Assembly: GCA_035279865.1 (NCBI GenBank)
Contig: DATEGY010000124.1
Span: 136 to 64,135 of the forward strand
Source of the DNA: Gemmatimonadales bacterium
GTDB taxonomy: Bacteria > Gemmatimonadota > Gemmatimonadetes > Gemmatimonadales > GWC2-71-9
Direction: 5' to 3'
DNA length: 64,000 bases
The translations under genes and the position numbers were made by a program. Each line of letters starts with the position of its first letter. Within the stretch, counting starts at the first letter, position 1. Positions 1 to 64,000 of the stretch are shown in pieces. A model generated the notes under the pieces. That model saw only the letters and a program-made list of their open reading frames with translations, did not search any database and had not been told where the DNA came from.

Positions 1-2
1 TC

Positions 3-245
3 CGGAACCTGGCGACCGCCGAAGAAGCGTATTTCTACGACAGCGCGTCGTACACGAACAGCCTGCCCCTGATGAACAACTTCAGCCCGAGCGCCGGCGG
101 CACCATCGTCGTGAACGAGGCCACCAAAGTGGGCTGGTCCGCGACGGCCTCGAGTTCGGGTACGGGGCGGAAGTGCTACCTCTTTATGGGCTCCGCCACA
201 CCCGTGGGCGCCGCCACGCAGGAGGGTGTGGCCGCCTGCTCCTGA
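3..245 (+). CDS. type IV pilin-like protein, C-terminal fragment (5' end outside window)
   Basis: The frame is open from the window edge to TGA 243-245. It is absent from the ORF track because it has no start in the window. The translation ...RNLATAEEAYFYDSASYTNSL...GRKCYLFMGSATPVGAATQEGVAACS has a pilin-like AxEAYF segment and a C-terminal Cys...Cys pair like the pilin disulfide loop. Confidence 0.5.
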   Translation, partial: RNLATAEEAYFYDSASYTNSLPLMNNFSPSAGGTIVVNEATKVGWSATASSSGTGRKCYLFMGSATPVGAATQEGVAACS

Positions 246-283
246 CGGGGCTGATCAGGACGTTCGCGCGACGGCGTGAAGGC

Positions 284-535
284 ATGCTGTACGCGATGGA
301 CGGTGGAATCTGGCTGCATCGCCACCGCATTCACGACGAGCCGATGATCCACCTCGTCTCGGCCCGCCGGGAGCCGCTCCTCGCCGTCGGTGACCGCCTG
401 GGCCTCGACCCCGTCTGGCTGCAATACAAGCCCCTGAAAGACCCGCGCACCGGCGTGCGGGTGGAAGCGTGGCACTGGGACTTGTGGGGGGAGCCGAAAC
501 GCCGGCTGGAGGCGCTGCTGGACGCCGGTCAGTGA
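284..535 (+). CDS. DUF4031-like small protein
   Basis: Track ORF 173-535. I prefer the in-frame ATG at 284 because the first 37 codons overlap the pilin-like ORF. The pattern HLVSARREPLLAVGDRLGLDPVWLQ...WHWDL resembles DUF4031. This is recalled similarity and was not searched. Confidence 0.45.
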   Translation: MLYAMDGGIWLHRHRIHDEPMIHLVSARREPLLAVGDRLGLDPVWLQYKPLKDPRTGVRVEAWHWDLWGEPKRRLEALLDAGQ

Positions 536-2826
536 CCGGGGGGAGGGTCTTTCGGGGCCCGCACGCCGGGCCACCAGTTCCACCGCCCCGCGATGTGCAT
601 GATGGCGGGGACCAGGACCATCCGGATGAGGGTCGCGTCCAGGAGCACGGCGACGGCGAGCCCGAACCCCATGAACTGCACCGCCAGGACGCGGGAGAAG
701 GCGAATACGCCGAATACCAGAACCATGATGGCGGCGGCGAACGTGATGGTGGACGCCGTGCTCGACAGCCCTTCCATGGTGGCGTGATCGTTCCGCCCGG
801 TCTTGTCGAACACCTCTTTCACCCGCGTCAACAGAAACACCTCGTAGTCCATCGATAGTCCGAAGACCACCGCGAATACGATGACGGGCACCACCACGAA
901 GATCGCCTCGGTGGGGCCGTCCAGCCGGAACAGCCAGCCGAGAAACCCGCGTTGGAACACGAGCACGGTGATCCCGAAAGCTCCACCCACCGATAGGCAG
1001 TTGAGGAGCACCGCTTTCAAGGGCACGAGGAGGGACTTGAACGCGACGAACAGCATCACGGCCGTGACGCCCAGGATGAGCGCGACGATGCCGGGGAAGC
1101 GCGACAGCAGATCGTTCTGGAGGTCGACGCTGGTGGCGGCGAACCCGCCGACGAGGATCGTGGCGCCGTCGAGTCCGCGAATGCCCCGGCGGGCGACGGC
1201 CCGGGCGTGCGTGGCCATCTGCATCAGTCCGGTCAGCGTCACCGAATCTTCCGGAATGACATCGACCAGCGTGGTACGGGAGTCGGCACTCAGATAGGCG
1301 TTGAAGAACGTCGGATGCCGTCGCCGCACCGAGTCCGGATTCGCGTAGAACATGGTGAGCGCCAGACTCGAGAGGTGCGGCTGCAGGGAGGCCACGCCGC
1401 GGACCTGCTTCACGCGGGGATCCTTGAGGATGGCGTCACCGAGCGCCTTGAGGCCGAGGAGGCGGCGCGCCGACAGCGCGGACTCTCCCGCCGGCAGGGC
1501 GATGACCACGCGCGTCGGCTGAATGATCCCCGAGACGCCCATCGTCACCAGCTCCTGCAGACCCTCGCCCGACTCGGACTCCGACGGGAACCAGTTCCGA
1601 GCCGGCAGGCCGATCTTCATCTGGGACAAGGGGATCATCAGGAGCCCGATGACCCCGCCCCCCAGCGCGATCGCCCGCCAGGGGCGGTGTCCGAGCCAGC
1701 GGGCCCAGCGCTCCCAGCCGGTGGGCGCGTGAAAGCGCGCGAGGGGGCGGGCCAGCCACTTGGGCCGGTCGATGCTCCTGCCGAGGATGGCGAGCAGGGC
1801 GGGCAGGAACGTGGTCGCGATGCCGATGGCGATGGCGACCACCAGCAATCCTCCGATCCCCACCGACCGCGTTTCGATCAACGGAGTGACGAGCAGCGCG
1901 GCGAATCCCACGACCACGGTGAGCCCCGACGTGATGACGGCCGAGCCCGCGGTCTGAATGGTGCGGGCCGCGGCGTCCGCGGGAGACAGGCCGCGATTGA
2001 GCTCCTCCCGGAACCGGGTCACCACCAGGAGGGAGTAGTCGATCCCCACCCCGAGTCCCACCATGCTGGTGATCGTCAGGGCGAAGACCGACATCGTCTG
2101 GAAATGCGCCACAATGGTGATGAGACCGAGGGCGATGATGATCGACAGGACGCCTACGATGATCGGGAGGATGGCCGCCACCAGCGCTCCGAAGGCGATG
2201 ACCAGCACCACGAGGGAAATCGGCACCGCGCGGTGCTCCCCCTGCTGGGTGTCCTCGGCCGAGATGGTCCGGATGTCGTAGTCGAGTGCCGGGTCGCCCG
2301 TGAGCTTCACGTCGAACGCGCCGGCTCCGGGAATGGCGGCGACCGTCGCGGCGAGGGTGGTCCGGATGTCCGGGACGAAGTTGTTCTTGATGTTGTCGGT
2401 CTCGGCGGTCTCCATCGCCGCGATCAGGAACGTCGTGTGCCGGTCCTTGCTGACGAAGGTCGATTCTCCGAGGGACTGCGCCGAGACGACCTGTTTGATG
2501 TAGTACTTGCGGCGGAGGACGGCGCTGAGCGAGTCGAGGACGCGGACGAACCGGGGATGGCTCACCGGGACCGGTCCGCGGACGACGACGGCGACATATT
2601 CGGCGATCGGGTTCGGCAGCGCGGCCTTGAGGGCCTCACCGGCCCGGAAGGACTCAGTGGATTCGTCGGAGCCCCCGCGGACCGCCAGGGCGTCCTGCAC
2701 CCGCGCCGCGCTCGGCGCGAGCACCGCCGCCACCAGGGCCCAGGCGAGAAGCACCCACCAGCGGCGGCGGATCAACATCCTGGCGGGGAGAGTTATCACG
2801 AGCGAGGGCGCATAGGCCGAGGACAA
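529..2826 (-). CDS. MMPL family (RND superfamily) membrane transporter
   Basis: 765-aa ORF with two clusters of hydrophobic helices separated by soluble domains, which is the typical MMPL architecture. An alternative start is ATG 2778 (MLIRRRWWVLLAW...). Confidence 0.85.
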   Translation of the reverse strand: MSSAYAPSLVITLPARMLIRRRWWVLLAWALVAAVLAPSAARVQDALAVRGGSDESTESFRAGEALKAALPNPIAEYVAVVVRGPVPVSHPRFVRVLDSLSAVLRRKYYIKQVVSAQSLGESTFVSKDRHTTFLIAAMETAETDNIKNNFVPDIRTTLAATVAAIPGAGAFDVKLTGDPALDYDIRTISAEDTQQGEHRAVPISLVVLVIAFGALVAAILPIIVGVLSIIIALGLITIVAHFQTMSVFALTITSMVGLGVGIDYSLLVVTRFREELNRGLSPADAAARTIQTAGSAVITSGLTVVVGFAALLVTPLIETRSVGIGGLLVVAIAIGIATTFLPALLAILGRSIDRPKWLARPLARFHAPTGWERWARWLGHRPWRAIALGGGVIGLLMIPLSQMKIGLPARNWFPSESESGEGLQELVTMGVSGIIQPTRVVIALPAGESALSARRLLGLKALGDAILKDPRVKQVRGVASLQPHLSSLALTMFYANPDSVRRRHPTFFNAYLSADSRTTLVDVIPEDSVTLTGLMQMATHARAVARRGIRGLDGATILVGGFAATSVDLQNDLLSRFPGIVALILGVTAVMLFVAFKSLLVPLKAVLLNCLSVGGAFGITVLVFQRGFLGWLFRLDGPTEAIFVVVPVIVFAVVFGLSMDYEVFLLTRVKEVFDKTGRNDHATMEGLSSTASTITFAAAIMVLVFGVFAFSRVLAVQFMGFGLAVAVLLDATLIRMVLVPAIMHIAGRWNWWPGVRAPKDPPPGH

Positions 2827-2855
2827 TCATAGAGAGACTCCTAGGCCGAAGCTAG

Positions 2856-2875
2856 CGGCGCGCGTACGCGCGCCG
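2856..2875. promoter_or_regulatory. 20-bp perfect palindrome in a divergent intergenic region (candidate operator)
   Basis: CGGCGCGCGTACGCGCGCCG is its own reverse complement. It lies between the divergent MMPL and matrixin genes. Confidence 0.3.
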
Positions 2876-2888
2876 ACATATTGCGCCC

Positions 2889-3728
2889 ATGGCCGACCGG
2901 CGTCCCTCGCCCGTTCTCATCGTCGCCTGCGCGCTCGTGTTCCTGGTGCTCTGGCGGACCGTGGTCCGTCATCGGCCGTCCCGCGCGCGGGTTGCGGCGG
3001 CGCAGGCGCCCGCCGTCCCGGTCCCCCACAAACGGGATTCCCTCGGTGCCCAGCTCACCGCCCGTGTGGACTCGGGACGGGACACCACGCCCGCCGCTCC
3101 CGTCTCACCCATGGATACGGTGGTGATGAATGAGCCGCAGGGGTATTACGATCAACTGGCCCGGGCGCAGACCCGCCGCCAGATCCGCGCCAGCGTCGGC
3201 GTCACCTATCTGAACGAAATCGTCGAGGAGAGCTCGGACTCGGCGCTGCATCGCTGGGACCACCGGTACCGCGATCCGGTCCGGATCTACCTCACGACCG
3301 ATACCGTCGAGAACTTCCAGCCCGCCTTCCTGGATGCCGTGCGGTCGGCGATCACGCGCTGGGACCAGGTCCAGTTGCCGGTGCGCTTCGAATACGTCGA
3401 CGACTCGAGCCGCGCCGAGGTGGTGTTCCGGTGGCGACGGCAGTTCGACATCGACCGCACGGGGCAGACCGACCTCACCTGGGACCGTGACGGCCACGTG
3501 CTGTCCGCCGTCGTCACCATCGCCACGTTCGATCCGTCGAACCACCCGATGGGCGTCGATGACGTCCGCGTCGTCGCGCTTCACGAGGTCGGTCACATGC
3601 TCGGTCTCAATCATTCGAGCGATTCGACCGACGTCATGTTCGGCCACACGATGGCCCGGGACCTCTCGGCCCGGGATGAACGGACCGCGCAGCTCCTGTA
3701 CGAGCTGAGCCCCGGGAGCGTCCGGTGA
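2889..3728 (+). CDS. matrixin-family zinc metalloprotease (M10-like), membrane-anchored or secreted
   Basis: HEVGHMLGLNHSSDSTDVMF zincin / Met-turn motif. The N-terminus has a hydrophobic anchor (PVLIVACALVFLVLW). Confidence 0.8.
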   Translation: MADRRPSPVLIVACALVFLVLWRTVVRHRPSRARVAAAQAPAVPVPHKRDSLGAQLTARVDSGRDTTPAAPVSPMDTVVMNEPQGYYDQLARAQTRRQIRASVGVTYLNEIVEESSDSALHRWDHRYRDPVRIYLTTDTVENFQPAFLDAVRSAITRWDQVQLPVRFEYVDDSSRAEVVFRWRRQFDIDRTGQTDLTWDRDGHVLSAVVTIATFDPSNHPMGVDDVRVVALHEVGHMLGLNHSSDSTDVMFGHTMARDLSARDERTAQLLYELSPGSVR

Positions 3729-4822
3729 GCCGCGGACCCCTCCCGCTCCTGGCGGGATCGTCCGCCGACCCGGGTCCAACCCTCGCCGACGGCCTCGACC
3801 GCCGGACCGTGACGGGAACGCTGGTGCTCCCGGAGGCGGACGGAGCGGTCCGCTGCGTCGCCTGCGGCCACCGCTGTCTGGTGAGGCCCGGCCGCCGGGG
3901 GATCTGCAAGGTCAGGTTCAACCGGGATGGGGAGCTGCGGGTGCCCGCGGGGTACGTCGCCGCGCTGCAATGCGATCCCACGGAAAAGAAGCCGTTCTTC
4001 CATTGCCTGCCCGGGAGCGACACGCTGACCTTCGGCATGCTGGGGTGCGACTTTCACTGCGGCTACTGCCAGAACTGGCTGACGTCCCAGGCCCTGCGCG
4101 ACCCGTCCGCCGGCGTGCCGCCCACCGAAGTGAGCGCGGAGGCACTCGTGGGGCTCGCCCTGCGGCACGGGGCGCGCGTGGTGGGGTCGTCCTACAACGA
4201 GCCGCTGATCACGGCGGAGTGGGCCGTCGAGGTGTTCCGCCTGGCTCGAGCCCGGGGTCTCCGCACCGCCTTCATCTCCAACGGCAACGCCACACCCGAA
4301 GCGCTCGACTTTCTCCGCCCGTGGACCGACTGCTACAAAGTGGACCTGAAGGCGATGGACCCCGCGCGCTACCGGGAGCTGGGCGGCGTACTGGAGCATG
4401 TGACCGCCACCATTGGCGCGGCGAAGGCCCGAGGCTTCTGGGTCGAGGTCGTGACCCTGATCGTGCCGGGATTCAACGACGACCGGGCTCAGCTCGCTCG
4501 GGCTGCGGAGTTGATCGCCTCGGTCTCTCCCGACATTCCCTGGCACGTGACCGCCTTCCACCCGGACTACCGGATGACGGATCCGAAGGCGACTCCCACC
4601 GAGACGCTGATCGAGGCCTGTGAAATCGGGAGCGCGGCCGGGCTCCGCTTCGTGTACGCCGGGAACCGGCCAGGTGCCGTCGGAGAATGGGAGAACACGT
4701 ACTGCCCGGACTGCGGGGACCTCCTGATCGAGCGGCAGGGATACACGATCAAGGCTCAGCGGATCGGGAGCGACGGGCGTTGTCCCTCGTGCGCCCGCGC
4801 CATCCCCGGGATCTGGGCCTAG
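3725..4822 (+). CDS. AmmeMemoRadiSam-system-type radical SAM enzyme
   Basis: CDFHCGYCQNW (CxxxCxxC) follows DPTEKKPFFHCLPGS. There is an N-terminal CVACGHRC...C cluster and a C-terminal CPDC...CPSC ribbon. The GTG start overlaps the matrixin stop (GTGA). Confidence 0.8.
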   Translation: MSRGPLPLLAGSSADPGPTLADGLDRRTVTGTLVLPEADGAVRCVACGHRCLVRPGRRGICKVRFNRDGELRVPAGYVAALQCDPTEKKPFFHCLPGSDTLTFGMLGCDFHCGYCQNWLTSQALRDPSAGVPPTEVSAEALVGLALRHGARVVGSSYNEPLITAEWAVEVFRLARARGLRTAFISNGNATPEALDFLRPWTDCYKVDLKAMDPARYRELGGVLEHVTATIGAAKARGFWVEVVTLIVPGFNDDRAQLARAAELIASVSPDIPWHVTAFHPDYRMTDPKATPTETLIEACEIGSAAGLRFVYAGNRPGAVGEWENTYCPDCGDLLIERQGYTIKAQRIGSDGRCPSCARAIPGIWA

Positions 4823-5952
4823 TGCTCGCGCTACTCCCCTTCTTGCTCGCGCTCCAGACGCCCGCGAGCCCGTACGACTCCGTCGTGTTGTCGGGGATCC
4901 GGCAGGGCGCCTATCCCGGGGCAGTGCTGGTCATCGGCGGCCGCGACAAGATCACATACGAAAAAGGGTACGGGCGGCTGACCTGGTCGCCAGGCGCTCC
5001 GGCAGACCGCCCGGACTCCACCCTGTTCGATCTCGCGTCACTCACGAAGGCGGTGGCGACCACGACGGCGGCGATGATCCTGGTGGACCGGGGCAAGCTC
5101 AAGCTCGACGTCCCGGTCGCGACGTATTTGCCCGAGTTCAACGGGAAGGGCACCGCCGCCGTCACCGTCCGCATGCTCCTGACTCACACGTCCGGGCTGC
5201 GGGGAGATCTGCCCGTCCCGGTGCTCAAGGCGCTTCCGGATGGGGCGGCGCTGCTTCGCACGGTGCTGGCGGAGACGCCCCGGACGGCGCCCGGCTCGCG
5301 GGTCGTCTACAGCGACCTGAACTTCGTGCTCCTCGGGGAGGTCATCCACCGCCTGTCGGGGGAGCCGCTCGACCAGTTCGTGGCGAACGAAGTCATCGCC
5401 CCGCTGGGACTCGCGCAAACCCGCTACCGGCCGTCCCCACAGCTCGCGCGCCGCACGGCGCCGACCGGAATCTGGCACGGTCATCCCGTGGCGGCCGTGG
5501 TGAACGATCCGACCGCCGCCAAGGCGGGCGGCGTTTCCGGAAACGCCGGTCTCTTTTCCACCGGAGAGGACCTCGCCCGCTTCGCGCAGTTCCTGCTCCG
5601 CGGCGGCACGCGCTCCGACGGTAAGCCCCTCGTGTCTCAGACGACGGTGCGCCTGTTCACCACCCGGTCGCCCCAGGCCGACGTCGGCCCCGACCACCGG
5701 GCCCTCGGCTGGCAGGCGGTGCCTACGGACGAGGAGGTGTCGAGCGCCGGAAGCCTCTTCGGTCCGCGGAGCTTCGGACATACGGGATGGACGGGCACGT
5801 CCCTCTGGATCGATCCCGACCGCGATCTCTTCGTCATCCTGCTCACGAACCGGGCGTTCGCGCCGCGGGCGAAGAAGCCGTTCACGGTCCTGAAGACGGT
5901 CCGGGGCCGCCTGGCGGACGCCGCGGCCCGGGAGAGCGACCGCGCGCGGTAG
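4822..5952 (+). CDS. serine hydrolase, beta-lactamase / PBP4*-like fold
   Basis: SLTKAV (SxxK) motif, YSDLNF, HTGWTG. In-frame GTG 4822 overlaps the upstream TAG by 1 nt. The N-terminus after that start (VLALLPFLLALQ) looks like a signal peptide. Confidence 0.8.
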   Translation: MLALLPFLLALQTPASPYDSVVLSGIRQGAYPGAVLVIGGRDKITYEKGYGRLTWSPGAPADRPDSTLFDLASLTKAVATTTAAMILVDRGKLKLDVPVATYLPEFNGKGTAAVTVRMLLTHTSGLRGDLPVPVLKALPDGAALLRTVLAETPRTAPGSRVVYSDLNFVLLGEVIHRLSGEPLDQFVANEVIAPLGLAQTRYRPSPQLARRTAPTGIWHGHPVAAVVNDPTAAKAGGVSGNAGLFSTGEDLARFAQFLLRGGTRSDGKPLVSQTTVRLFTTRSPQADVGPDHRALGWQAVPTDEEVSSAGSLFGPRSFGHTGWTGTSLWIDPDRDLFVILLTNRAFAPRAKKPFTVLKTVRGRLADAAARESDRAR

Positions 5953-6010
5953 GAACTTCTTGCCTCGGGGTACCGTTCCCGGGTAGGTTCGCGATGGCGG
6001 GAGGAGTGGA

Positions 6011-6319
6011 ATGACGGATGTGCAGCTCACCGAGGAGCAGCTCAAGACGGCGCTCCGGTCGGTAAAAGATCCTGAGCTCAATCTGAACATCATCGACCTG
6101 GGGCTGGTCTACGGCGTGGACCCCGGGGACGGTGACGTGCGGGTCACCATGACGCTGACCTCGCCCGGCTGCCCGGCGGGACCCCAGATCATTCACGACA
6201 TCTACGAACAGCTGAAGCCCATCCCGGGGGTCAAAGACGTCGACGTTGACTTGGTGTGGGAGCCGTACTGGACGCCCGAAAAAATCGAACCGAAGATCCG
6301 GGCGATGATGGGGTTTTAG
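6011..6319 (+). CDS. DUF59 / SufT-like metal-sulfur cluster assembly factor
   Basis: VKDPELNLNIIDLGLVYGV...VTMTLTSPGCPAGPQI is the classic DUF59 signature. Confidence 0.8.
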   Translation: MTDVQLTEEQLKTALRSVKDPELNLNIIDLGLVYGVDPGDGDVRVTMTLTSPGCPAGPQIIHDIYEQLKPIPGVKDVDVDLVWEPYWTPEKIEPKIRAMMGF

Positions 6320-7566
6320 GAGGCCTGGGCCGTCGCCTGCAGCAGGGCGTCACCGACTACCGAGAGTTGCCAGCGCCGGAGCTCCCCGATACGGGCGAGC
6401 CCGGCGCGATCCGTTGGATGGGCTCTCGCCACGGCTTCGAGGGCGACCCGTCCCAAGAGGACCCCGGGGTCGATCCCCAGCTCGGCGGCCCGGGCGTTGC
6501 GCGCCGCTTTGAGCTTCTCCTGACGCACATCATAGGACGGGTCATGCGGAGGGCGCGGCGGCCGCACCAGACGCGGCAGTTCGCTTTCCGGAACCAGGAG
6601 CGCCCGTTCGACCGCTTCGAGCAGCGCCGGCCCGTGCCGCTTGGCGAGCGATGCCGGGAGATCCTTCACGCGGGCCAGGTCGTCGGCGGTCCGGGGAAGG
6701 GCGCGGCTGACGCCGAGGAGTGACTCGTTGCCGATGATCCGGAATTGGGCTTTGTCTTCGCGACGGGCAATTCCCTCGCGCCAGGCGGAGAGCTCCCGGA
6801 GCACCGCCAGCTGGCGGGGGCGCAGCGCCTTGGCGCCCTTGATGCGGAGAAAGGCCGCGCCGTCATCCTGAGGCACGGTCCACCGCAGTCCTTCCAGTCT
6901 CGCGAATTCTTCCGTCGCCCAGTCCCAGCGGGACAGCTCCCGCAAGCGCGCTTCGAGCGCGTCGCGCAATGCGGGCAAGTGCGCCGTGTCGGCGGCCGCA
7001 TACTCGAGCATACCGGGGGTCAAGGGGCGCTGCGACCAGTCCGCCTTCTGATGAGCCTTGGACAGCTTCAGCCCCAGGTACTTCTCGAGGAGGGCGGCGA
7101 GGCCTATGGCGGGCTCTCCGGCGAGCTGCGCGGCCACGCGGCTGTCGAAGAGGCGGACGGCCCGGAAGCCGTAGTCCCGGTCGAGGGTGCGGAGATCGTA
7201 GTCGGCGTCGTGGAAGATCTTCTCCACGCCCGGGTCGGCGAGGAGTGTGCCCACGGGCGAGAGGTCGGTGATCGCCACGGGGTCGATGATCGCGGTGGCG
7301 CGCCGGGTGGACAACTGGACGAGATAGATGCGGTCCACGAAACGGTGGAAACTCGCCGCCTCCGTGTCCACGGCCACCGGGGACTCCCGGCGGAAGGCGG
7401 TGACCACCTGGGTCAGCGCCTCCGGGGTGGCGATGTATCGCGCGTCGCTAATGCTGATCCGCCTTGCCCAGCTGCTCCAGTCCGGCCGCGATCTCTTCCA
7501 GCGCCTTGGCGAGGGTCTTGTAGAATTCGGGATCGGGGGGTTCGGGTGCGCCGCCCAGCGGGTCAC
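6316..7566 (-). CDS. rnd: ribonuclease D (DEDD 3'-5' exonuclease plus HRDC); 5' end uncertain
   Basis: VAVDTEAASF, FHDADYDLRTL and AAADTAHL exonuclease motifs, with an HRDC-like C-terminus. Similarity to RNase D begins near ARYIATPEAL (about 7440). The upstream 40 codons are R/P/S/W-rich and overlap a better-looking small ORF. Confidence 0.8.
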   Translation of the reverse strand: MTRWAAHPNPPIPNSTRPSPRRWKRSRPDWSSWARRISISDARYIATPEALTQVVTAFRRESPVAVDTEAASFHRFVDRIYLVQLSTRRATAIIDPVAITDLSPVGTLLADPGVEKIFHDADYDLRTLDRDYGFRAVRLFDSRVAAQLAGEPAIGLAALLEKYLGLKLSKAHQKADWSQRPLTPGMLEYAAADTAHLPALRDALEARLRELSRWDWATEEFARLEGLRWTVPQDDGAAFLRIKGAKALRPRQLAVLRELSAWREGIARREDKAQFRIIGNESLLGVSRALPRTADDLARVKDLPASLAKRHGPALLEAVERALLVPESELPRLVRPPRPPHDPSYDVRQEKLKAARNARAAELGIDPGVLLGRVALEAVARAHPTDRAGLARIGELRRWQLSVVGDALLQATAQAS

Positions 7567-7624
7567 CGGCGCATTTGCGCGCGGCCCGCGCGGCGTGTCT
7601 GATGTAGTCGGTAGCTACCCGCAT
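7448..7624 (-). CDS. hypothetical small helical protein (58 aa)
   Basis: ATG 7624 to TAG 7448-7450. MRVATDYIRHAARAARK...EFYKTLAKALEEIAAGLEQLGKADQH has a balanced, helix-like composition, unlike the overlapping rnd frame. Confidence 0.3.
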   Translation of the reverse strand: MRVATDYIRHAARAARKCAGDPLGGAPEPPDPEFYKTLAKALEEIAAGLEQLGKADQH

Positions 7625-7654
7625 GGATTCACTCGCGGTGAAAGGCGTTGAGCA

Positions 7655-8617
7655 TTGGATACCGCGGATTTCGCCCGAAAGATACGTGCGGCGTTCCGTC
7701 CCTGCTCTCTGGGAACGTGGCCCACGCCCCTCGAATTGCATCCCGCGCTCGCCGCCCGGGTCGGCGCGGATGCGTTCTGGGTGAAGCGCGAGGACCGGTC
7801 GTCGGGGGTTTACGGAGGGAACAAGGTCCGCGGCCTCGAGTTTCTCTTCTCGGACCTCGCCTCCGGGGACGCCGTGGTGACCATCGGTGGCTGGGGGTCG
7901 ACGCACTGCCTCGCCACCGCCCGGCACGCCCGTGCCCTCGGGGCCCAGGCCGTGCTGGCGCAATTTCCCCAGGGGCACAACGAAGCCGAAGGGCGGACCT
8001 CCCGGGCCTCTGGCGCCGTGTCGACGCGCGTGTTTGCGGCGCGCTCCTGGGTGGAATTCCCTGTTGCCCTGCTCCGGGCCTGGATCGCCGCGGGGCGGTT
8101 GGGGCCGCGGGTGTACATCAGTGGCGGGGGAGCGACGCCCCACGCAGTTCTAGGACACGTTCTCGCGGTCCTGGAGCTGGGCGAGCAACTCGAGTCGCCG
8201 CCTGATGCGATCGTCACTCCCCTCGGGTCGGGCGGTACGGCGGCCGGGCTCTTGCTGGGATGTGCCCTGCTGCAATGGCCGACGCGCGTGATCGCGGTGC
8301 GCGTGGCGCCGCGCGTCGTGGCGAACCACTGGCGGGTGGGGAATCTGGTGCGTGGCGCGCGGAGGCTGTTGGAGTCACGGAGCATCCCACTTCCGCACGT
8401 CCCCACGCCCCTGAGACTGTCCGTGCTGAACGGAATCGGAGATGGCTACGGATACCCGTCCGCCGCGGGAGAGGAGGCGCGGCAGTGGGGCGCGGCATCG
8501 GGTCTCGTGATCGATTCGACCTATGGAGGGAAGGCGTTGGCCATCGTGCCTGACGTGGTTCGTGCGGGGAGCCGGCGCGTGGTGTTCTGGCACACCTACG
8601 CGGCGCCTGGCGAGTGA
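7655..8617 (+). CDS. PLP-dependent enzyme, ACC deaminase / D-cysteine desulfhydrase family
   Basis: TPLE...VKREDRSSGVYGGNKVRGLEFL contains the family PLP-lysine motif. The start is TTG. Confidence 0.75.
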   Translation: MDTADFARKIRAAFRPCSLGTWPTPLELHPALAARVGADAFWVKREDRSSGVYGGNKVRGLEFLFSDLASGDAVVTIGGWGSTHCLATARHARALGAQAVLAQFPQGHNEAEGRTSRASGAVSTRVFAARSWVEFPVALLRAWIAAGRLGPRVYISGGGATPHAVLGHVLAVLELGEQLESPPDAIVTPLGSGGTAAGLLLGCALLQWPTRVIAVRVAPRVVANHWRVGNLVRGARRLLESRSIPLPHVPTPLRLSVLNGIGDGYGYPSAAGEEARQWGAASGLVIDSTYGGKALAIVPDVVRAGSRRVVFWHTYAAPGE

Positions 8618-9414
8618 GCCGGACCGTGCGAGTCCCGGTGGATGACGTGGACATTTCGGTTCAGGAGCGGGGAGCGGGTCCCGCGCTGCTGCTCGTGCAC
8701 GGGTTTCCCTTCGATCATGATCTCTGGCGGCACCAGCTCAAGACCTTGCCGGGCTGGAGGCGCATCGCCCCGGATCTCCGGGGAGCGGGCCAGTCGAGCG
8801 CGCCGGCCGCCGGCTACTCGATGGCGCGTTATGCCGACGACGTGATCGCCGTCCTGGACGCGCTGGACGTGGCCGCCGCGGCCGTCTGCGGGTTGTCGAT
8901 GGGCGGGTACGTGATCTTCGAGCTTCTGCGCCGGTACCGGTCCCGGGTGCGCGCCGTGATCCTGTGCGACACCAAGTCGGAAGCGGATTCGGAGGAGGGG
9001 CGGCGTGGACGGGAAGAAATGATCGTCCTGGCCCGAGAGGGTGGCGCGAGGGCCGTGGCCGACAAGATGCTGCCGGTGCTGCTCGCCCCGGCCACGATGA
9101 CCGAGCGCCCGGAGGTCGAGGCGCAGGTTCGGGAAATGATGGAGCGGACTCCCGTGTCGGGGATGGTTGGTGCTCTGCAGGCGATGCGGGACCGGGTGGA
9201 TTCCACTCCGGTCCTGTCGGAGCTCCGCCTTCCGGTGCTGGTGGTCACGGGTGAGGCGGACGGGATCAGCACGCCGGAGGGGAGCGCCGCCATGGCGGGA
9301 AAGATCAAGGGGGCCAGGTTCGCCACCATCGCTGGTGCCGGACACTTGCCCCCTCTCGAACAGCCCTTCGTGACGACCCGCTTGATTGCGGACTTCCTGA
9401 AGACCGTTCTCTAG
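8614..9414 (+). CDS. alpha/beta hydrolase (enol-lactonase-like)
   Basis: LLLVHGFP and the GLSMGG nucleophile elbow, with a C-terminal GHLPPLE. GTGA overlap with the upstream gene. Confidence 0.8.
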   Translation: MSRTVRVPVDDVDISVQERGAGPALLLVHGFPFDHDLWRHQLKTLPGWRRIAPDLRGAGQSSAPAAGYSMARYADDVIAVLDALDVAAAAVCGLSMGGYVIFELLRRYRSRVRAVILCDTKSEADSEEGRRGREEMIVLAREGGARAVADKMLPVLLAPATMTERPEVEAQVREMMERTPVSGMVGALQAMRDRVDSTPVLSELRLPVLVVTGEADGISTPEGSAAMAGKIKGARFATIAGAGHLPPLEQPFVTTRLIADFLKTVL

Positions 9415-9423
9415 CGTCTAGAG

Positions 9424-9696
<273 letters not shown>

Positions 9697-9827
9697 CTAC
9701 GGCCTCTCCTTCAGGGCTTCGTGGCGTGGCGAACCCCAAACGTAGAAGGGGGTCTATCCGAGTCAAGCCCTTTGGGTTGCGCGCTTGTGGTTGTCTCCGA
9801 GATACCTCAAGAATGAGATACTGATGA

Positions 9828-9944
9828 GTATCTAAGATACCATTGGGTACCCTTCGTGAGCCGGTTTGACGGTTTTTCCGTACGTCTCCCCCTGACGTGT
9901 TTCGGTAGTGGGTACTGTGCCGTATCTTAGATACCCATGGGTAT
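9828..9944. promoter_or_regulatory. two copies of a ~23-bp composite palindromic operator-like site
   Basis: GTATCTAAGATACCATTGGGTAC (9828-9850) and GTATCTTAGATACCCATGGGTAT (9922-9944) match at 19/23. Each contains the 13-bp palindrome GTATCT-N-AGATAC. The second ends in the 14-bp palindrome ATACCCATGGGTAT, which covers the tetR ATG at 9937. Confidence 0.45.
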
Positions 9945-10338
9945 TGTCAAGAAGCAGCGCCGCGCTGAAACGCGGACGCTCCTCCTCGAATCCGGGCTGA
10001 AGCTGATTGCGGAGCAGGGCCTGGAGCTGGCCTCTCTCGACCAGGTGGCCGACGCGGCGGGCTTCACCAAGGGCGCCATCTACCGGCAATTCCGGTCCAA
10101 ACCGGCCTTCATTCTCGCCATCTTCGAGCAGTACGCGGCGGTCGCCCGGGCCGGAGCCGGGGCGCGGCAGGCTCCCTGGTTCATCCCCCTGACGCTCCAG
10201 TTCGCCTCCCACGCCATGCGGGACCCCCTCCTCCGGAGGCGGTTCGCGGTCGTTCTCGCGGAGGCTCCCGACGGGACCACCCCCGACGGACAGCTCCTCA
10301 GGGCTCTGGCCCGCGTGCTCCCGGCACCCCAGGCATGA
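9937..10338 (+). CDS. TetR/AcrR-family transcriptional regulator (short, 133 aa)
   Basis: The N-terminal HTH LDQVADAAGFTKGAIYRQFRSK is typical TetR. The C-terminal domain is unusually short. Confidence 0.75.
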   Translation: MGIVKKQRRAETRTLLLESGLKLIAEQGLELASLDQVADAAGFTKGAIYRQFRSKPAFILAIFEQYAAVARAGAGARQAPWFIPLTLQFASHAMRDPLLRRRFAVVLAEAPDGTTPDGQLLRALARVLPAPQA

Positions 10339-10952
10339 ACAGCTTGGCCACCTGGATCAACGCCGTCGCCGACTTCTGCTTCGCGGCGGTCTTTCTCATC
10401 ACCTGGATCGCGCCCAACACGTTCGGGGAGCACACGCTCCGGTTCCTGATGCTCGTCATGATGATGGAATTCGTAGTGGTTCACAGCTCGGCGTTCATGG
10501 GAAACGTGATGATTTCGCGGGCGAACCGTGGAGCGCAGGCGACCGCCCTGGCCGGGTTCGGGCTGTTCTACTCGTTGTTCGCCGGAGCCTTCGCGCTCGC
10601 TTTCAAGACCTGGTGGCCCATCACGATGTTCTGGGGCCAGACCTTGAACCGCATGCTCGGCGTCCTCTTCGGTCAGGTCCCGGACGACGACCAGAAGGCC
10701 TTCATCCAGCGAAGCTGGATCGCCTCCGTCCTCCTGTATCTCGTGAGCGCGTTCGTCACCATCGTCATGCCGATGCCGCGGCTGGGCATCACGTCCACCG
10801 TAATCGCCGCGCAGCAGATCCATTCGAGCGGACTGTGGGTCGAGCAGCCGCAGCGCGTGCTGGCATTCGGGGTGATGTACTTCCTGCTGACGGGATGGTC
10901 GGACCTGAAGGGGCACATCTGGGCCAGCGGGATTAAGGTCGCCCGGAGCTAG
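10335..10952 (+). CDS. hypothetical polytopic membrane protein
   Basis: ATGA overlap with tetR. There are about six hydrophobic segments. I recognised no family. Confidence 0.55.
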   Translation: MNSLATWINAVADFCFAAVFLITWIAPNTFGEHTLRFLMLVMMMEFVVVHSSAFMGNVMISRANRGAQATALAGFGLFYSLFAGAFALAFKTWWPITMFWGQTLNRMLGVLFGQVPDDDQKAFIQRSWIASVLLYLVSAFVTIVMPMPRLGITSTVIAAQQIHSSGLWVEQPQRVLAFGVMYFLLTGWSDLKGHIWASGIKVARS

Positions 10953-13900
10953 CGCTCCGCCGCGAGCCGCGCGATGCGGCCCCGGACATCCCGCACGACG
11001 GGTTGCAGCTCGGCGTCGGCGTTCTTCCAGAGATCCACGAACTTGTTGTAGTTATCGAGCGCCTGCGCACGATCGCCGCGCGCCTCATGGAGCTCGCCGG
11101 CCCGCTTGTACGACGGTCCCAGCTCCCATCCGTCATCCCAGATCCGGAAGGCGTCGGGCGTCGTGAGATAGCGATCGTAGTAGACCAGGGCCGAATCCTG
11201 CTGATGCATCTGATCAAAGAGGGTGGCCTGGTCCCAGAGTCCGCAGACCGCGCATCCCGATTCGTCGCGGAACGCCCGGACCTCGGCGAGCGCGTCCGCG
11301 TACCGGTGCTCCGCGCGGGCGATCGCGGCCGTCCCGTTGTGCCGCCCCGGGTTGGCGCGTCGGAGGCCTTCGGGCACGAGCCGTGCATACTCAGCCATCA
11401 GCTCCTTGGCCTGCTCCACGCGGCCGGTAAGGGCATAAGCCTGAGCCAGGGCGCTGTAGGGCCGGTCCGATACCGGGATCGACGTGAGGGGATGCCGCGA
11501 GAGCGCGGCCCCGACCTTCTGAAGCGCATCGGCGGGGCGATCACGATAATAGACGTCGAAGGCGGCCTGGCCGATGGCGGCGTTTATGTAGTCGCCGGGG
11601 AGCCCGCGCTGTTCGGCGATCGCCATGACCTTCCGGCTTTCCTGCAGCGCCTCCGCCAGACGCCCTTGCGCGCCGCGCACCGCAGTCATCCCTTGCTGCA
11701 CGTTCTCCTGGACGAACGGGCTGCCCGCGTAGTCCTTCCGGAGCTGAGCCACCACCCGCTCGGTTCCCGGGTAGTCCCGCTCCGCTGTGGTGATCCAGAA
11801 CCACTGGGCCGGTGCCACGGGAGAATTGGGGAAGGCCTTTTGATACTGGTCGGTCAGGGTGCGGGCAGCGGAATCCTGACCCAGCACGAGCGCGACCTGA
11901 ATGAGCTGCTGGTAGCAATTGCCGCACCCGACCGCGATGCCGCGATTGAGCAGGCTCTCGGCGGCGGCGTATTCCCGCCGCGCGATCAGCAGGATCGAAA
12001 GGTTGTTGAGGCCCACATAGTAGTTGGAGTCGATGGCCAGCAAGTCCCGGTAGGCGGCGATGGCCTTCGGCATGTCGAAGTCCGCCAGCTGGAAATAGTA
12101 GGCTACGGTCTGGTCCCGCTCCGCCGGGGTCAGGCGATCACGGTGGTCGTAGGCCTTGGTGACCGCGTCCACCTGCTGCTGGATGGACGCCCCCGTATTC
12201 CCAAGCACCACGGCCAGCTTCCGGTAGGCCATGGCGAATTCGGTGTCGAGAGCCACCGCCTGCTGCAGCACCGGCACGGCCGCCTCGTCCTCCCCCTGAC
12301 CCGACAGCCGCACCCCCTGGGAGTACTTCCGCAACGCCTCGAGAGACGACGTTGTGACCTGCTCGAGCTCATCCGACGCGCGAAGAGTCGTCAGCGATTC
12401 GCCGATTCGAGAACGCAGATCCTTCGACAGGCGATCGAGGGCACCGAGGAGCGCGCCGTCGTTGTCCGCATTCTCCCGCAGCGCAGCGAGCACCGAGCCG
12501 TCCGCCGCGGAGACCACACTCACCGTCAGGACGTATGCCTTTCCGACCGCCGAGATCTGACCGGTCACCACCGCCTTGGCCCCCTCGCGCTGAGCGAGAT
12601 CCTGCGCCACCGCGTTGGTCATCGGGGTGCCGGGGGGCTTCTGCATCCGCTGCAGCGCGCTCGCGACCTGTCGCGTGTCGAGCAGATGCACCGTGCGGGA
12701 CTGCGAAAGGTCCACCCGGAACGCTTCGGTCAAGGTGGACCCGAGCGTCGTGTCGGCCGAGTGATTCTCGAAATCGGCGAGGACGATCTTGTCTTCAGCT
12801 GAGAGCCGTCCCTTGGCCATCAGCGTGCCGACCGACCCGATGCCAAGCAGGCGCAGGGTCATGTAGACCGCCGCCGCCGCCGCGAGGCCACCGAAGGCGA
12901 GGCCGCCGCCGACCATCGCTCTCCGCCAGGTGAACCACTTCGCCAGCGGGTGGGTGGGCACGTACCCGGTCGTGTGCGCCAGCGCGCGCCGACGCTCGAA
13001 CACGCCGGTTACGAGCATGATCGGCAAGCCGACCACGAGCAGCACGCCGGCAGCCGCGAATACCCAGGTAGGGAGTCCCAGCCTCTGCATGAGGAAGTAG
13101 ACGAGTGCCAATACGGCGACGCCCCCCACGCCGAACACGGTCGCGACGCGCACCGGATGGGCGCGGCGGACTGCCGCCTCGGTACCCGACGAAATCGCGG
13201 GCGTGCTTCCGGTCGGCGTCATTCCGCCCGAGGGCGTCATGATGACGTCGAGCAGCTGCACCAGCTCGAGGGCGGATTGCGGACGATCGGCGGGTTTCTT
13301 GGAGAGGCACCGCATGATCAGGGCGGCCAGTGCGGGCGGGACCGTGGACCGGTGCGCGACGAGCGAATCCGGCGCCTGGGTGACGTGCGCCGCGAGCATC
13401 TGCTGAGGGGTCGACGCCGAGAAGGGCAGTCGCCCGGCGAGCATCTCGTACGCCAGGACGCCGGCGGCGTAGATATCGGCCCGATGATCGACGTGGGGAT
13501 CGGCGGCGGCCTGCTCGGGCGCCATGTAGGCGGGGGTGCCAAGGGCGACGCCAAGGGACGTCAACGTCGACGAGCCGCTCGAGGCAGCGACCGCCTTGGC
13601 CACGCCGAAGTCCGTCACGACGGCATGGCGATGGGAAATCAGAACGTTGTCGGGCTTGATGTCGCGGTGGACCACGCCCATGGAGTGGGCGTAGCCGAGC
13701 GCGTCGGCGACGTCGCGGAGGATCCGGACCGCCTCGCCGATCGGGAGCTCCCCTTCGCGGGAGAGCTTCGCGCGCAACGACTCCCCCTCGACCAGCGGCA
13801 TCGTGTAGTAAAAGAGATCGCCGGTTTGGCCGGCGGCGTGCAGCGGAACGATGTGAGGATGTTGAAGCGACGCGGCGAGCTGAATTTCTCGACGGAACCG

Positions 13901-14074
13901 CTCGACGTTGACGCCCGCCGCCATGTCCGGCGGCAGGACCTTGATGACGACCTTCCTGCCGAGCGCCAGTTCCTCGGCCAGAAAGACCCGGCTCATCCCC
14001 CCGCCGCCCAGCTCCTTCTCGAGGCGGTAGGTGGACTTCAGCGCTTCCTGGAGACGGGTTTGGAGGTCGGACAT
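10949..14074 (-). CDS. serine/threonine protein kinase with TM segment, periplasmic domain and TPR repeats
   Basis: Kinase motifs VVIKVL, HRDIKPDNVL, DFGVAK and APEQ. Hydrophobic segments lie around residues 300-400. The C-terminal half is TPR-like. Confidence 0.9.
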   Translation of the reverse strand: MSDLQTRLQEALKSTYRLEKELGGGGMSRVFLAEELALGRKVVIKVLPPDMAAGVNVERFRREIQLAASLQHPHIVPLHAAGQTGDLFYYTMPLVEGESLRAKLSREGELPIGEAVRILRDVADALGYAHSMGVVHRDIKPDNVLISHRHAVVTDFGVAKAVAASSGSSTLTSLGVALGTPAYMAPEQAAADPHVDHRADIYAAGVLAYEMLAGRLPFSASTPQQMLAAHVTQAPDSLVAHRSTVPPALAALIMRCLSKKPADRPQSALELVQLLDVIMTPSGGMTPTGSTPAISSGTEAAVRRAHPVRVATVFGVGGVAVLALVYFLMQRLGLPTWVFAAAGVLLVVGLPIMLVTGVFERRRALAHTTGYVPTHPLAKWFTWRRAMVGGGLAFGGLAAAAAVYMTLRLLGIGSVGTLMAKGRLSAEDKIVLADFENHSADTTLGSTLTEAFRVDLSQSRTVHLLDTRQVASALQRMQKPPGTPMTNAVAQDLAQREGAKAVVTGQISAVGKAYVLTVSVVSAADGSVLAALRENADNDGALLGALDRLSKDLRSRIGESLTTLRASDELEQVTTSSLEALRKYSQGVRLSGQGEDEAAVPVLQQAVALDTEFAMAYRKLAVVLGNTGASIQQQVDAVTKAYDHRDRLTPAERDQTVAYYFQLADFDMPKAIAAYRDLLAIDSNYYVGLNNLSILLIARREYAAAESLLNRGIAVGCGNCYQQLIQVALVLGQDSAARTLTDQYQKAFPNSPVAPAQWFWITTAERDYPGTERVVAQLRKDYAGSPFVQENVQQGMTAVRGAQGRLAEALQESRKVMAIAEQRGLPGDYINAAIGQAAFDVYYRDRPADALQKVGAALSRHPLTSIPVSDRPYSALAQAYALTGRVEQAKELMAEYARLVPEGLRRANPGRHNGTAAIARAEHRYADALAEVRAFRDESGCAVCGLWDQATLFDQMHQQDSALVYYDRYLTTPDAFRIWDDGWELGPSYKRAGELHEARGDRAQALDNYNKFVDLWKNADAELQPVVRDVRGRIARLAAER

Positions 14075-14113
14075 CGGGGGCTCAAAATACGGGCCCGATG
14101 CTGATCGCGCGAG

Positions 14114-14307
14114 GGATTTCCTTCTTTTTTTTCTAAACGACGAGGCGGCTTGTCATCCTGAGCGAGTGCGCGAATGCGCGCGAAGCGAAGGACCTGCTTG
14201 TGCCCGTCCGCGCTCGAACATCCGTTGCCGTGGGAGCGAAGCAGGTCCTTCGCTCGCTGCGCTCGCTCAGGATGACAAGCGCGCCTTCCCTATCAAGAAA
14301 AGAAGGG
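14114..14307. repeat. ~190-bp imperfect palindrome built from two inverted copies of a GTCATCCTGAGCG...GCGAAGGACCTGC repeat
   Basis: The left arm 14149-14199 is complementary to the right arm 14236-14280 at both conserved ends. The outer CCTTCTTTT / AAAAGAAGG tracts are also complementary. Confidence 0.7.
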
Positions 14308-14312
14308 AGAGA

Positions 14313-15656
14313 TCAGTCCGCGCCGACCGGCTCCTGCCGCGTTTGGGGCTCCCGAACGCCCAAATTCCGCTCGATCTCCCGCGTGATGTGCATGGAACAG
14401 AACTTCGGCCCGCACATCGCGCAGAACTCCGCACTCTTGAAGTACTCGGATGGCAGGGACTCGTCGTGGAGCTCCTGCGCCCGCTCGGGGTCGAGTGAAA
14501 GCCGGAACTGCTCCTTCCAGTCGAACGCGTACCGGGCCCGCGACAGCGCGTCATCACGGTCCCGTGCACCCTTCCGGCCGCGGGCGATGTCCGCGGCGTG
14601 CGCCGCGATCTTGTAGGCGATCACACCCTCGCGCACTTCCTCCGCGTTCGGCAGGCCGAGGTGCTCCTTCCGGGTGACGTAGCAGAGCATGTCGGCGCCG
14701 TACCAGCCGATCATCGCCGCTCCGATGGCGCTCGTGATGTGGTCGTATCCGGGCGCGATGTCCGTCACGAGCGGCCCCAGCGTGTAGAACGGCGCCTCGT
14801 GACAGATACGCTTCTGGCGTTCGACGTTCATCTGGATCTGGTCCATCGGGATGTGCCCCGGTCCCTCGATCATCACTTGCACGTCCTTCGCCCAGGCCCG
14901 CTCTGTCAGTTCGCCCAGGGTGTCGAGCTCCGCGAACTGGGCCTTGTCGCTGGCATCGGCCACCGAGCCGGGCCGGAGGGCGTCGCCGAGTGACAGCGTG
15001 ACGTCGTACTTCGCCGCGATCTCGAGGATCTTGTCGAAGTGCGTGTAGAACGGATTCTCCTGGTTGTGGTGCGTCATCCAGTAGGCGTGGAGCGAGCCGC
15101 CGCGGGAAACGATCCCGGTCACCCGGCCCAGGGCCAGCCCGACATAGGCGCGCTTGATGCCGCAATGCACGGTGACATAGTCGACGCCCTGTTGGGCCTG
15201 GTGCTCCACCATGCCGATCAAGTCATCGGCGGTGAGATCCTCAACCTTCCCGATTTCCTGCACCGCCTGATAGATGGGCACGGTGCCGATCGGCACCGGA
15301 GACGCGTCGATGATGGCCTGGCGGATGGCGTCGATGTTGCCGCCGGTGGAGAGATCCATCACGGTGTCGGCGCCGTAGTGCACCGCGTGATGGAGCTTGT
15401 CGAGCTCCCCCTCGATGTCCGAGGTGACCGCCGAGTTGCCGATGTTCGCGTTGATCTTGACCTTGGCCACTTTGCCGATGGCCATGGGGTCGAGCTGCTT
15501 GGCGAGATGGTGGACGTTCGCGGGGATCACGAGACGGCCCGACGCCACTTCGTCGCGGATCGTCTCCGGGGCGAGCTCTTCCCGCTCGGCCACACGCTGC
15601 ATCTCGCGGGTGACCGTGCCCTGGCGGGCGACATGCATCTGCGTAACACTGTCCAT
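14313..15656 (-). CDS. thiC: phosphomethylpyrimidine synthase
   Basis: Full-length ThiC similarity, including the C-terminal [11 protein letters not shown] cluster motif. I chose ATG 15656 ([13 protein letters not shown]...) because it lies directly 3' of the TPP riboswitch. Confidence 0.92.
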
Positions 15657-15657
15657 A

Positions 15658-15737
15658 CTGACTCCCTCCGCCGGTCTTAACCGGGTCAGGTTCTGAGGGT
15701 GTGATCTCAGCCTGCACCGTGCAGGCACCCCTGTCAG
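15658..15737 (-). promoter_or_regulatory. TPP (THI-box) riboswitch
   Basis: The minus-strand RNA is CUGACAGGGGUGCCUGCACGGUGCAGGCUGAGAUCACACCCUCAGAACCUGACCCGGUUAAGACCGGCGGAGGGAGUCAG. It has the conserved CUGAGA, ACCC, GAACCUGA and CGGAGGGA elements and a P1 stem CUGAC/GUCAG. Confidence 0.9.
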
Positions 15738-15816
15738 CTCGGAATCTACTCCGCAGTCCAGCAGGCGCGCACCTGCATCCCATGCCCTTAGTCCTGCTCA
15801 TGACGAGCGAGCACGG

Positions 15817-15854
15817 TTGTCATCCTGAGCGCCAAAGGCGCGAAGGACCTGCTT
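15817..15854. repeat. solo copy of the GTCATCCTGAGCG...GCGAAGGACCTGC repeat
   Basis: TTGTCATCCTGAGCGCCAAAGGCGCGAAGGACCTGCTT has the same conserved ends as the arms at 14149-14280. It contains an internal GCGCC-AAA-GGCGC hairpin. Confidence 0.6.
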
Positions 15855-15860
15855 CTTCCT

Positions 15861-18800
15861 CTACTCCACCAGGAGGGTCGCAATCTCCCAGGGATGCAGG
15901 GTCAGTGACACGCTCCGGCCGTCCGCCGAGAGCGGGAGCGCGGCTCCCGGATCCTCGAGCAGGTTCGCGCGCCGCACCCGTTTCACGGCGCGCCCGAACG
16001 AGATCGTCGTGGTGGTGGCCTTCCCGTGCCACTCGACCACCCGCAGCACGAGCCCCGGCACATCCTCGGCGCGCTTCACTGAGGTGATGTACACGTCGGG
16101 CTCGGAAGGCACCGCCACCGACCATGAGCGGCCGGCGGCCCCGGTGTGCGCTTCGGTCGCGACGGCGATCATCGGGACATTGAACGCCTGTCCCTCCCGT
16201 TCAGTCAGGCCGGTCTGCCAGCCTCCGGCGTGTGGATAGATGGCGTACCGGAAATGCTGCTGCCCCCGGTCGGCCAGCGAATCGGGCCAGAGGGGCGAGC
16301 GGAGCAGGGACAACCGCATCCGGTTCCCGCGCGTGTCCCAGCCGTATTTCGAGTCGTTCAGGATGCTGACGCCGAATGCCGAGTCGGACAGGTCACCCCA
16401 GCGATGACCCGGGTGCTCGTACTTCGCCCGCTCCGCCTGGGTGGACGGATGCGTGGGCTGGCCGATGGCTCCGTAGCCGATCTCGTAGGTCGCACTGTCG
16501 GCGGTGACGTTCCAGTCGAAGGCCGCCTTCAGGAACTTGTGGCGTTCATGCCAGTCGATCTGGTTGTCGATCTCGAGGAACGGTTCACCGCGGCGCAGCA
16601 CGATGCGCTGGGTGATGCGCGTGCCGTTCCAGGGCTTTTCGAATTCGATCCAGCGCTCGACGGCATCCCCTCCCGCCCGGAGCGCCTTCACCGAGTCGAT
16701 CGTCCACAGCTTGCCCGTGAACCCCGTGTTCCAGGCGTCCCACTGGGCGGGCTCGTCCACCAGAAGCTGGAGCACGTTGGCATGGCCGCTGTCGGCGATG
16801 GCTTCGTGATGTGCCTTGCGGTCGTACAGGTGGACGATCTGACCGGTCTTCGGGTCCACGTCGACCGACAGAAACTCGTTCTCGAGGTGCGTCCGGGAGC
16901 CGGCGAAGGAGCGGTCGTCGGGAATTCTCCCGGCGCGAATCCAGAACACCGTTGCTCCCAGCGATGGTACGCCCGTGGCCCGGCAACGCAGGGAATCTCC
17001 CCGGATGACCGCGGGTTGCGTCTTCCCGCGCTCGTCCGCGGCCACCAGGGAGCCCGACAGGCCGCGGAGGGCGTCGGTCAGCGGCACCGCGACGAATCCG
17101 GTCCGCGCCCAGGACGAGGGATTGAACACCGTCACCGGCACCCCGCGACCGCGGGTATCGAGCCGTCCAGCAAGATCGCGGACCGACCGATCCCGAATGG
17201 CCGTGCCGGCCGCGGCGACGGAGTCATACGTCGCCATCGCGTCGAGGTAGATCGGATGGATGCCGGATCCCGGCAGCAGGTCGTGGAACTGGTTGAACAG
17301 CGTCTGCCGCCAGGCGTGCTCGAGCGAATCCTTCGGATAGGGGGCGGGGTCGACGGTGGCGAGAAACTCCGCCGTGCCCAGCAGGGTCTCGCTCTCACGA
17401 TTTCGGCGCTTCATCCAGCTCTGCGTCGTGTAGGTCGCGCGGTGGTATTCGAGGTACAGCTCGTCGTTCCACAGGGGCCATTTGTCCATCGGCCGCGCGC
17501 CCCGGATACTCGAAAGTGCCTGGGTGGGACGGTCATCCTTCAGCACGGGGAAGGCAGGGAGTCGGCCCAGATCGCCCCGGCGGTCCAGCATTTCCGCGGT
17601 GGGCCCGCCGCCATGATCGCCGACGCCGTAGAGTACGAGCATGTGGTGGGCGGAGCCGGTGCGGGCGTTGTCCTGGCGCATCTGCTGGGCGAGCGTCGCC
17701 CCATCGAGATCGTGGTCGTAGCCGTATGGGTTGTACGCGAAGATCGTCGTGCCGTCCCGGCCCTTCCACCGGAAGGCGTCGTACGGGAACGTGGTCGAGT
17801 CGTTCCAGCGGATTTTCTGGGTGACGAAGAAATCCATCCCGAGCTCGTGCCAGATCTGCGGCATCTGCCACGGATAGCCGAAGGAATCGGGGGTCCAGGC
17901 GACCTTCGACCGGTGACCGAAGAGCTTCTGGAAGTACCGCTGTCCGTAGAGCCCCTGACGGACGAGGGATTCTCCGCCCGGCATGTTCTGATCGGCCTCG
18001 AGCCACCAACCGCCCACCGCTTCCCACCGCCCGGCGTGCTCGGCGGCGCGGATCGAATCGAGTAGTCCCGGTGCACGCTGAGCCAGCCAGTCGTAGTACT
18101 GGGCCGCACTCGCCGCGAAGGTCATGGACGGGAACTTCTGCTCGAGCTTGAGCGCCGTCCGCCACGTGGCTTCCACCACGCCCACCGTCTCGGTGTAGCG
18201 CCAGAGCCAGGCGGCGTCGATGTGCGAGTTGCCGACGAGGTGGATCGTGTCGCGCGCAAAGAGACTCGAGTCGGCCGCGAAACTCTGCGATGCCTGTTTC
18301 TCGAGATACCGGTACGTCGCCTTGTCGGGCGTCATCATGGCCGTGAGCCAGGCGCGCGCGTCGGGCCAGGGGACGGAGCCCGATGAGTCGCCGAGCGCCG
18401 GCAGGAGCGTGAGGTCGAGGGCGAAGTCCGAGTACGACCGATCCCGCACGCGGGCCCGCGGATGGTCCCACCAGGGTCTGGTCGAATCGCGGACGATCGT
18501 GATGTGGAGGGTGTCTCCCGCCGCGCACTGGGAGCAGAGCGGCAGGGTGCCGTCGGCGCCCGGCGTCTGTGCCTTGCCATTGATCGAGTACTGCGCCGTC
18601 GGTCCGAACTCGGCGGCGAGGAGGTCGACCGACAGGCCCGCGAAGGCCGGCGGGACCGTAACCCTGGTCTCGAGGGTGGTGCTGTGGTCATTCCAGTTCG
18701 CGAACTGGATGCGGGAGTCGAGGAGTGCGAGGACGGCCGCGGGATCGAGGGGTGCAATCCGGACGTCCGTCGAGACTCCCATTCGGGTCGCGAGGGTGGC

Positions 18801-19616
18801 CGCGGTATCGAGGGCGACGCGACTCAAGGTCGCGAGGTCGAACGGACGCGCGAGGGTCTTGGGCGTCCCGGGGACGAGACCGGCGACTGAGTCGGAGCTG
18901 AGCGCCTGACCACCGGCCGAGAGGGAGACGACGGCAGAGCTGGGTGGATTCTTGCCCCAGGTGGTGATGGTCGCACTCCCCGTTCCCAGCAGCGTGTCGT
19001 GCGACCACGTGACGGGCCCCGACAAACGCAGAGGGCCGGCCGCGACGGTCGAGGCCGGGAGGTTCCCCGGCTGCGCATCGGATGGACGCCGGTTGGTCGC
19101 GCGTATCGAATCGCCCACGACCCAGGCGCCGAATCCGAAATCCCCGCCGCGATTCACCACCTTGAGCAGGAGCGCGTTCCATCCCTTGGCGAGACGGACC
19201 TCGACGGTGTCGCGGTCGTGATCAACGCCGCGCGGCACGTCGTGATAGTGAATGCGCTGGCCATTCAGCCAGGCGAGGATGTCGTCGTCACTCGCCAGAA
19301 CCAGCGTGCGGCTCTCGTCTTTGGGGGCGAAGACATACGTGAAGGCGTAAACCACGGTGCGCTCTTTGGCGCCGCCGAACTCCTTGCCGAGGTCGTCGAT
19401 CCCGCTCGCCGGGATCGTCACCGGCCGCCATGTGTCCGACGAATCGGGGAAGGCAGCGCTCTCTCCTCCCAGATAATCGCGCGTCAGCCTCGCGGCTCCC
19501 GTGTCGGTGGAGACAGGGGTGGTGAGGAGCCAGGGACGAATCGCGATCGGGATCTGGGGAGTGGCGTGCGGTTGCTGGATGAGAAGAAGAAGGGCGGCGT
19601 TCAACGCAGGAATCAT
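15861..19616 (-). CDS. GH38 alpha-mannosidase with ~470-aa N-terminal extension and signal peptide
   Basis: VGNSHIDAAWLW, the WWLEADQNMPGGESL region and GVGDHGGGP are GH38 hallmarks. The N-terminus has a galactose-binding-like segment (GWNALLLKVVNRGGDFGF). Confidence 0.85.
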   Translation of the reverse strand: MIPALNAALLLLIQQPHATPQIPIAIRPWLLTTPVSTDTGAARLTRDYLGGESAAFPDSSDTWRPVTIPASGIDDLGKEFGGAKERTVVYAFTYVFAPKDESRTLVLASDDDILAWLNGQRIHYHDVPRGVDHDRDTVEVRLAKGWNALLLKVVNRGGDFGFGAWVVGDSIRATNRRPSDAQPGNLPASTVAAGPLRLSGPVTWSHDTLLGTGSATITTWGKNPPSSAVVSLSAGGQALSSDSVAGLVPGTPKTLARPFDLATLSRVALDTAATLATRMGVSTDVRIAPLDPAAVLALLDSRIQFANWNDHSTTLETRVTVPPAFAGLSVDLLAAEFGPTAQYSINGKAQTPGADGTLPLCSQCAAGDTLHITIVRDSTRPWWDHPRARVRDRSYSDFALDLTLLPALGDSSGSVPWPDARAWLTAMMTPDKATYRYLEKQASQSFAADSSLFARDTIHLVGNSHIDAAWLWRYTETVGVVEATWRTALKLEQKFPSMTFAASAAQYYDWLAQRAPGLLDSIRAAEHAGRWEAVGGWWLEADQNMPGGESLVRQGLYGQRYFQKLFGHRSKVAWTPDSFGYPWQMPQIWHELGMDFFVTQKIRWNDSTTFPYDAFRWKGRDGTTIFAYNPYGYDHDLDGATLAQQMRQDNARTGSAHHMLVLYGVGDHGGGPTAEMLDRRGDLGRLPAFPVLKDDRPTQALSSIRGARPMDKWPLWNDELYLEYHRATYTTQSWMKRRNRESETLLGTAEFLATVDPAPYPKDSLEHAWRQTLFNQFHDLLPGSGIHPIYLDAMATYDSVAAAGTAIRDRSVRDLAGRLDTRGRGVPVTVFNPSSWARTGFVAVPLTDALRGLSGSLVAADERGKTQPAVIRGDSLRCRATGVPSLGATVFWIRAGRIPDDRSFAGSRTHLENEFLSVDVDPKTGQIVHLYDRKAHHEAIADSGHANVLQLLVDEPAQWDAWNTGFTGKLWTIDSVKALRAGGDAVERWIEFEKPWNGTRITQRIVLRRGEPFLEIDNQIDWHERHKFLKAAFDWNVTADSATYEIGYGAIGQPTHPSTQAERAKYEHPGHRWGDLSDSAFGVSILNDSKYGWDTRGNRMRLSLLRSPLWPDSLADRGQQHFRYAIYPHAGGWQTGLTEREGQAFNVPMIAVATEAHTGAAGRSWSVAVPSEPDVYITSVKRAEDVPGLVLRVVEWHGKATTTTISFGRAVKRVRRANLLEDPGAALPLSADGRSVSLTLHPWEIATLLVE

Positions 19617-20176
19617 CAGAGCATCTCACGGGGTGATGGCGGACCGTAACGGTCTGCGGGCTGGTGAAGCTTCTCCCACTCCTCCCGGAAAGCGAAGGGG
19701 TCGAGACCGGAGGCCCGGTCCACGGCCAGGATGCCGTCCAGGTGGTCGATCTCGTGTTGCATCAGCTCAGCCATCGGTCCTTCCAGGGGCATGGTGTGCG
19801 TCTTTCCCTGGAGATCCTGGTACGTCAGCGTCGCCTGGTAGGCGCGCGTGACCCGGACATAGAGCTCGGGGAAAGAAAAGCAGTCGTCCCAGACCTGAAA
19901 GTCGTCGGGCCCCACGTCGGTAATCTCTGGATTGATCATGTTCCACCGCTCTTTCCCGATCTGCACGAAGACCACGCGGATTGGCGCACCGATCTGCGGG
20001 GCCGCCAGGGCCCGTCCCATTTTGAACTTCTTGCGGGCTTCGGAAAGGGTATCGCGGAGGTCGTCGATGACCAGGCGCACCGCGGCCGAGGATGGCTTTT
20101 CGACCATCTGGCAGCGGGCCCGGAGGATCGGGTCGCCAAGTTGGCGGATCCGGCGCACGGTCATGGGGGCCACCAA
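19616..20176 (-). CDS. def: peptide deformylase
   Basis: GRALAAPQIG and QHEIDHLDG motifs. The middle motif is DDCFSF rather than the usual EGCLS. Confidence 0.88.
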   Translation of the reverse strand: MVAPMTVRRIRQLGDPILRARCQMVEKPSSAAVRLVIDDLRDTLSEARKKFKMGRALAAPQIGAPIRVVFVQIGKERWNMINPEITDVGPDDFQVWDDCFSFPELYVRVTRAYQATLTYQDLQGKTHTMPLEGPMAELMQHEIDHLDGILAVDRASGLDPFAFREEWEKLHQPADRYGPPSPREML

Positions 20177-20221
20177 TGTGGCGATTTGGCGGGCTGGTGC
20201 AATACGGGGTAACGTAAGTCC

Positions 20222-20839
20222 ATGTCACTGGCGGGTATCGTGCTCGCGGCCGGCCGCTCTTCCCGGATGGGGTCCCCCAAGGCCCTCCTCGATTTCCGGG
20301 GGGAGCCCTTCGTGCTCCGGATCCTCGAGGCACTGGAAGCGCTCGACTTGAAGACGCGCTTGGTGGTGGTGGGGCCACGTCATGAGGCGAAGGACATCCG
20401 GGCCCTGCTGAGTCAGCACGATTGCCTGGTCATCGAAAATCAGGACATCGAGGGAGGCCCGATCGCCTCGCTTCGCGCTGGACTCGCTGCCGTTCATACC
20501 ATCCAACCGACTGGGGTGCTGGTCTGGCCCGTGGATCTGCCCCATGTCCGGGTCGACACCGTGGAACGGCTCGTGGACGTCTTTCGGCGGAACAGTCCAT
20601 TCGCGGTGGTCCCGCGCTTCGGGGCCCGACGCGGCCACCCGATTATCTGGGGGAGCGCCGCGTTCGCCGAGCTGGAAGCCAGCGACGCGGCGACGAAGGA
20701 CGGCGCCCGTGCCGTGTTGCACACTCACGTGGCTGAGGTCAGGGAGGTGCCGGTCGATGACCCCGCCGTCATCGACGATTTGAACACCCGCGAGGATTAT
20801 GAGCGATTGGTGCGGGAGATAAACCGTGACGCGTACTGA
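20222..20839 (+). CDS. MobA-like nucleotidyltransferase (molybdenum cofactor cytidylyl/guanylyl-transferase family)
   Basis: LAGIVLAAGRSSRMGSPKALL N-terminal NTP-transferase motif. Confidence 0.75.
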   Translation: MSLAGIVLAAGRSSRMGSPKALLDFRGEPFVLRILEALEALDLKTRLVVVGPRHEAKDIRALLSQHDCLVIENQDIEGGPIASLRAGLAAVHTIQPTGVLVWPVDLPHVRVDTVERLVDVFRRNSPFAVVPRFGARRGHPIIWGSAAFAELEASDAATKDGARAVLHTHVAEVREVPVDDPAVIDDLNTREDYERLVREINRDAY

Positions 20840-20921
20840 AGTTGGAAGGCTTGCCGAATCCCGAGTATTCAAGTAGGATTAAGCATCGCGCGCAACGCAA
20901 CTTAAGGCTGCCAAATCACTT

Positions 20922-22351
<1,430 letters not shown>

Positions 22352-22355
<4 letters not shown>

Positions 22356-23134
22356 GCAAGGGAAGCGGGAAGAGTGAAGCGGGAAGCGTGATGCTCGAAA
22401 TCAAGGGACTTCGGGCGACCGTCTCCGCCGACGCGAAGAAGGAGATCCTTAAGGGTCTCGACCTGACGGTCAAAGCCGGCGAGGTCCACGCCATCATGGG
22501 ACCCAACGGCTCGGGCAAGAGCACACTCGCCGCGGTCCTCGCAGGTCATCCGGCGTACACCGTCACGGGCGGCACGGTGACGTACCGCGGGAAGGACCTG
22601 CTCGACCTGGACCCCGAGGAGCGCGCGCGCGAAGGCGTGTTCCTCGCGTTTCAATACCCGGTTGCCATCCGCGGCATCACGAACTCCTACTTTCTGCGGT
22701 CGGCGCTCAACGCCATCCGGAAGCATCGGGGGCAGGAAGAGCTCGACCCTCTCGACTTCCTCTCCGTGCTCGAAGGGAAGCTCAAGCAGATCGGCTGGGA
22801 CGACAGCTTCCTGAATCGCGCGGTGAACGACGGGTTTTCGGGCGGCGAAAAGAAGCGCAACGAGATCCTCCAGATGGCGGTGCTCGAGCCGACGCTCGCC
22901 ATCCTCGACGAGACCGATTCGGGGCTCGACATCGACGCTCTGAAAACCGTCGCCGAGGCGGTGAATGCTCTGCGCCGGCCTGATACCGCGACGGTCGTCG
23001 TCACCCACTACCAGCGCCTCCTCAACTACATCGTGCCCGACCAGGTTCACGTCCTGGCGGGAGGCCGGATCGTCAAGTCGGGTGGCAAAGAACTGGCTCT
23101 GGAGCTGGAAGAGAAAGGCTACGTGGGCGTGTGA
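22352..23134 (+). CDS. sufC: Fe-S cluster assembly ATPase SufC
   Basis: Walker [10 protein letters not shown], signature FSGGEKKR, Walker [14 protein letters not shown] 22352 overlaps the sufB stop. ATG 22391 (MLEIKGL) is an alternative start. Confidence 0.95.
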
Positions 23135-24279
23135 ACTGGATTACCGAGCTCAGGGAGAAGGGCGCGGCCCGCTTCGCCGAAGTCGGATTCCCCACCACCA
23201 AACAAGAAGCCTGGCGGTTCACGGATGTCCGGCCTGTGGCGGAGACCTCTTACGGGAAAGCCACGTCCCGGTGGACGGTCGACGCGAATGGCGCGGAGGG
23301 CCTTGTAGTCGGCGACCTCACCAAGACCGGCGACGTCGCCCGGGCGCATCTGGGGCGGTATGCCGACCTGACGGCCAATCCGTTCACCGCCCTGGCCACC
23401 GCGTTTCTCGACGACGTCCAGGTCGTGTCGATCTCCGCAAAGACCGACGTGTCGTCGCCGATCCGGTTGGCGCACCGCTTCGAGGGGACGGGCGCCGTCA
23501 TGGCGACGCCTCGGGTCTTGATTGTGCTCGGTGACCAGGCCCGCGCGACCGTGATCGAGACCCACGAGGATTCGGGGATCGAAGCCTCCCTGTCCAACAG
23601 CGTGACGGAGATCGTCCTCGGGCAGGGCGCGACCCTCGACTACATCCGCGTCCAACGCGAAGGCGCGAAGACGAATCACATCGCCACGACCCAGTCCCAC
23701 CAGGGCCGTGACAGTGTGCTCCGGTCGACATCGATTGCGCTCGGCGCCGGCCTGACGCGCCACGACCTCGGGGCCGTGCTCGCCGGAACCGGTGCTTCCC
23801 TGACGCTCAACGGACTCTCCGTGCTCTCCGGGCGCCAGCATGTCGACTATCACACCACCATCGACCACGCCCAGGCGCACTGTGAGAGCCACGAGCTCTT
23901 CAACGGGGTGTTCGACCAGCAGGCCCGCGGCGTCTTCAATGGGCGGATCATCGTTCGGCCCGGCGCGCAGCGGACCGACTCGAAGCAGACCAACAACAAT
24001 CTTCTGCTCTCCGGCGAAGCGCGCGCGGACTCCCAGCCCCAGCTCGAGATCTACGCCGACGACGTGAAGTGCACCCATGGCGCCACCCTCGGCCCCCTGG
24101 ATCCGACGGCGCTGTTCTACCTGGTGAGTCGCGGGCTGTCGCCCCAGACGGCGAAGAGCCTCCTCACCTACGGCTTCGCGGCCGACGTCCTGACCCGCAT
24201 CGCCGTTGTCCCGGTCCGCGACGACCTGGATCGCGCCATTCGCAGCCGGCTCGGCGTGGAGGGTCTGGCGGCCGCATGA
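23131..24279 (+). CDS. sufD: Fe-S cluster assembly protein SufD
   Basis: Its position between sufC and sufS, and the C-terminal SufB/D-type beta-helix (LEIYADDVKCTHGATLGPLD). Confidence 0.9.
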   Translation: MNWITELREKGAARFAEVGFPTTKQEAWRFTDVRPVAETSYGKATSRWTVDANGAEGLVVGDLTKTGDVARAHLGRYADLTANPFTALATAFLDDVQVVSISAKTDVSSPIRLAHRFEGTGAVMATPRVLIVLGDQARATVIETHEDSGIEASLSNSVTEIVLGQGATLDYIRVQREGAKTNHIATTQSHQGRDSVLRSTSIALGAGLTRHDLGAVLAGTGASLTLNGLSVLSGRQHVDYHTTIDHAQAHCESHELFNGVFDQQARGVFNGRIIVRPGAQRTDSKQTNNNLLLSGEARADSQPQLEIYADDVKCTHGATLGPLDPTALFYLVSRGLSPQTAKSLLTYGFAADVLTRIAVVPVRDDLDRAIRSRLGVEGLAAA

Positions 24280-25526
24280 GTGCCAAGCCGGCCATCCGCT
24301 CCGCGTCCGCCTGGGATGTCGGCCGCATCCGGCGCGATTTCCCGATTCTCGGAACCCTGGCCCACGGCAAGCCGCTCGTGTACCTCGACAACGGCGCGAC
24401 CAGCCAGAAGCCGCAGGCCGTCATCGACGCCATCAGCCATTACTACGAATCGGGCAACGCCAACGTCCACCGCGGCGTCTACGCGCTGAGTGAGTCGGCG
24501 ACGGCGGCGTACGAAGGAACGCGTGCGAAGGTCGCGCGCTTCCTGAATGCCCGTGAAGACCGCGAGATCATCTACGTCCGGGGCACCACGGAGGCCATCA
24601 ACCTCGTGGCGTCGAGCTTCGGCAGACTGAAGGTGAAGGCCGGGGACGAGATTCTGGTCTCGGCCATGGAGCACCATTCGAACATCGTGCCCTGGCAGAT
24701 TCTGGCGGAGCAGTCGGGCGCTGCGTTGAAAGTCATCCCGATGAATGAGCGCGGCGAGCTCAAGCTGGACGAATACCGCAAGCTCCTGACGCCCCGGGCC
24801 CGGATCGTCGCGGTCGCGCATATCTCCAACTCCCTTGGCACCATCAACCCGATCAAGGAGATGGTGCAGCTGGCCCATGCGCAGGGCGTACCGGTGCTGG
24901 TGGACGGCGCCCAGGGTGCGCCGCATCTCGTCGTGGACGTCCAGGATCTCGACTGCGATTTCTACACGGTGTCCGGCCACAAAATGTTCGGCCCCACCGG
25001 AGTCGGCGTCCTGTACGGGAAGGCCGCGCATCTCGAAGCGATGCCTCCCTACCAGGGTGGCGGCGACATGATCCGGTCGGTGACCTTCGCGAAGACGACC
25101 TACGCGCCCATCCCCGCCAAGTTCGAGGCGGGTACGCCTGACATCGGCGGCGTGGTCGGTCTGGGTGCCGCGGTCGACTACCTGGAGGGGCTGGACCGGA
25201 AGCGAGCGGCCGCCCACGAGCAGGACCTGCTCGAGTACGCGACGAAAGCCCTGGGGACGGTACCGGGCCTCCGGATTGTCGGGACGGCCGCCCACAAGGC
25301 GAGCGTCATCTCGTTCGTGCTGGACGGCATCCATGCGCACGACGTAGGCACCATCGTGGATCAGGCGGGGGTCGCAATCCGGACGGGCCATCACTGCACG
25401 CAGCCGGTGATGGAGTTTTTCCAGGTCCCCGCCACCGCCCGGGCGTCCTTCGCTTTCTACAACACGCGGGACGAGGTGGACATCCTGGTGAAGGCCTTGA
25501 AGGGCGTGCGGAAGGTGTTCGGCTGA
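24276..25526 (+). CDS. sufS: cysteine desulfurase SufS (class V aminotransferase)
   Basis: FPIL...YLDNGATSQKP, SGHKMFGPTGVGVLYG (PLP lysine) and RTGHHCTQP (catalytic Cys). I chose ATG 24276 (ATGA overlap with sufD) rather than the track start at 24069. Confidence 0.92.
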   Translation: MSAKPAIRSASAWDVGRIRRDFPILGTLAHGKPLVYLDNGATSQKPQAVIDAISHYYESGNANVHRGVYALSESATAAYEGTRAKVARFLNAREDREIIYVRGTTEAINLVASSFGRLKVKAGDEILVSAMEHHSNIVPWQILAEQSGAALKVIPMNERGELKLDEYRKLLTPRARIVAVAHISNSLGTINPIKEMVQLAHAQGVPVLVDGAQGAPHLVVDVQDLDCDFYTVSGHKMFGPTGVGVLYGKAAHLEAMPPYQGGGDMIRSVTFAKTTYAPIPAKFEAGTPDIGGVVGLGAAVDYLEGLDRKRAAAHEQDLLEYATKALGTVPGLRIVGTAAHKASVISFVLDGIHAHDVGTIVDQAGVAIRTGHHCTQPVMEFFQVPATARASFAFYNTRDEVDILVKALKGVRKVFG

Positions 25527-25978
25527 TGGCGGACCTTACCGAGTTGTACCAGCAGACGATCGTCGAGCACAACCGGAGTCCCCGGAACTTCAAGACGCTC
25601 GATCACCCGACGCACCATGCCGATGGCAACAACCCCCTCTGCGGGGACCAGATCAGCCTTCAGTTGAAAGTGGACGGCGACGTGATCAAGGAAGTGGGCT
25701 TCCAGGGCTCCGGGTGTGCCATTTCCCGGGCCTCGGCTTCCCTGATGACCTCGGCCGTGATGGGAAAGACGTCCCGGGACGCGGAGCAGCTGTTCCAGGC
25801 CTTCCACGACATGGTGACGGGCGGGCCGAAGGCACCCGCCGATCCCACAGTGCTGGGCAAGCTCGCGGCATTCGCGGGGGTCAGGCAATTCCCTGCCCGG
25901 GTGAAGTGCGCGAACCTCGCCTGGCACACTCTGCACGCCGCCCTGCAGTCTGACGGAACCCCCATCAGCACCGAGTAA
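25526..25978 (+). CDS. sufU: SUF-system NifU-family scaffold / sulfurtransferase SufU
   Basis: NPLCGDQISL, GSGCAISRASASLMT and FPARVKCANLAW match the SufU signature. Confidence 0.88.
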   Translation: MADLTELYQQTIVEHNRSPRNFKTLDHPTHHADGNNPLCGDQISLQLKVDGDVIKEVGFQGSGCAISRASASLMTSAVMGKTSRDAEQLFQAFHDMVTGGPKAPADPTVLGKLAAFAGVRQFPARVKCANLAWHTLHAALQSDGTPISTE

Positions 25979-26065
25979 CTTCCCGCTGCGTTTCGCCGTA
26001 GAATTGGTCGCCGTTCTGGCCGTCCCGGCCGTCCCCTGACACCCGACACCCGGCCCCTGACACCC

Positions 26066-27022
26066 ATGGCTTCTCCCGTCGTCCAGCTCGACCACATCAC
26101 GAAGCGCTTCGCGGGCCATGTGGCCGTCGACGCGCTTTCCCTGCAGGTCCCCTCCGGGACGATCTACGGTCTCCTCGGCCCCAACGGCGCCGGGAAGAGC
26201 ACGTCGATCCGGATGCTGATGCACATCCATGTTCCGGACGAGGGCACCGTCCGCCTGTTCGGGGAGGATGGGAAGACCGGACGGGACCAGTCGGCCCGGA
26301 TCGGCTACCTGCCCGAGGAACGCGGGTTGTATCCCAAGATGCGGGTGCTCGACGTCCTGGTGTTTCTGGCCGAGATGAAGGGTGTGGAACGGCGGAAGGC
26401 GAGGGGCCTGGCGCTGCAGTGGCTGGAGCGGCTGGGGCTTTCGGACTGGCGCATGCGGAAGGTGAACGAGCTCTCGAAGGGCATGCAGCAGAAGGTGCAG
26501 GTCATCTCTACCCTGCTTCACGAACCCGATCTCCTCGTGCTCGACGAGCCCTTCTCCGGCCTCGATCCGGTCAATGCGCAGGTTCTGAAGGACACCGTGA
26601 TGGACTTGAGGAACAAGGGAAAGACGATCCTCCTGTCGACGCACATCATGGAGCAGGCGGAGCAGCTCTGCGACGGCGTGTGCATCATCGCCCGGGGAAA
26701 GAAGCTGGTGGACGGTCCCCTGGCCGAGGTGAAGCGGACCCACGGCGGCCGTCACGTACACGTGGCCTTCGACGGCGCGTCGGGGGATGCGGAGCGGCTC
26801 TTTGCCGATCCGAGGCTGGTGAAGAAAAAGGAAAGCACGGGCCAGTACGCCGAGCTCGAGCTGGCGACCGGCGCCGACGCCCAGGATATCCTCAAAGGCC
26901 TGGTCAATTCGGGCGCGCGCCTCGCGAAGTTCGAGCTCGCGGAGCCCTCGCTCAACAAGATCTTCGTGGATCTCGTGGGACCCGAAGCCGCGAAAGCCGC
27001 GGCGCAGCCGGAGGCCAAATGA
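26066..27022 (+). CDS. ABC transporter ATP-binding protein (ABC-2 / NatA-like)
   Basis: Walker A GPNGAGKST, signature LSKGMQQK, Walker B LLVLDEPFSGLD. Confidence 0.9.
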   Translation: MASPVVQLDHITKRFAGHVAVDALSLQVPSGTIYGLLGPNGAGKSTSIRMLMHIHVPDEGTVRLFGEDGKTGRDQSARIGYLPEERGLYPKMRVLDVLVFLAEMKGVERRKARGLALQWLERLGLSDWRMRKVNELSKGMQQKVQVISTLLHEPDLLVLDEPFSGLDPVNAQVLKDTVMDLRNKGKTILLSTHIMEQAEQLCDGVCIIARGKKLVDGPLAEVKRTHGGRHVHVAFDGASGDAERLFADPRLVKKKESTGQYAELELATGADAQDILKGLVNSGARLAKFELAEPSLNKIFVDLVGPEAAKAAAQPEAK

Positions 27023-28272
27023 ACAAGATCTTCGCGATCGTCCGGCGGGAATTCATCGAGCGGGTGCGCCAGCGCTGGTTCTGGGTGATGGCCCTCCTCG
27101 GCCCCGTGCTCTTCGGCGCGCTCTTCATCGTTCCATCCCTCCTGATGAGCAAGAGCAGCCTGAAGCACATCGTGGTGGTCGACGGGACCACGAACGGCTA
27201 CGGGGCGGCGGTGGTTACCCGGTTCGATCCGGCCAAGATCAAGGCGGTGCGGATCGGGGAGGCTCCGGGGCTGGTCGATTCCCTGACCCAGGCGGTCAGC
27301 GCCAAGACTTTGGATGGCTTCCTCATTCTGACCGATGCCGTGGTCGATTCCGGCAAGGCGGAGTACCGGGCGTCGAACGTGTCCGCTTTCACCACCATCG
27401 GCGAGATCGAGGGGACCCTCCAGCGGCTGACGTCCGACATTCGTCTGCGCCGGGAAGGAGTGGATTCGGCGGCGATCGCCCGGGCTCGGAGCGTGCGAGT
27501 GGATCTCGCGACCATGAAAATCGCCGGCGGGAAGGCCACGAACGAAAGCGCCGCCCAGTCGTTCTCCCTGGCCTACTTCATGGGAATCATCCTCTACATG
27601 GCGATCCTGCTGTACGGGATCAACGTGATGAGCTCGGTGCTGGAGGAGAAGACCAACCGGATCGTCGAAGTCCTGATCTCGTCGGTGAAGCCCTTCCAGC
27701 TGATGGCGGGCAAGGTGATCGGCGTGGGCGCCGTGTCCCTCTTTCAATTCGTGATTTGGGGCGTCCTCGGGCGCTCCGTGTTCCGGTACCGCCACGCCCT
27801 CGGCGCCGATGCGCCCGGGTCGGATCCCGGGATCTTCACGATGCCGCAGATCACGCCCGAAACGGCGGTGGTATTCCTGATCTACTTCATCGGCGGGTTC
27901 ATGCTCTATTCCGCCATGTTCGCGGCCGTGGGCGCCATGTCGTCCAACGAGCAGGAGGCCCGCCAGGCCCAGCAGCCCGTGTCCATGCTCCTGGTGTTGA
28001 GCTTCATCAGTATGTTCGGCATGCTCAACGATCCGAGCTCGACGTTCTCCGTGGCCCTGTCGATGATTCCGTTCACGGCGCCCATCGCGATGCCGGTGCG
28101 CTGGGCCGCGGGCAATCTGCCTCTCAGCGAGGTGGCGATCAGCGTCGCCATTATCGGGGTGTCCATTGTGGGAGTCACCTGGGTTGCCGCGCGGATCTAC
28201 AGAGTGGGGATTCTGATGACCGGAAAGAGGCCGAACCCGAAGGAGCTCCTTCGGTGGATACGGACGGCGTAG
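27019..28272 (+). CDS. ABC-2 type transporter permease (NatB-like)
   Basis: ATG 27019 overlaps the ATPase stop (ATGA). It has an N-terminal TM segment, a large extracytoplasmic loop and then about five C-terminal TM helices. Confidence 0.8.
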   Translation: MNKIFAIVRREFIERVRQRWFWVMALLGPVLFGALFIVPSLLMSKSSLKHIVVVDGTTNGYGAAVVTRFDPAKIKAVRIGEAPGLVDSLTQAVSAKTLDGFLILTDAVVDSGKAEYRASNVSAFTTIGEIEGTLQRLTSDIRLRREGVDSAAIARARSVRVDLATMKIAGGKATNESAAQSFSLAYFMGIILYMAILLYGINVMSSVLEEKTNRIVEVLISSVKPFQLMAGKVIGVGAVSLFQFVIWGVLGRSVFRYRHALGADAPGSDPGIFTMPQITPETAVVFLIYFIGGFMLYSAMFAAVGAMSSNEQEARQAQQPVSMLLVLSFISMFGMLNDPSSTFSVALSMIPFTAPIAMPVRWAAGNLPLSEVAISVAIIGVSIVGVTWVAARIYRVGILMTGKRPNPKELLRWIRTA

Positions 28273-28331
28273 GCAGACGGCTAGTGCGCAGGCAGACGGC
28301 GATAGACTAGACGCACAGACGCACGGATGGG
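28272..28331. repeat. left inverted-repeat arm of the four-helix-bundle gene cassette
   Basis: 28307-28331 CTAGACGCACAGACGCACGGATGGG pairs 24/25 with 28796-28820. Weaker complementarity extends outward to 28272. Internal direct repeats are AGGCAGACGGC x2 and AGACGCAC x2. Confidence 0.7.
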
Positions 28332-28408
28332 ATGAAGTTCGAGTAAACAGGGTACGTCATGCCGAAATCGGATGATGTACCCTGTTTGCTACCACCGCAT
28401 TTTCTCGC

Positions 28409-28789
28409 ATGCCTACTCACCACACACTGAAGGCTTGGCAACACTCGCAGCGACTCGCGGTCGAGTGCGTCAAAGCAGCGAACGGGTTCCCCGACCACGA
28501 GCAGCATGCCCTGGCAGATCAGCTCCGACGTTCGTGCTACAGCATTCCACTCAACATCGCCGAGGGAAATACGAGGAAGGGGACTCGAGACAACCGCCGA
28601 TTCCTGGATATCGCTTGGGGATCACTGGCCGAGGTTCAGACTGCCCTGAGCATCGCCCGGGATGTTGGCTACATCGAGCCCGCCGAGTTCGGGAGGCTAG
28701 AAGCTCTCGCAACCGAGACCAGCAAGACGCTGTTTGGACTTCTCAGGAAAGTCAGCGATCACGCGCAGAAAGTCCCCAGACCCAGATAA
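28409..28789 (+). CDS. four-helix-bundle protein (23S rRNA intervening-sequence protein / Avd-like family)
   Basis: LRRSCYSIPLNIAEGNTRKGTRDNRRFLDIAWGSLAEVQTALSIARDVGYI is the hallmark of this family. Confidence 0.8.
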   Translation: MPTHHTLKAWQHSQRLAVECVKAANGFPDHEQHALADQLRRSCYSIPLNIAEGNTRKGTRDNRRFLDIAWGSLAEVQTALSIARDVGYIEPAEFGRLEALATETSKTLFGLLRKVSDHAQKVPRPR

Positions 28790-28795
28790 CTGCAC

Positions 28796-28858
28796 CCCAT
28801 CTGTGCGTCTGTGCGTCTAGCCTTTCCGCCTGCGCCCTAGTCTTTGCTTTGCCCTGCC
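28796..28858. repeat. right inverted-repeat arm of the four-helix-bundle gene cassette
   Basis: CCCATCTGTGCGTCTGTGCGTCTAG, followed by CCTTTCCGCCTGCGCCCTAG...GCCCTGCC, which is imperfectly complementary to 28272-28306. Confidence 0.7.
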
Positions 28859-28871
28859 TTAAGTTCATCCC

Positions 28872-30725
28872 ATGCTTGACTATGACGTAATCGTCGTCGG
28901 CGGTGGCCACGCCGGCACTGAAGCCTCCGCCCTCTCGGCGCGGTTGGGAGCCAGGACCCTCCTGCTCACCGCCAACCTCGACACGATCGGGATGATGTCC
29001 TGCAACCCCGCGATCGGTGGCATCGCAAAGGGTACCGTCGTCCGCGAAGTCGACGCGCTGGGTGGCATCATGGGCCGCGCCGCCGATCGTGCGACCATCC
29101 AGTTCCGCATGCTGAACCGCTCAAAGGGTCCCGCCGTGTGGGCTCCTCGCGCGCAGTGCGATCGCACTCTGTACCGCCGGGCCGTGCGCTCTCTTCTCGA
29201 GGAGCAGGAGCACCTGGAATTCGCGCAGGGCATGGTCGCTCGCCTGCTCTTCGATCGCGACCAGATCGCCGGTGTCGAGACCACCGATGGCCGGCGCTTT
29301 TCAGCGCGCGCCGTCGTCATCACCGCCGGAACATTCTTGCGCGGGAAGATCCACCTCGGCACCGAGACCCAGATTCCAGCGGGTCGAGCGGGCGATCAAC
29401 CATCGCAAGAAATGGCGCAAGCCATTGAATCACATGGACTTACATCACAACGATTCAAGACGGGGACCCCGCCCCGGATCGATGGTCGAACGGTCGACTG
29501 GTCCAAGCTTCAGCGCCAGGACGGCGAGGACGCGGGGTATCGGTTCTCCTCCTTCGTAAAGGGCGAGCTCCCCCGTCAGGTGCCCTGCTGGATCACCTGG
29601 GCGGGCGAGCCGGTGAAGGAGATCATCAAGAGCCACTTGAAGGAGTCGGCACTCTACGGCGGTGCCATCAGCGGGCGGGGACCCCGGTACTGCCCGTCGG
29701 TCGAAGACAAGATCGTGAAGTTTCCGGACGCCCCCCGGCACCAGATCTTCCTCGAGCCCGAGGGACTGGATACCCACGAGCTATACGTGAATGGGCTCTC
29801 GACCTCCCTGCCGCCAAGCGTCCAGCTCGAATTCCTGCACGCCGTGCCCGGGCTCGAATCAGCGAGGATGACGAGGCCGGGGTACGCCATCGAGTACGAC
29901 TACTATCCCCCTACTCAGCTCACGCCGTGGCTCGAGACGAAACTGGTCGAGCGGCTCTTCTTCGCCGGCCAGATCAACGGCACGACCGGGTACGAGGAGG
30001 CTGCCGGCCAGGGTGCAGTGGCGGGGATCAACGCCGTACGACGGATCAGGGGGCAGGAGCCGGTCATCCTCGGTCGCGACGACGGGTATATCGGCGTCCT
30101 GGTGGACGACCTGGTCACGCGCGGCGTGGACGAGCCCTATCGGCTCTTCACGTCGCGTTCTGAGTTCCGGCTCCTCCTCCGCCAGGACAACGCGCTCCGC
30201 CGCCTCGCACCCGTCGCAGAGCGACTGGGGTTGCTGACGGGCGCCGAGCAACGGGTGGTGGAGACGCGATTCCGGGAAGAGGAAAAAATCCGCGAAGTCG
30301 CGGGGTCGACTTCCCTGTCCCCCGCGGATGCCCCTGTCGAGGTCGGAGGGCTCAAGGGAGCCGAGCGGGTGTCGACCCTGGTGAAGAGGCCGGGCACGTC
30401 GCTTCGGAGCTTGCTCCTGGCAGCGGGAGTAACAGACGATTGGACCGAAGACGCCCTCGTTGCCGCGGAGATCGAGCTCAAGTACGAGGGCTACCTCGCC
30501 CGCGAGAAGGACGCCGCGGCTCGGCTCGCGGAAATGACGGACTTCGCACTGCCGGTGGATCTCCCGTACCCTGAGTTGAACAGCCTCTCGACGGAGGCGC
30601 GACAGAAGCTCGCGGCCGTACGTCCGCAGTCGCTCGCGCAGGCCGGCAGAATCCCCGGTGTCTCCCCTTCCGACCTTCACAACCTCGTAGTCGAAACGAC
30701 TCGCTGGCGCCGACGAGTCGCGTAA
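28872..30725 (+). CDS. mnmG: tRNA uridine-5-carboxymethylaminomethyl(34) synthesis enzyme MnmG (GidA)
   Basis: YDVIVVGGGHAGTEA FAD motif and full-length MnmG similarity (FFAGQINGTTGYEEAAGQG). Confidence 0.95.
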   Translation: MLDYDVIVVGGGHAGTEASALSARLGARTLLLTANLDTIGMMSCNPAIGGIAKGTVVREVDALGGIMGRAADRATIQFRMLNRSKGPAVWAPRAQCDRTLYRRAVRSLLEEQEHLEFAQGMVARLLFDRDQIAGVETTDGRRFSARAVVITAGTFLRGKIHLGTETQIPAGRAGDQPSQEMAQAIESHGLTSQRFKTGTPPRIDGRTVDWSKLQRQDGEDAGYRFSSFVKGELPRQVPCWITWAGEPVKEIIKSHLKESALYGGAISGRGPRYCPSVEDKIVKFPDAPRHQIFLEPEGLDTHELYVNGLSTSLPPSVQLEFLHAVPGLESARMTRPGYAIEYDYYPPTQLTPWLETKLVERLFFAGQINGTTGYEEAAGQGAVAGINAVRRIRGQEPVILGRDDGYIGVLVDDLVTRGVDEPYRLFTSRSEFRLLLRQDNALRRLAPVAERLGLLTGAEQRVVETRFREEEKIREVAGSTSLSPADAPVEVGGLKGAERVSTLVKRPGTSLRSLLLAAGVTDDWTEDALVAAEIELKYEGYLAREKDAAARLAEMTDFALPVDLPYPELNSLSTEARQKLAAVRPQSLAQAGRIPGVSPSDLHNLVVETTRWRRRVA

Positions 30726-30760
30726 GTCGCTCAAACCAGCGCTACGGGAAAGTATCGGTG

Positions 30761-30776
30761 TGTTTCACGTGAAACT
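30761..30776. promoter_or_regulatory. parS centromere-like site 1
   Basis: TGTTTCACGTGAAACT matches the canonical parS tGTTTCACGTGAAACa. The core GTTTCACGTGAAAC is a perfect palindrome. Confidence 0.85.
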
Positions 30777-30783
30777 TGGAGGC

Positions 30784-30799
30784 CGTTTCACGTGAAACT
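30784..30799. promoter_or_regulatory. parS centromere-like site 2
   Basis: CGTTTCACGTGAAACT has an identical 14-bp core. It lies 23 bp centre-to-centre from site 1. Confidence 0.85.
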
Positions 30800-30890
30800 G
30801 CCCTTTCCGGGCATCATTCTGCGCACTATATTCGATGATGCCGAAATCTAATAATTACATAAACTATTGTGATATATAGAGTTACATGAA

Positions 30891-31706
30891 ATGACCAGAA
30901 TCATAGCCATCGCAAACCAGAAGGGCGGCGTCGGAAAAACCACGACTGCCGTCAATCTCGCGGCCTCTCTCGCCACCGCGGAAAGAAAAACACTGCTCAT
31001 CGATTCCGACCCTCAAGGCAACGCGACCAGTGGCGTCGGCATTGAACGCGATCGCATCACCCACTCGCTGTACGACGTGCTTCTCGACGGTCATCCTCTG
31101 AACGACGCGAAGTTCTCGGCCGTCCACTTCCCCTATCTCGATGTCATCGCTGCCGCCCAGGATCTCGTGGGTGCGGAAGTCGAGCTGGTCGGGAAATCCG
31201 GTCGCGAACAGATGCTCAGGAAGGCGCTCGCAGAGGTCCGCGACCAATACCAGTACGTCATCATCGACTGTCCGCCGTCCCTCGGCCTCCTTACGCTCAA
31301 CGTCCTGGCGGCCGCGGACTCGGTCATCATCCCGATCCAGTGCGAGTACTACGCCCTCGAGGGCCTGTCCCAGCTCCTCAACACCATCAAGCTGGTCCAG
31401 CAGAACTTCAATTCCGCGCTGGCGATCGACGGCGTCCTGTTGACCATGTACGACGCCCGTCTGAACCTCTGCAAGCAGGTCGCCGAAGAGGCGAAGGAGT
31501 ACTTCGGCGCGCGGATGTTCGCGGTCACCGTGCCGCGGAACGTCCGGTTGGCCGAGGCACCGTCGTTCGGCAAACCCATCGTCTTGTATGACGTGCAGTC
31601 GATCGGCGCCCGCAGCTATCTCGCCGTCGCGCAGGAATTGATCCGCCGGGTCGAGAAATCCGGAGCCCCGGCAAACGCCCAATCGCTCCCGGAGGTGCCC
31701 GCATGA
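30891..31706 (+). CDS. parA: chromosome partitioning ATPase ParA/Soj
   Basis: IAIANQKGGVGKTTTAVNLA deviant Walker A and full-length Soj similarity. Confidence 0.93.
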   Translation: MTRIIAIANQKGGVGKTTTAVNLAASLATAERKTLLIDSDPQGNATSGVGIERDRITHSLYDVLLDGHPLNDAKFSAVHFPYLDVIAAAQDLVGAEVELVGKSGREQMLRKALAEVRDQYQYVIIDCPPSLGLLTLNVLAAADSVIIPIQCEYYALEGLSQLLNTIKLVQQNFNSALAIDGVLLTMYDARLNLCKQVAEEAKEYFGARMFAVTVPRNVRLAEAPSFGKPIVLYDVQSIGARSYLAVAQELIRRVEKSGAPANAQSLPEVPA

Positions 31707-32596
31707 CGGAAACCACTGCGAAAGGCCGTCGCCTGGGTCGTGGACTCGAGGCCCTCCTCGGCCCCACACGCGAAGAGGCCGAGCGCGAGGGCAGTCTCAG
31801 CGAGCTCCTGGTGGCGGACATCAAGCCCAATCCGTTCCAGCCCCGCCGGGACGTCGACCCCGCCGCCCTCGAGGAGCTGAAGTCCTCCATCAAGCAGGTA
31901 GGTCTGATGCAGCCGGTGGTGGTGCGCACGGCCCCCAACGGCGCCGGCGGATTCGAGCTCATCGCCGGAGAGCGCCGCCTCCGCGCCTGCCAGGCCCTGG
32001 GCTGGGAAAAGATCCCCGCGGTCACACGGGACGTGGATGACCGCACGGTCCTGACGCTCGCCCTGATCGAGAATCTGCAGCGAGACGACCTCTCGCCGGT
32101 GGATGAAGCCCGCGGGTACGAACGCCTCATTGCCGAGTTTTTCCTCACTCAGCAGGACGTCGCCGAAGCCGTGGGCCGCGACCGCTCGACCGTCGCCAAC
32201 GCACTCCGACTCCTCAAGCTGCCCGACGCCGTGCTCGCGATGCTCCATGAGGGGCACCTCACGGTCGGTCACGCACGCGCACTGCTCGGTCTCGATGACC
32301 CGCGGGTAGTCGCGAATCTCGCGCGCGAAGCCGTGGCGCAGGGACTCTCGGTTCGCGAAGTAGAGGACCGGGTGCGCGGCGGCCGGATGCCCGAGCGCCG
32401 TCCCCGTCTGAAAAAAGGTGTGGGTCCTGCCCCGGAGGTCCGGCGTGTGGAAGACGCGCTCCGCCGTCACCTGGGCACCGACGTGCGCGTGTCACTCCGG
32501 GCGAAAGGGAAGGGGCAGCTGCACGTCGCCTTCTACTCGAACGAAGATCTCGCCCGCCTGCTCGAGCTCATCCTCGGCGCCCCCTTCGACGGATGA
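31703..32596 (+). CDS. parB: chromosome partitioning protein ParB/Spo0J
   Basis: NPFQPRR, ELIAGERRLRA and IENLQRDDLSP ParB-box motifs, plus the HTH QQDVAEAVGRDRSTVAN. ATGA overlap with parA. Confidence 0.93.
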   Translation: MTETTAKGRRLGRGLEALLGPTREEAEREGSLSELLVADIKPNPFQPRRDVDPAALEELKSSIKQVGLMQPVVVRTAPNGAGGFELIAGERRLRACQALGWEKIPAVTRDVDDRTVLTLALIENLQRDDLSPVDEARGYERLIAEFFLTQQDVAEAVGRDRSTVANALRLLKLPDAVLAMLHEGHLTVGHARALLGLDDPRVVANLAREAVAQGLSVREVEDRVRGGRMPERRPRLKKGVGPAPEVRRVEDALRRHLGTDVRVSLRAKGKGQLHVAFYSNEDLARLLELILGAPFDG

Positions 32597-33423
32597 CGCG
32601 CGGGAAACAACGGGGCGTGACCATCGTCGTCCAGGTGGACGGCGATCTCAACACCCGCCAGTTCCGGCTGCCCCTCTGGGCATTCACGGCAGGGAAGTGG
32701 GGGGCGGTCCTGGTGGTCGTCCTCGTCGCCCTCTTCTTCGCGTTCGCCGGACCCATCACCCGCTCCGCCGCGCGGGTGCCGGGACTCGAACGCGAGATCA
32801 CCCGCCTGAAGACGGAGAACTCCCGCGTGCAGGAGCTGGCGTCCGCCTTGAATCACGCCGAGGCGAGCTACCAGGAGCTGCGCCGGATGATGGGCATGCG
32901 CGCGGCGGAGAACGCGAAGCCGGGAACGCCGGCGGCCGCGGCGGCAGCCGCCGCGGCGAGCCAGGACCTGATGCAGGCCCCCGACGTCGTGGCGCGTGTC
33001 CCCGGATCGAGCCCCGTGTACGAGTCGGGGCCCTCGGCGCCCTCCCACTGGCCGGTGGATGTCACGGGGTACGTGACGCGGGGGCAGGTGCGGCCCGGTG
33101 ACCAGTCCGAGACCCACCCCGGGATCGACATTGCCGTGGCCGTGGGAACCCAGATTCGGGCCTCCGGCGGCGGGACCGTGATCACGGTCGGGACGGATTC
33201 CGCCTATGGATTGTTCGTACTCTTGCGGCATCCCGGCGGGTATGAGAGCATGTATGGGCACGCCTCGCGGCTCCTGGTCCGCGAGAACGACGAAGTGATG
33301 GCGGGGCAGGTGATCGCACTCTCGGGAAGTACCGGGCGGTCCACGGCACCGCATCTGCATTTCGAAATCCGACGCGGGGGCAGGTCACTCGACCCGCTTA
33401 CACTGGTGAAGGAGGGGAATTGA
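32593..33423 (+). CDS. M23 (LytM-type) peptidase with N-terminal membrane anchor and coiled coil
   Basis: HPGIDIAVAVGT and STGRSTAPHLHFEIR metal-ligand motifs. ATGA overlap with parB. Confidence 0.85.
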   Translation: MTRGKQRGVTIVVQVDGDLNTRQFRLPLWAFTAGKWGAVLVVVLVALFFAFAGPITRSAARVPGLEREITRLKTENSRVQELASALNHAEASYQELRRMMGMRAAENAKPGTPAAAAAAAAASQDLMQAPDVVARVPGSSPVYESGPSAPSHWPVDVTGYVTRGQVRPGDQSETHPGIDIAVAVGTQIRASGGGTVITVGTDSAYGLFVLLRHPGGYESMYGHASRLLVRENDEVMAGQVIALSGSTGRSTAPHLHFEIRRGGRSLDPLTLVKEGN

Positions 33424-33424
33424 C

Positions 33425-33817
33425 ATGGCGGTCTTCACCGAGAAAACGCGCGGGGGAAGTGACGGAGACTCAGCACTCTCCATCATCGGGAGTGGCATGC
33501 GCGTGGTAGGCGACATCACGGCGGACGGCGTCGTGAAAGTCGAAGGCACCATCGTCGGGACGGTTCATGCCGGCCGCCAGGTGCTGGTGGCCAAGGGCGG
33601 ACTGGTAGAAGGGGACGTCTTCGCCCGCGAAGCGATCGTCGGCGGGGAGGTGCGGGGCAGCATCGAGGCCACCGAGCGGGTCGAGCTGCAAACCACCAGT
33701 GTGGTCCACGGAGACATCGCCACCAAGCGGCTGCTGGTGCAGGAAGGTGGCGAGGTGAACGGCGTGATCCGGATGGGAGAAGGGGCGCCATCGGAGCCCG
33801 CGGCGGCCTCTTTCTAG
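33425..33817 (+). CDS. bactofilin (DUF583 polymer-forming cytoskeletal protein)
   Basis: Repetitive beta-helix pattern (VVGDITADGVVKVEGTIVGTVHA...VEGDVFAREAIVGGEVRGSIEA...VHGDI) with a Pro/Ala C-terminal tail. It starts 2 nt after the M23 stop. Confidence 0.85.
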   Translation: MAVFTEKTRGGSDGDSALSIIGSGMRVVGDITADGVVKVEGTIVGTVHAGRQVLVAKGGLVEGDVFAREAIVGGEVRGSIEATERVELQTTSVVHGDIATKRLLVQEGGEVNGVIRMGEGAPSEPAAASF

Positions 33818-33984
33818 GTCACGAATATCCACAAGCGCACCTAACGCGAATTGTGGATTTCCTAAATCAAATCAGCATATAGCGTTACGTTAGCGCTAAT
33901 GTGGGAATCTCCGATCGAGAGTCAGGGTTCGCTGGTGCTACTGGTGTCGTAATGATGTTGTATTACTGATGGCTCAGAGGACCG

Positions 33985-34737
33985 ATGCGACTCACGGACG
34001 TCACCCAGTACCTCGACCAATACCTCTCGACGGCCGCGATCGGGGATTACCCGAACGCGCTGAATGGCCTCCAGGTCGCCAATCGGAGCGACGTCAAGAA
34101 AATCGCCGCGGCCGTCGACGTCTGCGCCGCCACCATCCGCATGGCGACCGAAGCTCACGCACAACTCCTGCTCGTGCACCATGGCCTATTCTGGTCGGGG
34201 CCCCGTCCACTGGTCGGCACTCAGTACGACCGCGTCGCCGGTCTCCTGGCCGGGGATATCGCGCTCTACAGCTCACATCTTCCCCTCGACCTCCACGCCG
34301 ACGTCGGTAACAACCCCGTACTCGCCCGCCGGCTCGGTATTGCGGTGAAGGGCGGGTTCGGAGAGCTGTACGGCTCGACCATCGGCGTGTGGGGAGAAAC
34401 GGAGGGCACGCGCGAGGACTTCGTCTCCCGGGTCGGCAACCTCCTCGGCGTGACCCCCAAGTCTCTGCCGTTCGGGCCTCCCCGCGTGAAGCGCGTCGGC
34501 ATCGTCACCGGCGCCGCCGGATCCCTCATTGGTCAAGCCGCCGCCCAGGGACTCGACACCTTCCTCACGGGCGAGGGCGTGCACCACTCCTTCTTTGACG
34601 CCGAAGAGCTCAAACTCAACGTGATCTATGCCGGGCACTACGCGACCGAAACTGTGGGCGTCCGGGCCCTCGCTGATCACCTCGCGTCCAAGTTCGGTCT
34701 GACCGCCGTCTTTCTCGACCACCCGACGGGCCTGTGA
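33985..34737 (+). CDS. Nif3-like dinuclear metal centre protein (GTP cyclohydrolase 1 type 2 family)
   Basis: DYPNALNGLQV, LLLVHHGLFW and YAGHYATE are typical of the NIF3 family. Confidence 0.85.
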   Translation: MRLTDVTQYLDQYLSTAAIGDYPNALNGLQVANRSDVKKIAAAVDVCAATIRMATEAHAQLLLVHHGLFWSGPRPLVGTQYDRVAGLLAGDIALYSSHLPLDLHADVGNNPVLARRLGIAVKGGFGELYGSTIGVWGETEGTREDFVSRVGNLLGVTPKSLPFGPPRVKRVGIVTGAAGSLIGQAAAQGLDTFLTGEGVHHSFFDAEELKLNVIYAGHYATETVGVRALADHLASKFGLTAVFLDHPTGL

Positions 34738-35930
34738 CGCCGCGACGGGTCTTGGGCCTCCTGTGCCTCGCCGAGTTGTGCGCGATGGCGCCCTGGTTCA
34801 GCGCCTCCGCGGTATCGGGGACCCTGACGCATCTCTGGTCCCTCTCCTCCAGCGGATCAGCGTGGCTGACGGTGAGCGTACAGCTCGGGTTCGTCACGGG
34901 CGCGTTCATCTCGAGCGCCCTGGCCCTCTCCGACCTCTGGTCCGCGCGCCGGCTCTTTGCCTGGAGTGCAGCCGCGGCCGCGATTGCCACCGCCCTGATC
35001 ACCGCGGCGCCGAACGCTGCCACTGCCTTCGTCCTGCGCTTCGTCACGGGCGCGACATTGGCCGGCGCGTACCCGCCGGGTATGAAGCTGGCGGCCGGGT
35101 GGTACAAGGAGGGGCGAGGCATGGCGATCGGCGTGATGGTGGGAGCACTCACGCTGGGATCGGCTGTTCCGTTTCTCGTCCGGTGGGCCATCCCTGCGGA
35201 CGCCTGGAAGCTCGTGTTGTTGATCGCGTCGGCCAGCGCGCTCATCGGCGCCTTGCTGATTCTCCGGGTTCCGAATGACGGACCCTACGCCGCGCCCTCT
35301 CCGCGGTTTTCCTGGAGCGCGGTGCCGCGCATTCTCGAGCGCCCTGCGATCCGACTCGCGACGCTCGGATACCTGGGGCACATGTGGGAGATCTACGCGA
35401 TGTGGGCCTCGGTGGCGGCGTTCATCGGCGCGAGCCAAACCGCGCGCGGCGGTTCGGCGGCCCTCGCTCCCCTCGTCACGTTCGTCGTGGTCGGCATCGG
35501 AGCACCCGGGTGCTGGCTCGGCGGCGTCCTGGCGGACCGGTGGGGCCGGGTGCGGACGACGTCGCTGGCGATGCTCATCTCCGGACTCTGCTCGCTCTTC
35601 GTGGGCGTCGTCTTCGGGGCGTCCCTGTGGCTGCTCGTGCCGGTGCTCCTGGTGTGGGGCGTCTCGGTCGTTGCCGACTCCGCCCAGTTCTCGACGGCCG
35701 TCAGTGAGCTCGCGCCACCCGAATACGTCGGCACGGCCCTCACGCTCCAGACCTCACTCGGATTCCTCTTGACGTGCGTGACGATTTTGTTCCTGCCCAT
35801 GCTCGCGACGGAGATCGGGTGGCGCTGGTCCATGGCCGCGCTCTCCATCGGCCCGGCAGCGGGCATCTGGGCGATGCAGGCGCTGGGCCGGCACCCCGAG
35901 GCGCGCCAGCTCGCGGGAGGTCTCGGCTGA
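34734..35930 (+). CDS. MFS transporter
   Basis: About 12 hydrophobic helices. GTGA overlap with the nif3-like gene. Confidence 0.75.
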   Translation: MTPRRVLGLLCLAELCAMAPWFSASAVSGTLTHLWSLSSSGSAWLTVSVQLGFVTGAFISSALALSDLWSARRLFAWSAAAAAIATALITAAPNAATAFVLRFVTGATLAGAYPPGMKLAAGWYKEGRGMAIGVMVGALTLGSAVPFLVRWAIPADAWKLVLLIASASALIGALLILRVPNDGPYAAPSPRFSWSAVPRILERPAIRLATLGYLGHMWEIYAMWASVAAFIGASQTARGGSAALAPLVTFVVVGIGAPGCWLGGVLADRWGRVRTTSLAMLISGLCSLFVGVVFGASLWLLVPVLLVWGVSVVADSAQFSTAVSELAPPEYVGTALTLQTSLGFLLTCVTILFLPMLATEIGWRWSMAALSIGPAAGIWAMQALGRHPEARQLAGGLG

Positions 35931-36910
35931 CTCCGTCACATCACGACCCTGAGGGCGGCTTTCGAAACCCCGACATCCCCCCACTCAGCTTCCGCATCGG
36001 CGCACTGCTCAAGTGGCGATTGATCGACCGCCCCGAGCGCCGGCCCCCCGCGGGTCCCATTCCCCGGGCCGCCCCTTCGTTTCAGGTGCCTCGGGGTGCT
36101 CCAGGGTCGTGGTCGGTGACCTGGGTGGGTCACTCCTCTTTCCTGATTCAGCTCGGCGCGACCAACATCCTGACCGACCCCGTCTGGAGTGAACGGGCCT
36201 CCCCGGTGCAGTGGGCGGGGCCGAAACGCCTGTCAGCCCCTGGCTTTCCCATCACCCAGCTCCCGCCGATCGATCTGGTGATTCAGTCCCACAATCACTA
36301 CGACCACTTGGACGACGGCACGGTTCGGCGTCTGGTGCAGGCGCACCCGGACGCGCGCTGGGTGGCACCCCTCGGCGTCGCTTCCTTCCTCAGGGACCGG
36401 GGCGCCGGCGAAGTGACGGAGCATGACTGGTGGGACGAATTGGAGGCCGGGACCATTCAGCTCGCGTGCGCGCCCGCCCAGCACTTCTCCGGGCGAGGAT
36501 TCCGGGACCGGAACCAGTCACTTTGGTGCGGCTGGGCGCTGCGGCAGGGGCCGACGCGGATCTATTTCTGTGGCGATACCGGATATCACGCGGGGTTCGA
36601 AGAAATCGGCCGGCGGCTCGGGCCGTTCGATGTGGCGCTGATGCCGGTCGGCGCATACGACCCGCGGTGGTTCATGAAACCCGTGCACATGGACCCCGAG
36701 GAGTCGGTCACCGCGTTCCGGGATCTGCACCGGCCGCACGGCTCGGAGCGCCGGGGAGTCTTCGTGCCGATGCATTGGGGCACGTTCCGGCTCACGGACG
36801 AACCCGTGGACGAGCCTCCCGTTCGGGCGGCCGCCTGCTGGCGGACGGCGGGATTGCCGGAGCAAAACTTCCGGCTGCTGGCGCTGGGAGAGACCCGCGG
36901 GGGCGACTAG
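35774..36910 (+). CDS. MBL-fold metallo-hydrolase (NAPE-PLD-like); true start unresolved
   Basis: HHDPEGGFRNP near the N-terminus, VTWVGHSSFL, and QSHNHYDHLD (HxHxDH). The recognisable domain begins about 35930. The track GTG 35774 would overlap the MFS gene by 157 nt, and no ATG/GTG/TTG lies just upstream of the domain. Confidence 0.75.
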   Translation: MRDDFVPAHARDGDRVALVHGRALHRPGSGHLGDAGAGPAPRGAPARGRSRLTPSHHDPEGGFRNPDIPPLSFRIGALLKWRLIDRPERRPPAGPIPRAAPSFQVPRGAPGSWSVTWVGHSSFLIQLGATNILTDPVWSERASPVQWAGPKRLSAPGFPITQLPPIDLVIQSHNHYDHLDDGTVRRLVQAHPDARWVAPLGVASFLRDRGAGEVTEHDWWDELEAGTIQLACAPAQHFSGRGFRDRNQSLWCGWALRQGPTRIYFCGDTGYHAGFEEIGRRLGPFDVALMPVGAYDPRWFMKPVHMDPEESVTAFRDLHRPHGSERRGVFVPMHWGTFRLTDEPVDEPPVRAAACWRTAGLPEQNFRLLALGETRGGD

Positions 36911-37167
36911 ACCGGCACGACGAAACGGACGGTGATCGTCTCCGCGGTCTGCGGTTCCACCACGCAGAAGCATTCCCGCCCGATGATCCGCTTCACGCCG
37001 AGGACTTCGGCCTCGGCGATGCCGGTGACGTCGCGATAGACGATTTCGATGGTCCGCGCGTCGATCTGCCGGAATTTCACGGGCCGGTCGCGGAGCCGGT
37101 GATGCGGATCGACCCACCGCAATCCTTCCTCGAGCCGCTTTCGCAGGTCCTCGGTGTCGCCGATCAT
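36907..37167 (-). CDS. hypothetical small protein (86 aa)
   Basis: ATGA overlap with the queG stop suggests coupled translation. I recognised no family. Confidence 0.4.
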   Translation of the reverse strand: MIGDTEDLRKRLEEGLRWVDPHHRLRDRPVKFRQIDARTIEIVYRDVTGIAEAEVLGVKRIIGRECFCVVEPQTAETITVRFVVPV

Positions 37168-38120
37168 CGCAGCGCCTTCGCATTGCGCCGCATCCCGGCG
37201 AGCCCGGGGCGAGAGAATGGCGTGTCCTGGTACCGGCGCGCGAAGGCGTCTTCGGAAAGCTCCATGAGACCCGAGCTCGCCGGACTGACGAGTTCCGGAC
37301 GCGGTGCGAGCTCCGCGTCGCCCGCGACCGGCGCGAAGCGCTCATTCCAGGGACAGACGTCCTGACAGACGTCACAGCCGAACAGCCATTCGCCCGTCCG
37401 GGTCCGCTCCTCTTCCGTGAACTCGCCGCGGCGTTCGATGGTGAGGTAGGAAATGCACCGGCGGGCGTCGAGCGTGCGGGGCGCGACGAACGCGTCCGTG
37501 GGACAGGCATCGAGGCAGCGGGTGCAGGTGCCGCAGCGGTCCAGCTCGAAGGGGAGATCGGCCTCGAGCGGCGCGTCGGTGAGCACGACGCCGATGAACG
37601 TGAAGGAGCCCAGGTCGGGGCGGATCAGCATGGTGTTCTTCCCGATCCAGCCGAGGCCCGCGCGTTGCGCGAGCTCGCGTTCGGGAACGGGGCCGGCGTC
37701 GACGTACGCGCGCGAGGTGGACCCAGGTACCAGCCGGCCGATCTCAGCGGCCAGGGCGTCGAGCCGCTTCCCGAGGACGATGTGGTAGTCGGTGGACCAG
37801 GCGTACTGGGCGACCCGGGGACGTGACGCCGGTGCGGGTCCGTGATAGTAGTTGGTCAGCGTGACGACGGCGCAACGGGCATTCGGGAGGATGGATTGCG
37901 GATCTTTGCGCTTCGCGGCCTGACGATTCAGGTAGGTCATCGTGCCGCCATATCCCGCCGCGAGCCACTTCTCGATGAAGTCTCCGTGCGCACTCGGCTC
38001 GAGCGTACAGATCCCCACGGCGGAGAAGCCCAGCTCGAGTGCTCGACGCTTAACCCCGACGCCTTGCCTCTCGACGCTTTGTTTCTTGACGTCTTGTCTC
38101 TCGACGCCTTTCGTAGTCAC
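37164..38120 (-). CDS. queG: tRNA epoxyqueuosine(34) reductase QueG
   Basis: CGTCTRCLDACPTDAF and CDVCQDVCPWN ferredoxin-type clusters, with an ELGF...VGI N-terminal region. I chose GTG 38120 (GTGA overlap with the upstream small ORF, 318 aa). The track ORF extends to 38456. Confidence 0.85.
   Translation of the reverse strand: MTTKGVERQDVKKQSVERQGVGVKRRALELGFSAVGICTLEPSAHGDFIEKWLAAGYGGTMTYLNRQAAKRKDPQSILPNARCAVVTLTNYYHGPAPASRPRVAQYAWSTDYHIVLGKRLDALAAEIGRLVPGSTSRAYVDAGPVPERELAQRAGLGWIGKNTMLIRPDLGSFTFIGVVLTDAPLEADLPFELDRCGTCTRCLDACPTDAFVAPRTLDARRCISYLTIERRGEFTEEERTRTGEWLFGCDVCQDVCPWNERFAPVAGDAELAPRPELVSPASSGLMELSEDAFARRYQDTPFSRPGLAGMRRNAKALR
38043..38115. repeat. tandem 15-bp repeat, about 5 copies (consensus TCGACGCYTTGYCTC on the + strand)
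   Basis: GACG cores sit at 38045, 38058, 38073, 38088 and 38103, giving spacings of 13, 15, 15 and 15. On the minus strand this encodes pentapeptide repeats VERQD/VKKQS/VERQG at the queG 5' end. Confidence 0.7.
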
Positions 38121-38383
38121 AGCCCCATCGTCTCTCTGCGCCACCGGGCAAACCTGACTACGTCCTCGACCGGTGGGATTGCTCCTTCGTCGCCATACGC
38201 CGTGAACATCCTCCAGCGCAGGTATTCGCGGGGCGGAAGCGGCAGGAAGGGGAAGCGGGTGAGCCAATTCCGGGCGCGGAAACTCCACGCGAGGCGAAGC
38301 AGATCCACGGCGAGCCTGGGGGAAAGCACGGCGCGCACGGTCAGGCGGAGGTAGAACGCGGACCAACTCGCGGGAGCCTGCAT
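38117..38383 (-). CDS. hypothetical small protein (88 aa)
   Basis: RFPFLPLPPREYLRWRMFTAYGDEGAIPPVEDVVRFARWRRE has a conserved-looking, non-low-complexity composition. Its stop overlaps the queG GTG. Confidence 0.45.
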   Translation of the reverse strand: MQAPASWSAFYLRLTVRAVLSPRLAVDLLRLAWSFRARNWLTRFPFLPLPPREYLRWRMFTAYGDEGAIPPVEDVVRFARWRRETMGL

Positions 38384-38406
38384 GCGCCTCGTATATTTGC
38401 CGGTCT

Positions 38407-39588
38407 ATGACGCTCGCCAGCGGTCGCGCCGCGCGGCCCGACCCCTCGCTTCCCACGTCTCTGGCGCGCTACCGCAGCGAATTCCCGGTCTTCACGGACA
38501 CCATCTACCTCAACACCTGTTCGCTGGGCGCCCTGGGTGCCCGTTCCCGGCGGAAAGTTACCGAATTCCTGGACGGCTGGGAAAAGCGTGGAGCATCTGC
38601 CTGGTATGACGTCTGGTGGGAGGCTCTCCAGGAACTCCGCACCCGGTACGGCAGCCTGATCGGCGCGAGGGCATCGGAAATCGCCCTCGCTCCCAATATC
38701 TCGACGGCCGTGGGCACGGTGGCCAGCGCGCTCGACTATCGCTCCCGACCAAAGGTCGTCGTCACGTCCCTCGACTTCCCGACCGTCGCCTATCAGTGGC
38801 TGGCCCGGCGCCCGGACGGAGTCGAGGTCGTGGTGGTGGAGAGTCCGGATGGTGTGACGGTCCCCGTGGACGCGATCGCCCGGGCCATCGACTCCCGCAC
38901 CGCCCTGGTGGCCACGTCACACGTCTTTTTCACTACCGGCGCCATCCAGGACATTCGCGCGGTGGCCCAGGCGGCTCACGCGAAGGGTGCGCTCTGCCTC
39001 ATCGATGCCTATCACTCCGTCGGCCAGCTCCCGGTGGACGTACGCGAGGCCGACGTGGATTTCCTCGTCTCCGGAGGATTGAAGTGGCTCCTCGGCGGAC
39101 CCGGGGTCGTCTTCCTCTATGTACGGGACTCCCTGGCGCGGACACTCGAACCGACCCTCGCCGGCTGGTTCGGCCATCGTGACCAGTTCGCCTTCGACCC
39201 CGGCCGGCTCACCCGGCACGACGACGCCCGCCGCTTCGAGCTGGGAACGCCCGCGCTGGCCGCGGTGCACGCCCAGCTGGGCGGGCTGGAATACATCGAA
39301 GAGATCGGGATCCCGGCCATCCGGCAGGCCTCCATGGCGCTGGCCGAGGATCTCATCGCCCGCGCCCGGGAGCGGGGCTGGGTTCCTCGTGTAGCTTCCT
39401 CGCCGGCCGACCGCTCCGCGATCGTCATGCTCCCGAGCGCCGACCCGCACGCGGCCGTCCGGCATCTCGCGCAGGCCCGGATCATCGCGGACGCCCGGCC
39501 CGGTCACGTCCGCCTTTCACCTTTCTTCTACAACGTGCAGGAAGACCATGTCGCAGCAATCGAGCAGCTCGCCCAAATCGACCACTGA
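38407..39588 (+). CDS. class V aminotransferase-fold PLP enzyme (cysteine desulfurase / kynureninase-like)
   Basis: FPVFTDTIYLNTCSLGAL, HVFFTTG, DAYHSVG and SGGLKWLLGGPG (PLP-Lys region). Confidence 0.8.
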   Translation: MTLASGRAARPDPSLPTSLARYRSEFPVFTDTIYLNTCSLGALGARSRRKVTEFLDGWEKRGASAWYDVWWEALQELRTRYGSLIGARASEIALAPNISTAVGTVASALDYRSRPKVVVTSLDFPTVAYQWLARRPDGVEVVVVESPDGVTVPVDAIARAIDSRTALVATSHVFFTTGAIQDIRAVAQAAHAKGALCLIDAYHSVGQLPVDVREADVDFLVSGGLKWLLGGPGVVFLYVRDSLARTLEPTLAGWFGHRDQFAFDPGRLTRHDDARRFELGTPALAAVHAQLGGLEYIEEIGIPAIRQASMALAEDLIARARERGWVPRVASSPADRSAIVMLPSADPHAAVRHLAQARIIADARPGHVRLSPFFYNVQEDHVAAIEQLAQIDH

Positions 39589-40294
39589 GGACGAACGACT
39601 CCTCGCGGCGCCCACCGCCAACGAGCGGCGGTCGTTCACCCATTCGGACCCCTGGCGGGTGCTCCGGATCATGGGGGAGTTCGTCGAGGGATTCGACACT
39701 CTGCACGACGTCCGGAACGCCGTCACGATCTTCGGCTCGGCCCGCACGCGCACCGACGACGCAGTGTACGAGCAGGCCATTCTCACCGCCAAGCTGCTCG
39801 CCTCGGAGGGGTTTCCGGTCATCACGGGCGGCGGCCCCGGTGTCATGGAAGCCGCCAACCGGGGGGCACAGGAGGGGAACGGCCTCTCGATCGGCTGCAA
39901 TATCGAGTTGCCGTTCGAGCAGCATCTCAATCCGTACGTCGAGCGGTCCATCAATTTCCGGTACTTCTTCGTCCGGAAGACCATGTTCGTGAAGTACTCG
40001 ACCGCCTTCGTAGTTTTCCCGGGCGGATTCGGCACGCTGGACGAGCTCTTCGAGGCGCTCACGCTGATTCAGACCGGCAAGGTCAAACACTTTCCGGTGG
40101 TCCTGATGGGCACGAAGTACTGGGGCGGACTGATCGACTGGCTCCGCGACCGGGTGGCGGGCGAGGGCAAGATCGCCACCGAAGACCTGAACCTGATTCA
40201 CCTGACGGACGATCCGGCGGACGCGGTCCGCTGGATCACCAAGGCCCGTGAGCGCCGCACCGCGGCGCACGCGGCCTCCACCCACAACCCCTAG
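39548..40294 (+). CDS. LOG-family (TIGR00730) nucleotide phosphoribohydrolase
   Basis: [14 protein letters not shown] and [12 protein letters not shown] signature motifs. Confidence 0.85.
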
Positions 40295-40304
40295 CGATGA
40301 ACCG

Positions 40305-41438
40305 ATGACTCGATCTCAGTATCTCCGTGGCCAGCGCATCGACCCCCGCTCGATCTCCGGGAAGGAGACGGTCGCGGAGCTGATCGACAACGCGTTCCTG
40401 GCTTACAACGCCGGACGCATGCGCGAAGGCTGCCGCCTCTTCGTCGAGCGCATGCTCGCTCCCGACTGCACGGTGGGCATGAGCCTCACGGGCGCGATGA
40501 CACCGGCGGGCCTGGGTATGTCGACCATCATCCCGCTGATCGAAGCGGGATTCATCGACTGGATCGTGTCCACCGGCGCGAATCTCTACCACGACTCCCA
40601 CTTCGGTCTCGGCCTGGCGATGCACCAGGGCACGCCGTTCGCCGACGACGTGGTCCTCCGCGAAGAAGGCGTCGTCCGCATCTACGACATCTTTTTCGAC
40701 TACGAAGTCCTGCTCTCCACCGACGCGTACATCCGCGAGGTGAGCGCGGGCCCCGAGTTCCAACGGTCCATGAGCACGGCCGAGTATCACTACCTCCTGG
40801 GTGGGTACATCCTGGAGCGCGAAAAGAAGCTCGGCATCACCCGGAAGTCGGTCCTGGGGGTGGCGCATCAGTGCAGCGTGCCGATCTACACCTCGAGTCC
40901 GGGGGACTCGTCCATCGGCATGAACGTCGCAGAGCAGGCGCTCGCCGGTTCGAAGCTCCGGTACGACGTGAGCGCCGACGTGAACGAGACCGCGGCCATC
41001 GTCTATCAGGCGAAACAGGGAGACGGCACGTCGGGCGTCCTGATCGCGGGGGGCGGGAGCCCGAAGAATTTCGTCCTCCAGACGGAGCCACAGATCCAGG
41101 AAGTGCTGGGGATCAGCGAGAAGGGGCACGACTACTTCCTTCAGCTGACCGACGCGCGGCCCGACACCGGAGGTCTGTCAGGCGCGACCCCGGCAGAGGC
41201 GGTGAGCTGGGGCAAGATCGATCCCGACAAACTGCCGGGCACGGTGGTGTGCTACACGGACAACACGGTCGCCTTGCCGCTCCTCGCGTCCTACGCGCTG
41301 GCCAAGCGTCAGCCGAGGCCGTTGAAGCGCCTCTATGACCGCCGGGCCGCGATGATGGCGGATCTGATGAAAGCCTACGAGAAGGCCCGGAAGTCGCGCG
41401 ATGCCCGCGCGGAGGCCGCCACTGGCGGACGCGCGTAA
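40305..41438 (+). CDS. deoxyhypusine synthase-like protein (possible homospermidine synthase)
   Basis: [13 protein letters not shown]...[14 protein letters not shown] and GGGSPKNF are typical of the DHS family. I chose ATG 40305 rather than the track start at 40248. Confidence 0.85.
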
Positions 41439-42930
41439 CAGCGGGGCGTCGTCGGTCGTCGGCTCCAGGACGTACGCCGGATACGTCCTGGGGCTCCTCA
41501 CGCTGATCAATCTCCTCAACTACCTCGACCGGAACGTCGTCTTCGCGGTCTTCGAGCCCGTCAAGCACGAGCTCCACGTCACCGACCAGCAACTCGGCTG
41601 GCTCGGATCGGCGTACATCATCCTGCTCTCGCTGTGTTCGATTCCCCTCGGCGTGCTCGGGGACCTGAAGTCCCGGCGCGTCGTCATCGCCTGGAGTCTC
41701 GGGTTCTGGAGCCTCGTGACCTCCGCCGCCGGGTTCGTGCGCGGATTTGGCCAGCTGGCGGTGTGCCGGGCCTTTGCGGGAGTTGGCGAAGCGGGATACT
41801 CACCGGCGTCGCAGGCGATCATCGCCGATTACTACAAAGGGCGCGCGCGTGCGTTCGCCATGGGGATCTACTCGGTCGGAACGGCCGTGGGAGGGATCCT
41901 CGGCATCTGGCTCGGCGGCGTGATCGCGGCGCGCTATGGGTGGCGGTGGGCGTTCATCCCCATGGGCATCCCCGGCCTGCTCCTGGCCGCCGGCGCGGCG
42001 CGGATTCGCGAGGTGGATCAGCGCGCACCGGCGCCGGTTCGTACCACCTTGCTCAAGTGGTATCGCACCGGCGTACGCCACGTGATCCGCTACGTCCTTC
42101 CCGTCGCCGGAGTATCCGCGCTCGGCGCGATCGCGGCCGCCGTCCTCGATCTGACGTTCGGATTCTCGTTCGACGTCTCGATGGCCGTGTTCGGCGTATT
42201 CGTCGCCCTCGGGTTGATGTGGACGGTGGCGCGCCTGGTTCCCGTAGCCATCCAGCGCACCGCTGCGGCGGGTGACGTCGCTGCGTCAGCGGTGGAAGAC
42301 TTCCTCGAATCGGCCACCGTGGTCCTCCGCACCCCGACGCTCATCTGGGTCTTCATCGGCGGCGCCATGGTGACGTTCGCCGTGAACGGGTTGATCGCCT
42401 GGGCCTCCACGTTCATGGCCCGAGTGCACCACCTGTCGGTTCCCGACTTCAGCGCCCTGTTCGGCCCCTGGGCACTGGCCGGCGGGATCTCGGGTGTGCT
42501 CGCGGGTGGCAAGATCGGCGACTGGCTGCAGGTCCGCTGGGCCGGCGGCCGTGTCATCGCGTCAGGAGCCGGATTCATCCTCGGCGGCCCCCTGGTCGCC
42601 TGGCTCCTGTTTTCAGGGAGTCTGAAGGGCTTCGCACCGCTCCTGTTCGGCATTTACTTCTTCTATACCTGGTACAACGGACCCCTCGCGGCGGTGATCT
42701 TCGATGTCGTGCCGGCCGCCGTACGGGCGTCGGTGACGGGGGCGTTCGTGCTCTTCTCCCATCTTGCCGGAGACGCCCTCGCACCCCCACTGGTGGGTTA
42801 CCTGTCGGACCAGACCAAGAGCATTCAAACGGCGATGATGATTCTGCCGGTGGCCGGCGTGGTGGGAGGGTGCGTGATTCTCGTGGCGCTCAGGACCGTA
42901 GCGCGGGACATGAAACGGGTGAAGAAGTGA
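41401..42930 (+). CDS. MFS transporter (Spinster-like)
   Basis: LNYLDRNV near the N-terminus and about 12 TM helices. Confidence 0.8.
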
Positions 42931-43919
42931 GCCGCCGGCAGACGCCGCACCCCGAGCTGCGCTGCACCCGCTGCCGCGCCGAGCTGGAGCGGTTCTGGGC
43001 GTACTGTCCGAACTGCGCCAAGGCCCTCGTGTGGGGTGACGCGCAGCGCGAGACCGGCGCCGAGTGTGCGTACTGCCGGTGGATGGTGTCGGACACATTT
43101 TCGTTCTGCCCCTGGTGCGGCCGGAACATCCACGACCGGCAATCCTCGCTCGAGCCGCTCAAGGCGCCGAAGGGGTTCAAGTATCACGCCCGCTGCGATT
43201 GGGGGTGCGGCGGAGGTGTGATGTACCCCATGCAGTGGTGTCCCTGGTGCGGGCGGGAACAGATCTGGCGTTACACCCACTTCCAGAACATCTGTCCGCA
43301 TTGCGACAAGGGCGTCGACGACTGGATGGACACCTGCCCCTGGTGCGGCGAGGACGCCACCGGACGGGTCCTGATCCCGCGGGCGCTGACGCGCGCGCGC
43401 CGCCTCCTGGTGGTCAGCCGGGTCACCGACTGGAACTACCGGATCCTCCTGCGCCCCGGCGTCTCGGGCGTGGATCCGGATGCGCCCAAGGTCATCGAGA
43501 TCGACCGCCGGTACGTCACCGCCAAACGGCATCGGGACGAGATCAGCTGGAACATGCTCACCGGGCTCATCCTCCATGAGCTGGGGCACTCGTTCCTCTA
43601 TCATCACTGGTCCTGGACCACTACCGGGCGTTTCCGCCGTGCCTTCGGCGAAGTGCGGAAGGCGTACCGGGTGGCGGACGAGCACTGGGTGGACTTCGAG
43701 CGGCGGCGGATCGCCACCACGCTGCCCGACTATGTGAGCGTGTATGCGGCCACTCACCCTCAGGAAGATTTCGCCGAGACCTTCCGGTTCTACGTGGGCC
43801 GGCGGGGGAAACTGCGCGAGCTCTTCGGGGAGTTCGGCCGGAAGCGGAAGGGCGTGCAGCTCTTCGAGAAATTCCTCGTGCTGCACGACTACGTTCGCAG
43901 CCTCAGGGGGTGGCGGTAG
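42927..43919 (+). CDS. protein with four tandem zinc ribbons fused to a putative HExxH zinc metallopeptidase-like domain
   Basis: Four CxxC...CPxC units (CTRC/CPNC, CAYC/CPWC, CDWGC/CPWC, CPHC/CPWC), followed by ILHELGHSF and HPQEDFAETF. GTG 42927 overlaps the MFS stop (GTGA). Confidence 0.65.
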   Translation: MSRRQTPHPELRCTRCRAELERFWAYCPNCAKALVWGDAQRETGAECAYCRWMVSDTFSFCPWCGRNIHDRQSSLEPLKAPKGFKYHARCDWGCGGGVMYPMQWCPWCGREQIWRYTHFQNICPHCDKGVDDWMDTCPWCGEDATGRVLIPRALTRARRLLVVSRVTDWNYRILLRPGVSGVDPDAPKVIEIDRRYVTAKRHRDEISWNMLTGLILHELGHSFLYHHWSWTTTGRFRRAFGEVRKAYRVADEHWVDFERRRIATTLPDYVSVYAATHPQEDFAETFRFYVGRRGKLRELFGEFGRKRKGVQLFEKFLVLHDYVRSLRGWR

Positions 43920-44140
43920 GGCCGTGGCAGAGTCGCCACAGACCACAATCGTCACATCAGGTAACACCTGGTAACGTGTTGAAACACAACGTAAATCAAT
44001 ATTAAATAAGCGTTTACGAGCCTCATTCGGAGTCCCCGGAGCTGGCCCCGATGGCCCGGAACCTGCGAATCGCCTCTGCGGGGTGGTGCCTTCACGCCCG
44101 AAGGTTGCCGCCAAACCAGACCAGTCAGAGAGGGGTTCGG

Positions 44141-44782
44141 ATGAAGGGTCTCCGTTGGATCACCTTCGGCGCCGCGCTGGCGTTCGTGGCCACACCGGCT
44201 TCCGCGCAAAACAACGTCCGGTTGCAGATGGACAGCGCCGGACACACGGTGTTCGGCGGCGTCTATGTCGGCCCCTACTTCGCGCATCAGGTCGGCGCGC
44301 CGGGCCAACCTGAGATGGACGTGTTCTGCGTGGATTACAACCACGAGATCAGCCTCGGACAGCAGTGGAACGCGAATTTCTCGGTTCTAAACGGCGACTT
44401 GAGCAAGACCCGGTTCAAGAACCTCACCTGGTATTCCGAGGCCGCCTGGCTCGACATGCAGTTCGCGACGACGTCGAAGAACCAGTGGGGACTCCTCCAC
44501 TACGCAATCTGGAACATCACCTCGCCGGGCACGCCGAACCTTGGCGGCCTCAGCTCGGGGGACCGGAACACGGTCCTGGGCTACATCAATGCGGCGCAGC
44601 ATAACTACGGCCAAGTCAACCTGGCGTATTGGGACGTGGTGACCGACGTCAACACGGTGAACGGCCAGTATGGCGTCCAGGAATACCTGACTCAGGTTAC
44701 TCCCGAGCCCGGCACCATCATTCTGCTCGGAACGGGCCTCCTGCTCATCGGCGGCGTGGCGGTCAAGCGGAATATCGCGTAG
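44141..44782 (+). CDS. PEP-CTERM sorting-domain secreted protein
   Basis: Signal peptide MKGLRWITFGAALAFVATPASAQ. The C-terminus VTPEPGTIILLGTGLLLIGGVAVKRNIA is a PEP motif, TM helix and basic tail. GAGAGGGG lies upstream of ATG 44141. Confidence 0.8.
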   Translation: MKGLRWITFGAALAFVATPASAQNNVRLQMDSAGHTVFGGVYVGPYFAHQVGAPGQPEMDVFCVDYNHEISLGQQWNANFSVLNGDLSKTRFKNLTWYSEAAWLDMQFATTSKNQWGLLHYAIWNITSPGTPNLGGLSSGDRNTVLGYINAAQHNYGQVNLAYWDVVTDVNTVNGQYGVQEYLTQVTPEPGTIILLGTGLLLIGGVAVKRNIA

Positions 44783-44863
44783 CCAGAGCGCCGTCCGGCG
44801 ACGGTGCGCGGGGAGAGGGCTGGAACATTATGTTTCAGCCCGTTTCCTTTTTCGGGATGCTGA

Positions 44864-45358
44864 ATGTCACTGCGTGTTGAAGAGGCCCTCGACCGGCTGG
44901 CCGGCCCCATCTACTGCGTTGGGGCCCTCTTCGTCGCCACTCCCATCTTCGATTTCGTGATGAACGTCTGGCCCCCGGCGCCCGGTATGGCGGAGTGGCG
45001 GTATGGCGCCATCGGACTCTTCGCGGGGTTCACCCTGTCCCCGCTTCTGGGCTCCGCCTTGATCGTGTGGGTCGCCCTGGTGCGGGGGGACCGGCGGACC
45101 CAGACCCTGATGGCCATCCTCAATCTCACCGCCGCGGTCCTCCTGCTCCCCCTGTGCGTCGACTTCATTCTGGACGTGGTCCAGCTGCGCTCGCACATCG
45201 CCGACCGCCCCGACGCGCGGTGGAGTTACTATGCCGGGGCCGCGAAGTCCCTGATCAAGTACCTGACCATCATGGCGGCGCTGGCCTGGCTCGGACGGAC
45301 GGGGTGGCGTTCCCGGCCCACGCAGAGCACGGACCCCATCGTCGTTCGGAGATCCTGA
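44864..45358 (+). CDS. hypothetical membrane protein (about 4 TM)
   Basis: Four hydrophobic segments. Its stop overlaps the next start (TGATG). Confidence 0.5.
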   Translation: MSLRVEEALDRLAGPIYCVGALFVATPIFDFVMNVWPPAPGMAEWRYGAIGLFAGFTLSPLLGSALIVWVALVRGDRRTQTLMAILNLTAAVLLLPLCVDFILDVVQLRSHIADRPDARWSYYAGAAKSLIKYLTIMAALAWLGRTGWRSRPTQSTDPIVVRRS

Positions 45359-46080
45359 TGCGCGCGAAGCTTCTGCTCCTGGTCGCCGCCTCGGTCGCCG
45401 GGCCGTTGGCGGCGCAGGCTCCATCCGCGGACACCACGAAGCTGTCGTTCGGCCTGGGCCTGGTGACGACCGGCGGCAACACGAGCGTCACGACATTCAA
45501 CTTCGGCAACAGTTTCTCCTACATCTCCCAGCCGTGGGTGCTGTCCGAAGCGGCGTCCATGATCTACGGCTCGACGCACGATACCGTGAACAACGATCAG
45601 TACCATCTCCTGCTCCGCGTGGACCACGGCGTGCACGACGGCATCTCGGCGTATCTTTACGGCGCCTTCGATCGCGACCGGTTCGCCGGCATCGTGTCCC
45701 GGTACCAGGAAGCGCTGGGCGTCGCGTGGAAGGCGGTGGAGCAGCCGATGGACCTGCTGACGCTCGAGGCCGGCGTGTCGGAGAACCAGCAGCGGGACGT
45801 GGGCAGCAGTGCGACCGGGTCGTTCGCCGCGGCGCGCGCGGCCGCGACCTACAAACACAGTTTCAACAAGACCGCGTACGCGCAGGAAGCGGCGGAGCTG
45901 CTTCCCGACCTCAAGCACAGCAAGAATCTCCGGATCAACTCGGAGACGGATCTCGTGGCCCCGTTGTCTACGGTCTTCTCGATCAAGGTCGGCTACGTGA
46001 TCCGGTTCGACAATTTGCCCCCTCCGGGGTTCAAGAAGACGGATCGGATTCTCACCACGGGAATTCAGATCACGTTCTAA
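45358..46080 (+). CDS. DUF481 (YdiY-like) outer-membrane beta-barrel protein
   Basis: Signal peptide MRAKLLLLVAASVAGPLAAQA, alternating beta-strand pattern, DNLPPPGFKKTDRILTTGIQITF with a terminal Phe. Confidence 0.72.
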   Translation: MRAKLLLLVAASVAGPLAAQAPSADTTKLSFGLGLVTTGGNTSVTTFNFGNSFSYISQPWVLSEAASMIYGSTHDTVNNDQYHLLLRVDHGVHDGISAYLYGAFDRDRFAGIVSRYQEALGVAWKAVEQPMDLLTLEAGVSENQQRDVGSSATGSFAAARAAATYKHSFNKTAYAQEAAELLPDLKHSKNLRINSETDLVAPLSTVFSIKVGYVIRFDNLPPPGFKKTDRILTTGIQITF

Positions 46081-46090
46081 GGAGGATCAC

Positions 46091-46825
46091 ATGGCCAATC
46101 CGGTGCTGAATTCCAAGACGTTCTCTACCGCCGGCGTCGCGACCGGCGCGGAGACCATGACCATCGAAGGGACCGCGAACAAGACGGGTCTTCTGCTCCT
46201 CATCTGTCTCGCGACGTCGAGCTGGATCTGGACACAGACCTACAACGCCATCGACCCATCGGCCGCGCTCCCCTGGATGTGGGGCGGGATGCTGGGCGGC
46301 CTCGTCGTGGCGATCGCGACGACCATGAAGCCGCAGTGGGCACCGATCTCCGCGCCCCTTTACGCGGCCCTCGAAGGCCTGGCCCTCGGCGGGATCTCGG
46401 CTTCCTACGCGACAGCGTACCCGGGCATTCTCGTTCAGGCCGTTTCGCTGACGTTCGGGACACTGTTCGTCATGCTCCTGGTGTATCGCTCCGGCGCGAT
46501 CCGGGTTACACCGCGCTTCCAGAAGGTCATGCTGATCGCCGTGCTGGCGATCTTGCTCTACTACGTCGCGACCATGATCATGGGCCTGTTCGGCGTGGAC
46601 ACGAGCTACTTCAACGCCGGCGGCACCCTCGGCATCGGTATCAGCGTGGTGATCGTCGGTGTGGCCGCGCTGACGCTGCTCCTCGATTTCGACATGATCG
46701 CCAAGGGCGTCGAGCAGGGCGCTCCCAAGGCCATGGAGTGGTACGGCGCCTTTGGCCTGATGGTCGGGTTGGTCTGGCTCTACCTGGAAATCCTTCGGCT
46801 TCTGGGCAAGATCAACCGCCGGTAG
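46091..46825 (+). CDS. Bax inhibitor-1/YccA-like membrane protein
   Basis: MANPVLNSKTF N-terminus, 6-7 TM helices and LLLDFDMI near the C-terminus. Confidence 0.72.
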   Translation: MANPVLNSKTFSTAGVATGAETMTIEGTANKTGLLLLICLATSSWIWTQTYNAIDPSAALPWMWGGMLGGLVVAIATTMKPQWAPISAPLYAALEGLALGGISASYATAYPGILVQAVSLTFGTLFVMLLVYRSGAIRVTPRFQKVMLIAVLAILLYYVATMIMGLFGVDTSYFNAGGTLGIGISVVIVGVAALTLLLDFDMIAKGVEQGAPKAMEWYGAFGLMVGLVWLYLEILRLLGKINRR

Positions 46826-46862
46826 ACTGCAACCCTCGGCACCGCCCCGGGCATCCAAAGCT

Positions 46863-46891
46863 CGGGACCTTCACGGGTCCCGGGCTTTTTC
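46863..46891 (+). terminator. rho-independent terminator
   Basis: CGGGACC-TTCACG-GGTCCCG stem-loop followed by GGCTTTTTC. Confidence 0.6.
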
Positions 46892-46909
46892 ATTCCACCC
46901 GAGGTGCTT

Positions 46910-48448
46910 ATGCCGCGTCCGATTCGATTTCGCCCCGCTGGCGCCGCCGTTGCCGTCCTGGCCGTGGCACTGCTCTCCTGGATGGCCGGCCGCGCCTCGG
47001 GCGCGCCGGCAGCCTCCCCGCGTCCCACCGGCGCCGCGGACTCCGCGACCATCACCCACGTGCTGGACTTGCTCCGCAGCGCCGATACCACCGTCTGCGA
47101 GCTGGCCGCCCGCTCCCTCACGCAGGGGTGGGGCGACTACGGTGCACCCATCGGCACACCCTTGACGCGGTCCGTCCTCCGCATCGGGCGCCGGTCGGAA
47201 ACGCCCGCCGTGGTGAACGCCTATCGGGCCGCCACTCGCGACCCCAACACGTGCGTCCGCGACCTCGCGGTGCAACAGGTCGCCGACAATGACTCGAGCA
47301 GCATCAGCCTCTTCACGTCTCTCTCCTCCGACCGCGACCCGGCCCTCCGCGCCTCGGGCGTTCTGGGCATCGGCATCGTCGGCAGTGACCGCTCCCTCGG
47401 CCTCCTGAAGAAGACGATCGCCGACGGCGATTTCCGCGTTCGCGCCATGAGTGCGTGGGCCCTGGGACAACTGGACGACGGGGACGCCGTGCCGTCGCTC
47501 ACCAACGCTCTGAAAGACGACTCCGCCGGCGTACGACAGCTTGCTGCCCGCTCGCTCGGATCCATCGGTGTGGTGAGTGCGCTGAGCCCCCTGCGGCGCG
47601 CCCTGCAGGACCCGGCGGCTCCGGTGCGCCAGACCGCCGCCTGGGCCCTGGGCGAGCTCGGCGAAAAGAGCGCGGTCCCGGCTTTGAGCGCGGCCCTGAA
47701 GGATGCCGACCCCGACGTCCGCGCGACGACCGTGTGGGCGCTGGGCCAGATCTCGGACTCGGTGGCCACCGCGCCCCTCGCCGGCGTGCTGCAGGATGAT
47801 GATCCGCAGGTGCGGCAGATGGCGGTGTGGGCCCTTGGCCAGGTGGGCGATCGCAGCACCGTCCGTCCCCTCAGTCAGGCCCTGAAGGACCGGGACCAGG
47901 ACGTGCGCAGCATGGCGGCATGGGCCCTTGGCCAGGTCGGCGACGAGGCTGCGGTGCCCGCTCTCACCGGCGCCCTCAAGGACCCGGTGTCAGACGTACG
48001 CAGCACGTCGGCGTGGGCCCTCGGCCAGGTCGGTGAGGCGCAGGCGGTCCCCGCGCTGGTGGGTGCACTCAAGGATCAGGCGCCCGATGTGCAAAGCACG
48101 GCGGCCTGGGCGCTGGGTCAAATCGGAAGCGGGCAGGCAGTGGACGGCCTCAAGGCCGCGCTGGCCGACTCGAATGACGACGTCCGCGAGTCCGCGGCGT
48201 GGGCGCTCGCGCAGATCGACGATGACCGGGCCGACCAGGCGTTGACCACGTACTACAAGGGGAGTGATATGGAGATACAGCGCGGGCCGCACCCCCACCC
48301 TCATCCCCACCCGCACCCGCGTTTCCATCTGATGAGCGGGATGCCGATGCCCATGCCGATGCCCATGCCGATGCCGATGCCCATGCCGAATGCGGGCCGG
48401 ATGCGGATGCACTTCCACGCCCCGCGCGTGCGGGTGCGGGTGAACTAG
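46910..48448 (+). CDS. secreted HEAT (PBS-lyase type) repeat protein with His/Met-rich dipeptide-repeat tail
   Basis: Signal-like N-terminus. There are at least 8 repeats of the form D.VR..AAWALGQ.G...AVP.L..ALKD. The C-terminus reads HPHPHPHPHPHPRFHLMSGMPMPMPMPMPMPMPMPNAGRMRMHFHAPRVRVRVN. Confidence 0.8.
   Translation: MPRPIRFRPAGAAVAVLAVALLSWMAGRASGAPAASPRPTGAADSATITHVLDLLRSADTTVCELAARSLTQGWGDYGAPIGTPLTRSVLRIGRRSETPAVVNAYRAATRDPNTCVRDLAVQQVADNDSSSISLFTSLSSDRDPALRASGVLGIGIVGSDRSLGLLKKTIADGDFRVRAMSAWALGQLDDGDAVPSLTNALKDDSAGVRQLAARSLGSIGVVSALSPLRRALQDPAAPVRQTAAWALGELGEKSAVPALSAALKDADPDVRATTVWALGQISDSVATAPLAGVLQDDDPQVRQMAVWALGQVGDRSTVRPLSQALKDRDQDVRSMAAWALGQVGDEAAVPALTGALKDPVSDVRSTSAWALGQVGEAQAVPALVGALKDQAPDVQSTAAWALGQIGSGQAVDGLKAALADSNDDVRESAAWALAQIDDDRADQALTTYYKGSDMEIQRGPHPHPHPHPHPRFHLMSGMPMPMPMPMPMPMPMPNAGRMRMHFHAPRVRVRVN
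48287..48445 (+). repeat. coding microsatellite-like dipeptide repeats: (HP)6, (MP)8, RM, RV
   Basis: CCGCACCCCCACCCTCATCCCCACCCGCACCCG, then ATGCCGATGCCCATGCCG... (48341-48388), then CGGATGCGGATG and CGCGTGCGGGTGCGGGTG. Confidence 0.8.
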
Positions 48449-48467
48449 GTTCGTTCCGGGCGCTGAA

Positions 48468-50153
48468 CTAGGAGACGCGGCTGGCGCGGGCCACGCCGGT
48501 CATGAACTCGCGAGCCCGCTGCACTTCGGTGAGGTAGTCGGCAATCTCTTCGGTTTCCTGACCCCGGTCCCAGCCGAGGAGCTCGGCCATGCGGCGGGCG
48601 ACCGGGGGCGCGGCGGCGCTCCCGTGGCCGGCGTCTTCGTAGAAGAGATGCGTGCGGCGGATCAGTACGTCCGACAACCGCATCGCCATCTCCCGCTCCA
48701 CGGCGTGAACCACCTCAGCCCATACTTCCGGCCGGCCGTCCAGAATGGGGCGGCCCAGCGCGCGGTCCCGCTCGATCAGGTTGACGACACCCGCCGATTC
48801 GGAGCCATACGTCTTCACGAGGTGGCGCGCGACCGGCTCCGAGATGTCCCGGGCGCGTGCCGATTCCACCATGACTTCGAGGTCCGCGATGTCACCGCCC
48901 GGGAGCACCAGGTGGTCGGTGCCCGCTCGTGGCGGCACCCCGCGCCCATCGGCCTCGTGAAGCTTCTGGGCCACGCGATCCACCACGTCGCGGCCCATCA
49001 CCCGGTGCGTCGTCAGCTTGCCTCCGGCGATCGTCAACATCCCGCTCGCGCTTTCCACCACGCGATGCTCGCGAGACACTTGAGCGGGGGTCGCCGACTT
49101 CTCGGGCGCCAGGAGGGGACGGAGTCCCGCCCAGGTCGAAATGACGTCCTTGGGCGCGAGGCGAGCCTGGGGAAAGAGGGCGTTCGCTGACCGCAGCAGA
49201 TAGATGACGTCCTCTCCGGTGGCCCGGATATCATCCGGCGAGGATCGGTCGTCGGTGTCGGTGGTGCCGATGTAGCTGACTTCCCCCCACGGGAGGATGA
49301 ACATCACGCGCCCGTCGACCGGGGAGAGCAGGGTGATGGCGTTGGTGTGTCCGATCCGGGCGCGGGGTACGACCACGTGCACGCCCTTCGTGGGGCGGAG
49401 CAGCGGAGCGGCGTTCGGGTCGTCCAGGCGGCGGAGCCCATCCACCCACGGGCCCGTGGCGTTCACCACCACGCTCCCCTGAATGGTGGCGGTCTGTCCG
49501 GTGATCTGATCCTGCACCACCGCACCCTGAACCCTTCCGTCGGGCTTGGAGAGCCCGGTGACTTCGACGTAGTTAGCCACATTCGCCCCCGCGAGCGCCG
49601 CGGCGCGCAGCGTGGCGAGCGTCAGCCGGGCATCGTCGGTCTGGGCATCCCAGTACAACCCGGCGCCCGTCAGGCCCTTCTCACGGAGTCCCGGCTCCAT
49701 GCGCCGGGCCACTTTGCGGGACAGCCAGCGGTGCGTGTGGACGTTCCGGAACGAGGCGAGCAGGTCGTAGAGCCAGAGCGCCGCGAAGATTTGCCACCCG
49801 GGAACCCTCGCGCCCTTATAGGCGGGAAAGAGGAACGGCAGCGGCCGGACGAGGTGCGGCGCGATGGTCAGGAGAATCCGGCGCTCGCGGCTGGCCTCGA
49901 ACACCAGCCGGAAGTCCCGGTGTTCCAGGTAGCGCAGACCACCGTGGATGAGGCGCGAGGAATGGGAGCTGGTGCCTCCCGCGAAGTCGCCCTTGCCGAT
50001 CAGCCCCACCGAAAGCCCCCGCAGGGCGGCATCGCGCGCGATCGCCGCCCCGGTGATGCCGCCGCCGATGACGAGCAGATCGACGGGCGCTTCCATCATC
50101 TTCGCGAGAGCGGCCGCGCGCCCGCGGTGCGAGAAGCTGCTGTCGGCTCCCAA
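48468..50153 (-). CDS. glpD: FAD-dependent glycerol-3-phosphate dehydrogenase/oxidase
   Basis: DLLVIGGGITGAAIARDAALRG dinucleotide fold and full-length GlpD-like similarity. Confidence 0.85.
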   Translation of the reverse strand: MGADSSFSHRGRAAALAKMMEAPVDLLVIGGGITGAAIARDAALRGLSVGLIGKGDFAGGTSSHSSRLIHGGLRYLEHRDFRLVFEASRERRILLTIAPHLVRPLPFLFPAYKGARVPGWQIFAALWLYDLLASFRNVHTHRWLSRKVARRMEPGLREKGLTGAGLYWDAQTDDARLTLATLRAAALAGANVANYVEVTGLSKPDGRVQGAVVQDQITGQTATIQGSVVVNATGPWVDGLRRLDDPNAAPLLRPTKGVHVVVPRARIGHTNAITLLSPVDGRVMFILPWGEVSYIGTTDTDDRSSPDDIRATGEDVIYLLRSANALFPQARLAPKDVISTWAGLRPLLAPEKSATPAQVSREHRVVESASGMLTIAGGKLTTHRVMGRDVVDRVAQKLHEADGRGVPPRAGTDHLVLPGGDIADLEVMVESARARDISEPVARHLVKTYGSESAGVVNLIERDRALGRPILDGRPEVWAEVVHAVEREMAMRLSDVLIRRTHLFYEDAGHGSAAAPPVARRMAELLGWDRGQETEEIADYLTEVQRAREFMTGVARASRVS

Positions 50154-50235
50154 CGAAACGCCTCCGCTTGGCTCGCCCGCCGGGGGGGGCTGGTGGTAGG
50201 TTTCCCGGGTTAGTGCGACCCGAGGGGAGAATGTA

Positions 50236-51498
50236 ATGCTTCAAGGAGGCGCGGGGGGCCGGCGGGTGGCGATCGTCGCCGGGTGTCGGACGCCGTTCGC
50301 CAAGTCCGGGACGGTCTTCAGGGACGTGCTTGCGGTGGATCTCGCCCGTCACGCGGGCCGCGAGCTGCTGGAGCGCGCAAACCTCGATCCGAAAGAAGTG
50401 GACGAAGTGGTGTTCGGGCAGGTCGTCGCATCGCCCTTGGTGCCGAACATCGCCCGTGAGGTCAGTCTGCTGCCCCAGCTTCCCAAGGAAGTCCCGGCGT
50501 ACACGGTCAACCGGGCCTGCGCCTCGTCGGGCCAGGCGGTGACCAACGCCGCCGACCAGATCGCCCGCGGTCACGCGGACGTGATCCTCGCCGGCGGCGT
50601 CGAGTCCCTGTCCGACATCCCCATCCTCCATACCCACCGGATGGCGCAGATCCTCGTGGAACTGTCGAAAGCGAGGTCCCTGGGCGCCCGGCTCGCGACG
50701 CTCGCCAAGATCAGGCCCCGGGACCTGGTGCCGGTCTCCCCCGCCATCTCCGAGCCCTCGACGGGTGAAACGATGGGGCAGTCGGCGGAGAAGATGGCCA
50801 AGGAAAACGGCATCACCCGCGAGGCCCAGGATCAGTGGGCCCTCCGCAGTCACCGTCTCGCCGCCGCGGGGACCGCCGACGGCCGTCTGCGGGCCGAGAT
50901 CGTGCCGTGGTTTCCGGTGGATGGGGGAGCGCCGATCACGTCCGACAACGGCATCCGCACCGACACCACGCTCGAGCAGATGGCCAGGCTCAAACCTGTC
51001 TTCGACCGGCGCTACGGGTCGGTCACGGCGGCCAATTCGTCGCCGCTCACCGACGGTGCCTCCGCCGTGCTCCTGATGAGCGAAGACGCAGCCGCCGCCC
51101 TCGGCTACAAGCCGCTCGCGTTCCTCAAGTCCTACGCCGTCGCCGCCGTCGATCCCGGATGGCAGCTCCTCCAGGGCCCGATCTGGGCCGTCCCGAAGGC
51201 GCTCGAACGCGCCGGGATCCCCTGGAGTGCCCTGGGATTGCTCGAGGTGCATGAGGCCTTCGCGGCGCAGGTCCTCTCGAACTTCAAGGGCTGGGGTGAG
51301 AAGAACTGGGACGTGAACCCCGACATCATCAACGTGATGGGCGGATCCATCGCCATCGGCCATCCCTTCGGCGCCACGGGCGGACGGGTGATCACCACCC
51401 TCGCGAACGAAATGAACCGCCGCGACGTCCAGTTCGGCCTGGTCTCGATCTGCGCGCAGGGCGGCATGGCGTTCGCCTGCGTGCTGGAGCGCGTCTGA
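50236..51498 (+). CDS. fadI: acetyl-CoA C-acyltransferase (FadI-type thiolase)
   Basis: VAIVAGCRTPFAK, NRACASSGQAV (active Cys), NVMGGSIAIGHPFGATG and CAQGGMA. It aligns by eye with E. coli FadI along its whole length. Confidence 0.85.
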   Translation: MLQGGAGGRRVAIVAGCRTPFAKSGTVFRDVLAVDLARHAGRELLERANLDPKEVDEVVFGQVVASPLVPNIAREVSLLPQLPKEVPAYTVNRACASSGQAVTNAADQIARGHADVILAGGVESLSDIPILHTHRMAQILVELSKARSLGARLATLAKIRPRDLVPVSPAISEPSTGETMGQSAEKMAKENGITREAQDQWALRSHRLAAAGTADGRLRAEIVPWFPVDGGAPITSDNGIRTDTTLEQMARLKPVFDRRYGSVTAANSSPLTDGASAVLLMSEDAAAALGYKPLAFLKSYAVAAVDPGWQLLQGPIWAVPKALERAGIPWSALGLLEVHEAFAAQVLSNFKGWGEKNWDVNPDIINVMGGSIAIGHPFGATGGRVITTLANEMNRRDVQFGLVSICAQGGMAFACVLERV

Positions 51499-53627
51499 TG
51501 GCGGGCCCCGCGCTGACTTGGGAGATCAAGGACGGCATTGCGGTCGTCACGTTCGACACGCCGGGCTCGTCCGTGAACGTGATCTCGGCGTCCGTGAAAC
51601 GGGAAGTGATCGCGGCGTTCGAGACGCTGAAGGCCGACGAGCGGGTAAAGGCGGTCGCCTTCCTGTCCGGGAAACGGGACAACTTCATCGCCGGCGCCGA
51701 TATCGAGGAGTTCGTCGCGCTCAAGACCGCCGCCGAGGCGGAGCAGCTGTCCGCCGAGGGCCAGGCGATGCTGGGCCGGATCGCCGATTTCCCGAAACCC
51801 GTGGTGGCGGGCATCCACGGCGGCTGCGTGGGGGGCGGTCTCGAGTTCTCCCTCTGCTGCACGTATCGCGTCGCCACCGACCACCCCAAGACCTCGATCG
51901 GCCTCCCCGAGGTCCGCCTCGGCATTCTGCCGGGTGCCGGCGGGTGCCAGCGGCTGCCCCGTCTCATCGGCCTCCGCGCCGCGCTCGACATCATCCTGGC
52001 CGGCAAGACCGTGCCCGCGAAGAAGGCGCTGCAGCTCGGGATGATCGACGAGATGGTCCCGCCGTCGATCCTGCGCCGGATCACGCTGGACGCCGCCAGG
52101 AAGCTCGCCGGCGGATGGCGCCCGCATCGCAAACGGCCCGGCGGATTCATGGGCTTCCTCCTCGACGGGAATCCACTCGGCCGATCGCTCGTGTTCCGGA
52201 TGGCCCGGAAAAACGTGGAGCGGGAGACGCACGGCAACTACCCCGCCCCTCCCGCGGCACTCGACGCCGTCGAGTTCGGGTTGAAGCACGGCATCACCGC
52301 CGGGCTCGCGCACGAAGCGAAAGGTTTCGGAGCGCTTGCCGTCACGGACGTCTCCCGCAAGCTGGTCGGGATTTTCTTCGCCGAGCAGGCCCTGAAGAAG
52401 GACTTCGGGATCGACAACCCTCCGCCCCCGGCCGAAGTCCGCCGTCTCGGCGTGGTGGGATCGGGGTTCATGGGGTCCGGCATCGCGGGCACCGCCGTGA
52501 CGCAGGCCATGGTCGACGTGCGGCTCAAGGACGCCGACCTGGTGCACATCTCGAAGGGCATCGCCGCGGCTCGCGCTGTGGTGGAAGAGCGCTTCAAGAG
52601 ACGCCGGATCACCAAGTACGACCGCACCCGGCTCCTGGCGTTGGTTTCGGGGGATGCCGCCTTCACGGGATTCGGCCGCGCCGACCTCGTGATCGAGGCG
52701 GTGTTCGAAGACCTGAAGGTCAAGCAGGCCGTGCTGAAGGACGTCGAGGCGGTCATCCCGCCCGCCGCCATTTTCGCCACCAACACGTCGACGATCCCCA
52801 TCGGGGACATCGCCTCAGCGTCCAGCCGGCCCGGCCAGGTGATCGGCATGCACTTCTTCTCGCCGGTACCCCGGATGCCCCTGGTGGAGATCATCCCCGC
52901 CCGGCATACGTCGCCCGCCACGGTGAGCACTACCGTGGCCTTCGGGAGAAGGATGGGAAAGACGCCGGTGGTCGTGAAGGACAGCCCGGGCTTCTGGGTG
53001 AACCGGATTCTCGGACCGTACCTGTGCGAGGCCGCCCACGTGCTCCTGGGCGGATCGAGTATCGAAGACATCGACGCCGCGCTGGTGCAGTTCGGGTTCC
53101 CGGTGGGGCCCATCGCGCTGCTCGACGAAGTGGGTCTCGATGTGGCCGGTCACGCCGGGGAGGTGCTTTACCAGGCGTTCGGCGAGCGGCTGAAGCCGGC
53201 GCCCCCCCTCGAGGCGATGGTCAAGGCCGGCCGCCTGGGCCGGAAAGTGGGAAAGGGCTTCTACCGGTACGAGGGTGGGAAGAAGCGGGGCGTGGATGAA
53301 ACGGTCTATCAGCTCATCGGCGTGCATCCCAACGGCGGTCCCCGAGCCGGGGAGATCGTCCAGCGCCTGTCACTGGCCATGGTGAACGAAGCGGCGCAGG
53401 CCCTGTCGGAAGGTGTGGTACGCTCCCCGCGGGATGGAGACATGGCGGCCGTCTACGGAATCGGGTTCCCGCCCTTCCGCGGCGGGCCGCTCAAGTACGC
53501 CGACGACCTCGGGGCGGCGCGTGTGGTGGATGACCTGGGGCGGCTCGCCGAGCGCCTGGGATCGCGGTTCACACCCTGCGACGCGCTGCAGCAGCTCGCG
53601 CGGAGCGGCGGCACTTTCTACTCCTGA
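51498..53627 (+). CDS. fadJ: multifunctional enoyl-CoA hydratase / 3-hydroxyacyl-CoA dehydrogenase (FadJ/FadB-type)
   Basis: N-terminal crotonase fold (GGCVGGGLEF). The central region has VVGSGFMGSGIA (NAD fold). 709 aa. It follows the thiolase, as in fadIJ. Confidence 0.88.
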   Translation: MAGPALTWEIKDGIAVVTFDTPGSSVNVISASVKREVIAAFETLKADERVKAVAFLSGKRDNFIAGADIEEFVALKTAAEAEQLSAEGQAMLGRIADFPKPVVAGIHGGCVGGGLEFSLCCTYRVATDHPKTSIGLPEVRLGILPGAGGCQRLPRLIGLRAALDIILAGKTVPAKKALQLGMIDEMVPPSILRRITLDAARKLAGGWRPHRKRPGGFMGFLLDGNPLGRSLVFRMARKNVERETHGNYPAPPAALDAVEFGLKHGITAGLAHEAKGFGALAVTDVSRKLVGIFFAEQALKKDFGIDNPPPPAEVRRLGVVGSGFMGSGIAGTAVTQAMVDVRLKDADLVHISKGIAAARAVVEERFKRRRITKYDRTRLLALVSGDAAFTGFGRADLVIEAVFEDLKVKQAVLKDVEAVIPPAAIFATNTSTIPIGDIASASSRPGQVIGMHFFSPVPRMPLVEIIPARHTSPATVSTTVAFGRRMGKTPVVVKDSPGFWVNRILGPYLCEAAHVLLGGSSIEDIDAALVQFGFPVGPIALLDEVGLDVAGHAGEVLYQAFGERLKPAPPLEAMVKAGRLGRKVGKGFYRYEGGKKRGVDETVYQLIGVHPNGGPRAGEIVQRLSLAMVNEAAQALSEGVVRSPRDGDMAAVYGIGFPPFRGGPLKYADDLGAARVVDDLGRLAERLGSRFTPCDALQQLARSGGTFYS

Positions 53628-53649
53628 TCAGCTAAAGGATTCCCCGACG

Positions 53650-54585
53650 ATGCTGCGCGCCGGCCTTCTCTGGCTCAGCGAGCAACCGCAGATCTTCCGG
53701 TTCGTCCGGTCCAGCCGGCTGGCGCAGAAGTTCGCGTCCCGGTTCGTCGCCGGCGAAACCGTCGCCTCCGCCATCGGCGTACTCAAGGACTTGAACACCG
53801 CAAATCTCACCGTGAGCCTCGACCTGCTCGGCGAATCCGTGCACTCGCCGGAGGAGGCGAAGGCGGCCCAGCAGGCCTACCTCGAGCTGCTCGATCGCAT
53901 TCAGAGCGAGGGGGGCAACGGCAACGTTTCGGTGAAACTCACCCAGATGGGTCTCGACATCGACGAGGCACTCTGCGTGGCGAACCTCCGGTCCATCATT
54001 GGGCGGGCCAAGCAATACCACTCGTTCGTCCGTCTCGACATGGAAGGCTCGGACTACACCGAGCGCACGCTCTCGCTGTTCACGCGCACCCTGTACCCCG
54101 AGTTCGGGCAGACCACCGGCGTGGTCCTCCAGTCCTATCTCCGGCGCACGGCCCAGGACGTGGACGCCATGATCGGCCTGGCCGCCCGCGTGCGGCTCTG
54201 CAAGGGCGCGTACCAGGAGCCCGCCACCGTGGCCTTTCCCAACAAGGCCGACGTCGACGCGAACTACGTGGCCTGCATGGAACAGCTCATGGAGCGGGGA
54301 AACTATCCGGGCCTCGCCACCCATGACGAGAAGATCATCGAGCACGCCAAGGAGTTCGCGAAGCAAAAGGGCATCGGTGCCGAGCGGTTCGAATTCCAGA
54401 TGCTGTATGGCGTGCGCCGCGACCTGCAGGTCAAGCTCCGCAAAGAGGGCTGGAATCTCCGCGTCTACGTCCCCTACGGCACCCACTGGTATCCCTACCT
54501 GATGCGGCGGCTGGCGGAACGTCCGGCGAACCTGTGGTTCATCCTCGGCAACGTGATCCGGGAGTCGCTACGCCGGAAGAATTGA
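53650..54585 (+). CDS. proline dehydrogenase (monofunctional PutA-type)
   Basis: FVAGET...LDLLGE and CKGAYQEP...ATHDEK...YGV motifs. ATG 53650 lies 23 nt after the fadJ stop. Confidence 0.85.
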   Translation: MLRAGLLWLSEQPQIFRFVRSSRLAQKFASRFVAGETVASAIGVLKDLNTANLTVSLDLLGESVHSPEEAKAAQQAYLELLDRIQSEGGNGNVSVKLTQMGLDIDEALCVANLRSIIGRAKQYHSFVRLDMEGSDYTERTLSLFTRTLYPEFGQTTGVVLQSYLRRTAQDVDAMIGLAARVRLCKGAYQEPATVAFPNKADVDANYVACMEQLMERGNYPGLATHDEKIIEHAKEFAKQKGIGAERFEFQMLYGVRRDLQVKLRKEGWNLRVYVPYGTHWYPYLMRRLAERPANLWFILGNVIRESLRRKN

Positions 54586-54887
54586 CGTCTCCCGATGGGA
54601 CCCTGGGCGGCTATCAGCGGGTGCACCAGCGGGCACCGGCGTTCGGGGGAAGCGATGGGCAGGCCTACACGGTGTCGACGTTCGTGGACGACGATCCCGA
54701 TCCGGCCGGGCGGTACGGCGCCGCGCTCCTCTTCATCCGCTGGTCCGAGGCCGGAGACCGGCCGGTGGGTCACGTCGAAACCGACTACCTGGCGTTCGGA
54801 GCCACTCCCGACGCCGCGCTGCTCCCCCTCCTCGCGCTGACCCTGGAAGACGTCAAAGCCCACCTCGACCGTCTCCTGGCGCTGTGA
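54582..54887 (+). CDS. hypothetical protein (101 aa)
   Basis: TTG 54582 overlaps the upstream stop (TTGA). Its own stop overlaps the rsgA GTG (GTGA). I recognised no family. Confidence 0.4.
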   Translation: MTSPDGTLGGYQRVHQRAPAFGGSDGQAYTVSTFVDDDPDPAGRYGAALLFIRWSEAGDRPVGHVETDYLAFGATPDAALLPLLALTLEDVKAHLDRLLAL

Positions 54888-55810
54888 GCTCCGGCGTGGT
54901 GCTGGCACGCGCGGGGTCCACGTACCGCGTCCATGTGGACGGGCGCGAAATCACCGCGACGCTCCGCGGCAAGCTCAAACACAAGGACGACGACCGCGTG
55001 GTGGTGGGTGACGTCGTGGAGCTGGATCTGGAGTCCCCGGATTCCGGCGCCATCACGGGCATCACGCCGCGGAAGTCCGTGCTGGAACGCCGCGCCGCGG
55101 GCCAGGGAGCGAGCCGGGCCCAGCCGATCGCGGCGAACGTCGACCAGGTCCTGGTGGTGGTGTCGGCACGGGACCCCGAGCCGACGCCGCGGATGATCGA
55201 CCGCTTTCTGATCATCGCCGAGGCGAACCACCTACCGGCGATCGTGGTGGTGAACAAGGCCGAGCTGGACCGGGACGCGGGTCCGGCCCTCGCCACCCGC
55301 TACCAGGCCGCCGGGTATCCCGTGCTCTTCACCTCGGTGAAAGCGGTCGAGGGGTTGGAGGAGCTCGAGCGGGCCTTGCGGGGGCGCGAAACGGTGCTCG
55401 CCGGTCAGTCGGGCGTAGGGAAGTCGAGCCTCTTGAACGCCATCGAACCGGGATTGAAGCTCCGGATCGGAGCCATCAGCGAGAAGTGGCGCACCGGGAA
55501 GCATACGACCACCGCCGCTGAGCTGATCCCCCTGAAGGCGGGCGGGTATGTGGTGGACACGCCCGGGATGCGGGAGGTGGGGGCTTGGGGCATCGAGCCC
55601 GCCGACCTGGCCTCATGCTTCCCCGAGTTCCGGAGTTTCCTGGGCCACTGCCGCTTCGACAACTGCCGGCATCTGACTGAGCCCTCGTGCGCGGTACGGC
55701 GGGGTGCCGAGGAGGGAGCGTTTCCGGCGGACCGTCTCGTCTCGTATGAGCGGCTCTACGAGGAGCTCAACGTTCCTTCCTGGTCCAGCGGTCGGCGTCG
55801 CGGGTCCTGA
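54884..55810 (+). CDS. rsgA: ribosome small-subunit-dependent GTPase A
   Basis: Circularly permuted GTPase: VVNKAELD, then GQSGVGKSSLLN. C-terminal zinc cluster CRFDNCRHLTEPSC. Confidence 0.9.
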   Translation: MSSGVVLARAGSTYRVHVDGREITATLRGKLKHKDDDRVVVGDVVELDLESPDSGAITGITPRKSVLERRAAGQGASRAQPIAANVDQVLVVVSARDPEPTPRMIDRFLIIAEANHLPAIVVVNKAELDRDAGPALATRYQAAGYPVLFTSVKAVEGLEELERALRGRETVLAGQSGVGKSSLLNAIEPGLKLRIGAISEKWRTGKHTTTAAELIPLKAGGYVVDTPGMREVGAWGIEPADLASCFPEFRSFLGHCRFDNCRHLTEPSCAVRRGAEEGAFPADRLVSYERLYEELNVPSWSSGRRRGS

Positions 55811-56087
55811 CCTTCGCCAGGGTCGCCGCGAAGGCCTGATCGAGATCGATGGCCTGGGAGTTGGCGAGACAGATCACGACGAACAGGATGTCGCCCAGCT
55901 CGAGGGCCAGATCCCCGTCCGGTTCATCGGCCTTCTTCGTCTTCTGACCGAACCGGTGATTGATCTCGCGGGCCAGCTCGCCTACTTCTTCGGTGAGCCG
56001 TGCGAGATTGGTGAGCGGACTGAAATATCCTTCTTTATATTGGCTGATCCATTGATCGACTGCCGCCTGGGCCTCGCCAAAGGACAC
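55767..56087 (-). CDS. MazG-like nucleotide pyrophosphohydrolase
   Basis: LTEEVGELAREI...ELGDILFVVICLAN EExxE/D motifs. GTG start. Its 3' end overlaps rsgA by 44 nt (convergent). Confidence 0.85.
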   Translation of the reverse strand: MSFGEAQAAVDQWISQYKEGYFSPLTNLARLTEEVGELAREINHRFGQKTKKADEPDGDLALELGDILFVVICLANSQAIDLDQAFAATLAKVRTRDADRWTRKER

Positions 56088-56101
56088 CGGAGCCTCCGTT
56101 C

Positions 56102-57336
<1,235 letters not shown>

Positions 57337-57340
<4 letters not shown>

Positions 57341-57603
57341 GTGCCGGCCGTCCGCGGGAGAAGATCCTCGAGAACCTGGAGTCGGTGTACCGGGAAGCGT
57401 ACGACCGGGCCAAGGGTACGGGGGACGAGCGCCGCATGGCCGACCTCGACGCCGCCTACCAGCGGGAACAGCTGTTGCTCGAAGTGTTGCTCGACATCCG
57501 GGACAGCCTGTCGGCGAAAGCCCCCGCGGGGTCCGCCCCGTCGCCTGGTCCCGATCCCATCACCACCCTCGAAACCATCCGCAGAATCAGCCAGCTTCGC
57601 TAA
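57337..57603 (+). CDS. hypothetical small helical protein (88 aa)
   Basis: GTGA overlap with the DUF1015 stop. Its composition looks coding. I recognised no family. Confidence 0.4.
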
Positions 57604-57614
57604 GGGAGATTGTG

Positions 57615-59264
57615 ATGCGCCGCCTTTCCTTGTTGCTGCTCCTGCCCGCCATCGCCTGTGGTCAGAAGGCCGACCTCGTCATCACCCACGGAATGGTCTG
57701 GACCGGGACGAGCTCCGGCGGGCCTCAGCCGGGGGGTGTCGCGATCGTGGGCGACAAGATCGTCGCTGTCGGCGACAGCGCGTCCCTCGCGCCGTTCCTG
57801 GGTTCGGGCACACGGGTGATCGACGCACGGGGCGGCCTGATCGCTCCCGGGTTCAACGATGCCCACACGCACTTTGTGGATGGCGGCTTCCAGCTCTCGT
57901 CGGTGGATCTGCGCACGGCGGCGACGCCGCAGGAATTCATCCGGCGCATCGCGCAGTTCGCGCAAACCCGGAAGCCGGGGGAGTGGATCACCGGCGGCGA
58001 CTGGGACCATACGCTCTGGCCCGGGCAGCCGCTGCCGCGGCGCGAGTGGATCGACTCGGTGACGCGCGACATCCCGGTGTTCATCAGCCGCCTGGATGGC
58101 CACGAAGCGCTGGCGAACACGGCTGCATTGACGGCCGCGAACGTCACGAAGAACACGCCGACCCCGGCGGGCGGCGAGATCCTCCACGACGCGAAAACCG
58201 GCGAGCCCACCGGGATCTTCAAGGACAACGCGCTGGCCCTGATCGCCCGCGCCGTTCCCGACCCCTCACCCGAACGGCTCGACTCGGCCGTAGCCCGCGC
58301 GCAGACCTATGCGGAGTCCCTTGGCCTCACCGGAACGTCGTTCGTCTCGGTTCCCTTCACCGATTGGGCGAGCCTGAGGCGGATGGAGAAGGCCGGTAGA
58401 CTGACCATGCGCTTCACGCTGTACTTGCCGCTCACGCAGTGGCACCTGGTGGCCGACTCCGTGAAGGCTCTCGGCGCCGGCGACGACTGGGTGCGCGTGG
58501 CGGGGGTGAAGGGCTACATGGACGGCTCGGCGGGCGCGCGGACCGCGAAATTCTACGAGCCGTACTCCGATTCGGCCGGGTACACCGGGCTCTTCCGCAG
58601 CCCCCCCGACAGCATGGCCCGGTGGATCGGCGCGGCGGACTCGGCCGGGCTCCAGATCGCCGTGCACGCCATCGGGGACCAGGCCAACGGCGTGCTCCTC
58701 GCGATCTACGACAGCGTCGGGAAGGCCCATGGCCGGCGCGATCGCCGGTTCCGCGTGGAGCATGCGCAGCACCTTCGCGCGCAGGACATCCCGACGTTCG
58801 GTGCCGACGGGATCGTGGCGTCGGTCCAGCCGTCGCACCTGACCGATGACGGCCGCTGGATCGAAAAGCGCATCGGGCCGGAGCGCATCAAGACGACCTA
58901 TCCCTTCCGGACTCTGCTCGACACCCACGCGGTGCTGGCGTTCGGCTCTGACTGGGACGTGGCGACCCCTGATCCACTGAAGGGCATCGATGCCGCGGTC
59001 ACCCGCCGCACCAATGACGGGAAGAACGAAGGCGGCTGGATTCCGGCGGAAAAGATCACGGTGGCCGAGGCGCTGCGGGCCTACACCTGGGGGAACGCCT
59101 ACGCGGTCTCGCAGGAAACGAAGCGCGGGACGCTCGCCCCCGGGATGTACGCGGACGTCGTGGTGGTCGACCACAATCTCTTCGCCATTCCGGCCGACTC
59201 CATCCGGGACACTCATGTGAGTGCCACGGTCGTCGCCGGGAAGGTGGTGTTCGAGCGGAAATAG
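57615..59264 (+). CDS. amidohydrolase-family (Amidohydro_3) metal-dependent hydrolase, lipoprotein/secreted
   Basis: Signal or lipobox-like MRRLSLLLLLPAIACG, GFNDAHTHF, HAIGD and GSDWDV. An AAGGGAG Shine-Dalgarno sequence lies upstream of ATG 57615. Confidence 0.85.
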   Translation: MRRLSLLLLLPAIACGQKADLVITHGMVWTGTSSGGPQPGGVAIVGDKIVAVGDSASLAPFLGSGTRVIDARGGLIAPGFNDAHTHFVDGGFQLSSVDLRTAATPQEFIRRIAQFAQTRKPGEWITGGDWDHTLWPGQPLPRREWIDSVTRDIPVFISRLDGHEALANTAALTAANVTKNTPTPAGGEILHDAKTGEPTGIFKDNALALIARAVPDPSPERLDSAVARAQTYAESLGLTGTSFVSVPFTDWASLRRMEKAGRLTMRFTLYLPLTQWHLVADSVKALGAGDDWVRVAGVKGYMDGSAGARTAKFYEPYSDSAGYTGLFRSPPDSMARWIGAADSAGLQIAVHAIGDQANGVLLAIYDSVGKAHGRRDRRFRVEHAQHLRAQDIPTFGADGIVASVQPSHLTDDGRWIEKRIGPERIKTTYPFRTLLDTHAVLAFGSDWDVATPDPLKGIDAAVTRRTNDGKNEGGWIPAEKITVAEALRAYTWGNAYAVSQETKRGTLAPGMYADVVVVDHNLFAIPADSIRDTHVSATVVAGKVVFERK

Positions 59265-59414
59265 CCTCGAGCAGCGTCCCGATCTGCAACATCAGCGACC
59301 TGGCAGTTCGCAACCGCGCCTCCAGATTGAAGTTGCTCGCTTTGTTCGGGAACGCCGCATTGGCGACCCGGGACGCCGCAAAAACGCCTGTCTGAACTGC
59401 GCAGGGGGTCGCCG

Positions 59415-60602
59415 ATGAGGGCGCACCAAGCCGTCTTTCGCTTTCTCGTGGGATTCGCCTGCCTGTCGCGCGGGGCCGCCGCGCAGAAGGACAGCATCGC
59501 GCTCCTGGAAGCGCGCGTTCGGGCAGGTGATTCCCTGGACGCGGAGACGCAGTTCCGTCTGGGCCGCTACTACGAGTTCGCGAACCGGTATGACGACGAA
59601 GAGCGCGCGTTCCGAACCGCCATCGCCGCCGATCCCCGCTACGCGCCGGCCTACCTCTGGCTGGGCGACCTGCCGTACGTTCGTGAACCGAAGCTCATCA
59701 AGGACGAGCAGAAGAACCGCGTGCCCCCCGAATGGACCAAGGCCCTCGACGACGCGGCGCGGCTCCGCGTGCAGGCCCTCTTGATCGATCCGCTGGTCGA
59801 CTGGCGCGCCCGCGACGAAAAGCCGATTCCCCAGGACATGGTGCAGGTGCCCGAATATTCTGGATACGAGGATGAAACGACCAACTACCTGGGCTGGATC
59901 GGGATCGCCGGGCTGGCCTACGAGCGCTACGAGCTTTCCTACAGTGCCATGGATCTCTACCGGACTCGCCGCTTCCGCTCGAGCCCAGAAGACTCCATCC
60001 CGCCGTGGGTGTACTTCGTCCACGGCATCGCGGCGGCCCACCTCGGCGCGTACGACAAAGCGAGTACCGATTTCGAGGTCCTGATGAAGCGGGCGACGGC
60101 CGTGGAGCGTTCCGATTCCGTCATCAATTTTCCGCTCAACACCAACGACTTCCGGTACCTGCTGGCCATTTTCAAGGAGCGGATGCACAAGCCGGCGGAC
60201 GCCATCCAGCTCTATCAGGACGCCATCAACGCCGACCTCGGCTTCTACATGGCCCATGCCCACCTCGCCCAGATCTACCGGCAGTACAAGATGTGGGACA
60301 AGGCGGTGGCGGAGGCGCAGGCCGCCGTCGACGCCAATCCGGAGGATGCGTCGCTACGCCTGGATCTTGGCGTCATTGACGCGGAGGCCGGACGCGCGGC
60401 CGACGCCGTCCTGGCGCTGGAGAAAGCCGTCCACCTGGACCCGCGCTGCCCGGCGGCGTACTATCGCCTCGGCGTCGTAGCCCAGCAGGCGAACCAGCCC
60501 GGCGACGCCCGGGACGCGCTGACTCATTTCATCGCGATTGCCCCGCATCAGATGGCGACCGAGGTGGCGGATGCCCGGAAGCGCATTGATTCGTTGCACT
60601 AA
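59415..60602 (+). CDS. TPR-repeat protein, secreted
   Basis: Signal-like N-terminus and several TPR-like A..Y..LG / A...F..A...DP units. Confidence 0.7.
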   Translation: MRAHQAVFRFLVGFACLSRGAAAQKDSIALLEARVRAGDSLDAETQFRLGRYYEFANRYDDEERAFRTAIAADPRYAPAYLWLGDLPYVREPKLIKDEQKNRVPPEWTKALDDAARLRVQALLIDPLVDWRARDEKPIPQDMVQVPEYSGYEDETTNYLGWIGIAGLAYERYELSYSAMDLYRTRRFRSSPEDSIPPWVYFVHGIAAAHLGAYDKASTDFEVLMKRATAVERSDSVINFPLNTNDFRYLLAIFKERMHKPADAIQLYQDAINADLGFYMAHAHLAQIYRQYKMWDKAVAEAQAAVDANPEDASLRLDLGVIDAEAGRAADAVLALEKAVHLDPRCPAAYYRLGVVAQQANQPGDARDALTHFIAIAPHQMATEVADARKRIDSLH

Positions 60603-62145
60603 GGCCCTCCTGGTCGCGTCGGCCGTCGCGCTCCCGGTCACCCGGGGCGCGGCGCAACAGCGCACGTCCTATGAAGAGCTCCAGACCTTCTCCCAGGTCC
60701 TGACGTACATCTTCCACAGCTACCCGGACTCGGTCGGCTACAGCCTGCTGATCAAGTCCGCCATCAACGGCGTCCTCCGCGACCTCGATCCCCACAGTCT
60801 CTTCTTCTCGCGGCTCGACTGGGAGCGCTTCGACTCCCTCCAGCGTGGCGACCTGGCCACCACCGGAGCGGGCCTCGACGACGTCGACGGGGAGCCGACG
60901 GTGCTCGGCGTGTACCCGAAAAGCCCGGCGGAAGGCGCCGGTGTCCGCCCGGGCGACCGCGTGGTCGCCATCAACGACACCGTGATCGCCGGCCTCGAAA
61001 TCGAGACGGTCCGCCTCCGGATGGCGGGGTCGGAAGGAAGCAAGGTGCGGGTGCGCTTCGCGAGAGGACCCCGCCTCGAGCCCGACACGTTCACGGTGGC
61101 CTTGAAGCGGAAGCATCTCGAGGTGCGGTACGTGTGGGAGACGCGGATGGTGGACTCGGTCACGGGGTTCCTCCGCCTCGACGAGTTCGGACCCAAGTCG
61201 GCCGACGAAGTCCACGACGCCATCAAGGCCCTCAAGAAGCAGGGAGCCCGCCAGATCATTCTGGACCTCCGGAACAACCCCGGAGGCATCGTGGAACAGG
61301 CGGTGGACCTGGTCTCCGAGTTTGTGCCCAGGAACACCGTCGTCTTCAGCACCAAGGGGCGGCGCGCCGACGTCGACACGACGTTCCGCACCAAACGCGA
61401 CGGGGACTTCCGGGACCTGCCCCTGATCGTCCTGGTGAACGAGCTCTCGGCCAGCGCCGCGGAGGCCACGGCGGCGTCGCTCCAGGATCACGATCGCGCG
61501 CTCATCGTCGGACGGCGAACGTTCGGCAAGGCGCTGATGCAGACCGACTTCTTCCTCGCGTCCGGCGAGATCCTGCACATGACCATCGGCCACGTGATCT
61601 CGCCGTCCGGACGGTACATCCAGCGCCGGTATACGGGGCTCGCGGTGGAGCAGTACTACCAGCTGGCGGGCAAGTCCGGCGCCGCCGCCGACACCGACCA
61701 GGTCTACCACACGGACGCCGGCCGGATCGTCCGCGGCGGCGGAGGCGTGCTTCCCGATCTCGTGGATGAGAGCCAAGGCCAGCCCGCCGCCTGGTGGGTC
61801 GTGGCACAGGACTCAGGGTGGGTGGCCGCCGTGGCCGACAGTGTCGCGGCCACCTTGCCCATGACCAGCGCGGGGCTCACGACCTTCGAGGCGGGTCTCC
61901 CCAATTGGGGCAATACGCTGATGCCCCCGCTTCTCAGGCGGATCAGAGAACGCCTGCATGTCGCCGCGGTGGTGGATTCCGCCGTGCAGTGGCGCCTGGG
62001 ATACGAAGTGGGACGCCGGGTGGTGGAAACCCGTTGGGGGGCCGACGCGAGATACGACCTGGATCTGCGCCACGACCGGGACGTGCGGATAGCCGTCGCC
62101 TCATTCCCCAGGCTCGGCGACCTTTTGAAGGCAAAGCCCAACTAG
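60571..62145 (+). CDS. S41 carboxy-terminal processing peptidase with PDZ domain
   Basis: PDZ segment [25 protein letters not shown], and [11 protein letters not shown]...GRRTFGKA (Ser/Lys dyad region). The start could be ATG 60571 or the track GTG at 60538. Confidence 0.85.
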
Positions 62146-62161
62146 GCTATTTTCCAGACCT

Positions 62162-64000
62162 ATGGCCACCAAGACCACCCCCCAGTCCCGCGCCCAGTCC
62201 AAGTCCTCCAAGTCCCAGCTCAGTAAGGCCGAGCTCCTGGACATGTACCGGCTGATGCTTCTGTCCCGCCGGATCGACGACAAAGAGATCCAGCTCAAGC
62301 GGCAGAACAAGATCTTCTTCCAGATCTCCGGCGCCGGGCACGAGGCCATTCTGGTCGCTGCGGGCAAAGCCATGAAGTCCGGCTACGACTGGTTCTACCC
62401 GTACTACCGGGACCGGGCCCTCTGCCTGACGCTCGGCATGACGCCCACCGAAATGCTGCTTTCCGCCGTGGGCGCCGCAGAAGATCCGAACTCCGGCGGG
62501 CGCCAGATGCCCTCCCACTGGGGACACCAGGCGCTCAACATCGTCAGCCAGTCCTCGCCGACCGGCACCCAGTTCATCCAGGCGGTGGGCTGTGCCGAGG
62601 CGTGGTACCGGTCGACGAAGATTCGGGAGGCGGCGGACCTATCGGTGAAGAAAGACGAAGTGGTCTACTGCTCGTCGGGTGACGGCACCACCAGCGAAGG
62701 CGAGTACTGGGAGGCGCTGAACACCGCCTGCAATCTCAAGCTCCCCGTCGTGTTCCTCGTCGAAGACAACGGCTACGCCATCTCCGTGCCCGTCGAGGTC
62801 CAGACCGCGGGCGGCTCGGTGTCCAAGCTGGTCACGGGGTTCCCCGGCCTGTTCATCCAGGAGGTGGACGGCTGCGATCCCATCGCCTCGTATGAGGTGA
62901 TGCGCCGGGCGGTGGAGTACTGCCGCGAGCGGAAGGGCCCCGCCCTGGTCCACGCCCATGTGACCCGTCCCTACTCACACTCCCTCTCGGATGACGAAGT
63001 TCTCTACCGGCCGACCAAGGAGCGCGAGGAGGAGGCCAAGCGCGACTGCATCACCGTCTTCCCCAAGCGGCTGCTCGCCGATGGGGTCGCCACCCCGGCC
63101 GAAATCGAAGCCATCCAGAAGCAGGTCGACGACGACGTACAGGTGGCGGCCGACATGGCCCTCGTCTCCCCGCAGCCGAAGACCGACACCGTCTACGACT
63201 TCGTCTATTCTCCCGACGTGGACCCCACCTCGGAGCAGTTCGACACCGAGGACGATCCGCAGTTCAAGGGTGAGCCGACCACGGTGGTCGACCTCCTGAA
63301 CGTGTGCATGAAGGACGAAATGGCGCGCGACCCGCGGATTCTCGTCTTCGGAGAAGACGTGGCCGACGCCAGCCGCGAGCAGGCATTGAAGGACGTGAAG
63401 GGCAAGGGCGGCGTGTTCAAGGTGACGTGGGGGCTCCAGCGCCAATTCGGTGGAGACCGCGTCTACAACTCACCCCTGGCCGAGGCCAATATTCTCGGCC
63501 GAGCCATCGGGCTAGGGATGCGGGGCTGGAAGCCGGTGGTCGAGATTCAGTTCTTCGACTACATCTGGCCCGCATATCACCAGATCCGGAACGAGTTGGC
63601 GACCATGCGCTGGCGGTCCAACAACGCGTTCAAGTGTCCGGCGGTGGTTCGTGTGACGTACGGGGGGTACCTGAAGGGCGGGTCGATCTACCATTCGCAG
63701 ACCGGAGCCGTCGTGTTTACGTCCATCCCCGGTCTCCGCGTGATCTGTCCGTCGACCGCGCTCGACGCGAACGGCCTGCTCCGCACCGCCATCCGCTGCG
63801 ACGACCCGGTGCTCTTCCTCGAACACAAGCACCTGTACCGCCAGACCTACAACAAGGCCCCGAACCCCGGCCCGAATTTCATGATCCCGTTCGGGAAGGC
63901 CCGCGTGGCTCGGGAAGGGACCGACCTCACCGTCGTTACGTACGGCGCCGTGGTCCAGCGCGCCCTGGTGGCGGCGAAGATGCTCGAAGATGAGAACGGT
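62162..64000 (+). CDS. fused 2-oxoacid dehydrogenase E1 component alpha/beta (TPP-dependent), 3' end outside window
   Basis: Not in the ORF track because there is no stop in the window. ATG 62162 is followed by 613 open codons. The alpha part has [16 protein letters not shown] (TPP motif). The beta part starts about 63290 ([11 protein letters not shown]...[16 protein letters not shown]). Confidence 0.88.

Follow-up and report, generated by a model that had tools for sequence, protein, structure and literature searches.

What is a gene of the PF05635 family doing between long inverted repeats, in the gap that separates an ABC permease gene from mnmG? The family is large, includes the DGR protein Avd and has members located within rRNA genes, tRNA arrays and cas operons; Avd apart, we know of no function assigned to it since the 1990s. 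The locus examined here lies in a Gemmatimonadales bacterium (GCA_035279865.1, contig DATEGY010000124.1, positions 136 to 64,135, forward strand); these 64,000 nt, the whole stretch analysed, are referred to as the window, and the four-helix-bundle gene of the cassette as IVP. A first-pass annotation had taken the cassette for an intervening-sequence (IVS)-type element outside rRNA and had offered two roles for it, either a mobile cassette or an RNase III site that uncouples the upstream ABC transcript from mnmG. On balance, we favour a different reading, in which the cassette belongs to a widespread class of PF05635 cassettes, is chromosomal and vertically inherited, and has arms that act as DNA and not as an RNA stem.

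The cassette measures 587 nt and, as had been noted at first reading, fills the whole permease-mnmG gap, since the permease stop codon TAG occupies 28270-28272 and the mnmG ATG begins at 28872 (Table 1). An ATPase gene lies upstream of the permease, and ORFs with the Pfam labels of parA and parB lie downstream of mnmG. An Rfam search of the 64-kb window found no rRNA, the flanks of the cassette being the permease gene and mnmG. The sole match to a known RNA family over the cassette, ROSE_3 over the internal hairpin, was sub-threshold (21 bits, E 0.067) and was taken as chance; a PADLOC search for defence systems gave no match.

Table 1. Features of the cassette and its neighbours, in positions of the window.
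Feature	Position	Strand	Basis or description
ATPase gene, upstream of permease	26066-27022		PF00005 match
Putative ABC-2-type permease gene, upstream neighbour	27013-28272	+	ORF frame; ILMTGKRP...RW C-terminal motif conserved in relatives
5' arm	28273-28339	+	Polar AGACG array at 28275, 28294, 28309 and 28317; inverted-repeat pairs, direct repeat
Internal hairpin	28342-28390	+	19-bp stem, 11-nt loop GCCGAAATCGG; between 5' arm and ORF
-10-like hexamer CATTTT	28398-28403	+	5 nt 5' of IVP start codon; variant of TANNNT
IVP gene, PF05635 / TIGR02436 four-helix-bundle protein, 126 aa	28409-28789	+	Profile matches, predicted fold
3' arm	28788-28858	+	CGTCT units (28805, 28813) in mirror-image array; inverted-repeat pairs
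-10-like hexamer TAAGTT	28860-28865	+	6 nt 5' of mnmG ATG
mnmG (gidA), downstream neighbour	28872-30725	+	PF01134, E 3e-156; followed by parA and parB

In the arms, AGACG units form polar arrays with 8-nt spacing. The sub-repeats GC[GA][TC]AGGCAGACGGC and AGACGCAC each occur twice, in agreement with the earlier description of arms built of short direct repeats. The core arm CTAGACGCACAGACGCACGGATGGG (28307-28331) pairs with the minus strand of 28796-28820 at 24 of 25 positions, as annotated, a quality reached in none of 100 dinucleotide shuffles, and no further copy of it was found in the 64-kb window. Complementarity reaches 39 nt at 87% (28301-28339 / 28788-28826), and the imperfect pairing that had been described further outward includes a 16-nt block at 88% (28281-28296 / 28825-28840). 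The inner segment of the 5' arm (28322-28339), 3' of the AGACG array, is non-repetitive, while the array of the 3' arm begins at the IVP stop codon and its outer part reads GCCTGCGCCCTAG... Folding of 28262-28885 as RNA, which the first-pass annotation had suggested for the flanks, predicts a single long stem around the ORF (z = -6.4). Two other short-period arrays in the window are a coding low-complexity tail (48287-48442) and a direct repeat that lacks a mirror partner (38058-38110).

The ORF, in which the family hallmarks NIAEG and GYI had been recognized and which also includes FLDIAWGSLAEVQT, scores above the cutoffs of both PF05635 (E 7e-32, 110 bits, cutoff 33.8) and TIGR02436 (E 2.7e-30, 104.8 bits, cutoff 24). 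The motif RxxxSxxxNxxE, conserved in the PF05635 family (PMC3936711), is present as LRRSCYSIPLNIAEG; in an alignment of 27 close homologues R41, S45 and N49 are invariant and E52 is found in at least 90%. An AF2 model of the monomer (pLDDT 94) predicts four long helices, and the closest structures returned by Foldseek were 2gsc (Xcc0516; TM 0.89-0.97, rmsd 0.8 Å), also found by a PDB sequence search (E 6e-18), and 2rld (BT_0352; TM 0.77-0.89), followed by Avd. The protein is under purifying selection (dN/dS ~0.15, with synonymous sites saturated), and 117 of 121 orthologous ORFs are stop-free and 360-400 nt long. Avd shares the four-helix-bundle fold (4dwl and 8ub7, TM 0.72-0.86; PHROG Avd, E 1e-6). 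However, a DGR has a reverse transcriptase and a direct TR/VR pair, whereas the cassette neighbours ABC genes, mnmG, parA and parB and its repeats are inverted. A DGR was rejected for want of a reverse transcriptase near the cassette and of a direct TR/VR pair, and because the NCBIfam Avd equivalog scores 18 bits, below its cutoff of 80.

The internal hairpin is probably an intrinsic terminator or 3'-end hairpin of the ABC operon transcript. Its stem mismatches among 36 distinct relatives number 14 G.U against 0 A.C on the + strand, and a T-run lies 3' of it in some relatives. A strict custom hairpin-plus-T-run test was passed by 19 of 119 loci and by 5 shuffled controls; a scan of the cassette region for canonical sigma-70 promoters and intrinsic terminators found none on the + strand. 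The hairpin has decayed in an old inverted clade, where the arms and the -10 box persist. A TANNNT hexamer ends 5-8 nt before the IVP ATG in 73 of 120 relatives (2% background); of 94 distinct relatives, nearly all have one at the same distance upstream of the mnmG ATG. An SD-like motif precedes IVP in 0 of the 120, and no SD precedes mnmG in the 94. Judged by their position, these boxes may be the promoters of a leaderless IVP mRNA and a leaderless mnmG mRNA.

The cassette is vertically inherited, and is not a recent insertion. It is syntenic in 34 MAG species, and among 120 Gemmatimonadales loci, picked by the permease C-terminus alone and independently of the IVP gene, 80 carry it in the same orientation, 10 carry it inverted and 9 are empty. 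With ~90 of 120 unbiased loci carrying the cassette, the sporadic distribution expected of horizontal gain is not seen. Loss occurs by internal deletion that leaves arms or a solo arm, with no precise excision: the empty sites hold a terminator only or deletion remnants, and two ORF-deleted loci (L092 and L173) retain arms.

The arms evolve in concert. Own arms beat foreign arms in 111 of 117 loci (p = 8e-21), with a median own-arm match of 53 versus 22 against the arms of loci with <78% ORF identity. Between two loci whose ORFs are 99.3% identical (L190 and L191) both arms differ, each by a 13-nt block that mirrors the other, repeat number varies between strains or loci with identical ORFs, and the non-repetitive inner segments are clade-specific with complementarity kept. 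AGACG is ~25-fold enriched and strictly polar; 75 of 80 clusters have it at least once in each flank, and 194 unit pairs lie within cassette zones, against 2 in the 840 kb beyond them. Relatives that carry the gene without flanking complementarity, which the first-pass annotation had held to be at odds with its proposal, are not what most loci present, as most relatives keep the complementarity; it is weak beside an intact ORF at about a quarter of orthologous loci, and pairing is therefore not essential to the gene.

The bracket extends well beyond this order. A survey of family neighbourhoods, again suggested at first reading, found inverted short-unit arrays flanking 36% of PF05635 genes versus 1.2% of control ORFs, across phyla, with units of 6-9 nt and once of 15 nt; no description of such a bracket as a PF05635 family feature was found in the searchable literature. 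One bracketed copy, in Azospirillum lipoferum 4B (L206), is a verified 23S rRNA IVS (Rfam LSU 2537 bits). The cassette resembles the ORF-bearing 23S rRNA IVSs (Leptospira, Coxiella S23p, L206) in its PF05635 protein and in an ORF placed within terminal inverted repeats; its arms, like those of L206, are made of short tandem units, and its size is near that of L206 (~470 nt), the Coxiella IVS measuring 428-444 nt (PMC4990558). The designation as an IVS-type element outside rRNA is thus upheld by protein family, size and a bracket like that of the A. lipoferum IVS. It differs from these IVSs in lying outside an rRNA gene, in having a -10 box of its own as well as a terminator-like hairpin and in arms without RNA-pair selection. 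Moreover, Coxiella S23p is decaying and its protein is not made (PMC4990558), whereas the cassette passes down vertically and purifying selection acts on its protein. ORF-less hairpins in the same tandem-unit style occur between tRNA genes in Rhodopirellula maiorica (L039) and in frame within an epimerase gene of a Myxococcales MAG (L070).

Two of the alternatives would have the cassette moving at present. A MITE- or IS-like cassette, whose transposase is encoded elsewhere and acts in trans, would be consistent with arms that resemble terminal inverted repeats, with the spread of PF05635 proteins over phyla (55-90% identity), with a tandem array of at least five cassettes in a Pirellulaceae MAG and with copies on plasmids. 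At this locus, however, the cassette is single-copy in the window, its arms are absent elsewhere in 840 kb of related loci, its position is fixed across the order, its loss leaves arms behind and no target duplication is evident. We consider current mobility, and with it the mobile cassette of the first-pass annotation, very improbable here. An active invertible switch, flipping within populations and changing IVP or mnmG expression by phase variation, would explain why both orientations are found among relatives with breakpoints inside the arms. These inversions, of which at least three are independent, are nevertheless each fixed in one clade: the ORF DNA of inverted loci is at most 81.5% identical to that of the nearest normal locus, no near-identical pair of loci with opposite orientation was found, no recombinase or invertase gene lies among the genes within ~5 kb, and both IVP and mnmG keep their -10 boxes whichever way the cassette lies. 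A phase-variable inverton is rejected as hardly credible, since each clade has its own fixed orientation.

The remaining alternatives concern what the arms are for. They may pair in a read-through ABC-IVP-mnmG transcript that RNase III cuts, releasing the IVP mRNA and separating the upstream and downstream messages. In favour of this are the predicted long stem, the bracket shared with a real 23S rRNA IVS, the excision of the Coxiella 23S IVS via RNase III (PMC4990558), the complementarity kept in inner segments that differ between clades, and the arm mismatches of three isolate genomes, the rRNA IVS among them, which lean towards G.U (10 vs 2, hand count); owing to this lean, RNA pairing may matter in other contexts. 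Arm pairing was judged by per-locus mismatch counts and a self-versus-cross test, repeat-number changes being disruptive to an all-clade RNAalifold alignment. In 74 representatives the arms carry 112 G.U, 120 A.C and 259 transversion mismatches (p = 0.65), with transversions the most frequent class, a spectrum that differs from the 14:0 of the hairpin 3 nt away (Fisher p = 9e-5). By this measure, selection for RNA pairs is absent from the Gemmatimonadales arms. Since there is no G.U excess in the arms, a hairpin lies between them, and the ATGs of IVP and mnmG are each preceded by a separate -10 box and by no SD, an RNase III stem uncoupling the ABC genes from mnmG is disfavoured; IVP is also intact in inverted clades, and we regard this RNA-level reading as distinctly unlikely. 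It is unlikely, too, that an old insertion left the arms as relics without function, alike only via gene conversion and slippage, so that only the protein matters. The neutral-looking mismatch spectrum, the hypervariable repeat number, the decayed arms beside intact ORFs at some loci and the arms retained at ORF-deleted loci would all be expected of relics, but conservation of the AGACG core extends to its polarity and 8-nt spacing and holds between clusters with saturated synonymous sites, gene conversion alone does not explain sequence preservation between species, and the design recurs around distant PF05635 members in many phyla.

In the reading we favour, with arms that act as DNA, the hallmark of the class would be a bracket of mirror-image short-tandem-unit arrays, and a copy inside a 23S rRNA gene would be the so-called intervening sequence. 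The unit would run from the 5' arm through a hairpin that ends the ABC transcript, a -10 box, a leaderless IVP mRNA, the 3' arm and a second -10 box to a leaderless mnmG. Copying from one arm to the other, by gene conversion or template switching, may together with repeat slippage keep the arms alike, and a crossover outcome of such recombination would have flipped the cassette at least three times. What the arms do we infer from their conserved, strictly polar AGACG core, which may be a recognition motif for a protein. The simplest candidate for that protein would be the encoded four-helix bundle itself, putatively a homopentameric barrel, whose relative Avd binds structured RNA within the DGR RNP (bioRxiv 10.1101/2023.10.23.563531). 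If the protein does read AGACG, gene and bracket would form one nucleoprotein module, although an 8-nt period, out of phase with B-DNA, fits simple dsDNA operator arrays awkwardly. We propose more tentatively that the PF05635 protein, as a putative pentamer, and the mirror arrays may constitute an autonomous foldback-type element whose protein reads its own bracket, with rRNA IVSs as copies landed in rDNA and ORF-less hairpins as non-autonomous derivatives.

Partial parallels are found in several known systems. The Correia elements of Neisseria and the palindromic elements of Rickettsia are multi-copy selfish inverted-repeat hairpins without a gene, embedded in genes or transcripts. The likeness lies in inverted-repeat elements tolerated within transcripts (compare the L070 and L039 hairpins), but the cassette is single-copy, with a conserved gene and tandem-unit arms. 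Invertons, and foldback transposons whose subterminal regions hold repeat arrays (Drosophila FB, plant Ac/En), resemble it as inverted-repeat-bounded segments found in both orientations, with termini of reiterated short motifs; at the present locus, however, no invertase or transposase was seen, orientation is clade-fixed and there is no evidence of transposition. Cyanobacterial STRR heptamers are intergenic short tandem repeat arrays. So are the TAACTGA heptamers (PMC4679880). Both are like the arms in their 6-8-nt units, their intergenic position near start codons and their lineage-typical unit lengths, but they are direct and attached to no particular gene, whereas the cassette consists of two mirror arrays around one gene family.

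With a gene that travels with a mirrored-array bracket, in and outside rRNA, the orphan protein would become part of a protein-plus-site module that can be tested, and rRNA intervening sequences with an ORF would be one of the places where a more general cassette has landed. Were the foldback-element reading true, the IVS-protein or free-standing Avd-like family would gain a nucleic-acid ligand and a role. The Gemmatimonadales locus provides a natural comparative series of >100 orthologous copies with inversions, ORF deletions and solo arms, and cultured carriers include Gemmatirosa kalamazoonensis KBS708, with a copy on plasmid 1 at 1,007,583-1,007,930, Nostoc punctiforme, with NPUN_RS35280, Azospirillum lipoferum and Rhodopirellula maiorica.

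The cassette between the ABC-2-type permease gene and mnmG consists of a gene of the PF05635/TIGR02436 family (IVP) bracketed by two inverted arms, and the sequence features given in its first-pass annotation are borne out. The 126-codon ORF reads as claimed, with NIAEG, FLDIAWGSLAEVQT and GYI; the 24/25 complementary pair is real, such a pair arising in 0/100 shuffles, with no further copy of the 25-nt core in the window; and the imperfect complementarity said to continue outward is found as a separate outer block. From the positions of the permease stop codon and the mnmG ATG it follows that the element occupies the whole gap, as had been stated, and the suggested folding of the region predicts a single long stem enclosing the ORF (z = -6.4). 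A strong hairpin between the 5' arm and the ORF was absent from the earlier description. The inner 5' arm is also complementary to the mnmG -10/start-codon region, probably by chance, since its closest relatives, L081-L083, do not share this match.

Coordinates of cassette parts and other features (positions in the window unless a locus or replicon is named)
Feature	Position	Strand	Remarks
Permease stop codon	28270-28272	+	
Outer complementary block	28281-28296 / 28825-28840		
Arm complementarity	28301-28339 / 28788-28826		39 nt at 87%
Arm core	28307-28331 / 28796-28820		25 nt, 24/25 match on opposite strand
Inner 5' arm / mnmG -10 and start codon	28322-28339 / 28861-28878		83% complementary; CACGGATGGGATGAAGTT / AAGTTCATCCCATGCTTG
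Hairpin	28342-28390		
IVP ORF	28409-28789	+	126 aa
3' arm outer end	28825-28850		CTAGCCTTTGCC in many relatives; ~30-31 nt before mnmG ATG
mnmG ATG	28872	+	
Paired palindromes	9818-9944		GTATCTAAGATAC-type motif x2, ~100 nt apart, just upstream of ORF 9937-10338
Intergenic foldback	14148-14280		~130 nt; 22-nt arms 95% complementary; contains GTCATCCTGAGCGAG...CTCGCTCAGGATGAC
TPP riboswitch	15646-15742	-	Rfam RF00059, 71 bits
Direct-repeat array	38058-38110		3-4 copies of a 15-nt unit (GACGCCTTGTCTCTC-like), upstream of minus-strand QueG-like gene
Hexamer DNA repeats	48287-48442		encode C-terminal tail of ORF 46904-48448
Gemmatirosa kalamazoonensis			finished isolate genome; (GGAGGGCA)n arms
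Nostoc punctiforme			finished isolate genome; (TCAGGAG)n arms filling both intergenic gaps
Rhodopirellula maiorica SM1 (L039)	NZ_ANOG01000614.1, 2356-5070; PF05635 ORF 4002-4360	ORF opposite to tRNAs	isolate; heptamer arms within tRNA gene array
Azospirillum lipoferum 4B (L206)	plasmid AZO_p2, NC_016586.1 12910-16236; element ~1427-1895		finished isolate genome; tandem-unit inverted arms within 23S rRNA gene
Pirellulaceae MAG (L077)	CAVQPV010000027.1, 3850-6830		at least 5 near-identical PF05635 cassettes in tandem, each ~610 nt
Myxococcales MAG (L070)	5283-5350, 5715-5790		ORF-less heptamer-array hairpins (CAGGGAA...TCCCTAA)
Myxococcales MAG (L070)	3858-4362, 6036-6528		PF05635 cassettes with unlike arm units
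Relative L135	480-2096		1.6-kb segment without IVP between permease and mnmG

The IVP protein lies far over the cutoffs of PF05635 (23S_rRNA_IVP; E 7e-32) and TIGR02436 (E 2.7e-30) in profile searches, whereas its score for the DGR Avd equivalog profile is a mere 18 bits (cutoff 80). AlphaFold2 predicts four long helices (pLDDT 94), and the model superposes on Xcc0516 (2gsc; TM 0.89-0.97) and BT_0352 (2rld) and, less closely, on Avd, both alone and within the DGR ribonucleoprotein. The protein is under purifying selection: dN/dS is ~0.15 despite saturated synonymous sites (median pS 0.75), and 117 of 121 ORFs are stop-free and 360-400 nt long, indicating that it is functional and maintained.

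The cassette is an old, vertically inherited resident rather than a recent insertion. When one genome per species was scanned, orthologs were found in 34 Gemmatimonadales MAGs (60-88% protein identity), in the order ABC ATPase, permease, IVP, mnmG, parA wherever the contig was long enough. To avoid the bias of an IVP-based search, metagenome contigs were also scanned with a degenerate permease C-terminus pattern (ILMTGKRP...RW); the 120 loci so obtained carry IVP in the window orientation (80) or inverted (10), mnmG directly after the permease (9), other contexts (16) or a contig edge (5). Empty sites, which the first-pass annotation proposed to look for at this junction, exist (9/120). In three of them, which lack arms, mnmG is preceded by a canonical terminator and a -10-like box; in others the ORF is deleted but the two arms survive (L092, L173), or a solo 3' arm is left (L098, L099, L180), and one (L177) lacks both canonical terminator and arm remnants. 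The remnants imply loss by internal deletion instead of precise excision, and with synteny in relatives the proposal of a mobile cassette is not upheld at this locus. Among individual loci, the permease of L028 has an in-frame stop within its conserved motif (ILMT*KRP), either a pseudogene or a MAG sequencing error, and in L135 a segment without IVP separates permease from mnmG.

The two arms undergo concerted evolution as DNA, a by-product of which is inversion of the cassette. Complementarity between the arms of one locus (median score 53) exceeds that between arms from loci with <78% ORF identity (22), own-minus-cross scores being positive in 111/117 loci (p = 8e-21). Between closely related loci the arms outpace the gene: whole repeat blocks differ despite 100% identical ORFs (L001/L167, L116/L163), likewise between L082 and L083 (99.7%). 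In the L190/L191 pair (99.3%) one member has a mirrored 13-nt block in each arm that the other lacks from both, which is direct evidence for arm-to-arm copying. Inverted cassettes occur in L020, in L029/L031 and in one clade of ~10 loci whose members are 90-100% identical to one another and no more than 81.5% identical to a locus in normal orientation. Inversion has therefore happened independently three times or more; each event is fixed and has its breakpoints within the arms. A phase switch was rejected since no near-identical pair among the loci compared differs in orientation.

It had also been proposed that the arms form an RNase III site uncoupling the ABC transcript from mnmG-parAB. 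A stem selected as RNA should accumulate more G.U than A.C mismatches on the transcribed strand; across 74 cluster representatives the arms hold 112 G.U, 120 A.C and 259 transversions (p = 0.65), whereas the internal hairpin of these loci, only a few bases distant, holds 14 G.U, 0 A.C and 9 others (p = 1e-4). The contrast between the two (p = 9e-5) indicates that the test has power here and that the arms fail it; selection for RNA pairing is absent from them. In addition, 73/120 loci have a TANNNT hexamer whose end lies 5-8 nt upstream of the IVP ATG (2% background), with SD-like motifs in 0/120, and almost all of 94 distinct loci show this arrangement at mnmG too. Each gene therefore resembles a leaderless unit with a promoter of its own, the 5' arm lying upstream of that of IVP. 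The outer end of the 3' arm, at the position expected for a -35 element of mnmG, may have been co-opted into its promoter. The hairpin takes an A-tract/GC-stem/T-tract form in many loci, although only 19/119 pass a strict T-run test (5 in shuffled controls); in the old inverted clade it has decayed while arms (up to 13 units) and -10 box are retained, which fits an ABC-operon terminator deprived of its role by the inversion. Taken together, the missing wobble bias, separate promoter signals and hairpin behaviour disfavour the uncoupling stem, which is not upheld at the window locus; an RNA-stem reading of the arms is possible, with lower weight.

Every clade carries AGACG units in the 5' flank and their complement in the 3' flank (2.7 and 2.3 copies, ~25x expectation), mostly spaced 8 nt apart, with the opposite orientation virtually absent. 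AGACG is the most reiterated 5-mer of both flanks, occurs in both in 75/80 clusters (90% ORF identity), and forms 194 arrays inside cassette zones against 2 in 840 kb outside. The innermost, non-repetitive arm segment varies among clades (GGATGGGATG..., CCGCGGTGAACAG, GAGTGGATGTGAGG) but is complementary within each locus. This conserved polar AGACG core would be a putative recognition motif, most economically read by the encoded pentamer, in which case gene and bracket would form one module. Preservation of the arms as neutral relics, by gene conversion alone, is a possible reading of lower weight.

The mirrored short-repeat bracket is a family-wide trait. In the suggested survey of family neighbourhoods, 21/45 distant PF05635 loci have flanking inverted repeats at z > 5, spanning CPR Peribacteria, Planctomycetota, Verrucomicrobiota, Lentisphaerae, Myxococcota and Melioribacteraceae; in the arms a unit of 6-9 nt is reiterated, or one of 15 nt in the case of a second Gemmatimonadales paralog (L040). 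When the flanks were narrowed, 36% of the genes scored as bracketed, compared with 1.2% of 608 control ORFs taken from those loci (Fisher p = 2e-15). This design recurs in finished isolate genomes, those of Gemmatirosa kalamazoonensis, Nostoc punctiforme, Rhodopirellula maiorica and Azospirillum lipoferum 4B. The Azospirillum element interrupts a 23S rRNA gene (Rfam LSU 2537 bits), presumably at the helix-45 region, folds with z = -10.4 and is a bona fide ORF-bearing IVS, unannotated in its record; a classical ORF-bearing IVS therefore shares the tandem-unit bracket of the window cassette, and the description of the latter as an IVS-type element outside rRNA stands. An rRNA context was found in 0/20 other distant loci. 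Proteins of the PVC type share 55-90% identity between phyla and have TCTTAA-like hexamer arms in common, implying that cassettes move over long time scales. In Rhodopirellula the tRNA spacers are hairpins of heptamer tandem arrays, one holding the PF05635 ORF; the L077 cassettes are bracketed by (GTACTC)n / (GAGTAC)n arrays that ORF callers read as YSYSYS / EYEYEY tails, and the ORF-less hairpins of L070 lie in frame within an NAD-dependent epimerase gene.

In Coxiella, RNase III cuts the 28-bp stem at the ends of the IVS, and no S23p is produced (PMC4990558), and Avd binds DGR RNA stem-loops (bioRxiv 10.1101/2023.10.23.563531). Genes for 23S_rRNA_IVP have been noted within cas operons (PMC3936711) and CPR 16S/23S insertions (PMC11270868), and heptamer direct-repeat arrays are known from Beggiatoaceae and cyanobacteria (PMC4679880). 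No description of mirrored short-repeat arrays as a PF05635 bracket was found in the open-access literature; the finding makes the function of this old orphan family testable.

Elsewhere in the window, the direct-repeat array has no mirror partner. The foldback looks like a REP/MITE-type palindromic repeat, and the paired palindromes are putative, operator-like elements. The low-complexity tail of ORF 46904-48448 (HP..., MPMPMP..., RVRV) may be metal-binding, its repeats being unrelated to the cassette.
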